A DNA stretch of 64,000 bases, taken from NCBI GenBank assembly GCA_964247055.1, contig OZ176057.1:1674001-1738000 (forward strand), in the 5' to 3' direction. Below, in pieces: positions 1 through 64,000 of the stretch. The stretch comes from Paragordius varius. Its lineage: Eukaryota; Animalia; Nematomorpha. Every line of letters begins with the position of its first letter. Positions within the stretch are counted from its first letter, which is position 1. The translations under genes were made by a program, and so were the position numbers. Below the pieces are notes generated by a model that did not search any database, was not told where the DNA came from, and worked only from the letters and a program-made list of their open reading frames with translations.

Positions 1-79
1 TAACTATCATTAGACGATGTCTCTTTGCTGAATAAGCTATTTAGCATTTTTTATAAACTTTCTATTCAATTATACTTAA

Positions 80-280
80 TCATACAGTAATTCACCCTAA
101 AATAAATTAGTGTTTTTTTAAGATTAAAAATTTTTTATAGTTTTAAAAATGTGACGAGTTATATTAGCCCGAAATCACATAATTTATTTTTAGAGTGAAT
201 TTGAATTGTTCGAATGTGATTTTGAATTGTTGAGGGTGAAATCGAAATGTTCAAGTGTGAATTACATAAATGGTATATAT
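80..280. repeat. Degenerate copy of the 21-bp-unit foldback family
   Basis: aattcaccctaaaataaatta at ~89 and inverted gtgaatttgaattgttcg... arm 175-275. Confidence 0.7.
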
Positions 281-1354
281 ATATATATATATATGTATTG
301 CCATATAGAATTTACAGTAAAAAGCTATTTTTCTTGCCTAAAAAGAAATACTTTTAGTAACGTTGTTATACAGTAAAAATGTAAATTATACAAACGTAAA
401 AATTATATGACAAATTTTTTTTCAAACCTGTTTGTAAACTTGATGTTTTTAGTATACAACAATATATTGGCTTCCGAAATAGTGATGATGTGAAACACTT
501 AATTTTATATTTTAATATAATTATAAATTTATAGAGGAATAATTAAAGTTTGAAAAAATGTGGTTGTCATTAATAATTTTTTATTTACGTTTTGTCTGTA
601 TGTTTTTTGTTTAAACTATAAACACGATAATATATTTTAAATTGTTTATAGTAACGACCGTTAAAGAAAATTTTTATATTGTAAATTCTCACTTATATTG
701 ACCACAATTCTACTGGAAATATCCGAAACCGTTTAAGTTTTGAGTTTATAATGAAAACAGTTCCGTATAAAACATTCTGCCCAAATTTTTTACCAAAAAA
801 TATTTCCCATACTAATAAAATTGTCCAACGTAATTTTGGCTATATTATTATAAGCCTTCAACCTTAAATTAGATTATGGTATATAACTTTGATACATGTT
901 AATTGACAACCTAAAAGTTAAATAATTAAAATAATTTTATGGAGCTGTTTGTTAGAAACGAGACTTACGATTAAAAAAACAATAGTTACGTCACAAAAAA
1001 AACGGTTAAGGTTCAAATATTTTTATAAATTTTAAAAACAACAATCTTCATATTTACCCCCATTATTAAATAGATGGCATATACAAATATATATCAACGT
1101 GCATTTATATCATTTTAATATTTGTGGGTTATTTTATCAAAATTTACGGGAAAGTTCGTTAGTATTTAAAATAATTGAATATGGCTATTAAAGGCTAAAA
1201 TTAACGGATTTTCATAAAAATATAATTTATAAAAGCTTCAAATTGAAACCGGTTCTGGTTCTTGAGATTAGGAACCTAAAATTTTTGAAAATCTTTTTTC
1301 TTACAAAATATTTAAATAAAATATTTTAATTAATAAGTATACTAATTTATATAT

Positions 1355-1615
1355 ATCATTTACAATTCATATTCACCCTTAAATAATTTAAAATTACCCT
1401 TGAACAATTAAAAATCACCCTCAAAGAAACTATATGTTTTTTAAGATTAAAAATTACCTATATTTTTTTAAAAAAAAATCCTAAATTAAAATAATGGTAA
1501 AAAATAATAAACTATGCCATAAAGATATAATCTTATTAATAATAATGAGTTATGTTAGTTAAATGCATAATATATTTGGGTGAAATTAATTTGGTCGAGG
1601 TTAAATTTGAACAAA
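1355..1615. repeat. Degenerate copy of the 21-bp-unit foldback family
   Basis: catttacaattcatattcacccttaaataatt...ttacccttgaacaatt left arm; gggtgaaatt...gaggttaaatttgaac right arm. Confidence 0.65.
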
Positions 1616-2670
1616 TTATATATAATATGCAATACATATATTATATATATATATTGTCAGATCAAAATACATAATAATTAATGATCAATATTAATAAAAA
1701 AATTGGCAGACGTATCAACTTTTGATTAATAACAAATAAGATGATCAAAATTTGATTTTTATAAATAAGTTTTATATAATAATTAAAAATTTAAACGTAT
1801 GCCAAAATTATTTTATTATTCTAAATCTGGAAGCACTAAATTTTAATGATTATTTATATATAATAATATGCAAATATAGTAAAATTAAAATTAGTTTTCT
1901 AAATTGTAAAATTAATTTGTGATTGATTTTTTGTAAATAAAAATCCTTTTATTGTATTTTTGATACAGACTATTCCTTAGCTTCCATGCAAATAATATCG
2001 AAATTAAAATATTTGGAATTTTATTTGACAACATAATTAATTTGTTTTTGCCGAATCAAAAACGTAATTTTTGGGGTTTCATTCGGCTAAATACTAATTT
2101 TACACAATATACGAATATTTATATATTTTAATTATTTAGATTAAAACCTTTTAAAGACAAAAACTAAGTCGATATAAATAATAATAGTGATATATTATTA
2201 TAATTAAAACTAAATTTCAAAAATAATAACAATTTAAAATGTTTGTCCATCCTTTGAAAAAGATACTCCCACCATTTATTGAAAACTTTGATTGAATACA
2301 TTTCACTTTTATATAAGATTTTAAAACAAAAACAAAGTATATGTTACAGTATGCACATATTTGCTGGAGTATTCACATTATTGTTTGATTGTCAACACAA
2401 TAGTGTATAGATAAAAACAACAAAATGTTCAAGTCAAACATTTTCCCTAACTTACAACATTAATTTGTTTATTTAATTATGGACAAAATTTATTTTATAG
2501 CACACGCTACTGTATTACCGATTGGCCAACAATAATGTGAATAGGTCAATTGCATACGGTATATAGGAATAAAAAAATGTTATTTCAATCAATCTCCAAT
2601 AAAACACTCCTAAGCAAAAAAAAAACAAAGCAAAGCCATGTCAAACATAAAACTTTTCATATCTACACGA

Positions 2671-3055
2671 TATATATACCATTTACAGTTCAAATTCACC
2701 CTTAAACAATTCAAATTCACCCTTGAACAATTCAAATTCACCCTTGAACAATTCAAATTCACCCTCGAACAATTCAAATTCACCCTAAAAATAAATTATG
2801 AAACTTCGGTCTAATATAACTCATAATTAAAATTAAATATATTTTTATGGCAAAGTTTATTATTTTTTCAGTATTATTTTGATTACATACAAAATTTCTT
2901 TTTTTATAAATATAAAAAATATAGCTAATATATAATCTTAAAAAACACATAATTTATTTTAGGGTGAATTTGAATTGTTCGAGGGTGAATTTGAATTGTT
3001 CAAGGGTGAATTTGAATTGTTTAAGGGTGAATTTGAACTGTAAATGGTATACATA
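2671..3055. mobile_element. Foldback MITE-like element with arms of 21-bp tandem repeats
   Basis: Left arm 2671-2800 (taccatttacagtt + 4x caaattcacccttgaacaatt-type units) is the near-perfect reverse complement of right arm ~2947-3055 (3 units); TA-rich termini. Confidence 0.85.
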
Positions 3056-3056
3056 C

Positions 3057-3318
3057 CTTTAAAGATGGTCGTAGCTCCAGGCCTACACAAATTTTCACCC
3101 CAATGCGTGTAAACCGTTCCACCAATATCTTCCAGGTCTGGGAGTTGGGGTGCAGGACACAGTCCACAGCTGGCATCCTCACCGGGCTGACCCTTAACCC
3201 CAACAGGTCCGGGCTTGCCTTGTGCCCCAATGGGACCGGGTTCACCCTGCGGACCGGATTCACCTTCTGGCCCTCGCTCGCCTTGAGGGCCCATGTTCCC
3301 GGGGAATCCTGGATCGCC
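3057..3318 (-). CDS. Collagen exon 14 (16 Gly-X-Y, CGLC, start of C-terminal domain)
   Basis: aaaaag|GGC...AAAG|gtatgt; phase 0/1; ends [22 protein letters not shown]. Confidence 0.9.
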
Positions 3319-6300
3319 CTTTTTATTTGTAATATTTATATATATATGTTATACGGTATAAAACGTGTCCGATCAACTTCATTTTACATACAAAAATTAA
3401 AAATTCAAATGGGGACCAGTAGTAAAAAATAGAGTCATGAGGAGAAACGTGTGAAAGATCATTTTTTTAATCTGAGTATATTATTGGTGAAATTTGAAAT
3501 ATTATATCATGAAATAAAATATGTTTTCAGGGATACCCGTTTTTGAATATATGAAAATTTACCCTTGAACACTTAAAATTCACCCCACGAACATATTCAT
3601 CAAACATTTCAAATCACCCTAAAAATGAATTATGTTTTTGCAAATCAAAATAAGTTTGATTTGTTTGATATTACATATGAGTTTTGTATTACCAATTTAT
3701 ATTCATATTTCTTATTTCGCCACCCAAAACGATAGTGTATACATGTTGATTAAAGTTTGTTACTGTATACATTGTTTGATATTCCTTAATTAATGCTAGC
3801 ATATAAATCAAAGGGCAATATTATTAACCTCTAGTTATTTTCGCTTTTTACTGCTATATTAACAAATAATAATGATAATAATGCTTGCTCTGTATGATAT
3901 CTGGAAATATTCAATAATATATATACTTATACTGTCAATAAAAGTTTTTTATATAGTCTTTTATGTGTTGTTTGCCTCTCCTCTAACATTTAATTTTTAC
4001 TGTACTAACTATGAAGAAAAAATTCAATATAAAATACAATTTACCGGAGCGCCACGAAGGCCACGTGGTCCAATCCCACCATTTTTGCCAGAACGTCCTC
4101 GCCGTCCAGGAAACCCTGGGATTCCGGGATCCCCTTTTTCCCCTTTGGGTCCTTGGGGCCCATCTTTTCCAGGGGCACCGGGGCGCCCTGGTCTGCCAGG
4201 AGGGCCTTTTTCACCTTGGGGACCCTAGAATTTATGTTTTTGATATAAAACTAAAACAGAGGACAAAACGTATAAACATCACGACAAATGTTTTTTTTTT
4301 CAAAAGACAATCCTCACGTGTTTTAAACCATATTTTTCCTAATTAAATTTAGCAATTACAATTGAAAAACACATAATAAAATGTGTTATCAATTAATAAC
4401 TTTATTTCATACATTGCAATTTATAACAATGTAGTTTTTAAAAAATAAGTTAAAAAAGTGTGCTTGTCTTAAAAAAATATTTATCTTTATATTTTGATGC
4501 TTTGTTCGTGCAATTACAATTTTTACTTTCCTTTTAAAAAATAGTATTAAGAATATCTGGTAAAAATTATAATTGTTCGTTATTATAATACAGTAGTGTG
4601 TGGCATAAAACAGTTTTTGTCCCTAAATCAAGAAGACACTGATGTTAATTACAGGGATTATTATTTTATTGCATTTATTTGTTCATTTTTTACAAACGCT
4701 ACTGTAAGATGCACATTAAATAATTTCCTAATTCTAAATTTTTCTAATCGATTAATTAATTATTTATATTGCTAATTTTATGATTCAATAAACCTTTTGT
4801 AAAATTATACCAAATGTTTGTATCAAATATATAGGCCTGATGAGATTCCAATATTGATAAAAAATTATTTAAAACTCTTCCAAAAAAAATATAAATATAT
4901 CATAAAAATAAGAATTTACAAGAGGTCCAGTGGGACCAGGGGCACCATCTTTACCAGGATTTCCATAATTTCCATCGGGCATATCTTTCCCAGGAATTCC
5001 TGGGCGTCCATCAATTCCATCTTGTCCAGAAGGGCCCGGGTCGCCCTAAAAAAGTTTTTTTGTCAACACATTTATTATGATAATTCATGTGAAGGGTAAA
5101 CGGATAACAATATGTGTAAATAAATTAGATTTCTAAAATCCTTTTCAGTATGCATATTAATTAGTCAAATCACAAGATTTTTGGTTAATTGGTACAGTAG
5201 CGTATGAAATTTAACAAGTTATCCATAATTAAATAAACAAATTTAATATTGTAAAATTGAAAAAAAAATGTTTAATTTTAACCATATGTTGTTCTTTACC
5301 CATATGCTACTTTATTGCCGATCGGGCAAAAATATAACTTACAGTAAACACAAAAAAAATTTTTCATTAATATTTAATTTACCATTATATTATTTGTTGC
5401 TAGAAATAGTGTCAGAAATATTCAATGAAAAAATAAAATTTAAAAGATATATGAATTTTTTTTACATTATACAGAATTATTTGACGTAATACTAATACAA
5501 TTCATATAGTAAATATTAATCTTTATGATTTTAACCTTGGCTCTAAAATGGTAAATAGAATTTTGAAAAATTAATATCAAACAATTAACTATATAATTTT
5601 TTATCAGAGTTTTTAGATTCAAAACCATGGTTCCAAAACACTATGATTTATTATTTATAAAAAATATTTAGTAACTTTCAATGTAACTATTTTACTGATA
5701 TTGATCATATTTCTGCGTTTTATCGGAACCTAAATCAACAATTCTAGTGATACAATTATAAAAGATTGATAATTATTGGCTCTCGCCTATTGGAAGCCAT
5801 ATAGCATATATATGTATGCATGTACGTAAAATTAAAAAACATTACTTGCTTTACATAAAAAAAAGTAGTACTTTAGCTCCTGGGGTGCCAGGAAGGCCAT
5901 CTTTACCAGGTGCACCGTCATCCCCATCCTTTCCTGGGGCCCCGTCCAGCCCATTTTCCCCGTCTAACCCATCTTTACCAGGGGCCCCGGTGGCACCCTA
6001 AAGAAAACCCAATATATTAATACAATAAAAAATGTAATTATACCTACATGGTGGACAAAACTACTGTTTGTAACTTTTATGTATTCCAATCCAATATAAT
6101 TTGTTAAATTGGAACATGTAAAAATATATAATTGATTGTGTTATTACTAAAAAATCTCTACTTTTGATACTCACAATAAGCGTGAGTTATGTTTTTTGAA
6201 AAAGTCAATTTTAAAATAGTACAGCAGTCTTATACAGAAAAACGATTTTACCTTATATTACAGTTTTGGCGTATAAAATTATAATTATCTATGTAGCATA

Positions 6301-9300
6301 TTTCGGGTTTTTGAATTAATTAAAATGGACATTAAAGCCGCCATGTAACTGATTTAATAAAGGTATAATCACCATTTTTAGCACAATTCTAATTAGTAGT
6401 CTTATTAAAGTCAAAACCACTGGAACAAATAATATATTAATAATTCTTGTAGAAATGTTATACAGGTGGATTAATTTTGTTTAACCCCGGAACGAAAAAC
6501 CAAATACAATATCTATAAAATATTTTTAAAAAGTCTAAAAATGTGAAATTTTCAAAACAATTAAAAAAATATTATAGAAAAAAAATGCAATTTCATGGGA
6601 AATATATAACTAATTTTATTAATTTTATTTGTGTTATTGTATTCGTAAACAGCGGTTAGACTGTGTTTCAATGTCCGATCAAATTCGGACCTAGGGTGTA
6701 AGTAATAGAGTTTAATAATCGAAAATTGATCCTTTTTAAACGAGTGTTATAGCTTTGATAGACCCTATATATATATATATATTTAATTAACAGAAAATAA
6801 TGGAGAATATAGGGTTGTGTTTTTTATGCCTTTGGGACAAAAATAATCGGTCTCACGGTTAACCATTTTTTAAGTTATCTAATCGGTGTTAATAGTGAAT
6901 AATTGCTACAAAACATTGTTAAAATGTGGATTTTTCACACATTTTTATCAAGTTTTTTCAAAAATGAAAATTAATATTTTTGGACTGCAATCAAAAAGTT
7001 AGTTTTGCAATATTTTTAAAAATTAAAATTTATTTATCAAATTATTTGTACGTATAAGAACCATACACTTAGCCTTTATAACTAAACTAGCGTGAGTCTC
7101 GTGCTGCTACGCAGCCCGAGGAAGTCCTTCGGACTTCTGGCGGGGGGGGGGGGGGGTTCGAAGTTTGGATTTGATTGGGTCTACTGGTTTTCCTGTACCA
7201 GATCACAAAGCCAGCATTTTCCATTTTTATAAATATATAGATTACCATAAATAATGTATTAATATCCATATATCTTTTAACATGCTATGCACATGATAGA
7301 TACTCCTTACTCAGCAGCTATCATCAAAGAAACGCTTGACTAAAATTTTTGCCTTTTAACAGGCAATACGAAAAATCTTTCTAGAATTTTTACAGTCTCA
7401 TATGGGCAAAAAAATACAATCAAAAAAATATTTTTGTGGACTTTGTTTTTTTTGATAAATTTTACGGGGGTAGCGGGTAAAAAGAGGGCCTAAATCAAAA
7501 AAGTGACTCGACTATGTTCAGCGCGATCAAAAATAAGTAAACAAAATTCATATTTGAAATTGAATGGTCCAACACGTTCTCCAAAAAATTGACTTATCCC
7601 ATTTTTCACACGGGGTGGGCCCGAACTGGGGACCTAATTCCAAAAAAGGGCGAAGCTATTGTCGGGGCATTCATTAATGATTATATTTTTTCGATATTTG
7701 GATTTGATTGGGTTCACCGGTTTTCCGGAAACAGATCACAAAGTTATATGAAAAATCAGTTTTTAGCGGGTAGCTCCTTACCCAGCAGCTATCATCAAAT
7801 AAACGGTGGACTAAAATTTTTGCCTTTTAACAGGGAATACGTGGAATCTTTATTGAATTTTTACGGTCTCATACCTAGGGCGAAAAATCGATTTAGAAAA
7901 TTATTTTTGTGGAAATGGCATTTTACGGGGAGAGCGGGTAAAAAGAGGGCCTAAATCAAAAAAGTGACTCGACTATGTTCGGCGCAATCGAAAATAAGTA
8001 AACAAAAATCATATTTGAAATTGAATGGTCCAACACATTCTCCGGAAAATTGTCTCAAAAACACGATTTTGTGGACTTCTGTTTTCAAAAAAAACCCGTT
8101 TTTCATACGGGGTGGGCCCGAACTGGGGGCCTATTTCAAAAAAAGGGCGAAGCTATTGTCGGGACATTTATTAATGATTATATTTTTTCGATATTTGGAT
8201 TTGATTGGGTCTACTGGTTTTCCTGTACCAGATCACAAAGCCAGCATTTTCCATTTTTATAAATATATAGATTATTCTTATTTATTTTTAAAGATAGGCT
8301 AAATTAATGATACTCACCCGTATCTATTAAATTTTTTTGTAAAATAAAGGTTCAAAAAATAAAAATAATGTTTTTGCATTAAAAATTATTGTTGATAATA
8401 CATCTTTCCATATATGTAATAATTCCACTAATATTTGAATTTCTCAAAAATTTAAGGGATTTGTCAAAATATTTTGCAAAAAAATTATAAAAAATTACAG
8501 GTAATCCATCTTGGCCAGGTAAACCGTCTTGACCGGGTTCGCCTGCCTCGCCATCCTTTCCAGGGTCTCCGGGCTGACCGTCAGAACCGCTATTTCCATC
8601 TTTTCCAGGTAGGCCGGGTAAACCCTAATAAACATTTATTTTGAAATAAATTTTGTGCTATAATTTGTCGGTGGGGAGCCTTTTAGGATTTTTGAATGAT
8701 AGTGTAGAAATTATCAGAGGTAATAAAAGGAGGTATTTTATTAATCAAATATTTTTTTAAAAAAATTTGTGGTTTTTCTTAGCAGTATTTATTGGAGGAT
8801 TTAAAGTTGATTCTTTTGCCTCGAAATGATATTGTCTTTTATAAAATTTTATTTAAACCTAAAAGAGCATTTATGATTTGCGGTTTAAGTAAAGTGTTAA
8901 AATTTTATGAAACGTTTACGTTTCCTGCTTCAAATCGTAAAGAAAGTAAAATTGCAATAAATATAAAACATTTTAAATCCTTCCAATTAAAATGTAATTT
9001 CTACTTCAATCCCAATGATATCGTTTAATAAACCTACTTTTAGGTTAAAAACGTTTTTTTTCTTTTGTGAAAAACATAAGCTAAGATTAAAAGTATAGGC
9101 CTTATGATATTGCAAAAAAGAAAAGAATTTCCAATTAGCCCGAGGTTTCCAACGTGCGGCCAGCGGGAGGCATGCGGTCCTCTACTTTTCGGCCCACGAA
9201 ATTTTTGAAAATTACGATAAGAAATTTCAAAATTTTAAAAAATTTGTATTAATTTATCCCTTTATATTTTATACCAACGAACTAAAAAATTGGTCAAAAA

Positions 9301-12300
9301 ATACAATTTATATTATCGGGGTAATATTTTTAATATCTAATAAACAATTTATTAATGCCTATATTTTTTTTCAGTGGGGCCGGCCGAGATTTTGAATCAA
9401 AAAATGCGCCCCGCGGAGCCATTAATATCGGGCACCCTCTGCTATTATCTAGCAATAAAATTTAATGAGAATTAAACGATGAATTATTTAATCAAACCGT
9501 ATAAAATTACAATAAATGTAAAAAAAATTTATTACAGGAGGTCCTGTGCGCCCTGGGGCACCGTCTCGTCCCGGTTGACCATCTCTCCCGGGTAAACCGT
9601 CTTTTCCAGCTGCACCTGGGAGTCCGTCTGATCCGTCAGGACCGGGGGCTCCTGTTGGTCCCTATTTTAAGTGTAGAAAATAAAATGTTTTAAAAAAAAT
9701 ACGAAAAAATATTTTTGTTTGTAATTCAAAAAAATGGATATTAGTATAAATGCGTTTAAAAAATAATTAAGTTTTATATAAACGAATCAATGAAAAAATT
9801 TTTTTTAAATTAAATTTCACTATAATTTTTTTATCTACTAAAAGTTGTATTGGTGGATGGAGAAATAATTTGGGCAATTATGAGAAGCCTATCCTAATGC
9901 AGATTCGGGGAAAAATTTTGCTACTTACTAATTTATTATGCAAACAACTCTTAAAGTATTTTATATAGAGAAATATTGAAAAATATTTTTTTATAAGACA
10001 ACCATACTTTTTAAACTTAATTATTACAATTTAACATTATATAATTCAATTGCAATCCCCGATTCGCAACCCAAAATGAGTTATATTTTACAAAATTAAA
10101 TAATTAATTTATCTCCATAAAAAACATTTGTTTTTGGTTATGCGTTTTGTCTGTAAATTTAACTTTTACTGTAAATATTACACCTGAACTTAACATGTTT
10201 CGGTTTTACTAAATTTATAAAATAACTGTAAGAATTATTTGATTTTAAAGCACTTTAATGGGTTATTTTGAATAATGAATCAAGTGATTGTATAATTATT
10301 TTGATATTGTACATATAGATTAAAGAATAAAAAATTCACATTATTAAATTTTATATCGAATAAATTAATATTTCTCCTAAATGAACCAAAGATATTAATT
10401 CTTTCTAAAATATAATTAAATATTGGATTGAGAATGATGAAAAATCTATTTAAAAGGAGAAACCTGTATTAAAGAATTATAAGCTGGCTGTGATTTCATA
10501 TTATTAATCAAAAAATTAAACAAAACGTTTTGAATTTCAAACATTAAGAAAACCAACCCGATAATACCGGGAATTATTTTAACGCTAAAGATATATATAT
10601 TTAACCAATTTTTAAATTATCATAAAAATTAACCAAACTTCATTTATTTCTTAAAAAAACCAAATATATACGAATCTAAGAAAAAAATTCAACCGGTGGT
10701 CCATCTAGCCCAGGGTTTCCGTCTTTTCCAGGAGGGCCTGGAGGCCCATCGCGACCGTCGTTGCCGGGACGACCAGGAGAACCAGGGTTGCCATCGCGAC
10801 CAGGGAATCCGGGATCGCCCTAAAAAAGGCATAAACCAATAAAACTAAATAATTTTATTTATGTGGTTTAGGGTGTCTTTTTTTTTCTTTTTTATTGAAG
10901 GGTAAAGACTAATTGGGTGAGAACTTGTGAAGGCTTTAACACTCGCTTGCCTGCCCAGGGCTAATTTTTTGGTAGAAAATGGCGCAGTTTTGGGGTTTGC
11001 TGACAGTGCAAGAGTTCGGCTCCCTGCCTATTATACCACCAAGTCTTCCTTATAAAAAATTATCTATTTGAAGGAAAATGATTTAAATAAAAAAATCTTA
11101 GCCATAAGCAAAGAGGCTAAAACTACCCATTTAGGAATCTTATGTTAACCAAAAATATAGTGGAATTGGTCCAGGTACAAAAAATGGATCTTAGAGGCAA
11201 AAAGCCTGATTGACAAATACAAGAATTAATAGCATTATGAAAGTTTTAATCTCTGAAATTAATTGCTATCGAAATATAAGAGTTTGGAAGCGAAACTGTT
11301 AGAGATTGCAAAACTCTAATCTATAAAAAAATTTCATAATTAAAATAACACAACCTTTATTAAATAATAGTTTTATATAAATTTCTGAATAATGCCAATG
11401 TATCCCGGTAATAAATAACAAAAGTTAATAAAAAAATTTTGATTAAAATGAAAAATTAAATATTTATACGGGTGGACCCTTGGGACCAGGTAGGCCATCT
11501 TTTCCTGGGGCACCATCTTGCCCATCTTTGCCTGGAAATCCGTCTTCTCCGGGTTCTCCATCTCGACCAGGGATGCCTGGTTTTCCAGGAGTTCCCTAAA
11601 AATCAAAATTATATTTAGAATAAAATTTAAATTTTAAATTAAAATTAAAATAAAAATCGTAAAATTTATATTGAATAAATAGCTTTGATCTCGATTTTGT
11701 ATAAATATTAGTCAAAAAAACCAAAGATTTATTAAACGTAGGCGGTTAAGATTTATGGGTCGTTTGTTAATTGGAAAATATTTAAATCTGTGAAAGGTAA
11801 AGATTTTTCGTTTTCCAGCTTAAATTTATCCAAAAGATTTTCAATTCAAACATATACTACTTGAACATATTCAATTCTTTCTTCAAAATACTCAATTTTC
11901 AAATGCGAAAAAATAAAAACTACACAAAGTCCACAAAAGAATCAATCTGATAAAATATATATATTTTGATAAGATTATGTATCAAAATTATCATGTGCTT
12001 TTGGTTTTGGCCCTTAAGAGTGATTTAAGGTTATTTTTATTTTTGTGGTAAATGCTTCACATCAGAAAATGGCAAAATTTCCGCAGAGGCTTTAGGCAAA
12101 AAATATATTAAAGAAAGGATAAAACAAAACGATATTGTCAAAAAATTTATAGGATGTGAGCTCCGAAAGTCCTAAATTTTTTTGCTCCTTATAGATTGGG
12201 TCTCTTAAAATAAAGGCAAAAATTCTGGGATTGCACGAATAAATTTTATATGCCAAATTATAATATCAACAAATATTTAAAAATACTTTTTTTAAAAAAC

Positions 12301-15300
12301 TTAATTTTACAATTTTGTTCAAGAGCGTATGTAAAACTTTTGCATGATGGAGACGGTATAAAAACGCTTTAAGACATTATAAAAAAAATTTCATATAATT
12401 CAATGGTGCTAAACATTCTTATCTCCCTAGACTTTAATTAAAATATCTGGTCTTCATATTTATGTTAAATAAAAATTATGTTTTGTTACAAAAATCCACT
12501 AAAATTTAGGCAAGCGAATTAAATTAAAATCTGAAGCGATAGAAATGTTCAGCATCTAATTTGAAAAATTATAACATCTTAAAGCATTCTTAAACCGTTT
12601 CCATCATGACTTATAATAGTATGAAATAAGATCTTTAAGAAAATTTTGCCAAATTTTTTTGAAAAAAGTAGGCATTTTTGTAAAAATATTTTAGTTGATA
12701 ATTTAGCATATAATAAAAAAAAATTTCCACAATACCGGAATTTTTGCGTTTATATTTAGATACCTAGCACATTATAGGAAAGCATAAAATCTTAGAACTT
12801 TCTGAGCCCACATCTAAAAATTAAAATTGAGGAAACATTGTTTTGTTTTTATATATATAGTTAAAGATATATTTTTTGGAATGGATTCTCTAGACCAAAA
12901 ATTTATTTAAAAAATGTGCGCATATTTCGCCATTTTCTGATATGGAGCACTTACCACAAAACTGTAAATATTTTTCTTACACTCGTAATAGCCAAAACCA
13001 AATGCACCATTATAATTTTAATACATTTCCTATCAGAATATATGTATTTTATCAGGTTATTTTGATGTATCCCTGATTGGATACAGTGTTAGATATAGCT
13101 TATCCAGTTATATAGAATTCAATTTTTCTATATAAATATAGAAAAAACATATAGATTTTAATATTGTCTGTGAATTAATTATTGTATGAAAATTTTATCC
13201 AAATAAAATAATTAACGAAAAGGGGTTTAAATAAGTTACCAAAGATGGTTGCGGTTATAACAACATTTATAAAATAAAATTAAATTTTAAGTTATGATGC
13301 TGACCTTAATAAGGCAATAAAATTTTTAAGTTATCAAACTTTTGCATAAAACCAGTTGTAATTTATACATTATTGAAACTATAATGAGAAAATTTGTTTA
13401 AATTGGTTGAAACCAACTTTTTGAAAAAGCTAGTATATTACAAAAAAATTGTTAAAAAACACAAATTCAAAAACTATATACCTTGTTACCAGGACGACCG
13501 GGTTGCCCATCGCGACCAGGGAAGCCATCTTTTCCTGGAGCGCCGGGTGGACCGTCTTTTCCAGGCGTTCCAGAGCCGAATCCTGGAGAGCCTGGGGCAC
13601 CTGGTGGACCCTATAACATACAAAATTATATTTTTCTTAACACTTCGATTCAAATTGGGTTATCAACCCCAGACTAAATTTAAGTTATAATTTTGTAAAA
13701 ACTATCGAAAGAAACGTTCCCAATTTAAATGCTTCTATCCTAATAAAAATTATATAAATATGCCAAAATATCTAAGTAAAATTTTGTTTAAAGAAGAGTT
13801 CTATGTCAAACTATTTCGAGGCCATTTTTATTTTAAATTTTTGCAAAATATCGTCTTCATTTTATTTAAGGGTAAAAAGCTAATTTTTTATCTAAATTAC
13901 ATCTAACATTGATAGAAAGAAAAAGCTGTTTATTTTGTATTATTTTTCAATTTTATCATTGAACACATGTCACGTGACCAAGTTTTACCTTTCGATTTTA
14001 GCTTAAATAAGTAATATCAAATGTTTTTGAATAATATTTTTATATATTTCGGTATATTAATGTTATATAAGTGCAAAATTTTGCCATGATTTCGATTACT
14101 TCCATATTATTTAAAATATTTTATTTTAAACAAGCCTGGGGTATTTAACTACCCCAATTCGAAACGAAGGACTAAAATGAATGTGTTGTATCCGAGTGTA
14201 TATATATTTGATAAAAAATAATTTTGTGGACCCTAAACATATGTTTATAGGGAAAAAAATTTTAAAAAATTTTCGACATAAAATTTATAATTTTATGTAC
14301 AACTCCTATATAAATTTAAGCTTTTTATAGACAAATTGATACACTTAAGAATTAAATTTGTCTTAACATTTGTACATATATTGATGGGGAAATAAATAGT
14401 TTTTTTCTGTTAATATTTTGATAAATGTTATTTTATGGACCCTAAACACATACATTTATGGAGAAAAGTTTAATTATATATATCCGGATTTTTTTGACAA
14501 TATCATAGTATAATCAATCGTGTATAGAGAACCAAATTTTTTTAAAGAGTAATTAATACACTTATTGCCTCCAAAACTCTGTGGACTTAAAACATGGGGA
14601 ATATTTTTTTAGGTTAAAATTTATTTTGGACATAAAATTTACCATTGTATCAATAATTGATATTTTAATTAAATTTATTTTGTTGTAAATTATTTTAAAG
14701 TTAATTTTAAACAACTCCTGCCAATGCCTTTGTATAAGAATGATTTTAATATATTTCCTTGTTGACGATGATGCGGCGAACCTTACAAAAAATTTCTTAT
14801 TCTCCTATATAAGATGATACACTTTATATAAAATAACTGATCACCGAAACTATAGTTTATTCTATTTAATACAATCAGTTATTTAACAATAAATCGATAA
14901 ATTTCCTTCCCCTGCGAATAAATTTTAATCATATAAAATTTTCTAAAAATGATTTGTTATCTAATATGGTTAGAATGAGCAATGATTATTTAAAGGGGAT
15001 TAAACGGGAAAGCCAAAAATATAAATAAACCGTATTCCTTTGTCCCAGTCTAAAAGCGATTTAATATTTAAACATAACGTTACCTAAAACATACCCAGTT
15101 AATAAAATTCCCAGTTAATCGAAATGTAACATCCAGTCATTGGAAATGCAAAATTAGATAGTGAATTGGTTTATAATTAATCAAATAATTTTTAATTAAC
15201 CGAAAAATCTGCAATTTATTAGTAACCTTATTTATTAACACATGACTATTAATATAGATTGCGTAAAATAAATAAAAAACTACTCTAGGTCCGGGTTTAC

Positions 15301-18300
15301 CCGGGCTGCCATCTAGACCGGGTGTCCCGGGTTCTCCAGGGTTTCCAGGAGCTCCTCGCTCACCTGGCGTTCCTTGAGGTCCATCGTTTCCAGGATCACC
15401 TGGTTCACCAGCTGAGGCTGGTCGACACGGGCAAACATCTGTTTTAATTGTGAAATTTTATTATTTTACGTAATAGTAATTAATTTTATTGCCTGCGATG
15501 AAAAATTTTTGTTTTTAACCAAATATTAACTAATGCACATAATTATATAATTTATATTTATATCGTTAAAAATTTATTTTTCATGACAAAGTATAGTTTA
15601 AAATATTTTAAATTACTATAACAGCTTATATCTGGTCTCTTAAATTAGCATATTAATATAATCATTTCATATTAAACTGTAAAAGGCAAGAAAACTTAGA
15701 ACATGTCATTAAGTATTTTAAAGCGCGCAGAAAAGTTTTCAAAACTTTAAATCTATATAAACTTGGAAACTCGATATATCGCAAATTGATTTATTTAAAT
15801 ATAAAAGATATCCAATTTTAAACTACAAATCTTTATATTTTACATGAATTTTTAGATCTAGGTTTTGGTCCTATGAGTTTTATAAGAATGTTATTTAAAC
15901 TTTTATGGTTATCATTAAACGCTTTCGATAAAGAAATGTGCATGCTTAAAAGGACAAATCATTTGTATAGAAAGACTGAACAGTGGCTGGATTTTACGTA
16001 TAGTTAAATGCCATTATTTTGACTATCGTTTGGAAAACCAAAAAAAATTACATAATATTCGAGTTTTCTTCATATACCAATAATATCAAAATGAAAAGGG
16101 CTTTGTTATTAAAAATAATCTTTTTAATAAATTTATTTATAAAAAAAATCATACTATCGGCCTCGCTCCCTATGAATTGTTCATTTGAAGCGCCTCCATT
16201 AAATCCGCCATTTCCATTTCCTACGGCACGGCCATTCGAGATTCCAAAGCCTAAATTTTTATTAAATTAAAATTATATCGGGACAAAACGTAAAAATATA
16301 GAGACAAAGGATTTTAGTAAAGGTCGCTATACTTTTTTAAACTTATTATTTCCTAATCTAAATTATTTTACAATTGTATAATATATAATTTGTGTTACCA
16401 ATTATATCTTTATATCATACTTTGCACTTTAGTTTAGAAAAATACAGCAGTATTTTAAAAATTTGTCTTTACGTTTTATTTTGTCTGTATAATTTAAGTT
16501 TTACTGTATATATGAAAGAAATTTGGATAAGATTACCAAAATTATTAAGATTTATTTGCACTAAAATATCAAATATAAAGTAATCTAGGGCTTAGTGAAT
16601 AAGACAGTTTTTATACACTCAGTAAAATGCATGTTTTTTATCTATATTATAAGATAGTCCTGAATGTTTAAGAAAAAGAGGTAGCTGAAAAATTGGTCAT
16701 TTATAGTATATAAGGAAATGTGTTACAGAATTATATTTTTTACTAAACTTAACATAATTAAAATTAATATTATTGGAGTGTTAATCATATTCAAATATAC
16801 CCAAATAAAAATAAAACCAGTCTTAACTATATTTTTTGGCCTCTCCATAAAAACTTGCTCTGTGTATTTTATGCCTTATTATGCGCGCGTCCCCTGAATT
16901 GTAAAATTGTTATGTATGTATTAAAAAAAATTACTATATTACATCACATCCTTAGACTCACAAATTTTGAACCACATGCTTTATGATTAATATAATACTA
17001 GATCAAAGCCTCATAAATTAATTGTTTAAAAAGCACGAAACATTGGATTCAAATACTTTAGCTTATTTTTTTTATTTTTAAAGACACAGATACTTACTAG
17101 TTAGCAATCAAATATTCATGCATATTTTAAATATATTTAATGATTGCTATATTTAATTGAATTCCAATTAAAATAATGCTCTGTATACCTCCATATTGAG
17201 CGAAGGCTGCTTGGTTTGCACCTCTACGCCCGCTTGAAGAGCTGACCCTCCGTGCTACTTGGTTATCATGTAGAATGGCATCCCGATCACTCCCAAAATC
17301 ATTGTACGTTTGTTGTCGTTTTTGACGCCGCGATTTGGACGAAGTGCGTTTTTTACTTTTGCTTTTGTCCTTTTTATCTTTTTCTCCTTTGTGTTCAGCA
17401 TCAACACTTTTTCTGATGCGTTTTATTCTGCGTTCGTGAGTAAATGCTTGTGACAAATCTGTATTATCGAGTTTGGTGAAATCATTCGAATCAGAAGAAT
17501 CGAGAACACCATGTGTCGGTAACAAAAATGTGGCTTGTTGTCCAGTACCACCCAACTGTTCTTGACCTGCATCTTGCGGATTTATAAGTTCTGACGTATC
17601 CCACATATCAGCGGTGACTATTGGTATATTTAACATTGCTTCTCCGCCCTGATGCGGTGATTGTACATACTGTACTACATGGTCATAGGGTTGTTGAAAC
17701 GGTTCTCTAACCCGATGTTTATGATGTACTTCAACGACTTCTTGACTTACCACATAATCCGTTGGGGCTTGATTGAGGTTATTAGAATCGCCCAAAACTA
17801 AGTTAGGATCAATAATCATGGGGAAAATGGTACCTTCTTCTGCTGGAACCGAAATAAATTGATCCGCTAACGTATTTTCTTCATTTGTCACGGGTGTTAA
17901 GGTATCAACATGACTCTAAAATTGAAATGATACATATGTCATATTGAAATAATTAAATTTGGGAAATAAGTTGTTATATTGATGAAAAAGGTGTTATACG
18001 ATTTGACAGATATCCGCAAAATAACTAAAAAATAATATTTTGTCCGAATTTTTACCAAAACTTAGATAAAAAAAGTATATGATACTAAATTAATAAATTT
18101 CTTATGATATATTAATGAAAAAATATTTAAATTTTTGGTCACTCATTTGTCTTTACACCTTAATTTTATTGGAGTCTATACTGAATTATTAACTAGTAGA
18201 TTTAAATACCCTTATAAGGGAGATGTTATAAATTTTTTAAAATTCAATCGGATGGAGTATATTTTAATTCAAAAATATACATTATTAAGAATAAGTTATA

Positions 18301-21176
18301 TTTTATATTTATCCCTATATACATTCTATATTTTCAATATTTCATCATTATGTATATGTTAATTAATCATAGAAAACGCATATAAATATATCTAATTTAT
18401 CAAATAATCAACCACAAATAGCTATTAAAATGATGAGCTTAAAAAAAAATATTTAAGTGGGGCACATAATGGGTGGAGTGGAATCCATAAGAAAAAATTA
18501 AACAGTAAAAAACCTTTAAAAGTTGTTAACGCCAATTTAATTGATAATTGACACAAATGGAGAAAATATTTAAAACATGTCGTAAAGTTAAATAAATTAT
18601 TTTCACATTTTCTTGCTAAGCAGAAACAAAGAATATTTTTTAAATTAATATATTAACAAGCTGGTAGAGTCAATCTTATGGTTCTGCCTGTGTTCTCATT
18701 TAAGCATATTTTTATGACCTATTATTATGCTTAATTGATATTTTATATTTCCCTGCTGATAAATAATTAATTTTGGAAAAATGTAAATAATCACATCTTA
18801 TGCTGTAAAAACATGGTGCCATATTAGATGACATTTTGAAAAGTAAAACAATGAACTTTGGTAAGTACCATTTATGTGTTATGACCTCAAACTAGAGGAC
18901 AAAAAGATATATTTATATGTACTAAAATTATAATTGGTCCTCAAAAAGCGAAATATAATTTATATTGTGCATGCAAATAAATGAATGAAAAAAAACTTGT
19001 AATGAATTTAGCAGAGCAAACATTCCGTTTAATTCTTCTTCTTTAAGGAGAAGCTTTTTAAGGGCTGTAGAGCTTTGAGCATTGAGCAAATTAGGGTTTG
19101 TTAGAGCAGGTTTGATAAAATGATCGCTAGGTATATCTGCTGTCCGATTCATTTTCTATTATATTAAATTAAGAATTATTGAATCTTTTCTAAAATACGA
19201 ATAATCTAACAACCTTTTACACGGTTAAATATTTAAATGTTAATTATTAAGGATACTTTAATTTAAATATAAAAGTAACATTTTTATTTATGTCTGTATG
19301 TTTGGCTTATATAGAGAGCAGACGAAAAATTATATTTAATTCACATGGACGTATAATTAGTTGTGGAAAATGCCTCTAGACTGCTATTTATTTTTATAAT
19401 CATTTTTAATATAATTTTCAGATTTAGTTAAATTTTTTACTGGTAAAACCTGTAACCATGTCTACTCAACATCATTTAACAGTCTAAACTAGTGAAAAAA
19501 ATGCATGACAATTAAAATATGAAATTTTTAAACAACCAAAGACATTAATGTTTATTATCAATAAAATTTCATGGCTATACTTCTATTAAAGCAATCAGGC
19601 CAAGTTCCATGATACGAGACGCATCTAAGATATTTCTCTTTTATATGTGATAAAATTTATATTTTCCTACTTTCAAACCACCAATAAAGGCCCAAAATGA
19701 TTGCATAATAATAGAAATTTGTGTAAACGACTAAAAAATATTTAAAAAAGGCGGACATATAAAAATTCTAAACGTATTAAATTAAACATTGTTCACAATT
19801 AAAAATGACTATGAGTTTAGGATGAGATAAAAACCTTTTTTTCTAAACAGATAAGCTAAATAATGGTATATTAGAATATGTCCATTTTTAGGGAAGATTG
19901 TGGATTAATAATAATTATCATCAATATTGTATTTTTATTTATAAATCATATATTTTGATTTAATTTATATATATAAAAATCAAATTATCCTAAAATTACA
20001 TATCATTACACCTAATTGATTGTTGAATCGGTATATGGATTTTTTTGATAATGTAAAAATTGAAGATGTGTTAATGACTGCTTTGTAAATAAGTTCTAAC
20101 AAATACATTTCATGAAATTCAAATCTTTCAAAAAATTTTCTAATTACTTTAAAATATTTTTTATTTAATGATTATAAGGATAAGCACAAAAATATTAGGT
20201 CAAAATTAACATATCTGCCAACACTAAAGAGTCAAAAATTTAACACGACTTCAAAATATAACTGTATATCACAAGAAGATTGATTACAATCATTTTTATC
20301 GTATATTTTTGATAATAAATTAGAAAAAGAAACCTGAAGTTTATCATTATTAACATGATTCGATGATAAAGGTGTAATCACATAAGCATTTTTGGGTGAA
20401 AAATTTGTTTGAGAGTCTGTATCAGGTGCCAAAGGCCCATTTATTCGCCAGTCGAAAAAGGGTGCCGAGTTTGACATATTTTGGCTATTATTTTGGTGTA
20501 GCTGCTGTTGTTGTTGTTTTTGCATGAGATAAACTGCTTGTTTTAACATTTCAACATTATTCAATTCATGGTTCTTGCTATTTGAGGGTGGCGGGTAAAA
20601 TTTACCAGTTAGCTTATTGAGACGCACAAAAATCATTGAGGCCGTGACAAGAGCCAGTGATAGTGTCGCTATTATGACTATGCATTTTAACAAGGTGTGT
20701 AGGATGGTTTTCGTATTCGTCGTTTTTGAATCATTAATAGGATGTTTATGATGTTGGTAATAATAGGATGAAGAACCAATCGAGGAGCTATCATCCTTTG
20801 TTCCTCCATTAAGTTTGGTCGTAAATGAACAGGACAAAATATTTGAGGATGGAGCGTGGGTTGAACCAATGTAATGATTAAAGAAATTCCGATAACTACC
20901 CTTAGTCGAATTGGGTAGGGGTAGATGTTTTTGTAATTTTGGCACTACTGGCCCATTTGTAGCGTTAGATTTATTTTCGGCACAACTTTGCTGGGTAGTA
21001 TTTTGTCTGCCATTTGTAGCGTTAGATTTATTTTCGACACAACTTTGCTGGGTAGTATTTTGTCTGTCAGACCTTGAGTTTCCGTTTAAATTGTCTTGGG
21101 GAGTTTCAGAATAATTTTGGGGCATTGTTTGAGGATTCAATTTGTCGACTGAATCTAATGAATTGGTCCCCATCAT
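3057..21176 (-). CDS. Multi-exon type II transmembrane collagen, at least 1102 aa, 3' end incomplete
   Basis: 14 exons join in frame with GT-AG: 21176-20334, 19155-18997, 17915-17189, 16250-16155, 15438-15284, 13610-13482, 11595-11470, 10819-10694, 9661-9536, 8624-8499, 5997-5872, 5045-4920, 4224-4045, 3318-3057 (3307 nt). Phase-1 junctions match (G|GC, A|AT). TM segment [24 protein letters not shown] and RQKR, CPC, ~147 Gly-X-Y triplets, [20 protein letters not shown]. Confidence 0.88.
3480..3635. repeat. Fragments of the 21-bp-unit foldback family (intron 13)
   Basis: ggtgaaatttgaa; tttacccttgaacacttaaaattcacccc; tcaccctaaaaatgaattatg. Confidence 0.55.
4045..4224 (-). CDS. Collagen exon 13 (180 nt, 20 Gly-X-Y)
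   Basis: ttctag|GGT...CCG|gtaaat. Confidence 0.93.
4920..5045 (-). CDS. Collagen exon 12 (126 nt, one Gly replaced by Met)
   Basis: ttttag|GGC...CTT|gtaaat; GKD-MPD-GNY. Confidence 0.92.
5872..5997 (-). CDS. Collagen exon 11 (126 nt)
   Basis: ctttag|GGT...AAA|gtacta; 14 Gly-X-Y. Confidence 0.93.
7087..7241 (-). mobile_element. Minimal 155-bp non-autonomous Helitron
   Basis: Minus strand: A|TCTATATATTTATAAAAATGG ... hairpin CTCGGGCTGC-GTA-GCAGCACGAG ... CTAG|T; A/T target with no TSD. Confidence 0.85.
7290..8271 (-). mobile_element. 3'-truncated Helitron of the same family with ~2 internal ~465-475-bp repeats
   Basis: Same A|TCTATATATTTATAAAAATGG 5' end at 8271; repeat units match 28343-30509. 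Confidence 0.8.
8499..8624 (-). CDS. Collagen exon 10 (126 nt)
   Basis: tattag|GGT...CCT|gtaatt; 14 Gly-X-Y. Confidence 0.93.
9140..9440. mobile_element. hAT-type MITE (Buster/Charlie-like), ~300 bp
   Basis: 5' ccgaggtttccaacgtgcggcc, 3' atcgggcaccctctg, subterminal gcggcc motifs, degenerate 8-bp TSD caattagc/ctattatc. Confidence 0.65.
9536..9661 (-). CDS. Collagen exon 9 (126 nt)
   Basis: aaatag|GGA...CCT|gtaata; 14 Gly-X-Y. Confidence 0.93.
10694..10819 (-). CDS. Collagen exon 8 (126 nt)
   Basis: ttttag|GGC...CCG|gttgaa; 14 Gly-X-Y. Confidence 0.93.
10940..11330 (+). pseudogene. Possible highly decayed non-LTR RT fragment (intron 7)
   Basis: GC-richer island with frameshifted PAQG, VLGFADS and THLGIL..PKI.W motifs in RT order; weak. 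Confidence 0.3.
11470..11595 (-). CDS. Collagen exon 7 (126 nt)
   Basis: ttttag|GGA...CCC|gtataa; 14 Gly-X-Y. Confidence 0.93.
11921..13088. mobile_element. Long-TIR foldback element, ~1.15 kb (intron 6)
   Basis: 11925-12300 is an inverted, diverged copy of ~12700-13088 (e.g. ggttttggccc / gccaaaacc, catcagaaaatggcaaa / ttcgccattttctgat); ends resemble tacactgtgtcca. Confidence 0.75.
13482..13610 (-). CDS. Collagen exon 6 (129 nt, GFGS interruption)
   Basis: ttatag|GGT...AAG|gtatat. Confidence 0.93.
15284..15438 (-). CDS. Collagen exon 5 (VCPC + 14 Gly-X-Y)
   Basis: aaacag|ATGTT...AGA|gtagtt; 155 nt. Confidence 0.92.
16155..16250 (-). CDS. Collagen exon 4 (Gly/Asn-rich linker)
   Basis: atttag|GCTTT...GATA|gtatga; 96 nt, phase 1/1; [20 protein letters not shown]. 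Confidence 0.8.
17189..17915 (-). CDS. Collagen exon 3 (stalk, furin-type sites)
   Basis: ttttag|AGTCAT...GGAG|gtatac; 727 nt, phase 0/1; RIKR and RQKR. Confidence 0.8.
18997..19155 (-). CDS. Collagen exon 2 (53 codons)
   Basis: taatag|AAAATGAAT...TTACAA|gttttt; phase 0/0, fits between exons 1 and 3. Confidence 0.65.
20334..21176 (-). CDS. Collagen exon 1 (N-terminal tail + TM helix, 281 codons)
   Basis: ATG at 21176, open frame, hydrophobic stretch ~20625-20684, donor CAG|gtttct phase 0. Linkage to the collagen exons is inferred from phase continuity. Confidence 0.75.
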
Positions 21177-22359
21177 ATCTTATCCTATTGATATATGGTT
21201 TATGTTTTCGCTTCGATCGACAAAAAGTATATAGTTTGACGAATGAAATATTTTTATATCTATACACGACAATAAAAAGTAATTTTGCCTAAATTTTAAA
21301 ATTGTATATGTATGAAAACTAAGCTAAATTATATTATAATATATATGCAATGGTAAATGATGGAAAGGTATTTTAATCTCCTTATGTTATATTAAAATAT
21401 GAATATAATTATGATAAAATAAAGTATTTATTAAAAAAAGGGAGGAAACATATTAAATATTAAAATTTATTTTAAAGTTAATTTATGTCGCTAAGTAAAA
21501 GATTCATATTTGCAATGCAAAATAATATATAAATTAAGGACCCTCATCCTATAACCTTCTCTTTATCTATTAATAATATTGCTTTACGAAAAAATGTGGA
21601 TTTTAATTTATTTAATTAATTAAAATTTGATTTTTTCAATAAAAAAACCTCTTAAAAATGATATCGAAATATGTAAGCAAAATACATATATAGGGGTGGA
21701 TTTAATTTTTTGTCACAAAGTGTTTTATTCTCCCAAGATGACACAAAAAATATATTTATACCAGTAAAAAAGTGATTTTTTTATTATGAGGTGCATAAAT
21801 AAAATTATTAGAATATTTTAATGGTAGAAGAAAAATATAGAGAGAAAGGGGGCGGAAAATATGAGGAAAGCCGCTTATTAAAAAATTTAAAAGATAAATA
21901 ATTTATATTCACATTATATTTTTTATTGTGTGTGCATTATCAAAATTTTGTCATAATTTTATTTCTCAACGAACTAAAGAAATTTTTACAGGTATGTATA
22001 TACATATAAATATTTCATATATGGTAGGTATATATAAACAATTCTATTGTTTCGTGTATTTTATACAAAGCTCTTCTGCATTTCCTTATTTATTTATCGT
22101 TAAAAAAAATTTTTTTTGCGGAAGCACTCACTATTTTCCCCTATATATTGTGAAATAAAAAAACAACAATATAGATTACCGCAAAAGGGGCGTAATTTCA
22201 TCGGCTCAATCATTTATTTATCCATGTAACTAAGAATTTGAGTTTTCACTTATGCATCACAATGTATCGTTAACTTCTAGTTTAGCAGCATTAAACGAAT
22301 AAAATGGAAACACCATATATCAAATGTCTAAAAGCTTTGCCAAAAAATTTTTCAATATT

Positions 22360-23425
22360 TACACAATGTCCACAAATATCCTGATGAATTATATAAATAT
22401 ATGCTGATAGAAGAATATATCACGATTATTATTAGGCCTTAGGTTTTGGCCCTTACGAGTTTAAGAACGTTATTTTCACCTTTAAGGTTACTGCCCCATA
22501 TGAGTAAATGGCGAAATTTCCGCACATTTTGTTAAATAATCTTTTTTGGTAAAAGCTAATACATATATATATATATATATAACAATGTACTTATAATATT
22601 TTCAACTTTATATTCATACAAAGTATAATTTTTGCGTCGCCCGAGAGTGTAAAATTTTAATATATATAAAATAATATCCAAATGGATAATTTGCTTAAAA
22701 ATTCATTTATCCAAAAAATATGTTGAAGCTAGTTTTATGGTATTTTGAGCATGGTGGAATTGGTATAAAAACACTTTAACATATTAATACTTTTTCTATA
22801 TGATGCTGAACATTTCTATCACCTCACAATTTTAATTAGGTTTGCTGCTTTTAAATTTGGGTGAATTTTAAATGATGAAATATTTATTATAAATATGAAG
22901 ACGAAAGATTATATAAAATTCTGGTGTAAGAAAAATGTTCCAGATCATCGAATTATATAAAAAAAATTTATTATATAATCTTAATGTGTTTTTATCGTTT
23001 CCAGCATGCTAAACACCATTAAACTCGCTTTACCAAAATTTTTATACATTAATTTTATAAGTGCAATATCGGTGTCAAAATTTATTATATATATTTAAAT
23101 TTTTATCGCCCAATCTAGGCCTTTCCGCCTTCAAGAGATGCCAATTATGGACGGGTTAAATTTGAGACTTTTGAAGTCAACATTTATAACCTTTTTAAAA
23201 ATATTTTCTCCTTGTCAGTTTATGATATAATTTAAATTTTTTAAATTAAGCATTTAGCTTCCACCAAAAAATGACTAAATTTGCGCTTTGTCATTTTTGA
23301 TATGGAGCAGTCACAAGTATAAATAGCTTTCTATTTGTGAGAACCAAAACAAATGCACCATGATTAAATTTTCCTATAAATATATATACATATAATATTT
23401 TTTATACCCCGATTCTGGACTCAGT
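22360..23425. mobile_element. Long-TIR foldback element, same family
   Basis: tacacaatgtccacaaa left end, ggttttggccctt, inverted arm gatatggagcag...accaaaacaaatgcacc. Confidence 0.7.
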
Positions 23426-25539
23426 TTGAACTATTTGATATATGCTGCATACCTGTATTTACCAATCGCGTATATACCCCCATTTTTAGGCTCTGACATT
23501 CCTCTCTCTTTCTATACAATAAATTCAGTAATATAAATTCGCTAAAATATAAAAAATAAATTTAAAAGATTAATTATTTTTTTAATAGTTAAATGGACTA
23601 CTAAAATATTATGGCCCCATATTTTAAAGAAATATATTAAAATGTGGCAATGGTATGTTATCAGACTGTCATTTCTGAATGCGAGCATAGTCATGGAATA
23701 TTTAAAACAGCTTTTTGTCGTTTTATATACATAAATCTTTTTAAAATATTATCTATTAACTCGAACAAATCGGGCAACTATATTATTAGGCTTTTATTAA
23801 TTGATGGGTGGTTTTAATATTTTGCTTCTTGATAACTTAGGTTCATTTTTTGACATTTTAATTTTATTTAAAGGATGTGTTTTGTAGATTTTACAGCAAA
23901 AATTAAATAAAACTTTTATTAAAATCGTTTTTAACATTAACATTGATAGAAAAAATGGTTTAACGCGCTTCATATTTTAAATATTCATACAAGTCTAATC
24001 AGGTCATCTTAAATGTGTATTTTTAATATTTTAAAGTCCAAGTTGTGTTATGCTAATTGAAATGGTGTCAATTTATACCACCTTTTACGATATATTTGAT
24101 TATAAACTGGCCTGGTTGAATCGATTGTTGGACATTATTTGTTCTCAAGTGTTATAGTTAAAAATTCTCCTATCACATGGAAAGTTATTTTTACATTTTC
24201 ATTTTTTATACATCATAATAAAAACCGTTGAAGAAATGCATATAATTCTTAATTATATTCTTTTTTTAATTTTATTAATATGTTGACCATATATCACAAC
24301 TCATACAAAAGTCATTTGGATAATAATACTTTTGAGACACATTAAAAAATTAGGTCAAAATTAAATAGTTTTGGCATAAAAAATATAAATATATTATTTT
24401 GTAAAAAAGAAAAGGAATTATCTTGTTTTGATAATTATAATAATTCTTCATATTTTATATTGTAATGAAGATTTTTGCATATCATATTTGGTACATCATA
24501 AAACCAGATTTCTAAAGTCATTGTGTTGATGACTGGTATATAGAAATATTTATATAAATATTATTTTACGTTTAAATTGATGTAATAAACAGTATAAAAA
24601 GTTAAAATCTCAGTCTTGCATTTTTTAACAAAAATAAGCATTAACATTAAAGACGGTATAAATAAACCGTTATAGGAATGAATCAAATATAAAATCCTGC
24701 TGTTTATTGACTTAAGGTTCTGTAATTATCTGGAGCCACAAAAATGGTGGGTAAAAACATTCATCTACGTTTTAAGTACAAACTAGTTGAACCGGTCTCT
24801 TTGCCTAAATGCTCGCAGCCCTATAATAATAAGTTTTCCATATACTATGATTTACAGATGAGAGAATTTTTTTAATAATTATACATACATATCGGGGGGC
24901 ATAAAAAATACCCCGCTAAATATATAATCTAGAAAATAGATTTATATTTTGGTATTGGAGCTTACGATGGAATTAGGGTTTTATGGTAATGGAACCGACT
25001 AGTATTTTCATAAAATTTTAATTTCAGTTATCTCAAATTTCCAGGTAAATGGGCTATTTTTTGAAAGCGAAAAAATGCCGAGATTTGGGGAGCTTTTAAT
25101 ATATGGTGACATCAAAAATATTTTTTATACCATGATTATTTTGTTTAAATTGATTTTTGGCAAAACTACCGTACTCTATTGGAACAGGGTAAAAACGGTA
25201 AAATAACTCCTAATTATTATAAATGCACTTTTTCTTTTAAACTAGACTTTCTTAAATTTTGGAAATTAATATTTGTTATTTTGACAAAAAATGTATTTAT
25301 TATTGAAAACTAAAACATGTTTTAATCAAAATTCTGAATTGATGCAAATGTTCAAAATCACCAATATACATATCACCTATTTATAATATCTTAAGCAGCT
25401 ATTTTACCAATTCTCCATCCTTCACAATCGATTGAATTATACAATTCATCAATATGGCTAAAAAAAATTAACAAAAAATGCATATTATATAATTTATACT
25501 GTCATAATCTAAAATATATTATATCACGATCTGGAATTT

Positions 25540-26160
25540 TTACGTTTGAACACTAGCCCATTTTAGAGTAAGCCAAGATATGAGACTTTCGGAGCCCACA
25601 CAGTGGCGTACCGAGCAGGCGACCAGGTAATTAAATTTTTATGGCGCCCCTCCCCTCTTTTTTAAAAGCCAATAAAACAATTTATTAAAAAAAACGTTGT
25701 AACCTAAACACTATAGATAAGACAGCACAGTCATATAAATTTCAAATTTATTTAATATATATATTTATATGATACTAAATTTATTCAATGGTACTAATTA
25801 GGTGAACAATAGAGTATATATTATAGGGATTATTACCTAAATTGCTAAGAAATCTCATTTGAAAGTTCTTATTATTTTTGCATAATTAAAATTCAATTTT
25901 AAAAAATCATTTAGGCGCTCTTAAATAACGGCGCCCGGGGCATGATGCACCCCCTTGCTCCCCCTCGGTACGCCCCTGAGCCCACACATTAAAATTAATT
26001 TGTGCTTTCTTTTATAGTAATAATTCATTGGTTTATATATATATGTATTTAAATTTATCTTTAAACATGTTTGTATCATAGGCACAAATTTTGCGATTTT
26101 TCCATATGGACAATACTACAAAAGTACAAACCGCGATTCGCAAATTTTCGCCTTAAAAAT
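25540..26160. repeat. Partial right arm of the long-TIR foldback family, hosting a MITE
   Basis: gactttcggagcccaca...attaaaatt matches 12795 and the reverse complement of 12166 and 42265. Confidence 0.5.
25601..25978. mobile_element. hAT-type MITE, 378 bp, complete
   Basis: 15-bp TIR cagtggcgtaccgag / ctcggtacgcccctg (14/15); perfect 8-bp TSD agcccaca. Confidence 0.92.
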
Positions 26161-28131
26161 GGGCTAGTTTTTAAATAAAATAAAAATTCAGGGATGCGCA
26201 ACCAAAACCGAAAAAATCAAATTAATACAACATTTCATAACACATTTTAATAAAAAAATTAATTGAAATTGCATAATTATTAATATAAAATTAAAATTTT
26301 TAATTTTAATATATATCTATTTAGTTTAATGACACCATTGATTGTCTGGAAAAATATGTTAAGACCGTTAAATATTTAATATATACCACATTTTATTCTT
26401 AAATTGAATAACTAAAATACTATAGTCTTAAAGGTAAAAAATTGATATTTATTGAAGGTTATCAACATTACTACATTATTTATTAAAGAATTGCTTGATT
26501 TTTAAAATGTAGTTAAAACTGAAAATTTTAACAACAAATAAAAAAGATTAAATTGATTAGTAGCGGGCCGTATATTTCCATAATTGAAACATTTGATGTA
26601 CATTTGTGCCCGCCGAAATCTTTGAGGCGAAGCGTGTGTTGAACCGCCCTGTGCTAGATTATGATCATGTAAATTTTTATTTGAAAAAAACATAAAAATT
26701 TTGTTTTTAGCAAGATTTATTTGCGCGTTTTTATGGTATTTTGAAGCATAATGGTAACAGTAAAAAATTTAGTTTATAACGAAAAACGCTTTATATAATA
26801 AAATGCTGAACATTATCACCTCAGAATATTGAGGAAATTATATTAAACTAGCATGTATAAAAAAAATTTATCGCGCAATTTCCCTATTTTCTCATTTATT
26901 TAAAGAAAACTAGTCCTTATTATAGTGGGTCGAAATTTTAGTACGTGTGGAACCCACATAATATTGTTTTTTATTTAGCCTTAAGTGTACAACTTTAAGT
27001 ACTAAATTGAGCAATTAACAATATGGCTTTAAAACCTAAAGCACCGTGTGAATCATGATCCATATTTATCAGAAAACATATATTTCAACATTTTTTGTCC
27101 ACTTTGTTATAATCAATGTGTTAAAACAAAAATAATGGTAATTAACTAATATTTTTGCCTAAACTATTGACAAATTTTATTAATGGTTAAAAGCAATGTT
27201 TAATATATACAGAGCTGCGAATAATAAAAGAAATAACATTCGTTTAATCATAAAATTATGAGTAATTTATGGTAAATGTTTCAGCCTTTGCTGAAACCAA
27301 AACGGTTATTTGATTGTAGGAGAAATTATTACAAATGTAACTCAAAATTCCCAACGGCCTAATCAAAACTATGATAGGTTAAATTTTTGAACCATAATAT
27401 AATGTTATAAAATATTTGAACATAAAAATAACGAATATTTTAGAACTACAAATTATTAAAAGTACTTTAACATTGTTAGATTCTACAACTAAATCAAATA
27501 TAAATAAATAGTTGGCACAAAATATTAGTAAATGAAACCGAAAACAATTGAAATTACCTACCAGGAATAACATAGAATGCATCTTAATGGCTGCTTACTT
27601 AACACTATTGTTGGGCATAGTATACAGTAGTGCAGTGGTAACCAAACCGCGGCCCGCGGGCCGCATGCGGCCCTAAGGTTCTTTAAAATTGCCCTATGAC
27701 CATATCGCTAATTAAATTATTTTTTTATTGATGAATTTCTAAAATACACATGAACGAATTTTCACTTGTTTTAATATTAATTTATTTTCTTTAGAATTAA
27801 TTTTGGTAATTTTTATTTTTTACCCAATTTGAAATGTAGAAAAATTTCTACATTGAAATGATTTCAAAATTTTGGCACACGTTGTTCCTGTATTATATTT
27901 TCTTTTCTATTTTAAAATTTTTATTGCATTCCTTTTTGTATTTAAGCAAGCCTTTCACCCAAACTTGCAAATACATATTTTTTCATTTCTATCTTGCATC
28001 ATTTATAATTCATTGCCATAAAATATTTTTCAAATCAACATCAGTAAATTTCGACCTGTTTTTTAATGCATAATTCAAATTATATTCCTATTTTTGAAAA
28101 AATTACATAATATTCAGCATAAATTCAAAGG

Positions 28132-31100
28132 ATGACATCTAATGCTAAAAAATGTAAATTATCGGAGGAAAATCCCTCCTTTAAAAAAAAGAATGGTACT
28201 TTGTCGTTTTAAATTAAAATGTTTTACCTGCCTTATATGTAGGAGAACATAATTATAAACAATATTGAAAAACATTTTACAATCCATCATTCTCATAAAT
28301 TACCAGAATAACACGAGGAAAGAAACGAAAAATATAAAAAGACTAGCGTAAATCTCGTGCTGCTACGCAGCCCGAGGAAGTCTTCCAAAAAATTGACTTA
28401 ACCCATTTTTCAGACGGGGTGGGCCCGAACTGGGGACCTAATTCCAAAAAAGGGCGAAGCTATTGTCGGGGCATTCATTAATGATTATATTTTTTTGATA
28501 TTTGGATTTGATTGGGTTAACCGGCTTTCCGGAAACAGATCAGAAATTTTTCTGAGGAATCAGTTTTTACCGGGTAGCTCCTTACCCGGCAGCTATCCAT
28601 AAAAAAACGCCCAACTAAAATTTTTTCCTTTTAACAGGGAATACGTGGAATCCATATTGAATTTTTACGGTCTCATACCTTAGGCAAAAAATCGATTTAA
28701 AAAATTATTTTTGTGGACTTTGTTTTTTGAAAAAAATGGCATTTTACGGGGGAAGCGGAAAAGAGGGCCTAAAGCGAAAAAGTGACTCGACTATGTTTAG
28801 CGCGATCAAAAATAAGTAAACAAAAATCATATTTGAAATTGAATGGTCGAACACGTTCTCCAAAAAATTGACTTAACAAATTTTTCACACGGGGTAGGCC
28901 CGAACTGGATACCTAATTCCAAAAAAGGGCGAAGCTATTGTCGGGCCATTCGTTAATGATTATATTTTTTCGATATTTGGATTTGTATGGGTTCACCGGT
29001 TTTCCGGAAACAGATCACAAAGTTACATGAAAAATCAGTTTTTAGTGGGTAGCTCCTTACCCAGCAGCTATCATCAAAGAAACGCTTGACTAAAATTTTT
29101 GCCTTTTCACAAGGAATACGAAAAACTCAAATTTTTACAGTCTCATACCGTGGGCAAAAAAATACAATCAAAAAATTATGTTTGTGGACTGTGTTTTTTT
29201 TTGAAAAAAATGGCATTTTACGGGGGTAGCGGGTAAAAAGAGGGCCTAAATCAAAAAAGTGAGTCGACTATGTTCAGCGCGATCAAAAATAAGTAAACAA
29301 AAATCATATTTGAAATTGAATGGTCGAACACGTTCTCCAAAAAATTGACTTAACAAATTTTTCACACGGGGTAGGCCCGAACTGGATACCTAATTCCAAA
29401 AAAGGGCGAAGCTATTGTCGGGCCATTCGTTAATGATTATATTTTTTCGATATTTGGAATTGTATGGGTTCACCGGTTTTCCGGAAACAGATCACAAAGT
29501 TACATGAAAAATCAATTTTTAGTGGGTAGCTCCTTACCCAGCAGCTATCATCAAAGAAACGCTTGACTAAAATTTTTGCCTTTTAACAGGGAATACGTGG
29601 AATCCATATTGAATATTTACGGTCTCACACCTAGGGCGAAAAATAGATTTTAAAAAAATATTTTTGTGGACTTTGTTGAAAAAGGTGGCATTTTACGTGG
29701 GGAGCGGGTAAAAAGACGGCCTAAAAAAAGCGAGACGACTATGTTCGGCGCAATCGAAAATAACTAAATAAAAATCATATTTGAAATTGAATGGTCCAAC
29801 ACGTTCTCCAAAAAATTGACTTAACAAATTTTTCACACGGGGTAGGCCCGAACTGGATACCTAATTCCAAAAAAGGGCGAAGCTATTGTCGGGGCATATT
29901 TAATGATTATATTTTTTCGATATTTGGAATTGTATGGGTTCACCGGTTTTCCGGAAACTGATCACAAAGTTACATGAAAAATCAGTTTTTAGTGGGTAGC
30001 TCCTTTCACAGCAGATATCATTAAAGAAACGCTTGACTAAAATTTTTGCTGTTTAACAGGGAAAAGGTGGAATCCATATTGAATTTTTACGGTCTCATAC
30101 CTTGGTCGAAAAATAGATTTTAAAAAAATATTTTTGTGGACTTTGTTTTTTGAAAAAGGTGGCATTTTAGGGGGGAGCGGGTAAAAAGAGGGCCCAAATC
30201 AAAAAAGCGAGACGACTATGTTCGGCGCAATCGGAAATAACTAAATAAAAATCATATTTGAAATTGAATGGTCCAACACGTTCTCCGGAAAATTGAAAGA
30301 CACGATTTTTGTGGACTTCTGTTTTCAAAAAAAACCATTTTTCACACGGGATGGGCCCAAACTGGGGGCCTATTTCAAAAAAAGGGCGAAGCTATTGTCG
30401 GGGCGTTCATTAATGATTATATTTTTTCGATGTGTGGATTTGAATGGGTCTACCGGTTTCCTGTACCAGATCACAAAGCCTGCATTTTCCATTTTTATAA
30501 ATATATAGATTAAGGAAATTTTACAAATGAATTCTACCATGAAGATGTGATTTTCTCCAAATAACTAGCATTTTTCGATAATAATGGTATATCTGTGAAA
30601 AAAATGGTTTCGATCTGGAAGCATGGCTGTCCCTCTATGATTGGAATAAACCAAGGATTTACTCCTCTTTTGAACAAATATAATTTGCAAAATATATCCT
30701 TTCACTGCTTTATTCATCAGCAAAACCTGGTTTCGCCTGTAAAAAATGAATCACTCAATACAATAATTAAAACGGTTGTGGATATAGTTAACCACATCCG
30801 TGGCAGAGAATTCAAACGCCGCAAATTCCCTTCTGAAAGATATCCACAGTGAGTTTGATGATATTCTTTTGTACACCGCTGTGAGATGGCTAAGTCTTAG
30901 CAAAGTATTAAAGAGATTTTTTGTTTTAAGACATGTTCTTTTATATTTGAAACATAACAGAAAGGTTGAAGAGGAAATTAACAATTATTAGCCTACTTTT
31001 GCGACATTATTTATAAACTTAGTATTTTTAATACAAGTCTTCCAGGGAGCAAAATATTAACCTATTTGCTAATCAAATATTTACTTTTGAAGATTATTAA

Positions 31101-31640
31101 TATATAAACAAAATTTTATAAATAAAACACTCCTATATTTTCCAACATTTATAACAAATCATGAAGAAATATGGAATTTACCGCGATTAATTTAATATCA
31201 GACAATCATTTAACATTTTTATCTAATGAGATGAAATTCAAATTCCTAGAATCAAGAAATATTAAAAATTGCTTAAAACTCGTTGAAAATTCATGCATAT
31301 GAAAATAACCAATATAAAGCAACTTGAGCATTTCGGTTTTGATCAGGCGCATATCATTGAAGAATTCGTAGATTTTAAAAACATCCAATTTGGAAGCTAT
31401 ATTCCAGGAGAATCGTAGAGTAGAAAGATATGTAGAGTTTTGGCAATATGTGCCAAATTCTAAAAATACAAAAAAATTCCTCAAATTATCCTAACTGTTT
31501 TTCCCACAACTTACACGTGTGAGACGGCATATTAAAAAAATGAAGTATGTCAAGAATACATACAGAAATCGCTTAACCGATGATCATATCGACGACATAT
31601 TAAGATTGGCCTGTCATGAGGCGAAACTAAATTTGTCAAA
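28132..31640 (+). pseudogene. hAT transposase pseudogene split by a Helitron
   Basis: N-terminal MTSNAKKCKLSEEN..KEW..TCLIC; after the insert PSMIG, FHCFIHQ, LLYTAVRWLS, TVFPTTYTCET, NRLTDDHIDDILRL; frameshifts and stops. Confidence 0.85.
28343..30509 (-). mobile_element. Non-autonomous Helitron, 2167 bp, with ~4.5 tandem ~475-bp units
   Basis: A|TCTATAT at 30509; hairpin + CTAG|T at 28343; unit marker aaaattgactta at ~28387, 28862, 29339, 29810 and variant at ~30288. Confidence 0.9.
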
Positions 31641-31920
31641 AGATATTGGTTAATATCAAAATAAATGCTGTCATCAAAATATTTTAATATTTTAATAATT
31701 GCAAAAAATTTATTGTGCTGATTTAGAGTATAAATATGTGGTTATGTGTCAAAAAGCTAAGGAATTTTTGCCATTATAAGGTTCATGCCTCTTAAAAAAT
31801 ATATTGGGCCGATTAAATTTTTTTGGTCTGTACTACTGCAGTAGTGTATGAAAAAACCAACAAAATGTTGATAAACACTCTTTTCCTTTCCTTTTTCGAT
31901 ACACTGTGTTGCGAATTGCC

Positions 31921-34760
31921 CTGTTGTTGTTGTTTGCTAAAGTCGATTCCGACAAACTGCAACATTGAAAATAAAGCTTCTCCATTCATTGCGATTTCCG
32001 GTTTTGGTGTTTAGGTCGGATAATGATTGATTGGTTTCTTTAAGGATGTTATCCATCCAACGATTTCGTCTTCTCCCTCTTTTTCGGGCACCATTCACTT
32101 TCCCCAGCATCAGTGATTTTTCAAGTGAGCTGGATCTCATGATGTGCCCGAAGAAGGAGAGTTTTTGCCGTGTTAAGCTGCCAAGAAGTGACATTTCTGG
32201 GTTAATTTTATTTAGAATGGTGGTGTTTGAAACTTTGTCTGTCCATTTTGTTTGAAGAAGTTTCCTCTAAACCCATAATTTGAAAGAGTTTATTAGACGT
32301 TCATCATATTTTTTCAGTGTCCAGCTTTCCCCCCCATACATAAATGTGGGGAAAACTGTAGCTTTGATTAATCTGATTTTGGTTTGTAGTTTAATGTCAT
32401 GCGACATCCAAATCCTGTTATATTTAAAAGTTACTGCTTTAGCAATGGCAATTCTTCGCTTTATTTCAGGCGTAGAGTTGTTCTCATTATTAATAATGCT
32501 ACCTAAGTACGTGTAGCTGCTAACTGTTTCGATCTGGTTGCCGTTGAGGATTATTGGATTGGTTTGAGCCGGATTTATTTGCATGACTTTTGTTTTTTTG
32601 AAATTGATATTTAATCCAAATTTATTGCATTCAGTTGTAAACACTTGCAAGGCTTGCGATAATGTGTCTACACTGTCTGCGAATAAAACTGTATCATCCG
32701 CGTAGTGAACGGATGTAAGTAGGTTCCCACCTACGTTGATGCCGTAAGTTTGTGGGATATTTCTTATAATGCACTCCAGGTATGCGTTAAAAAGCATTGG
32801 TGATAAAACGCATTGACGGAGGCCGACTTGTACCATACATGGGTCAGATATACCGTATGGTGTAGATACTACAGCCGTGGAATTTGAATAAATTGAAAAT
32901 ATGATGTTGATTAAATGTGTTGACACTCCGAGTTGTTTTAAAGCTTTCCGTAGTTTATTGTGCTGGATGGAATCGAATGCTTTGGACAAATCGACAAAGC
33001 ACATATGCAATTCTTTGTTAAATTCGATGTGTTTTTCGATTATCCACCTCATGTTACATATCATATTACGGCATCCTCTACCTTTTCGAAAACCAGCCTG
33101 AATCGTGGATATCTCCGGGTCAAGAATGGAATTTAGACGAAACTGTATTATTTTTAGAAAAACTTTGGACACCTGGTTTATGAGCGCTATGGTGCGATAG
33201 TTGTCACACAGTTCTGGGTTACCCTTTATTACAATCGGAATTATAATGGATGTGCACCAATCCTCAGTTTTTCCATCTCAAATATGGTTTGAAATAATTT
33301 GGTGAGTATATCGATTGGAATGTATTTTATTATTTCAGTAGGGATGTCTTGGTGGCCCTTTGATTTACCGGTGCTAGAGTGTTTTATAGCGAGTTCCACT
33401 TCTTCTTTCGTTAATTGGGGGGTTATTTACATTGTATAGTTTGTTTATATGTTTGTGCCATAGTTTGCGAATTTCGTCTTTTTCGGTGACGATTGAGTTG
33501 TTGTCGTTTCTCATAGATCCCTTATAAAAAACTTTTTTGTGTGGAACAATATTGTTTGCATGGGCAAAGAGGTTTTGATTATTTTTGGCGTCTGTTTCTA
33601 ATTTTCACATAGTTGGTCATAATACTTATTTGTGTCCTCTCTTGCACTCTTCTGAAACTCACTGTTTAGTTGTTTGTATTCATCCCATTTGCATTTGATT
33701 TTGGATTCTCTACGTTTTTCTGCGATCTCGAGACTTTTGGTTGACAATTTTATTTTTTGCTTATTGCGTTTGAGAGGCCGAATGAATTCGTCGGCTGTGT
33801 CTCATCAGATTGTATATATATCGTTCCAAAAGAAGTTTATATCTTGATAGTTTTCGGAATTATGTTCAAGGCAATCGAAACGATTTGATAAAGCGGTGCT
33901 AAACTTATCGTCGATTGTATCATAATATCTTGTTCTTGTAAGTTTGGATGTTTTAGGTAGTTGTAATTTAATTCGGAGTTTGGCGATTAATAGGTTGTGG
34001 TCGCTGTAGCAATCCGATCCTGGTAGGCATTTGACATTATGAAATGAACTTTTGTATTTTACCATACCTAATATGAAGTCAATCTGGTTACGGTATCTTT
34101 GACACGGGGAACGCCATGTGTATACACGTCGTTTGGGCTGTTTAAAAAAGCTGTTTGCGACGAAGAAACGATGGTTAGCACAAAATCCAATCAATCTGTC
34201 TCCTCTCTCGTTTTTTATGCCCAAGCCCATGCCGCCTGTCATAGGAGGTGTTTTGTCTGTTCCGATGATTGAGTTAAAATCACCTAAGATAAATATGATA
34301 TCCTTTTTTGAAATGTGGGATATCGCCAAGTCGAGATCGCTATAAAATTTTTCACAGTCGTCATCGCTGTAAGAGGAGGTAGGTGCGTAAATTTGAAGGA
34401 TAGTAATGGGTTGAGGGGTTGTTTGTATGCGGATTGCGATAATACGATCATTGATAGATTAAAAATGTCCGATAAGTTAGCTAGTTTTTTGTTCATTATT
34501 ATGCCGACACCGTTGTATTTTGACGAGTCGTGGCCGGAATAATACAAAATATGATTGTCAAATTCTTAGGTTCCGGTAGAGGGGATGTGTGATTCTGAAA
34601 TTCCTAGTATGTCAATTTTATGCTTAGTCATTTCATTAACGACAATATCTAGCTTGTGGTTTTTGTAGGATCGGCGTAAGTTCCATGTGGCGATGCAGAT
34701 GCTGAGATTACGTGATTTCAACATTAGCAGAATGTCCTTCGAATGGGAGAAGTGAATAGG
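31921..34760 (-). mobile_element. RTE-clade (BovB-like) LINE, near full length, frameshifted
   Basis: APE motifs IATWN, LGISE, GDFN, RNQIDFIL, SDH; RT motifs QAGFRKGRG, FVDLSKAFD, HYADD, YLGS; C-terminal LMLGKVNGARKRGR..RW; (CAA)n tail at 31921-31935. Confidence 0.93.
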
Positions 34761-36019
34761 AAATATGTTATGGATATGTAAGGAATAGGATATAACTATT
34801 TCTAATATTCGGAGAAGGTAAAAATCAATGTTTTTGGTAAAAAGATCGATAAGAGATGGGTAGGTATACCATACCTTTCCCACTCGATTAAAAGCAAATT
34901 GCCCTACTATAGTGTTAAAAAGCAACCATTAAAATCCATACTGTATCTGCCAATAAAAACTCATAGTGTTGCATCTTCTTTGCATATTTTGTATGCAGCG
35001 TATCACATCCATAAAAAATCATAACTTAAAACAACATTAACTTTTTTGGCTTAAAGACATTCCTAACCATAAAAAAAAGCTATTAATCTTGACATTGTAA
35101 TTTAAGATATGACAATCAATAATATAGCATTAAATTTTAAGATTAATTAGAAGCTACAAAAGAGTTGTTCAATAAAAATATTATCACCATAGATTATTCA
35201 ATATGTACGTACAGTAAAAATTTAAATTATACATAGATAGCGTATAAACTAAGGAACAAACATTATTAAAAATATTATCAGAAAATTATTATTTATTTAT
35301 CTTTTGGGTTGCCAAATATGGAATAGATAAATTGGTAATATAATTTTAAATATTAAATATATAGTCAGACCAAGGTTTATATGGTTTTTTTACAAAAATA
35401 TTTGTCTTTTAATTTTTATATTTATGCATAATTAAGACTACATACACAATGTCCACAAAAAAATCCTAATGATGTATATATATATATATATGTATTAGAA
35501 TAAGAAAATACGTCAAGATTTCATGATTGATATGCCGCGTGATTTGCAAAAGTTATCTACACTTTTGTGGTAGCTCCATATCAGAAAATGGCAAAAGTTG
35601 CGCACATTTTTGAATGTAAATTTTTTTGTGCAAGCTAAATTCTTCATTCTAAAACATTGCTATAATATATATACTACATAGAAGAAGCAAAATGTGGGCT
35701 TCGACCCAAGTTTTTTCGCGTTTTTAAAAAACGAGCTAGTTCTCTTAAAATAAAAGCAAAAATGCCGAAAATGCGGGATAATGTTTAAATATATGCTAAA
35801 TTTTCATGTCAAAAGAAATATAAAAATGCATAATTTTTTCCAAATTATTTTTAAATTTTAGTGAAGCGTACTTTTTGGACGGAAAAGAAAGACTTCTCGA
35901 TTTAAAAATGTTCACAAATTTATATTAAATATTGTGTTTATTTCAAAATATCATCAAATTTGAAAGCAAACGAACATTTAAATTAAAAATAAGAGCGTGT
36001 TCAGCATCATCGGGCATAA

Positions 36020-36318
36020 AACTTTTATGGCGCCCTTCCCCCCTTTTTTTAAAAGCCAATAAAACAATTTATAAAAAAAAAATACAAACGTTGTAACCTA
36101 AACACCATAGATAAGACAGCACAGCCATGTAAATTTTAATTCTATTAAATATATATATTTATATGATACTAAATTTATTAGGTGAATAATAGAGTATATA
36201 GGGATTAGTACCCAAATTGCTAAAAATCTCATTTTAATTTAATTTTAAAAAATCATTTAGGCGTCCCTAAATAGCGGCGGGGCATGAACCCCCTTGCCCC
36301 CCCCTCGGTACGCCCCTG
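36020..36318. mobile_element. One-end-truncated copy of the 25601 MITE
   Basis: Colinear match to 25636-25978, ends ctcggtacgcccctg. Confidence 0.85.
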
Positions 36319-37013
36319 ATTAAAAAGTGTTTTTATAAAATCTTAAAACGTTTTTAATCCTTTCCATCTCATACCTCAAAATTGTATGAAGTACGTTTCA
36401 ATATTTTTTTTAAAACAAAGTATGCATTTTTAAAAATAATTTTGGTTGATGTTGAAATTCAGGTTATCGGCATTTTTGCGTTTGTTATAACCCATTTTAG
36501 AAGAGGAAAAAATTTGGAACTTTCGCAGCCTAACTTCTTAAAATTAAATTTTATTATATATCCTCTAGCTTGTTATATATAATGTTATTTTAATTATATT
36601 TTTTGGAATAAAGCATTTTGTTTTTTACAAAATAATTTTGTTTGACAAAATATGCGCAAATTGTCATTTTTTGCTATGGAGCAAAAGGTGTTTAAAATAG
36701 AAACAACATAATTTATTATCTCAAATTTAGTACATTTATTAACTGATTGTTTAGTGGTGGTACAGGTGTATTTATATATTTTAGCAAGGATAAATTACAA
36801 TAATAAATTAGAAAACTATTTGTATCAAATACAATGTCATATAAAATATCCATATATATAATAGTAATTAAATTATTTATTAAATACAATGTCGTATAAT
36901 AATTCAACTAAGGTTATAAACTTAGCAACTATAATTAGAATACCATTTGTACATACAATGTCATATAATATATAAATAATAATAATTTAACTTAAAGTTA
37001 TAACCAATTAACA

Positions 37014-37028
37014 TTATCTTCCCCCTAT
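37014..37028 (-). promoter_or_regulatory. Polypurine tract of the Gypsy element
   Basis: AGGGGGAAGATAA directly before the 3' LTR TGTTAA on the minus strand. Confidence 0.8.
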
Positions 37029-40000
37029 AGTAAAGCGGTCTGGGGTTCGCTGGCATTGTGCATACCGGGGTTTAGGCGTGTCTATATTCGTTGTTGGAGA
37101 TGCGTTATTATGATGTGTTGCTATGCCTATCGTCGATGGATGTATATTATTGTTTCGGTTTCAAGATCTGGTGGAATAGAGGTATTTTCTTCTGAATTAA
37201 TTGGTGTTTCGGGAGCTGGCGTAGTTGTTCTCGATTCCATTCTTTGCTTTTATCAGCGTTTTTCTGAGGACTCTGTCGGTTTCGTCTGTTACCGTATATG
37301 ACAATGGACCCCTGCGTTCTAATACTTCCCCTGCCCTCCATCCTTTTTCTAGTTCATTCTTTATAAAAACCTTCTCCCTTGGAACGAATTGGCGAGTCGG
37401 TTTTGTTTCATTGTCGATAAACTCAGTTGTTTGCGATTTGAGCCATGACATTGGACCATTTGGGTGTCTCTTCAGAAAGACTTGCGATGGTGTATTCATA
37501 ATGGCACTGTGTGTTGAATTTCGATAGTCATATAAAATCATGTTGATTGCCTCGTGGGCATGCATTGTTTGCGTTTTCGTAGCTCTATATCTAATTTTTA
37601 GTGCAATATATCTTTCAACCAATCCTTTGAACTTGGGATGGTATGGGCTCACTAAAATATGTTTTATATTAAAATTATGTAAGGTACTTTTCATGGGATT
37701 TAAAATATGGCCCATTATCAGTGACTATCTGTCTCGGGAAACCAAATCTGGCCATATGTTTTTATAAACAATTTAATAATTGTTGAGAGGTTATTGATGT
37801 GAGTAAATTCTCAACTCATCTTGACGCTATCAATGGTGACTAACCAAAACAACCATCTATGGGTCCGGCTGTGTCGATGTGAGTTCTCTCCCACAACGCG
37901 GTGTTGAAATTCCATTTCAACGTTGGATTTTCCTTTATATTAGGCTTGTTTCTTTGACACGGTTCGCTTGTTTCGACAAAATTTTCTAAATCTCTTTCTA
38001 AGTTTGGCCAATACATGGATTGGCTTGCTTGTTGTTTCATCGGTTGTCCTCCGTTAAGTCCAATGTAGGAATTTCATTACCTCCCGCTGCAAGGATGTGG
38101 GTATTAATACTGTCATTTACAAATAAAAGATTATAGTATAATTGAATTTCATTTTTTACTTTCAGGAATTCTTTGATACTTGGATCACTCCAATCATTTG
38201 TTTTAATTGCTGATTTAAGTTTGTTTGCCAATGGATCTAACATTATCTCATTTTCCACTAACTCTTTACTTAGATTAAATTTATTCATAGTTAAAAATTT
38301 TACCGTGTGTGATAATTCATCATCTTCATTTTGCACCTCCATGGTTTTATCATTATTTGGTAATCTGGATAGAGCGTCGGCTAAAATGTTTTGCCCTTTT
38401 TTATATTCGATTTCATAGTCGTACCCCGATGTTTTATAGATCCATCTAAGAAGTTTAGCATTATTAATATTTTGTAAATTTCGAGTTCGACCAAATAGCC
38501 CGAATAAATTTTCTATCATATATAAATGGTTTAAATATTTCTATAGCATACGTAATAGCTTCTGCTTCTTTCTCTATTGTTGAATAATAGGTTTCGGCAT
38601 CGGTATGTTTGCGTGAGGCGTATGATATGGGACGCTTTCCTTCCGGGGTAATATGTAGTAAAATCGCTTCAAATCCCTTGTTTGATGCATCTGTTTCTAT
38701 TAGTATCGGCCAATTTGGGTTATACGGTATTAATGTATTGTAATTTATCATTAGTTGTTTTGCGGATTGTAACTCCTCTTCTTCTAACTCGGTTCAGGCC
38801 CATGGTCTAACTGGACCTGTGTTTCTGTTAAGGTTGCATATCGCTTGATGGAGATTTAGCATGAATCTTTCGTGAAAGTTTAGCAGTTCTAAAAATGATC
38901 TCAGTTCTGTCTTATTGGTGGGTCTCGGACAATTGATCAAACCTTGAATTTTGTAATTGGTTGGACGAATTCCATTCTTTAAATTTCATATCCCATGTAA
39001 TTGACAGATGAAACGGCAAGTTGCAATTTGTCTCTGCTCAGTTTTAACTCTGCACCTTCCAATCGTTGTAATACCCTGGTCAATGTGGCATCATATTCGA
39101 TTCTTGCTTTACCTGATATTAATATGTCATCTAAATAGATCATAACCTGGTATATCACCAATCAAATTATCCATGATTCATTGAAATATATGAGGGGCAG
39201 TAGTCAACCCAAATGGAAGTCGTTGGTAACAATAAAAATTTTAATGGGTAGTTATGGTCAGTAGTGGTTGTGATGATTGTTGTATGGGAATTCAGGGAAG
39301 CATCTTTCAGATCTAGTGACGTAAAAACTGTCCCTTGAGCTGTTCTTGAAATTAGTTCATCAAAGGTGGGGATTATGTGGGAATTGGGTAGCAACTGAGG
39401 ATTGATGCGGATTCAGAAATCCGCACATATCCTTATTTGGCCATTTGGTTTTAATATATTTATTGTTTGTGTGGCCCAAGATATACGCTCCCTATTTGGG
39501 TCGATTTTTCTCAGGATACCTAGTTCTATCAATCTATCTAGCTCATCCACATGTTCTTGCAAGGGTAGGGGAACTCTCCTGCAGGGGTATATTTTGGGTA
39601 TTACATTATTTTTTATCGCAATCGATACCTCCATATTCTTAAGACAGCCTAACCCGTCCGAGAACAACCTATTATACTGGTTATATATAGATTTATTAGT
39701 TATATTGTTAATCATCACATTATTGGGTAAATTTAAATCAAATGCACGAATCCAAGGGAGACCAAAAAAAATTGTCTATCGCCCTCGGTTACAAAACATT
39801 AAGGATTTTTGTGATACCGTTCCTTGTTACGCTTAATTCATTACCGATGGTCGGGATTGTTTCGTTATTGTATGCGGATAGTCTCTGTGCTACATCTAGT
39901 CGTGGTTGTCCAATTGATCAGCTTCTGTATTGATAACCGTCACATCAGCACATGTGTCAAATAACATTGTTGTTTCTATTCCGTTTAGTTGCACGGTTAT

Positions 40001-40710
40001 TGTTGGGCCCATCCCAACTGAATTTGTCATACTGCAAGTCTTTGCAGAATGGTTATATTTTCCGCACTTATAGCATCGTTGACCCTTTGCATTGCATTTA
40101 TCATCGCATGACATTTGCCACATCTTTAGCAGTCTCTTTGGTGTATGATTCTTTCTTGGTGGATTTTCACACTTTCGGTTCAATCACTTCGAGGGATCTT
40201 GCCATATCTAGTATCATTTGTAGTGACACTAGTTCGCCTTCATTTTGACCCGTGGGGAATCTTATATTTAATTCCCGTTCTAGGATTGGCATATTTAGTC
40301 CTATCAAGAAAATATCTCTTAATAAGCATGCTATATTGCCTTCAAAATCACAATCGTCAGCTATTACTTTAAATCTTTCCATATAACGCATGATTGACTC
40401 GCCTTCATGTCTTGTTGTTTTAAAGAATTTTTTCCGACTTAGCCATAACTTTTTTCCGGGACAAAGATTTGAAATGCCAATTTATGAATCTGAGGCCATG
40501 TCATATCTTCTATTTTGGTTGGGAATGCTTGATTTTCCAGTTTCGAGATTGTCCTGAGTCCTGCATACGCAAGGAATAAGATTTTTGATATTTCATCATT
40601 AGAATTAATGTTTTTAGCGATTAAAATGCGATTCACTTGCTTGTGTATTGTTTAAAATTGTGTTTGGATCGTATTCGTTAATACTGATTTTTAGAAATTC
40701 GTTTTCCATT

Positions 40711-40723
40711 GGTCACGGCACGA
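40711..40723 (-). promoter_or_regulatory. Primer-binding site, tRNA-His-like
   Basis: TCGTGCCGTGACC after the 5' LTR; one mismatch from TGGTGCCGTGAC, the complement of the tRNA-His 3' end. Confidence 0.6.
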
Positions 40724-41409
40724 AAGAAGGTGTTTAAAATAGAAACGACATATAATTTATTATCTCAAATTTAGTACACTTATTAAATTGCTTAGTGGTG
40801 GTACAGGTGTATTTATATATTTTAGCAAGGATTAATTACAATAATAAATTAGAATACTATTCGTATCAAATACAATGTCATATAAAATATCCATATATAT
40901 AATAGTAATTATATTACTTATTAAATACAATGTCGTATAATAATTTAACTTAAGGTTATAAACTTGGCAACTAAATTAGAATACTATTTGTACAAACAAT
41001 GTCATATAAAATATAAATAAAAATAATTTAACTTTTATAACCAATTAACAGGAGCACTTACTAAAAATATTTAAATAACTTTATTGAGTCAACCGTAAGG
41101 GCCAAAACCAAATCACCAAGCTACTGATATATTTTCTATCAGAATATATATATTGCATCATATTTTTATACCCCCAGTTTTGGACGCAATATTATATAAG
41201 TGGCATCTACCGTAACTGAATCTTTACAAAAACTTTACCAATTTAAATTTACGCGCATTTGAAATCATGCTCTGCGAGGTTTTCCCCATTGATAAGAACA
41301 GGTTCAATTAATTTTTTTTATTATAATGTTCATGTCAGAATTTTAACGCATTAATGCTCAATATTATCTTAAAAAATCATGTGTTCGGCGCACATGAATA
41401 AATTAATAG

Positions 41410-41920
41410 CCTAAGAACATAATTATCAGATGACGCTAAGTCAAGAGAGTATGGCGTATGCGGAAGAAATCTGTATTTAAGTGTTTTTAAGGTGTTTCTC
41501 AATGTTTTGCTGTGTGAGATAAGCTTTGGGATGTGGGAAATTATTCTTTTGGGCCGATTCCGGTCATTTTTGGATTAATTTCTGGTTAGAATTCACCAGG
41601 TTTTAAAAGTTTGCAATAAATAATACAGCTTTCCCAGCAGATAAAAGGTCTTGTTTCAGAAGCGATATGACTTTGCTGAAGATGGACCGGTTGAGGTAAA
41701 AGCCATAATTTTATCGTTTATAATAATCTACAATATAAAACCATTTCTGATCACCCGTCACAATTTGTAAATAACCATCTTTTGTGACGTTGTGGATTTC
41801 ACAAATACTTCGTGATTATATTCATTTGTTCTAGACTCCTCTACCGAATTTATTGGTGTTTTGCATTTCTCTTAGACAGGGGTGTCTACCACAAATATCT
41901 ACCTGGCTGCTTTGATAATT
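41410..41920 (-). pseudogene. mariner transposase remnant (catalytic part), duplicate copy 1
   Basis: QIVTGDQKWFY and a decayed P.YS.DLA.SD (YSPDLAPSD-like) motif. Confidence 0.8.
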
Positions 41921-42009
41921 TAATGTAAGCTGATATTTTGAACTTGGGCGCAGTACAAAATTAAAACATACTTTGCCTGTTTTTACACCATTGGTGTGGT
42001 ATATTACAC

Positions 42010-42730
42010 AGTTTCCACAAAAAATATCCTGATAAATATATAATTTCTGATAGTAAAATATCAGGATATCATAAAGCTTTCGGTTTTAACCTCTAGGAGT
42101 TAACTTTTGTAGTAGGTTCTCCGTATATAATTGCAAACGGTGCGAAATTTTTTCAAATATATTTTTGTGAAAGCTAGATGCTTTATTTCAAAAAATATCA
42201 CTTAAATATAACATAAACTACATATAAAACGCAAAAAATATTTTTAAAAATTTAAATTTTTTGATGTGAACTCTGAAAGTCCCAAATTTTTTGGCTCTTT
42301 TAAAATGGAATGTTCTCCTAAAATACAGGCAAAAATTCCGACATTGTGCAATAATTTTAATATATTAAATTTTGAAATCAACTAAATATATTTTTTAAAA
42401 AATGCACGCTTTCAAAAATTTAATTTTTAGCAAAATTTGTTCAAGGGTAATTCATATATTTTTAACAAGATGAAAATTATAATATATTATATATATGATT
42501 GGATAATGCTAATTCTCAATAGAAATTTTGATTAAAATATTGGTTCATTTTCAAATTTATGTTAAATAAAATTATGTTTTTTACCAAAACTCACCAAATG
42601 TAAGCTAATTCTTTAAATTAAACATCGAAACCTATGGTAGTTAAACATTATCGAATTATTTAGAAAAGGGATTTATTATATCTTAAAGTGTTATACCGTT
42701 TCCATCATGCTTCAAAATCATTCGAAGTAC
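42010..42730. mobile_element. Partial long-TIR foldback element within an insertion that splits the mariner fossil
   Basis: tttccacaaaaatatcctgat..., gatgtgaactctgaaagtccc..., ccgtttccatcatgc match 11925-12620. Confidence 0.65.
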
Positions 42731-43469
42731 GGTTCAACAAGATATATAAAATTTATTTACCAAAAATAAGAAAACTAATAAAAATCAAAGGGAAAATTAA
42801 GTAATATCATACCTGCCACCTAATGAGTATAAAAAACGTAAAAACTCTTAAAATTTTAATACGAAAAAAAGGTTATTTCGAAATCATATGCCATATATAA
42901 TAAATTTATACATTTAAGTTACGGGAATAACAATCTTCCATATAATTTTCCGTTTGATAATTATTACAAAAAAATGAACTTTCTAAACTTGATCAAACAT
43001 TGATTCAAAGACCATAAATTAATTTTATTTATTTTAAATTTTGAGGCACCTCTTTTTGCGGAAGCCCTGAGTGAAAGAGCCATTAGCCAGAATCTTACGG
43101 TGTGAAGTCCGAGATTTATAGTATTGCCACGCGCGCAAGGCTGCAATCTTAATTTTTATGTTTTATTCGAGCAGAAAATAAAATTTTAACCAAAATAGGC
43201 CAATTTTAGTTTGTTACCGGAAAATAACCATTTCTTTGCAAGTTATGGGGATCATTTTTATAGAGGGTACTGTATTATGTTCTAAATTAATTTTTTTAAA
43301 AATAAAAGATTATTTTAAAAAATTAAATTTTTTTAATTTAAAAAACCAGTACAAAAGTGGGCGCAGTACAGGCGCAGCGTTTTTCTGGAAACCCCTACTG
43401 TACTGCGAAAAACAGCCTATTTAATCACATTTTGATAAATAATGATTTTTTGATTTTGAACCCTGGATG

Positions 43470-43830
43470 ATATAATTCTAAATAATCATAAATTTTTGAT
43501 TTTTTAATTTATTTTAACATATTTTAGAGCACTTTTTTGGACCGAAAAGCGCGCTAAACACTGCTCTTCTTTATGATACACTGGAATGTATTTGCCAATT
43601 ATTTTAATTTTAGGTTGGAGCAACATCCAATTACTATTGCTCTTTACCGTCTTCGCAGTTGTGTGCTGTATCAGAGCACCCACACTCTTACACAGGAAGT
43701 TAACGAAAAACCTGATTTTACATGTGTTAATTTATAAAGCATCACCATTTGTGTATGCCAGCAAGAGACAAAAAGCCTTCTTCTTATAATGTGTAAACGT
43801 CCTTTTTCAGTCACAGAATTCAATATAATT
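43470..43830 (-). pseudogene. Probable N-terminal part of the same mariner remnant
   Basis: Contiguous with the catalytic part in copy 2 (60170-60530); weak AY..GDAL...TC..F similarity to the mariner HTH region. Confidence 0.4.
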
Positions 43831-44303
43831 ATTAAATTATAAAAAAACCTCTTCTTTTTTGCAACTTGTGTATTTTTGTCGTCAAATTATCAAAATGGAG
43901 TTAGTAAAATTACCGTCTGGGTACTTTTTGCCGATTTCCTCTAATACTTCTACTTAACTACATTTGGTAAGTGCGGTGTGGAGCATTAAATTTTTTAAAA
44001 TTGTTTCACATTGTCCAGATACATTTGATAGCTGCTATTTAAGTTATATAGTTTTTGTGCTGAATGCTACAATGCGACGAATTTCATCGTACGTTTATTT
44101 GTCTGAATTATTATTTATATATTTAGGCAGATATAAAATAACAGAAGCTATGTTTTTTATTCTTTGATTCGTGCAAAAGCAATATTTAAATAATACACAT
44201 GAAGTCAAAAAAAAATACTAAATTATTTATAAGTATGGCCCCCATATTCTGTCAATCCATTATTTTATTTATACACAATAATATAATTTTACTTAGCTAA
44301 AAC

Positions 44304-45329
44304 ATGGATCCAAATATGTTTTACTTCGATTTAATTGATAAAATTTCAGTATGGTGGAAACCCTTAAATGCTGCTTTAACCATTTTATATATCCTGAAAA
44401 TTTTTATCCTTCCTAAAATTCTACCTTTGGTGCACAATGTTGCCACGTATTTATTATGCGAAAAAACTTGGAGGATTTCATATTATAGCCATGTAAGGAA
44501 AATTATACAAGCTGTATGCGACAAATGTGACAATTTTGCAAACACTCATAAGCAGCATCTCGTTTCAACACTAGATATACCAAACACGTTGATGCAACTT
44601 TGGATCGCGCTTCAGAGTTTGCATATGCTTGTTGAATGGGAAGTATATGTTTTACCAAGAATCAAAGATCCTTATGGATTGGCTCTGTTCAGACAATATA
44701 TATCTGTATGCATGAGTCTTACAACCTTTGGTCAAATTATAGTATATGCCTGGCAATGTAACGCAATATTTGGATTACAAAGTGTGATAAATGCTATTGG
44801 ATTCACCAATTATATATATGGAATGACAAATAGTCTTATCCCAATCAAAAAACATATTAAGGCATTTTTTCTTTACACGTATATTGGATTTCTATATTTT
44901 ATACAACCTGAATTGCATACGCCTAAAATAATGGACGATTACCGAAAGATTCTGAAATTCTATTTAAATTGGAATTTTAGATTAGGGTTAGCCATGCTTG
45001 TTTTTGGCGTTTTTAGCCTATTAACACTATGTTACCAAACCTCCAAAGAATTTAATCAAAACAACGGAAACTTTAATATATATACACTACGTTTGCACGA
45101 AACCCATGAACTCTCACGTTGTTACCGAAAATTCATGATTTGTAAAAAAATTCTTTTTACACTAAAAAAATTAGACAAAAGTTTGGGTTTTTTTTTGATA
45201 ATTCAATCTTTATCCATTTTTTTATCAGCGTTTTTTGAAAGTTTTTCTTACAAATCATATTTTCATGAATTTTTACTTTATAGCATCAAATCTTCTGCAG
45301 TGTTAATCCTTCTTTTTAAACAATTTTGA
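44304..45329 (+). CDS. Intronless 341-aa multi-pass membrane protein, family unknown (possibly chemoreceptor-like)
   Basis: 1026-nt ORF in very AT-rich DNA; 6-7 hydrophobic segments; intact paralog at 61054. Confidence 0.75.
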   Translation: MDPNMFYFDLIDKISVWWKPLNAALTILYILKIFILPKILPLVHNVATYLLCEKTWRISYYSHVRKIIQAVCDKCDNFANTHKQHLVSTLDIPNTLMQLWIALQSLHMLVEWEVYVLPRIKDPYGLALFRQYISVCMSLTTFGQIIVYAWQCNAIFGLQSVINAIGFTNYIYGMTNSLIPIKKHIKAFFLYTYIGFLYFIQPELHTPKIMDDYRKILKFYLNWNFRLGLAMLVFGVFSLLTLCYQTSKEFNQNNGNFNIYTLRLHETHELSRCYRKFMICKKILFTLKKLDKSLGFFLIIQSLSIFLSAFFESFSYKSYFHEFLLYSIKSSAVLILLFKQF

Positions 45330-47425
45330 TAGTTAGCGCTTACTTATAGCATTGTTTGGATTAACAATAAAAATGTAATTATATGTTAAAACGTCAAATT
45401 AAAAGACAACCATATCTTATTAAAGAAACCACATTTTTGGATCTGAATTTTTAAAGAATTCAATTTTGTTAAGCGAAATGAGAATCAATATGTAAATTGG
45501 TTATACACTTACTTAAATAAAACTGTAATATATATAGTGTATGTATGAAAAATTAGATTTTGGAAAAGGTATGGTTTACCTCTTCATATTAAAATATTAA
45601 TTTTTGCGTTTTGTATCAATTTCGCTTCTTACTGTATATATATATATATATCATCATTAGATCAAACTCTTCATGACATCTTTGTTGTTCGTGTCAAAAA
45701 TATTTATTCATTCAACTGTATTTCAATAAATTGCTTTTAAAAAATATATTTTGATTCCATCAAAACATTTTTTTATTTTCGAAATCCATCTAATTTGAGT
45801 GTAATAAGCTGTTAGCAGAAGAGTGCAGTTCTGATTTTTAATATGCGTCCTGTGCAAATTTTTGTCTGTTTTTAAAATTAATTTTAAGCTTACAAATAAT
45901 GTTTTCTAAAAGATTTGTGGTAAAACCTCAGACTGCATAAATCATATCATAATGGCTTATAACATTTTGAGAGTAATGGTAAAAATATAGACACAATATT
46001 CAGAAATTGACCAATAATATTTTTTAAAAAACTAACATATTATTAAACGCTGATTTTTATTGTTTTAAATCACATCCATAGTGGCATTTACATTCGTTTG
46101 TACCAACACAATCATATATTTCTATTACGATATTTTCGGCATGATTTATCGGGTTTTTTATTTTTTGGGGTTTGTTACAGTAGTAATTTATACCTGCCAG
46201 TTTTTCATTTATTTCCAGATAAGTTATCTTATACAGTAAAGGGCAAAGTTATTGCTTTAAGTTAGTTTTGAATTTTATATCTGTTCAATAAAAATTATCT
46301 TTCTATATTTTATCTTAGGCAATAATAAATTTTAACAGCATGTGAAATGGCATAATTGCGTCTTTATCAATTAATTTGATCATTTTTAGATATATATATA
46401 TATGTGCGTGGATTGTAAACACTATTCAACAAAATACGGAAAAATTTATTAAATGCTAAAATAAATTTAAAGATGATTTATTCCATTCATTAATCTTTGA
46501 TCACCATCAAAATTTTTATTCTGCATATTTTGTGGATAACGTTCACATTTACATTTTTTACGGTATTTCTTATTCATTTTTATTAATTTACATATTGAGC
46601 TTTCTTTGCTATATATTTTATCAATATTTTGTGCGGAGAAAGTGTCATTATTTAGAGGATTTGGTTTTATCAAAGTGTTTTGTAAGGTATTCTATATGGT
46701 TGCGTTTGAATCGTTATCTTTCAATATCTCTAGATTTCTGAATAATCAAAAAAGAATATTAGTTCAGCTATTTTAAGAAAAGAAATTTGGATATATTTTT
46801 TATTTTTTTGAATTGAAGGCCCAAAAAAGTTTTAATCAATTATAAACGATTAAAGAATCTGAATAAATGGTTCATCAGCTTCCCAATATTATTCTATTAT
46901 AGAGATATTAAAACTATAATCTTCAGTAGCAGTCCTTTTTATGATTGACCATGAATAATAATAGAAATTTAAATCTTAAGGTAATTTTTTAAATGTTATT
47001 TTACTAAACTTTTATCATCAACATTAATAATATATTTATCTCATATCTAATGAAGACAAGGCATATGCCCTCAATTGTCAATCTTACACTAAAAGATATA
47101 AATATTTTCATGATACTCATGGCTGAGTGCCATTAAAAATAAGAAAAAATTAAAAACTTATACTACTAGTTAATGAATTCTAATAAAATTTCAGCTTAAA
47201 AATTTTCTTATCCATTCAATTTTTAGAACGAAACCAATCGATTATGCCATTTGATACGACCAATATTTTATTAGCGAAAGTTATTTAGCCAATTTTAATA
47301 CACAAAAAAAGCAACATTTTTTCAGCCAAACGCAATATTTTTTCAACCAAACTCATTATTTTTTAGCAAAGACAACTGAAATGTTGCGTTTGCAAAAATT
47401 GTAGATATCATTCTGTGCCAGTTAA

Positions 47426-47957
47426 CACTGTGTGCAAAATTTTAAATTTTTTTTTCATTAGATAGCTTATGACCAGCGTATTCATTTGCCGTAAAAATTT
47501 TTATTTGACGTACTTTTTGAGATATTGAGAGAAAATTGAAATTGGGCAAAAAGTGAAAATTAAGGTTATTTTATGATAAACTCAAAAAATAATAATAAAA
47601 TTTGAGATATTATGGTTTATTTCATAAAAAAATATTTGTCAAGAGTGTTAAAAGAAAAACGCCATCTTTTGACCTGAGATTTTATAGAAACCTTAACTTT
47701 ATGATTTTAGGCTCTTTATATTATAAAAATATCTCACATAAAATGATAATAGACCATGATCTCTCAAATCTTATCATTATTTTTTGAATTATCCTTAAGT
47801 ATCTTTAAATTTCAATTTTTGCCCGATTTCGATTTTCTCTCCATATTTCAAAAAGGTTGTCAACAAATAAAAAAATTTGCGGCAAATTTACGCTTCATAA
47901 GCTATCTCATAAGAAAAATTTTTGTTAAAAAAATTAACCCTCTTTTTGCACACAGTG
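47426..47957. mobile_element. Palindromic MITE, ~530 bp (Tc1/mariner-like ends)
   Basis: TIR cactgtgtgcaaaa / ttttgcacacagtg; internal inverted blocks gatagcttatga / tcataagctatc and 47517-47560 / 47812-47855. Confidence 0.8.
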
Positions 47958-49599
47958 GTAATGGTATAATACTAATAGAGCTTTTTTGATAAAAGAAACT
48001 TACCAGCTTAATCAATGAATAAAAATTGGGGTTCACATAACAGATGTACAATAAACCCAAAAAAAGTTATTATTAATTTTTATTTATGAATCAAATATGT
48101 TATTTTGTATTTGTAAAGAATATTTCTATTTGATTTCATAGGTTCGACTAAACTATACCATCTATCCAAAAATCAGAATGGAAATTTTTCAAAAAATCGT
48201 AGTTGTTTACGGCGATTTATGTATAGAATTAATTTATCATTTGTAATATTATATGATAAAGATTTGATGTTACTCTATCTCTATAGTTTTTTTTAAAAAC
48301 TGATAGTAGTAATTTTCCTAGCCTTAAGATCCTTCAAAACAAAAAATAACGAAATCTAATAAAATACCTTGGATTATAAATTTTGCATTGCAAAATAATT
48401 ATTATATAATTATTTATGTTTATTGGAATACAAGTTTATATATTAATGTTATTATATGTTAATTTTCAAAGATAATTGTAAAATGTTAAACATTTAAACA
48501 AAAGATTATACTGAAATTTTAAAAAAAACGTGACTAGTTTACATATGCTTTTTATCTTGCCTACACGCGACTCCCATTTTTTCTTCGGAGGATCTGAGCG
48601 CTGCTAAATATTCCTGCCCAATTTAAGAATGCGAATATACAACATTTTTGACCCTAGTCAACATAGGTATCTATTACCTATATTCTATAGCTTTCAAGTA
48701 GGTTAAACACGCTTCCCTACATCTCGATATTTCACTATTTAAGACAATTAAATTTGAAATAATTAATTTTAAACTCAATACTTGATGTTAAAATTTTGCG
48801 AGCAATCATAAATTTTTTATTTGAAGATTTCGTTGCATTTGTAAGTTTCCCCTTCTGAACAGATTTATACTTTGCCATTGTAACGTAATTTAGTTTCTGG
48901 TTGACGTGAAAAATAAATCGTTTGTTGTTTAAATTATTCATTGTGAACACCTTTTTTAAATAAATAAATATATATATATTTGAGATTTGCCTGGTTCGTA
49001 AGCTTTCCCTTCACTTTTTTGGTACGGTTATATTTTATGGATAGATTATTATCATGCGATATATAAATGTTGTCATAAAATAATTTAAAAAATGAAATCT
49101 TTTTATAAAGATATAAAATATATGGTTGGTATGAAAATATGGCTAAGCACTGAACCTTACACTCTGTAAATGGTGTGCTTGAGATCTAATGCCAAAACTG
49201 ATTTAAAAATATATTGGCCTGGCCAGCTTATGAATGTATTCAAAAATAGTTTTAACCATGAACTCCGCTTCTTAAAATACTACCAGTCACATTTTATGAT
49301 TAATGGATTATTATTTGATATAATATAATCATGCCCTAGGCAAAAGTTTAAAGTTGACACATTAAATTCGTTGCCCTTATTATAAGATCCAATTATTTAT
49401 TGCCAAAAATCTAATATGTTTAATTTTAAATGCAGTAGTATGGTGTAGTCAAAAGTAACCGGCAAAAACGTCAGTGAAAAGTTTGCAGATGATTAATTTC
49501 ATGACTTTTGTTCATTTACATTATATTCTAATACACACAATTTCAGTTCACCAAAAACTAGCGTCCTATCATTATCATTTATAGATCACGTCGAATTTG

Positions 49600-50000
49600 C
49601 CTAAAAAAGAACTTTTGCGGCACGCATTTATAAGAATAAAGGTTGTTAAAAATCATTGTTCGCTGTCTGAAATATGTGGGGATCCGTAATCAAAAACATG
49701 GAAATCTAATTTTGAAATTGCTGCTATTTCTCTTGAGAATGTTTAATCTCAAACTCAACAACAATTGACAGATGCATTCTCACATAAACCAATCATTAAA
49801 TGTTTACGAGCATTGGGAAAGACGAACAAATTCAGTAAATGGGAATGAGCTTCCAGTCTATGTAAAACCATGCTTCAACGACAAGAAAAATTTTTACTTC
49901 GAACTGTGCGGATGATAAAAATTACTTTTACTTCCTGAATCTTAAGCGGAAAAAATTGTGGTTTTACCTTATCATGCCGGTCTAATCTCCACCAACTCCA
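49600..50000 (+). pseudogene. mariner transposase remnant (separate element)
   Basis: QTQQQLTDAF.SHKPIIKCLRALGKTNKFSKW then CKTMLQRQEKFLLRTV..DDK, matching the Mos1-type linker to first catalytic D. Confidence 0.7.
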
Positions 50001-51124
50001 AATCACTTTGGAAAAAAGGTTGAGCTCTGTGTCAGGTGGGACCAGAACGTGTATTTGAAAGAACTTTTATAAAAAAAATACACAGCGCTTCGCCAACATA
50101 TTATACATTTCACACTCTAAACGGTCAAAAGCCTTAGGAACTGATTTATTTATCTATCCATATATCGATATATATATAAATATATCTTCCGATTTTATCC
50201 ACGTTAATATCTTATGTTAACCAATTTTGTTTTCCTAACGTTTTTGTAAATAAAATTAACAACACATATTTAATTTAGAAGTTTTTTGCTATGTAGCAAT
50301 TACCATCAAAAGGGAAATGACTCTTTAGCTTAAAAAATTACCATAATAACTCAAGCTTTCTAGTATATAATTTTAAACTATAAGAATATTTTCCCCTGAT
50401 TTCGTAACAGTATTTTAAAATAGGAAGTTCTTTTATTCAAATTAATCATTTTATAATACGTTTGTTGGTTTAATAACTCTAAATCGGTTTAGTTATACAA
50501 AATTATCTCATCTGATCTTCTATACAACAATACTTCCATAAAACTCTTTATTTTTTATCTGCCGTGTTAATATTTTTAGGCGGATTTACAGGAAAAATAT
50601 TATGCTTATTACCTAACGTGTTATTTTTTTAACCGTTAACTTTTTGTTTAAAAAAATGGTTTAAAATATTAAAATAAACTAAAAATTCTAAAAAAGTAAC
50701 CGAATTTGTACTTACCTGATAGGATGTCGTTTTGTTATCTTTGACTTTATACTAAATACACGAATTGATATAACATATTAAAGCATATAACATTAGAAAA
50801 TAGGCCCTCAAATAATATTTTTAAAATTCATAAATGTGAGAACACATGAAATTAGTTTCCTACACTTGTCCATGAGATTCGAGTGGAAATCATTTTTGAA
50901 GTGTTGGAATCTACTTAGTTTTGTTTCAATTTTTTTATATATATAATTTCAAAACATTAGTTTCATTTCCGAATTTTAAAAAGTAATAGTATCGGCTCAT
51001 CGAGAACATCTCCCTTGATTTAGAAAAATATCCTTAACTAAAATGCTAAACTAACAACAAAGATTAATCAACATATCTATGGTTAAACTTTGTCTATCGA
51101 AAGTTAAAAGACGTTAATTTAGAT

Positions 51125-51419
51125 CCGAGGTTTTTAACATGCGGTGTGCAGACCGGATGCGGCTACTCGGGATAGTATGAGCAGTCCACAAAATTTTATA
51201 AAAATTAACAATTACATAATTTCAAGATTGACAAAAGTTTACATTTGAATATTTCAATAATTCTCAGAACAAGTCTTTCAAATAGATAAATGTGAAAAAT
51301 AGTAATTTTACTTTTTGAAGTCCTCTGTTTGAATAACATATGTATTAATGCCCACGAATGCTGACGGAATTTTTTAGTTTAAAATTCGGCCTGCAAGCCA
51401 TTTGTGTTGGACACCCCTG
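51125..51419. mobile_element. hAT MITE (Buster-like), 295 bp
   Basis: ccgaggtttttaacatgcgg ... gttggacacccctg; degenerate TSD attTAgat / atgTAgac. Confidence 0.7.
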
Positions 51420-51664
51420 ATGTAGACCAATAAATTTTAAATAATCAAAAATATCATATCCAATTATATAATCCGTTTGACAATTGAAATGTGAATCTTC
51501 ATGAATTTTATAACAAATGGCACCGATAACCCATATTAATTTAAAATGAGGTGGTGTATAAAAAACCATAATATCCGAAGTTTTCATTTTAAATTTTTCT
51601 TAATTATCCTTCATTTTCCGATTTTAATTTCCTCTCAATATTTCAAAATTAGGTGATAAAACAA

Positions 51665-51745
51665 AAAATTTTACCGCAAATGATTTCGACGGTCATTAGC
51701 TATCTCATGAAAAAAAAAGTTAAATGTTTTTTGCACATAGTTTGA
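51665..51745. repeat. End fragment of the 47426 palindromic MITE family
   Basis: ggtcattagctatctcatgaaaaaaaa...ttttttgcacatagt. Confidence 0.55.
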
Positions 51746-52823
51746 AATAACATTCTACAATATTTTGTAATTTTTCTCTTTTTGTTTTGAGTAAACCAGC
51801 GAGGATTTTGGGTTGATTTGCCACAACCATACATACTATAAAATAGGGATATTTGGGTTAAAAATTTGGCACACAGTGAATGCCTTTTTGTTTTCTATTA
51901 TGATAAACAAGACGTGTATTGTTTGTAAATCAATTGTACAATTAATAAAATTGGAAAGACCCCTTATGTATAAACAACTCTACATGTTCAATTATATTAT
52001 TATATTATATCAAGTACAGAGGGTATATCACGTCAAATCGCATATATTAATTGATATTTATGTTAACATCTTATTTTTCACTATTTATATTCAACTGTCT
52101 CTACAAATTTTGATAGAAATTAACTATGATGGCGGACCTGATTTTACACTGCGGCCCTCTTTTTCAAACAATTTATTTAAATTATACCAAATCCACATTG
52201 ACTAATCAATTATACGATAGACGTGTTAAAAAGACAGAATTTCACACATTATTACATTGGCACAGTAATACTTTTATTTTAGTTTACTAATGTTAATATG
52301 CACCCTAACATAGGAATTATCTGGGGCTGTAGAATTTTAGATAAGGGTTTGAAACAGGCAGATTTTGGATACAAAACAACCAGATAGATTGCTAAAATTT
52401 TTGAAAAATCGAGTTGAAACCGGGGTTTAAAAATATCTAAGTGGCTTCAAAAGAATGCCTCCTTACTAAACTATTTTTTTATAAGTTTTTCGAATATCAT
52501 GACTAAATTGTTATTATTATAATATTTTTTGTATGACTAATGACAAAATATAATGCATAACTACCACTTATATATATATATATATATATTATATAATAAA
52601 CAGAAATAATCACAAAAAACACTGATGATAAATTTTAGCAATATACCTCCTTATTTTGATAAAAATTCTCAAGAAAACACAAACTGAAAATTCAATTGTC
52701 CACAAAATATCATTTATTATTCAAAATACAACTCATTTTTTTCCTCATATCCTTCATCACAAACCTATCGATTGTTAACACATCCTCCCTATTCTCTACA
52801 TCTAAATTAACTAAATTCAGACA

Positions 52824-55650
52824 ATGACTGTTCCGAAAAAAACTAATTCCTGTGATGTGCCTTTACGCATTGGCACGTGGAACTCTCGCGGCACCACCAA
52901 CAAAATCGAAGTTATCATAAATGAAATGGTGAAACTCAACATAAGTATATTAGGAATAGCAGAATCCCACATTCCGTTAAACGGCCACATAGAATATGAA
53001 AATCACATTCTATTATACTCAGGTCATGATACTCTTAAACGAAACGGTGTGGTCCTATTAGTAACCAAATCAATCGCCAACGCATCCGAAATTCACCACC
53101 CACACAGCGATCGCATAATATCACTTCGACTAAACTCGTCTCCACAACCAATAACGATATTCCAAATCTATGCCCCTACCAACTCTAACAACGAAGAGGA
53201 CTCCGAACAATTTTACGAGGATCTCAGTTCAGATATTGAGAAAGTTCCTAAAAAAGACATGATATTTGTTTTGGGCGACTTTAACGCGATAGTAGGTAAC
53301 GATAATACACATCAAATCACTGGTGGGAAAGGATTGGGAAACAAAAACGATAGAGGAGACCGCCTCATAGAATTTTGCAGTGAACACAAATTATTCATAT
53401 CTAACTCCTTTTTCCAACAACCAAAGTGAAGGCTATACACATGGATTTCACCTTGCAAGAAGCACAGAAACCAAATTGACTTTATTCTCGGTATGCAAAA
53501 ATATAAATCTTCCTTTATGAACGTAAAAACTTACCCTGGTTCTGACTGCTATTCTGATCATAATCTCCTTGTAGCTAAACTAAAAATTAAAACAGTTCTC
53601 TCACGCAAACCAAAATTTCAGCATAAACCTAAATTAGATTTCTCTGCGATCTCCCCCGAGTTGCCTTTGTTACTTGAAAACAGATTTAAAACACTCGAAT
53701 TAGACGATGACGCTGAAAATCTTTGGAATACAATACAAAATATCACTAGCACTACAGCCAGAGAATGCATCCCTATCCAAAAATCCCATCTTAACAAAAT
53801 TATGATATCACAAAAAAGTTTAGATTTGGCGGACAAACGGCGCCAAGCTAAACGCAATAATAATATGGCAGAGTACAAATCACTTAACGCAGAGTTCCGA
53901 AAAAGCGCTCGGGAAGACAAAAACGATCACTACAATCAGCTGTGCTTAAAACTAGAAAACGCTGCTAAACATAACAACAACTACTTTGCTGAAGTAGATC
54001 ACATTGCTCCACGTAGGTCTAAAATCTACAAAGGCCCAATGAGAAAGGAAGACGGAGATATCATCACAGACAAGAAAACACTGGTGGAACAATGGGAACA
54101 ATATGTATTAAAACTATACGGCTCCAGTTCATCGAACGCCGATAAAAACAGTAAGATCTATCAACATGACCCACCGATCATCAAAGAGGAAGTTAAATGG
54201 GCGCTTAACCATTCCCCAAACAACAAATCTGAGGGGTACAACGATCTTCCAACCGAACTCATTCGTTTTATCCCAATCCATATCCTAACTGACTTATTCC
54301 AAAAGATATTTGCTCACGCCTCATTCCCCCAAGACTGGTGCAAATCAATACTTATCCCCATCTTGAAAAAAGGCGATCCTAAATCATTTAACAACTATAG
54401 AATTATAGCGATCAATCAAGCATCAAAAGTTTTCCTCAAAATAATTCACAGGCGTATCCAAGGCATAATTGAAGCTGAACTTTCTAATACTCAAGCGGGA
54501 TTCAGATCCAATCGCGGATGCAGGGACATGATCAGCAATATACGTTGGATATTCGAAAAACAAATTGAATTTCAGAAAGAAACCCACATCTGCTTCATTG
54601 ATTTTACAAAAGCCTTCGACAACGTGAAACACGACATGCTGTGGAAGGCACTATCTCAGATGGGTGTTTCAGATCACATTTTGAACATCATAAAATCCCT
54701 TTATTCCAATTCATCACTAAACATAAAAACCCCACATGGCATAAGTAATTGGGTACAAATGAACAACGGTCTAAGACAAGGTTGTGTTCTCTCACCCACT
54801 CTCTTTAACGTCTGCATAGAAAGTGTATTACGGAACATAGATAAAACTAATGGTATAAGCATTGCCGGCAATATTATATCATCACTCCATTATGCTGATG
54901 ACACCATACTGCTGTCACCTGAAAAAACTCCTAACTGAATTCTCAAACGAATGTCAAAAATTTGGACTGACGATCAATCTCAAAAAAACTAAAATCATGA
55001 CTATAAACGCTCATAACCATTATAACAACTTATCTTTTCACAACCAACAAATAGAAGTAGTGTCCCAATACACTTACCTAGGCAGTCTTATAAATACAAC
55101 GAACAACAGCACCCCAGACATTAAAAGAAGAATAGGAATTGCAAAGACAAAAATGATAAAATATAATAAACTATGGTCATCACACGACATCAAACTTAAA
55201 ACAAAAATCCGTTTAGTTAAAGCCCTATTTCCTAGCATGCTATATGCATCAGAAAGCTGGACATTAAAAAAGGCAGACAAAAAATACATTAACGCCTTCG
55301 AAATCTGGTGCTGGCGGAAGGCACTTCAAATCACTTGGAAAGATAAAGTAAAAAACACTATAATCCTTGAAAAAATAAACCCCGAGATACACTTGATTGG
55401 CATGTGCCTCAAAATGAAATTATCATACTTTGGTCACATTACCAGAGCTAATGACTTGGAATTCCAATTAATGACAGGCAAGGTCGAAGGATCCAGGAAA
55501 CGTGGACGCTGCAAGATGCGCTGAATTGAAAACCTAACCAGAGAAACCAATCTCTCTTTACAACAGTTAACATCACTCACTCACAATCGAATAAACTGGA
55601 GAAAATACACCTTCGAAAAAGCAATAAATCGACAACGATCTTTGCTACAA
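52824..55650 (+). mobile_element. RTE-clade (BovB-like) LINE, second family, near intact
   Basis: RIGTWN, GIAE, QIYAP, GDFN, RNQIDF, SDH, QAGFR, FIDFTKAFD, QGCVLSP, HYADD, YLGS, MTGKVEGSRKRGR; stops at 53427 and 55522, frameshift near 54920. Confidence 0.95.
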
Positions 55651-56019
55651 AAATAATATCATTTAGGAGATATATCTATATCTAAATCTAATATTATTTA
55701 GTTAGGGTTTCTATAAAAAGACAAAAAAATTTCGTTAGGTATAAAATAATTTTTTTAATTATTTACTGCTAAACTTACTTTTAAAATCTTAACATTCTAA
55801 TTTTATTCAGTAAAAAACTTATCTATCAAAATAAAATTAAAAATATTGTTTTCTATTTTGGCTTTTTGTCATCCAGTTTGTGAGTGTATAACAATTTTAT
55901 ACTGTTTTATTTTGGAATCTTTCACAAGTGGGGTATTAAGTATATAATTTAAGAAGAATTTAATAGTGGTATTTTCTAGCAATTAAATATATGTTGTGAT
56001 GTTATTGATTTTAGTAGAT

Positions 56020-58793
56020 CCATCTCAACCCGTCTGGAAGCAATATCAATCGTGACTAACCAAAAATGTTCGTCTCTGTGTCCGGCTATGTCGATTATTC
56101 TCTCTCACAACGCGGTGTTGAACTTCCATTTCCGCGTTGAATTTTCTTTTATATTAGGCTTGTTTCTTTGACACGGTTACATGTTTCTACAATATTTTCT
56201 GAATCTCTTCTAAGTTTGACCAATATATGGATTTTGCTTTTTGTTTCATCGATTGTACTCCGTTATGTCCAGTATGTAGGAATTTCATTACGTCCCGCTG
56301 CAAGTATGTGGGTATTAGTAATCTGTCATTTAGAAATAAAAGATTATAGATAATTGAATTTCATTTTTTTTCATGAATTCTTTGATACTTGGATCACCCA
56401 ATCATTTGTCCTTATTGTTGATTTAAGTTTTTTTGCCAGTGCATGTAACATTATCTTATTTTCCACTAATTCTTAACTGAATCAAATATATACATAGTTA
56501 GTTTTACCGTGTGTGATGCATCATCAACTTCATTTTGCACCTCCATGACATTATTATTTGGTAATCTGGATAGAGCGTCGGCTAAATTTCGTTTTCATAG
56601 TCGTATCCCGATGTTTTATAGATACCAAATTTAGCATTATTAATATTTTGTAAATTTCGAGTTTGACCAAATAGCCCGATTAGTGTGTGGTCGGCTATAA
56701 TTTTAAATTTTCTGCCATATATAAATGGTTAAAATTTTTCTATAGCAAACGCGATAGCTTTTGCTTCTTTCTCTATTGTTGAATAATTGGGTTCGGCGTC
56801 AGTACATTTGCATGAGGTGTATGATATGGGACGCTTTTCAGGGGTAATATGTATAATCGCTCCAAATCCTTTGTTTGATGCATTTGTTTCTATTAGTATT
56901 GGCCGATTTACGTTATACGATATTAATGTATTGTATCATTAATTATTTTGTTGATTGGACCCCTCTTCCTCTACTTCGGTCCAGGCCCATGGTCTGGTTG
57001 AGCCTGTGTTTGTGTGAAGGTTGCATATTGCTTGGTGGAGATTCGGTATAAAATTTTGTGAAAGTTTTGGAGTCCTAAATATGACCTTAGTTCTGTCTTA
57101 TTAGTGAGCCTCAAAAAATTGATCAAAGCTTGAATTTGTCGTTGGTGGGACGAATTCCATTCTTTGAAATTTCATATCCCATGTAATTGACAGATAAAAC
57201 AGCAAGTTGAATTTATCTTTGCTTAGTTTCAACCTTGCAGCTTCCAATCGTTGACCCTGGTCAGTGTTGCATCATGTTCGGTTCCTGTTTTACCTGATAA
57301 TATGTCATCTAAATAGATACATATACCTGGTACACCAATCAATTTATCCATGATTCGTTGAAATATATGAGGGGCAGTAGTACCCAAATGAAAGTCGTTG
57401 GTAACAATTACCTTGATGGGTAATTATGGTCAGTAGTGGTTGTGTTAATTGTCGTATGGGTTGCAGGTAAGCAACTTTCAGATCTAGTGATGTAAAAACT
57501 GTCCCATGAGCTGTTTTTGTGATTAGTTCATCGAAGGTCGGGATTACGGAGTCGGGTAGCAAATGAGGATTGATGCTGATTCGGAAATCCGCACTTATCC
57601 TTATTTGATCATTTGGTTTTAATTACTGTTGGTGTGGCCCAAGATATACGCTGGGGTTGATTTTTTTCAGAAAACCTAGTTATAATCCATTAAGCTCCTG
57701 TCCCACACTTTGCAGGGGTAGAGGAACACTCCTGCAGGGGTATATTTTGGGTGTTACATTATTTTTTATTGCAATTGATACCTCCATCTTCTTTAGACAG
57801 CCTAACCCGTCCGAGAACAACTTATTATACTGATTATATATAGTAGTTATATTATTAATCATCACATTATTGGGTAAATTTAAATCAAATGCACGAATCC
57901 AAAAAAGACCAAAAATTAATGGTCAATACCCCTCGGTTACAAAACATTCAAAGATTTTTATGATACCGTTCATTGTTACGCTTAATTCTGTTTTACCGAT
58001 GGTCGGGATTATTTCGTTATTGTATGCGGATAGTCTCTGTGCTACATCTAGTCGTGGTTGTCCTGTTGATCGCCAGCATCTGTCATTGATTACCTTCACA
58101 ATCCAAATTGAATTTGTTACTAACCGCCTTGTTTGGTGGGACACTTGGTACGATAATTCTTGGCAAAATAATTTTCGCACTTATAGCAACGTTGACCCTT
58201 TGCATTACATCTGTCGATCGCATGACGCTTGACATCGTTGTGTCTCTTTGTTGCATAACTCTTTCTTGGTGGATAAGCACTTTAGGTTAAATCGATTCTA
58301 AGCATCTTGCCATATCTATTATCATCTGTAATGACACTGGTTCGCTTTCTTTTGACCTGTGGGGAATCTTATATTTAATTCCCTTTCTGGGATTGGCATA
58401 TTTAGTCATATCAAGAAAACATCTCTTAATAAGTATGCTATATTGCCTAATCACACGTCAGCTTTAATTTTTCCATATAACTCATGATTGACTCGCCTTC
58501 ATGTCTTATCGTTTTACAAAATTCTTTTCGACTTAGCATTGTCAGGGGCAAAGATTTGAAATGCCAATTTTTGAATTTGAGGCCATGTCATATCCTCTAT
58601 TTTGGTTGGGAATGCTTGATTTTTCAGTGTCGAGATTGTCCTGAGTCCTGCATACGAAGAAATAAGTTTTTTAATATTTAATCATTTGAATTAATGTTTT
58701 TAGCGATTAAAATACGATTCACGTGCTTTAAGTATTGTAAATTAGTGTTTAGATCGTATTCGTTTACCGATGTTGAAATTTAATTTTCCATTT
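56020..58793 (-). mobile_element. LTR-less internal fragment of the same Gypsy family (gag to integrase N-terminus)
   Basis: Colinear with 37810-40710; homology stops at the gag ATG (no PBS or LTR) and inside integrase. Confidence 0.9.
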
Positions 58794-58855
58794 CTACACT
58801 GCACCATTGAACGAGTTGAATGTAGAAACTGTTACACAATGTCCATAATAGCCTG

Positions 58856-58858
<3 letters not shown>

Positions 58859-58884
<26 letters not shown>
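58859..58884. repeat. (TA)n microsatellite (others near 274, 22563, 35483, 45634, 52570, 62391)
   Basis: Direct reading. Confidence 0.95.
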
Positions 58885-58888
<4 letters not shown>

Positions 58889-59640
58889 GATAGGAAAATG
58901 TATTAGGAAAAATAGGATCGGTTTTGCCCTCAAGCTTGATTTCAAAAGTTTTTTTCACTTTTGTGGTATCCACATCAGAAAATGGCAAAATTTGCGCACA
59001 TTTTTTAATGCAAAATATTTTTGTGCAAACTAATGCTTGATTCCAAAAATATCATTATGATATACTACATAGAAGAAGCATTACATGATGTGGGGGGAAG
59101 TCCCAAGTTTCGCGTTTTTAAAAATAAGTTAGCTCTCATAAAATAAAAGCAAAAATTCCGAGAATGGGCGATAAATTTTTAATTTATGGTAAGTTTTGAT
59201 GTCAAGAGAAATATTATTAGAAATGCATGATTTTTTTCCAAATAATTTTAAATTTGTTGCAGCGTTTTTCTTACTAAATTGAGGGTGGAAAAAAGGAAGA
59301 GCCTTTTAAATTTAAAATTAAGAAGTGTTCAGCATCATCGAATTGTATTAAAAAGTTTTTAATCATTTCCACATCATGCCTCAAAATAGATTGTAGTACG
59401 ATTCAATATTTTTGTAAAAAAAGTATGCATTTTTAAAAATTATGGTTGATATGGAAATATAGCACAATCTCAGCATTTTGACCCATTTTAGAAAAGCGAA
59501 AAATTTGCTTTCGAGCCTAACATCTTAAAATTAAATTTTATTAATATCGTCTAGCTTGTTATATGTAGTATAAAATGTATTTTAGTCTAGTTTTTAACAA
59601 AATAATTTTGTTTGAAAAAATATGAGCAAATCGTTATTTT
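58860..59640. mobile_element. Long-TIR foldback element, right end truncated
   Basis: Closely parallels 35480-36682 (tatactacatagaagaagca, gtgttcagcatcatcg) without the MITE. Confidence 0.75.
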
Positions 59641-59659
59641 TTGATACAGAGCTAAAATG

Positions 59660-60540
59660 CCTAAGAACATAATTATCAGATGACGCAAGGTCAGGAGAGT
59701 ATGGCGGATGTATAAGAAATCTGTATTTAACTGTTTTTAAGGTTATCACTGTTTTAGTGTGTAAGACGAGCATTGTGATGTAGTAAAATTATTTTGCCAG
59801 TATTCCTGCCGATTCGGGTCGTCTTTCGATTAATTCCTAGTTTACAAGTTTTAAAAGTTTTTAACAAACAATACCGCTCTATCACCAGACACAGAAAAGG
59901 GTCTAATTTCGGAAGCGATTTGACTTTGCTGGAGATGGACCGGTTTGAGGTAAAAGCCATGATTTTTTTCGCTTTAAATTTACAATATATAACCATATCT
60001 GATCACCCGTCACTACTTAAAAACGATTTTCTTTCGTACGTAAGTGGATTTCACAAATCGCTTATATCCATTAGGATTTTTCTAGACTCATTACCGAATT
60101 TAGTTCCCATATTTATAACACAAATATCCACCTGGCTGCTTTGATAATATTTTTTTAAATATTTTTTAAGCGCAATTATGGATGATATAATTCTAAATAA
60201 TCGAAAATTTTTGATTAATCAATTTATTTTAACATTTTTTAGGGTACTTTTACGTACCGAAAAAAGCGTTAATCATCCCTCTTCTTTGTGATTTGAAATG
60301 CATTTGCCAATTGTTTTATGTTTCTCTTGAGCTTTAGGGTCTTCGCAGTTGTAGGCTGTATCAGAACACACACACTCTTAAACAGGAAGTTAACGAAAAA
60401 CTTGATTTTACATGTGTTTAATTTATAAGGCATCACCATATGTTTATGCCAGCAAGAGACAAACAGCCTTTTTCTTATCATGTACAATCGTCCTTTTTCA
60501 TCCACAAAATTCAACATAATTAATGAATTCTAAAAAAACT
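59660..60540 (-). pseudogene. mariner transposase remnant, duplicate copy 2 (unsplit)
   Basis: ICEIHLRTKENRF*VVTGDQIW, ILLHHNARLTH, YSPDLA-like. Confidence 0.8.
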
Positions 60541-61053
60541 CTTGTTTCTGCTAAACTTAAAATGGGGTCAGTAAAATTATTTTCTGGGTAGTTTTTGCGG
60601 ACGTCTTATATTTAAATACCTCTACTTAGGTTATTTTTGGTATACACGGTGTGGAGCATCGAATTTTTAAAAAACTATTTTGTCCAGATATATTTCGATT
60701 TTAGCTGCTAATTGAAGTTATATAACTTCACGGAAGATTAATAAAAAAATGTTTTTGTTAAAAGGAAATACGATTGATACTCGCTTCTTTTAGTATGCTG
60801 AACGCTACAATGCGATGAATTTAAGTGTAGTTTAAGTGTCTGAATTTTTTATTAATATTTTGGGCAGACATAAAATAACATGAATAATAAGCTAGATTTT
60901 ATTCTTTTGATTCGTTCAAAAGCACTATTTAAATATTACACATGAAGTCAAAAAATATCACTAAATTATTTATAAGTATGACCCCTATGTTCTGTCAATC
61001 CATTATTTTATTTATACACAATAATATATTTATATATATATTTTAACTAAAAC

Positions 61054-62082
61054 ATGTATCCAAATATGTTTTACTTCGATTTAATTGAGAAAATTTCAAT
61101 ATGGTGGAAACCCTTAAATGCTGCTTTAATCATTTTATATATCCTGAAAATTTTTATCCTTCCTAAAATGATACCATTGGTGCACAATGTTGTCACGTAT
61201 ATATTATGCGAAAAAACTTGGAGGATTTCATATTATAGTCATGTAAGGAAAATTATACAAGCTGTATGCGACAAATGTGACAATTTTGCAAACACTCATA
61301 AGCAGCATCTCGTTTCAACACTAGATATACCAGACACGTTGATGCAACTTTGGATCGCGCTCAACAGTTTACATATGCTTGTTGAATGGGAAGTATATGT
61401 TTTACCAAGAATCAAAGATCCTTATGGATTGGCTCTGTTCAGACAATATATATCTGTATGCATGAGTCTCACAACCTTTGGTCAAATTATAGTATATGCC
61501 TGGCAATGTAACGCAATATTTGGATTACAAAGTGTGATAAATGCTATTGGATTCACCAATTATATATATGGAATGACAAATAGTCTTATCCCAATCAAAA
61601 AACATATTAAGGCATTTTTTCTTTACACGTATATTGGATTATTTCTATATTTTATACAACCTGAATTGCATACGCCTAAAATAATGGACAATTACCGAAA
61701 GATTTTGAAATTTTATTTAAATTGGAACTTTAGATTAGGGTTAGCCATGCTTGTTTTTGGCGTTTTTAGCCTATTAACAATATGTTACCAAACCTACAAA
61801 CATATATTTCAAAACAACGGAAACTTTAATATATATACACTACGTTTGCACAAAACCCATGAACCCTCGCGTTGTTACCGAAAATTCACGATGTGTAAAA
61901 AAATTTTTTTTACACTAAAAAAATTAGACAAAAGTTTGGGTGTTTTTTTGATAATTCAGTCTTTATCCATTTTTTTATCAGCGTTTTTTGATCGTTTTTC
62001 TTACAAATCATATTTTCATAAATTTTTACTTTATAGCATCAAATCTTCTGCAGTGTTAATCCTTCTTTTTAAACAATTTTGA
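61054..62082 (+). CDS. Intronless 342-aa multi-pass membrane protein, paralog of 44304
   Basis: Intact ORF; ~25 aa substitutions and one in-frame codon insertion versus copy 1. Confidence 0.75.
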   Translation: MYPNMFYFDLIEKISIWWKPLNAALIILYILKIFILPKMIPLVHNVVTYILCEKTWRISYYSHVRKIIQAVCDKCDNFANTHKQHLVSTLDIPDTLMQLWIALNSLHMLVEWEVYVLPRIKDPYGLALFRQYISVCMSLTTFGQIIVYAWQCNAIFGLQSVINAIGFTNYIYGMTNSLIPIKKHIKAFFLYTYIGLFLYFIQPELHTPKIMDNYRKILKFYLNWNFRLGLAMLVFGVFSLLTICYQTYKHIFQNNGNFNIYTLRLHKTHEPSRCYRKFTMCKKIFFTLKKLDKSLGVFLIIQSLSIFLSAFFDRFSYKSYFHKFLLYSIKSSAVLILLFKQF

Positions 62083-64000
62083 TAGTTAGCGCTTACTTAT
62101 AGCATTGTTTGGATTAACAATAAAAATGTAATTATATGTTAAAACGTCAAATTAAAAGACAACCATATCTTATTAAAGACAACCACATTTTTAGATCTGA
62201 ATTTTTAAAGAATTCAATTTTGTTAAGCGAAATGTGAATTAGACATGCAAATTGGTTATGTACTCACTTAAATAAATTTGTAATATATAGTGTATGTAGG
62301 GAAACTTGGAAAAGGTATGGTTAACCTCTTTATATTAAAATAATTGCTTTTTATTTTTTGTGTTTTGTATCAATTACGCTTTTTACTGCATATATATATA
62401 TATATATATATCATCATTAGATTAAACTGTACATCTTTGTTGTTCTTTGTGTTAAAAATATTTATTCATTATTTTGTATTTCAATAAATTGCTTATTCAT
62501 ATATTTTGGTTCCATTATTATTTTTTTTTATGTTTGAACTCCATATTATTTGAATGTAATAAGCTGTTAATGCAGTAATACAGTTCTGATTTCTAATCTG
62601 CTACCTGCGCAAAGTCTGCCTTAATTATTAAAATTAATTTTAAATTTATATAATGATGTTTACTAAAAAAAATTGTGGTAAACCAGAGTAAAACATTAAT
62701 CATAAAATCATGGCTTATAACATAATTATTTGAGGGTGATGGTAAAAATTTAGTAAAAAATTGAAATTATACAGACAAAATTTTGAAACTAAACCAATAA
62801 TATTTTTTAGAAAGACAACCATATTATTAAACATTGATTCTTATAATTTTAAATCACATACATACTGGCATTTACATTCTTTTGTACAAATTTCATAATC
62901 ATTGTCAGCTTATAATTCATAGAGATATAAATTATTCTAATTTTCCGATTATTTTCGGCATAATTTCGGTTATTATTTTTTTGAGTTCTTTCTACATAGT
63001 AATTTAAAACTGCTATTTTTCATTTATTACCAGATAGGATATACAGTAAAGGGCAAAGTTATTGGTTAGCCAATAAAAATTATCTTTCTTCTATATTCTA
63101 TCTTAGGCATTAATAAATTTTTCACCGCATGTGAAAAGGCATAAATGCGTTATCAAATAATTTAATTATTTTTATATTGATTATAAAAATTAAAGGCTTT
63201 TCCCTAATCCTCATAGACAAATTAATATTATATATATTGTAAAACTACCTAACAAAACATGCAATTCAAAAATTTATTATATGATAATAAAAAATTTAAA
63301 GATGAAAGGATATTTCATTGATAAATTTTTGATGACCATAATTTTTATTTTGCATCTCTTGTAGCATACGTTCACATTTACATTTTTTACGGGATTTGCA
63401 TTTTTCTTAATTTACACATTGCGCTTTCTTGGCTATACATTTTTTCGATATTCTGAGCGGAAAAAGTGTCGTTATTTAGAGGATTTGATTTTATCAAAGT
63501 GTTTTGTAACGTTTTTGTTGTGTTTTAATCGTTATTCCAAATCTCAAGATTTTTGAATCAAAAAATAATATTAATATAGCCATTTAAATTTGCATATATT
63601 TTTATTTTTTTTGAATTGAGGGCCCAAAAAAGTTTTAATCAATTATAAACGATTAAAGATTCTGAATAAATGGTTCATCAGCTCCCCAATATTATCTTAT
63701 TAAGATATTGAAACGGAATCAAATAAGTATTCAGCCTAAAAATTTTCTTATCCATTCATTAGAACGAAACCAATCGATTATACATAATGATAGGACCAAT
63801 ATTTTTATTAGCGAGAGTTATTTCGCCCCTTTGTTTACGAATTTACATACTTGTATATTGCGAGGTAAAATCAAAATCGTTGCAGACTTAAGCTATAGAA
63901 AAACCTTCATTTTTACTGAATCATGGTATATTATCAGTATAGAGTTTTTATTTATAGTCTCTCCTGCCAATAATAATAATAATAATAAATAATTGCAAAA

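What the first reader, a model, noticed from the sequence alone, without database searches (positions are those of the whole stretch)
3057..21176. Hybrid collagen: type II membrane anchor + furin stalk + Cys-flanked long helix + spongin-type C-terminal domain
Seen: ~160-aa N-terminal tail, one TM helix (aa ~165-184), ~430-aa low-complexity stalk, two RxKR sites, CPC, 445-aa triple helix, [16 protein letters not shown]. Known: TM + furin site + Cys-flanked Gly-X-Y is the nematode cuticle collagen plan (with shorter helices) and, loosely, the MACIT (collagen XIII/XXIII/XXV) plan; neither carries a spongin short-chain-type C-terminal domain, which I know mainly from secreted proteins. Inference: a possibly undescribed class of membrane-tethered, sheddable network collagen for cuticle or matrix assembly.
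Basis: partly seen in the sequence, partly recalled or inferred. Interest (0 to 1): 0.75.

Follow-up and report, generated by a model that had tools for sequence, protein, structure and literature searches.

The report
Membrane-anchored collagen gene, end missing
This is a real, many-exon collagen gene that probably starts with a membrane anchor and protease release sites and begins a "spongin"-type end domain, but its last part lies outside the window, no RNA confirms the joined exons, and this scan has already noted the same design at least eight times in this genome.

Summary
On the minus strand, ten phase-0 GT..AG exons (15438 to 3057) encode a 445-residue Gly-X-Y helix with two small breaks. 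Upstream on the same strand are two long ORFs far beyond chance. One has a single strong hydrophobic helix at aa 166-184. The other has RIKR and RQKR, the latter 42 residues before the CPC exon.

Three limits apply:
- **C-terminal domain.** Only its first ~22 residues are in the window. The exon ends at a donor at 3057, nothing coding lies in 1-3056, and the gene runs off the window. Pfam, PDB and a word search cannot classify the stub. Only a language-model look-up points to C4/NC1 and "short-chain collagen C4-like" clusters.
- **Exon joining.** The anchor exons are joined to the collagen exons without RNA support, and hundreds of in-frame splice chains exist.
- **Novelty.** It is not a one-off. 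This scan noted the same layout at least eight times on other DNA of this genome, one copy about 33-47 kb away. Earlier follow-ups call it an old design; I did not test that.

Verdict: another member of that family, with an unusually long tail and stalk. A foldback repeat sits on the last donor.

The parts
20288..21176 (-). Putative exon 1: start codon, ~165-aa hydrophilic N-terminal tail, signal-anchor helix, start of the stalk. Donor GATT|gtaatc, phase 1.
   Evidence: 314-codon ORF, far beyond chance. The donor is the only GTA donor near the ORF end. No Pfam family and no relatives of 173-550 aa.
20625..20681 (-). Predicted transmembrane / signal-anchor helix (aa 166-184 of the exon-1 ORF).
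   Evidence: Kyte-Doolittle 19-residue mean of 2.58, the top value of the ORF. AlphaFold2 helix 152-190 with pLDDT 84-94.
20484..20573 (-). Predicted juxtamembrane helix (aa 202-231, Gln-rich), a possible short coiled coil.
   Evidence: AlphaFold2 single-sequence helix 202-231, pLDDT up to 86. The coiled-coil reading is inference.
20953..21066 (-). 57-bp x 2 in-frame tandem duplication, giving a 19-aa repeat in the N-terminal tail.
   Evidence: Tandem Repeats Finder: period 57, 2.0 copies, 98% matches.
18997..19139 (-). Optional extra exon, present only in the 4-exon N-terminal model. It then joins acceptor 17915 instead of 17842.
   Evidence: In-frame chain 20288 | 19139-18997 | 17915. Local GC is 0.38. 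There is no independent support.
17189..17842 (-). Stalk exon with two furin-type sites. Acceptor ttccag|CA, donor GGAG|gtatac, both phase 1.
   Evidence: 254-codon ORF. It is in frame with exon 1 and with the CPC exon. AlphaFold2 is mostly below pLDDT 50. No relatives of 140-445 aa.
17418..17429 (-). RIKR, dibasic proprotein-convertase consensus site 1.
17316..17327 (-). RQKR, dibasic proprotein-convertase consensus site 2, 42 residues before the end of this exon.
15284..15438 (-). Exon with CPC (15425-15433) and the first 42 helix residues. Its acceptor aaaacag|AT is weak and phase 1.
   Evidence: Two alternative acceptors further downstream would drop the CPC (read from the sequence shown).
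13482..13610 (-). Helix exon of 129 bp, containing the one-residue break GFG-S-GTP.
11470..11595 (-). Helix exon, 126 bp (14 triplets).
10694..10819 (-). Helix exon, 126 bp.
9536..9661 (-). Helix exon, 126 bp.
8499..8624 (-). Helix exon, 126 bp.
5872..5997 (-). Helix exon, 126 bp.
4920..5045 (-). Helix exon, 126 bp, with the break GKD-MPD-GNY.
4045..4224 (-). Helix exon, 180 bp.
3057..3318 (-). Last exon in the window: 48 helix residues, CGLC (3157-3168) and the first ~22 residues of the C4/NC1-like end domain (3058-3123). It ends at donor AAG|GTATGT, phase 1.
   Evidence: Atlas feature look-ups point to C4/NC1 clusters. Pfam and PDB give nothing for the stub.
1..3056 (-). First 3056 bases of the last intron seen. 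It holds no exon, so the rest of the gene lies before the window's start.
   Evidence: Three-frame reading. No 90-nt window reaches GC 0.33 before base 3001.
2671..3055 (.). Foldback element made of two inverted arrays of a 21-bp unit. It starts at intron base +2 and so encloses the donor site.
   Evidence: Arms of 102 nt, 95% complementary. RNA fold -189 kcal/mol, z -23. The unit occurs only in 1-3055 of the window.

Best explanation
The window holds most of one gene on the minus strand, from 21176 down to 3057, and the gene continues past the window's start. It encodes a type II membrane-anchored, protease-releasable collagen of the spongin (collagen-IV-related short-chain) kind. It is one more member of a multigene family in this AT-rich genome, which earlier notes take for a horsehair worm.

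Proposed working:
1. The protein has no cleavable signal peptide. The single hydrophobic helix after a ~165-residue tail acts as a signal anchor and puts the collagen part in the ER lumen. This step is inferred.
2. Three chains associate. Nucleation is by the C-terminal NC1-like domain, as in collagen IV and spongins, and/or by the short juxtamembrane helix, as in collagens XIII/XXIII/XXV. This step is inferred.
3. The CPC and CGLC pairs at the two ends of the 445-residue helix lock the trimer by disulfides. This step is inferred.
4. A furin-type convertase cuts at RIKR and/or RQKR. That releases a short N-peptide, the helix and the end domain into the matrix or cuticle. The tail, the anchor and most of the disordered stalk stay on the cell. 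This step is inferred.

Shown here: the exons, their phases, the helix, the cysteines, the dibasic sites and the hydrophobic helix.
Not shown here: the splicing of the 5' exons, the rest of the end domain, expression, cleavage and location.
For: - Ten Gly-first, phase-0, AG/GT-flanked exons give an unbroken 445-residue helix.
- The two upstream ORFs lie on the same strand and are far longer than chance allows: 336 and 262 open codons, against at most 139 in shuffles.
- Simple GT/AG sites join them in frame to the CPC exon, and all three junctions are phase 1.
- The exon-1 ORF holds the only strong hydrophobic helix.
- No ATG plus signal-peptide exon with a phase-1 donor lies between 20232 and 15445. 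A collagen needs an ER-targeting signal.
- RQKR sits 42 residues before the end of its exon, which joins the CPC exon.
- The last exon, and its 39 non-collagen residues taken alone, fall nearest to C4/NC1 and 'short-chain collagen C4-like' clusters. Scores are 0.94-0.97 and 0.85-0.89.
- Differences to a near-identical DNA run within exon 2 are few: three third-position silent changes, one replacement and one 3-nt insertion.
- Unchecked AI leads: eight or more notes describe the same layout in this genome, and one gene lies about 33-47 kb away.
Against: - There is no transcript evidence at all.
- 4760 in-frame splice chains exist between exon 1 and the CPC exon, and the CPC exon's acceptor is weak.
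- The N-terminal exons have no Pfam family and no relatives in the length range that could be searched. Nothing outside this locus ties them to a collagen.
- The end domain is represented by ~22 residues only. Pfam, PDB and a word search give nothing for it.
- The Atlas scores for the stub alone are below the 0.9 that the tool calls more than a lead.
- A strong foldback encloses the last donor and could impair splicing.
Confidence: 0.6

Rival explanations
1. There are two genes. The ORFs at 21176-20232 and 17891-17127 belong to a separate, lineage-specific single-pass membrane protein. The collagen gene has its own first exon, not recognised here.
For: There is no RNA support for the junctions. 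Many alternative chains exist. The CPC exon's acceptor is poor. The N-terminal ORFs have no collagen-related or any other relatives. A 160-aa tail plus a stalk of more than 300 aa is unusual for a collagen.
Against: No credible ATG plus signal-peptide exon lies between 20232 and 15445. The exon-2 donor and the CPC-exon acceptor share phase 1 and read through without a stop. Dibasic sites just before a Cys-bracketed helix are what a releasable collagen needs. Notes on paralogs describe an anchor plus a cutting site ahead of the helix (unchecked).
Confidence: 0.2
2. It is a crippled or decaying copy. The foldback insertion at the last donor blocks splicing, or the downstream exon is lost. The product then ends by read-through at the stop at 2959, without a full end domain.
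For: The foldback element starts at intron base +2 and pairs the donor into a stem of about 115 bp, with an RNA fold of -189 kcal/mol. No further exon is found in 3 kb. Other introns of the gene are 650-2501 nt. No RNA evidence of expression exists.
Against: All thirteen or so exons seen are open and the Gly-X-Y register is intact. The donor AAG|GTATGT is a good consensus. A neighbouring paralog is noted to have its last exon behind a long intron with similar arrays (unchecked). This suggests the structure is tolerated.
Confidence: 0.1
3. The C-terminal stretch is not a spongin/C4-type domain. It is a short cysteine-containing tail, as in nematode cuticle collagens, and the resemblance of ~22 residues is chance.
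For: Pfam C4 and PDB collagen IV NC1 chains are not hit even at E = 10. No word-sharing relatives were found. Atlas scores for the stub alone are 0.85-0.89, which the tool rates as a lead only.
Against: Nine of the ten best family-bearing Atlas hits to the stub share the C4 family or clan. The whole exon scores 0.94-0.97 to C4/NC1 clusters. Published work says spongin end domains escape both PF01410 and PF01413 (PMC12749355), so the Pfam blank means little. The exon ends at a good donor in mid-domain. Paralogs are noted with full spongin-type domains (unchecked).
Confidence: 0.1

Closest known systems
Spongin short-chain collagens (collagen IV-related; Aouacheria et al. 2006, as cited in PMC5395295 and PMC3308698)
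   Same: A single collagenous domain of comparable size: 148 triplets here against about 120 repeats in PMC3308698. It is followed directly by a stretch that feature look-ups place next to C4/NC1 and 'short-chain collagen C4-like' clusters. There is no HSQ motif in the stub, as reported for spongins (PMC5395295).
   Different: The papers I read do not mention a membrane anchor or convertase sites in spongins. They say ecdysozoans lack the family. If the genome is a horsehair worm, as earlier notes say, that statement needs revising. Only the first ~22 residues of the domain are visible here.
Membrane-anchored spongin-type collagen genes noted by this scan in the same genome (s1-257474, s1-261325, s1-257547, s1-257501, s1-373740 and others)
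   Same: The described layout is the same: anchor, protease site, Cys-flanked helix, spongin-type end. One copy lies about 33-47 kb away, apparently in tandem. Its last exon is also said to sit behind an intron with repeated acceptor-like arrays.
   Different: I could not read those loci, so sequence kinship is untested. This gene appears to have a much longer N-terminal tail (~165 aa) and stalk (~330-400 aa) than 'starts with a membrane anchor' suggests. Its end domain is cut off by the window.
Nematode cuticle collagens
   Same: An N-terminal hydrophobic anchor, a dibasic convertase site before the helix, cysteine pairs at both helix ends, and many G-x-D / G-K-D triplets.
   Different: There is no match to the nematode cuticle collagen N-terminal family in Pfam. 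The helix is about three times longer and nearly uninterrupted. The C-terminus starts a C4-like domain instead of a short tail.
MACITs (collagens XIII/XXIII/XXV, C. elegans COL-99; PMC4678570) and collagen XVII
   Same: Type II orientation, an ectodomain that is mostly collagen, convertase shedding sites near the membrane, and a possible juxtamembrane helix for trimer nucleation. A long cytoplasmic part is known from collagen XVII (my own knowledge).
   Different: There is one long helix with two tiny breaks, not several COL domains. Cysteine knots sit at both ends. A C4-like end domain is present. No sequence similarity was detected.

Membership tests
Spongin short-chain collagens | One collagenous domain of the order of 120 Gly-X-Y repeats | tested here: met
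   147 full triplets in 445 residues, with two small breaks. The yardstick comes from PMC3308698.
Spongin short-chain collagens | C-terminal NC1 domain homologous to collagen IV NC1, with seven shared and three spongin-specific cysteines (PMC5395295) | tested here: inconclusive
   Only ~22 residues with one cysteine are in the window. Pfam, PDB and the word search give nothing. Atlas features point to C4/NC1 clusters at 0.85-0.97.
Spongin short-chain collagens | No HSQ motif in the NC1 domain (PMC5395295) | tested here: inconclusive
   The visible stub has no HSQ. Most of the domain is not visible.
Nematode cuticle collagens | Nematode cuticle collagen N-terminal domain (Pfam) | tested here: not met
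   The N-terminal ORFs hit no collagen family at E up to 1; the only hits for the second ORF are two weak sub-threshold unrelated ones.
Nematode cuticle collagens | Short helix of about 50 repeats in blocks (PMC3308698) | tested here: not met
   445-residue helix.
Nematode cuticle collagens | Dibasic convertase site between the anchor and the first cysteine cluster | tested here: met
   RIKR and RQKR lie upstream of CPC. Cleavage itself was not tested.
MACIT (collagens XIII/XXIII/XXV) | Type II single-pass anchor near the N-terminus | tested here: met
   Hydrophobic helix at aa 166-184, with no signal peptide ahead of it. Orientation is inferred. The link of this exon to the collagen exons is unproven.
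MACIT (collagens XIII/XXIII/XXV) | Several collagenous domains separated by non-collagenous linkers | tested here: not met
   One helix with breaks of one and three residues.
Membrane-anchored spongin-type collagens of this genome (scan notes) | Sequence kinship with the other noted genes | not testable with these tools
The look-up by sequence was blank.

The most novel reading that the evidence does not exclude
This copy could be a distinct subclass of the family: a two-part precursor in a moulting animal. Convertase cutting would release a spongin-type collagen into the cuticle or matrix. A large stub (~165-aa cytoplasmic tail, anchor and a disordered stalk of roughly 300 aa) would stay on the cell with a role of its own. 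The family as a whole would then be the missing link between spongins and the anchor-plus-furin cuticle collagens of nematodes.
Probability: 0.15. Interest if true: 0.65.

Novelty: new member of a known kind. Interest (0 to 1): 0.35.

Why it matters
The family would be of real interest to matrix evolution if two things hold. The genome would have to be a horsehair worm, and the end domain would have to be spongin-type. Reviews state that ecdysozoans lost spongins (PMC5395295, PMC3308698). The layout of anchor, furin site and Cys knots is what nematode cuticle collagens use.

That point was already made by this scan on better, complete copies. This locus adds three things:
- A further, probably tandem, member of the family.
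- A member with an unusually long tail and stalk.
- A curious foldback of acceptor-like repeats sitting on the last donor site.

It cannot carry the main claim, because its end domain is cut off by the window and its 5' exons are unverified.

Tried and rejected
1. **Exhaustive HMMER search** with the last exon (87 aa). It gave 9336 hits, and the 150 shown are long generic, mostly bacterial or phage, collagen-like proteins. None has the Y..WG...C motif or a matching end. A query without Gly-X-Y would have been too short to score.
2. **Word searches.** Exon-1 ORF, exon-2 ORF and the stub region all gave nothing. The length limit excludes full-length proteins, so these blanks say little.
3. **Pfam and PDB on the stub** gave nothing.
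4. **RNA evidence.** No RNA run holds the locus. The three 'RNA?' runs laid nothing. The DNA run of 'organism B' is near-identical and too patchy to compare exons with introns.
5. **Splice-site matrix** trained on the ten collagen exons. It is biased by the Gly-Pro codons at exon edges and was not used to choose models.
6. **Exhaustive chain enumeration**. Too many legal chains exist for it to decide.
7. **MITE inside the exon.** I checked whether the foldback had split a coding exon, with coding sequence resuming below 2671. It does not.
8. **Exon duplication.** The 126-bp exons are 46-60% identical at the DNA level, about what Gly-X-Y composition gives. This is no evidence of recent duplication.
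9. **Literature search** for membrane-anchored spongins. I found no description. Aouacheria et al. 2006 is not held.
Full report
**What is in the sequence**

The window is AT-rich (GC 0.21-0.37). All collagen coding lies on the minus strand between 15438 and 3057. Ten exons carry it. Each starts with a Gly codon right after an AG and ends before a GT, and all are phase 0. Seven contain a 126-bp (14-triplet) unit. Introns measure 650-2501 nt. Joined in a script only, they read as follows:
- CPC, then a helix of exactly 445 residues, then CGLC.
- The helix has a one-residue break (GFG-S-GTP) and one Gly-less triplet (GKD-MPD-GNY).
- After CGLC comes the stretch [22 protein letters not shown].
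- The Y position is Pro in 71 and Asp in 37 of 147 triplets. Lys is the second commonest X residue (18 of 147).

**The 3' end**

The last exon ends at 3057 at a good donor (AAG|GTATGT), in phase 1 and in the middle of the presumed domain.
- Below it, none of the three frames reads like coding sequence.
- No 90-nt window in 1-3000 reaches GC 0.33, whereas the exons have GC 0.36-0.64.

The gene therefore runs off the low end of the window.

The stub alone gets nothing from Pfam or from PDB sequences even at E = 10. It has no word-sharing relatives. The Pfam blank means little. A sponge genome paper reports that spongin end domains match neither PF01410 nor PF01413 (PMC12749355).

The only positive sign is the ESM Atlas feature look-up.
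- The whole exon scores 0.94-0.97 to C4/NC1 clusters.
- The 39 non-collagen residues alone score 0.85-0.89 to C4 clusters and to a cnidarian 'short-chain collagen C4-like' cluster.

The tool itself rates these as leads.

**The 5' end**

Two ORFs upstream on the same strand are 314 and 254 codons from their start codons (336 and 262 stop to stop). Open stretches in the window average 13.7 codons, and shuffles of this region never exceed 139.

The first ORF has a hydrophilic tail of about 165 residues with an in-frame 57-bp duplication. It has one strong hydrophobic helix at aa 166-184. AlphaFold2 without an alignment gives only that helix (152-190, pLDDT 84-94) and a Gln-rich helix at 202-231. 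Everything else is below 50.

The second ORF is predicted mostly disordered. It holds RIKR and RQKR, the latter 42 residues before the end of its exon.

The simplest splice model joins all three parts in frame with phase-1 junctions: 21176-20288 | 17842-17189 | 15438-.... The pre-helix part is then about 524 or about 596 residues.

Arguments for the link:
- A collagen must enter the ER.
- No ATG plus signal-peptide exon with a compatible donor lies between the first ORF and the CPC exon.
- The donor of the RxKR exon and the only acceptor that keeps CPC are both phase 1.

Arguments against:
- There is no RNA. No RNA run holds the locus.
- 4760 legal chains exist.
- The CPC acceptor is weak.
- The N-terminal exons have no Pfam family and no relatives in the length ranges I could search.

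Differences to a near-identical DNA run lean towards coding constraint but are too few to count. Within exon 2 there are three silent third-position changes, one replacement and one 3-nt insertion, and exon 1 adds one further replacement.

I put the link at about 0.7.

**Context from this scan (AI notes, not evidence)**

The notes list at least eight other genes in this genome with the layout anchor, furin site, collagen, spongin-type end. One lies 47171 to about 33285 letters before this window's start. Another note describes 'decoy 3' splice sites in front of the collagen's last exon' 56 kb before the start.

Three follow-up agents took the genome for a horsehair worm. They reported the same layout in cnidarians, an annelid and amphioxus, and called it an old design. 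I could verify neither the organism nor the cross-phylum claim. My one exhaustive search was swamped by generic collagens, and the word searches are limited by length.

What I can say is that this gene fits the description and is probably a tandem neighbour of another member.

**Literature**
- Spongins are described as short-chain collagens of about 120 repeats with a collagen-IV-related end domain.
- They are reported from sponges to basal chordates, but 'not in ecdysozoa or vertebrates' (PMC3308698; PMC5395295).
- None of the papers I read mentions a membrane anchor on spongins.

The helix here (148 triplets) is therefore spongin-sized, not 'long', except by comparison with nematode cuticle collagens.

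**How it most likely works**

Steps 2-5 below are inferred, not shown.
1. The exons, phases, motifs and hydrophobic helix are shown.
2. The helix at aa 166-184 acts as a signal anchor, with the N-terminus in the cytoplasm.
3. The chains trimerise through the end domain and/or the juxtamembrane helix.
4. The CPC and CGLC pairs form disulfide knots.
5. A convertase cuts at RIKR/RQKR. This frees the helix plus end domain for assembly in the cuticle or matrix and leaves a large stub on the cell.

**A side observation**

The last visible intron opens with a foldback element (2671-3055).
- It is built of two inverted arrays of a 21-bp unit, with arms of 102 nt that are 95% complementary.
- It starts at intron base +2, so the donor lies inside a stem. 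The RNA fold is -189 kcal/mol with z -23.
- All 11 copies of the unit in the 64-kb window lie in this intron.
- On the transcript strand, one orientation reads like the gene's own acceptors (..UUGUUCAAG|GGU..).

Whether this regulates or harms splicing is open.

**Verdict**

This is a real collagen gene. The gene is best filed as a further member of the membrane-anchored spongin-type collagen family already found by this scan, so interest is modest.

Noticed in passing
window 2671-3055: Foldback element made of two inverted arrays of a 21-bp unit. It starts at base +2 of the intron after the exon ending at 3057, so the 5' splice site is paired in a stem of about 115 bp (RNA fold -189 kcal/mol, z -23).
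   Followed up: partly
window 89-263, 1348-1472, 2671-2790, 2954-3055: All 11 copies of the 21-bp unit (CAATTCAAATTCACCCTTGAA) in the 64-kb window lie in this one intron (0.01 expected by chance). On the transcript strand, one orientation mimics the gene's acceptors (UUCAAG|GGU). This recalls note s1-373572 on the neighbouring collagen gene.
   Followed up: partly
window 20953-21066: A 57-bp unit is repeated twice at 98% identity, in frame, giving a 19-residue repeat in the putative cytoplasmic tail.
   Followed up: no
window 16255-16453: Very high contig depth (about 919, against 1-30 elsewhere) in the DNA run of the related organism. A high-copy repeat sits in the intron upstream of the CPC exon, next to a GC-rich island at 16160-16280.
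   Followed up: no
window 7157-8295: The longest intron (8498-5998) holds repeats of about 100-146 nt at 89-93% identity, spaced 461-497 nt (one pair 1030 nt).
   Followed up: no
window 44304-45329 and 61054-62082: Two near-identical intronless ORFs (341 and 342 aa) for a hydrophobic protein, about 16.7 kb apart on the plus strand. The first copy was already noted as s1-253094.
   Followed up: no
window 32267-34925(-), 52824-55524(+), 37197-38519(-): Two copies of what reads like a non-LTR retrotransposon with endonuclease- and reverse-transcriptase-like ORFs, and what look like integrase-type ORFs of an LTR element. The names are my reading of the translations; no family scan was run. They fill much of the window's GC-richer parts.
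   Followed up: no
window 3175-15409 (helix exons): Asp occupies the Y position in 37 of 147 triplets, and Lys is the second commonest X residue (18 of 147). This is a strongly zwitterionic helix surface.
   Followed up: no
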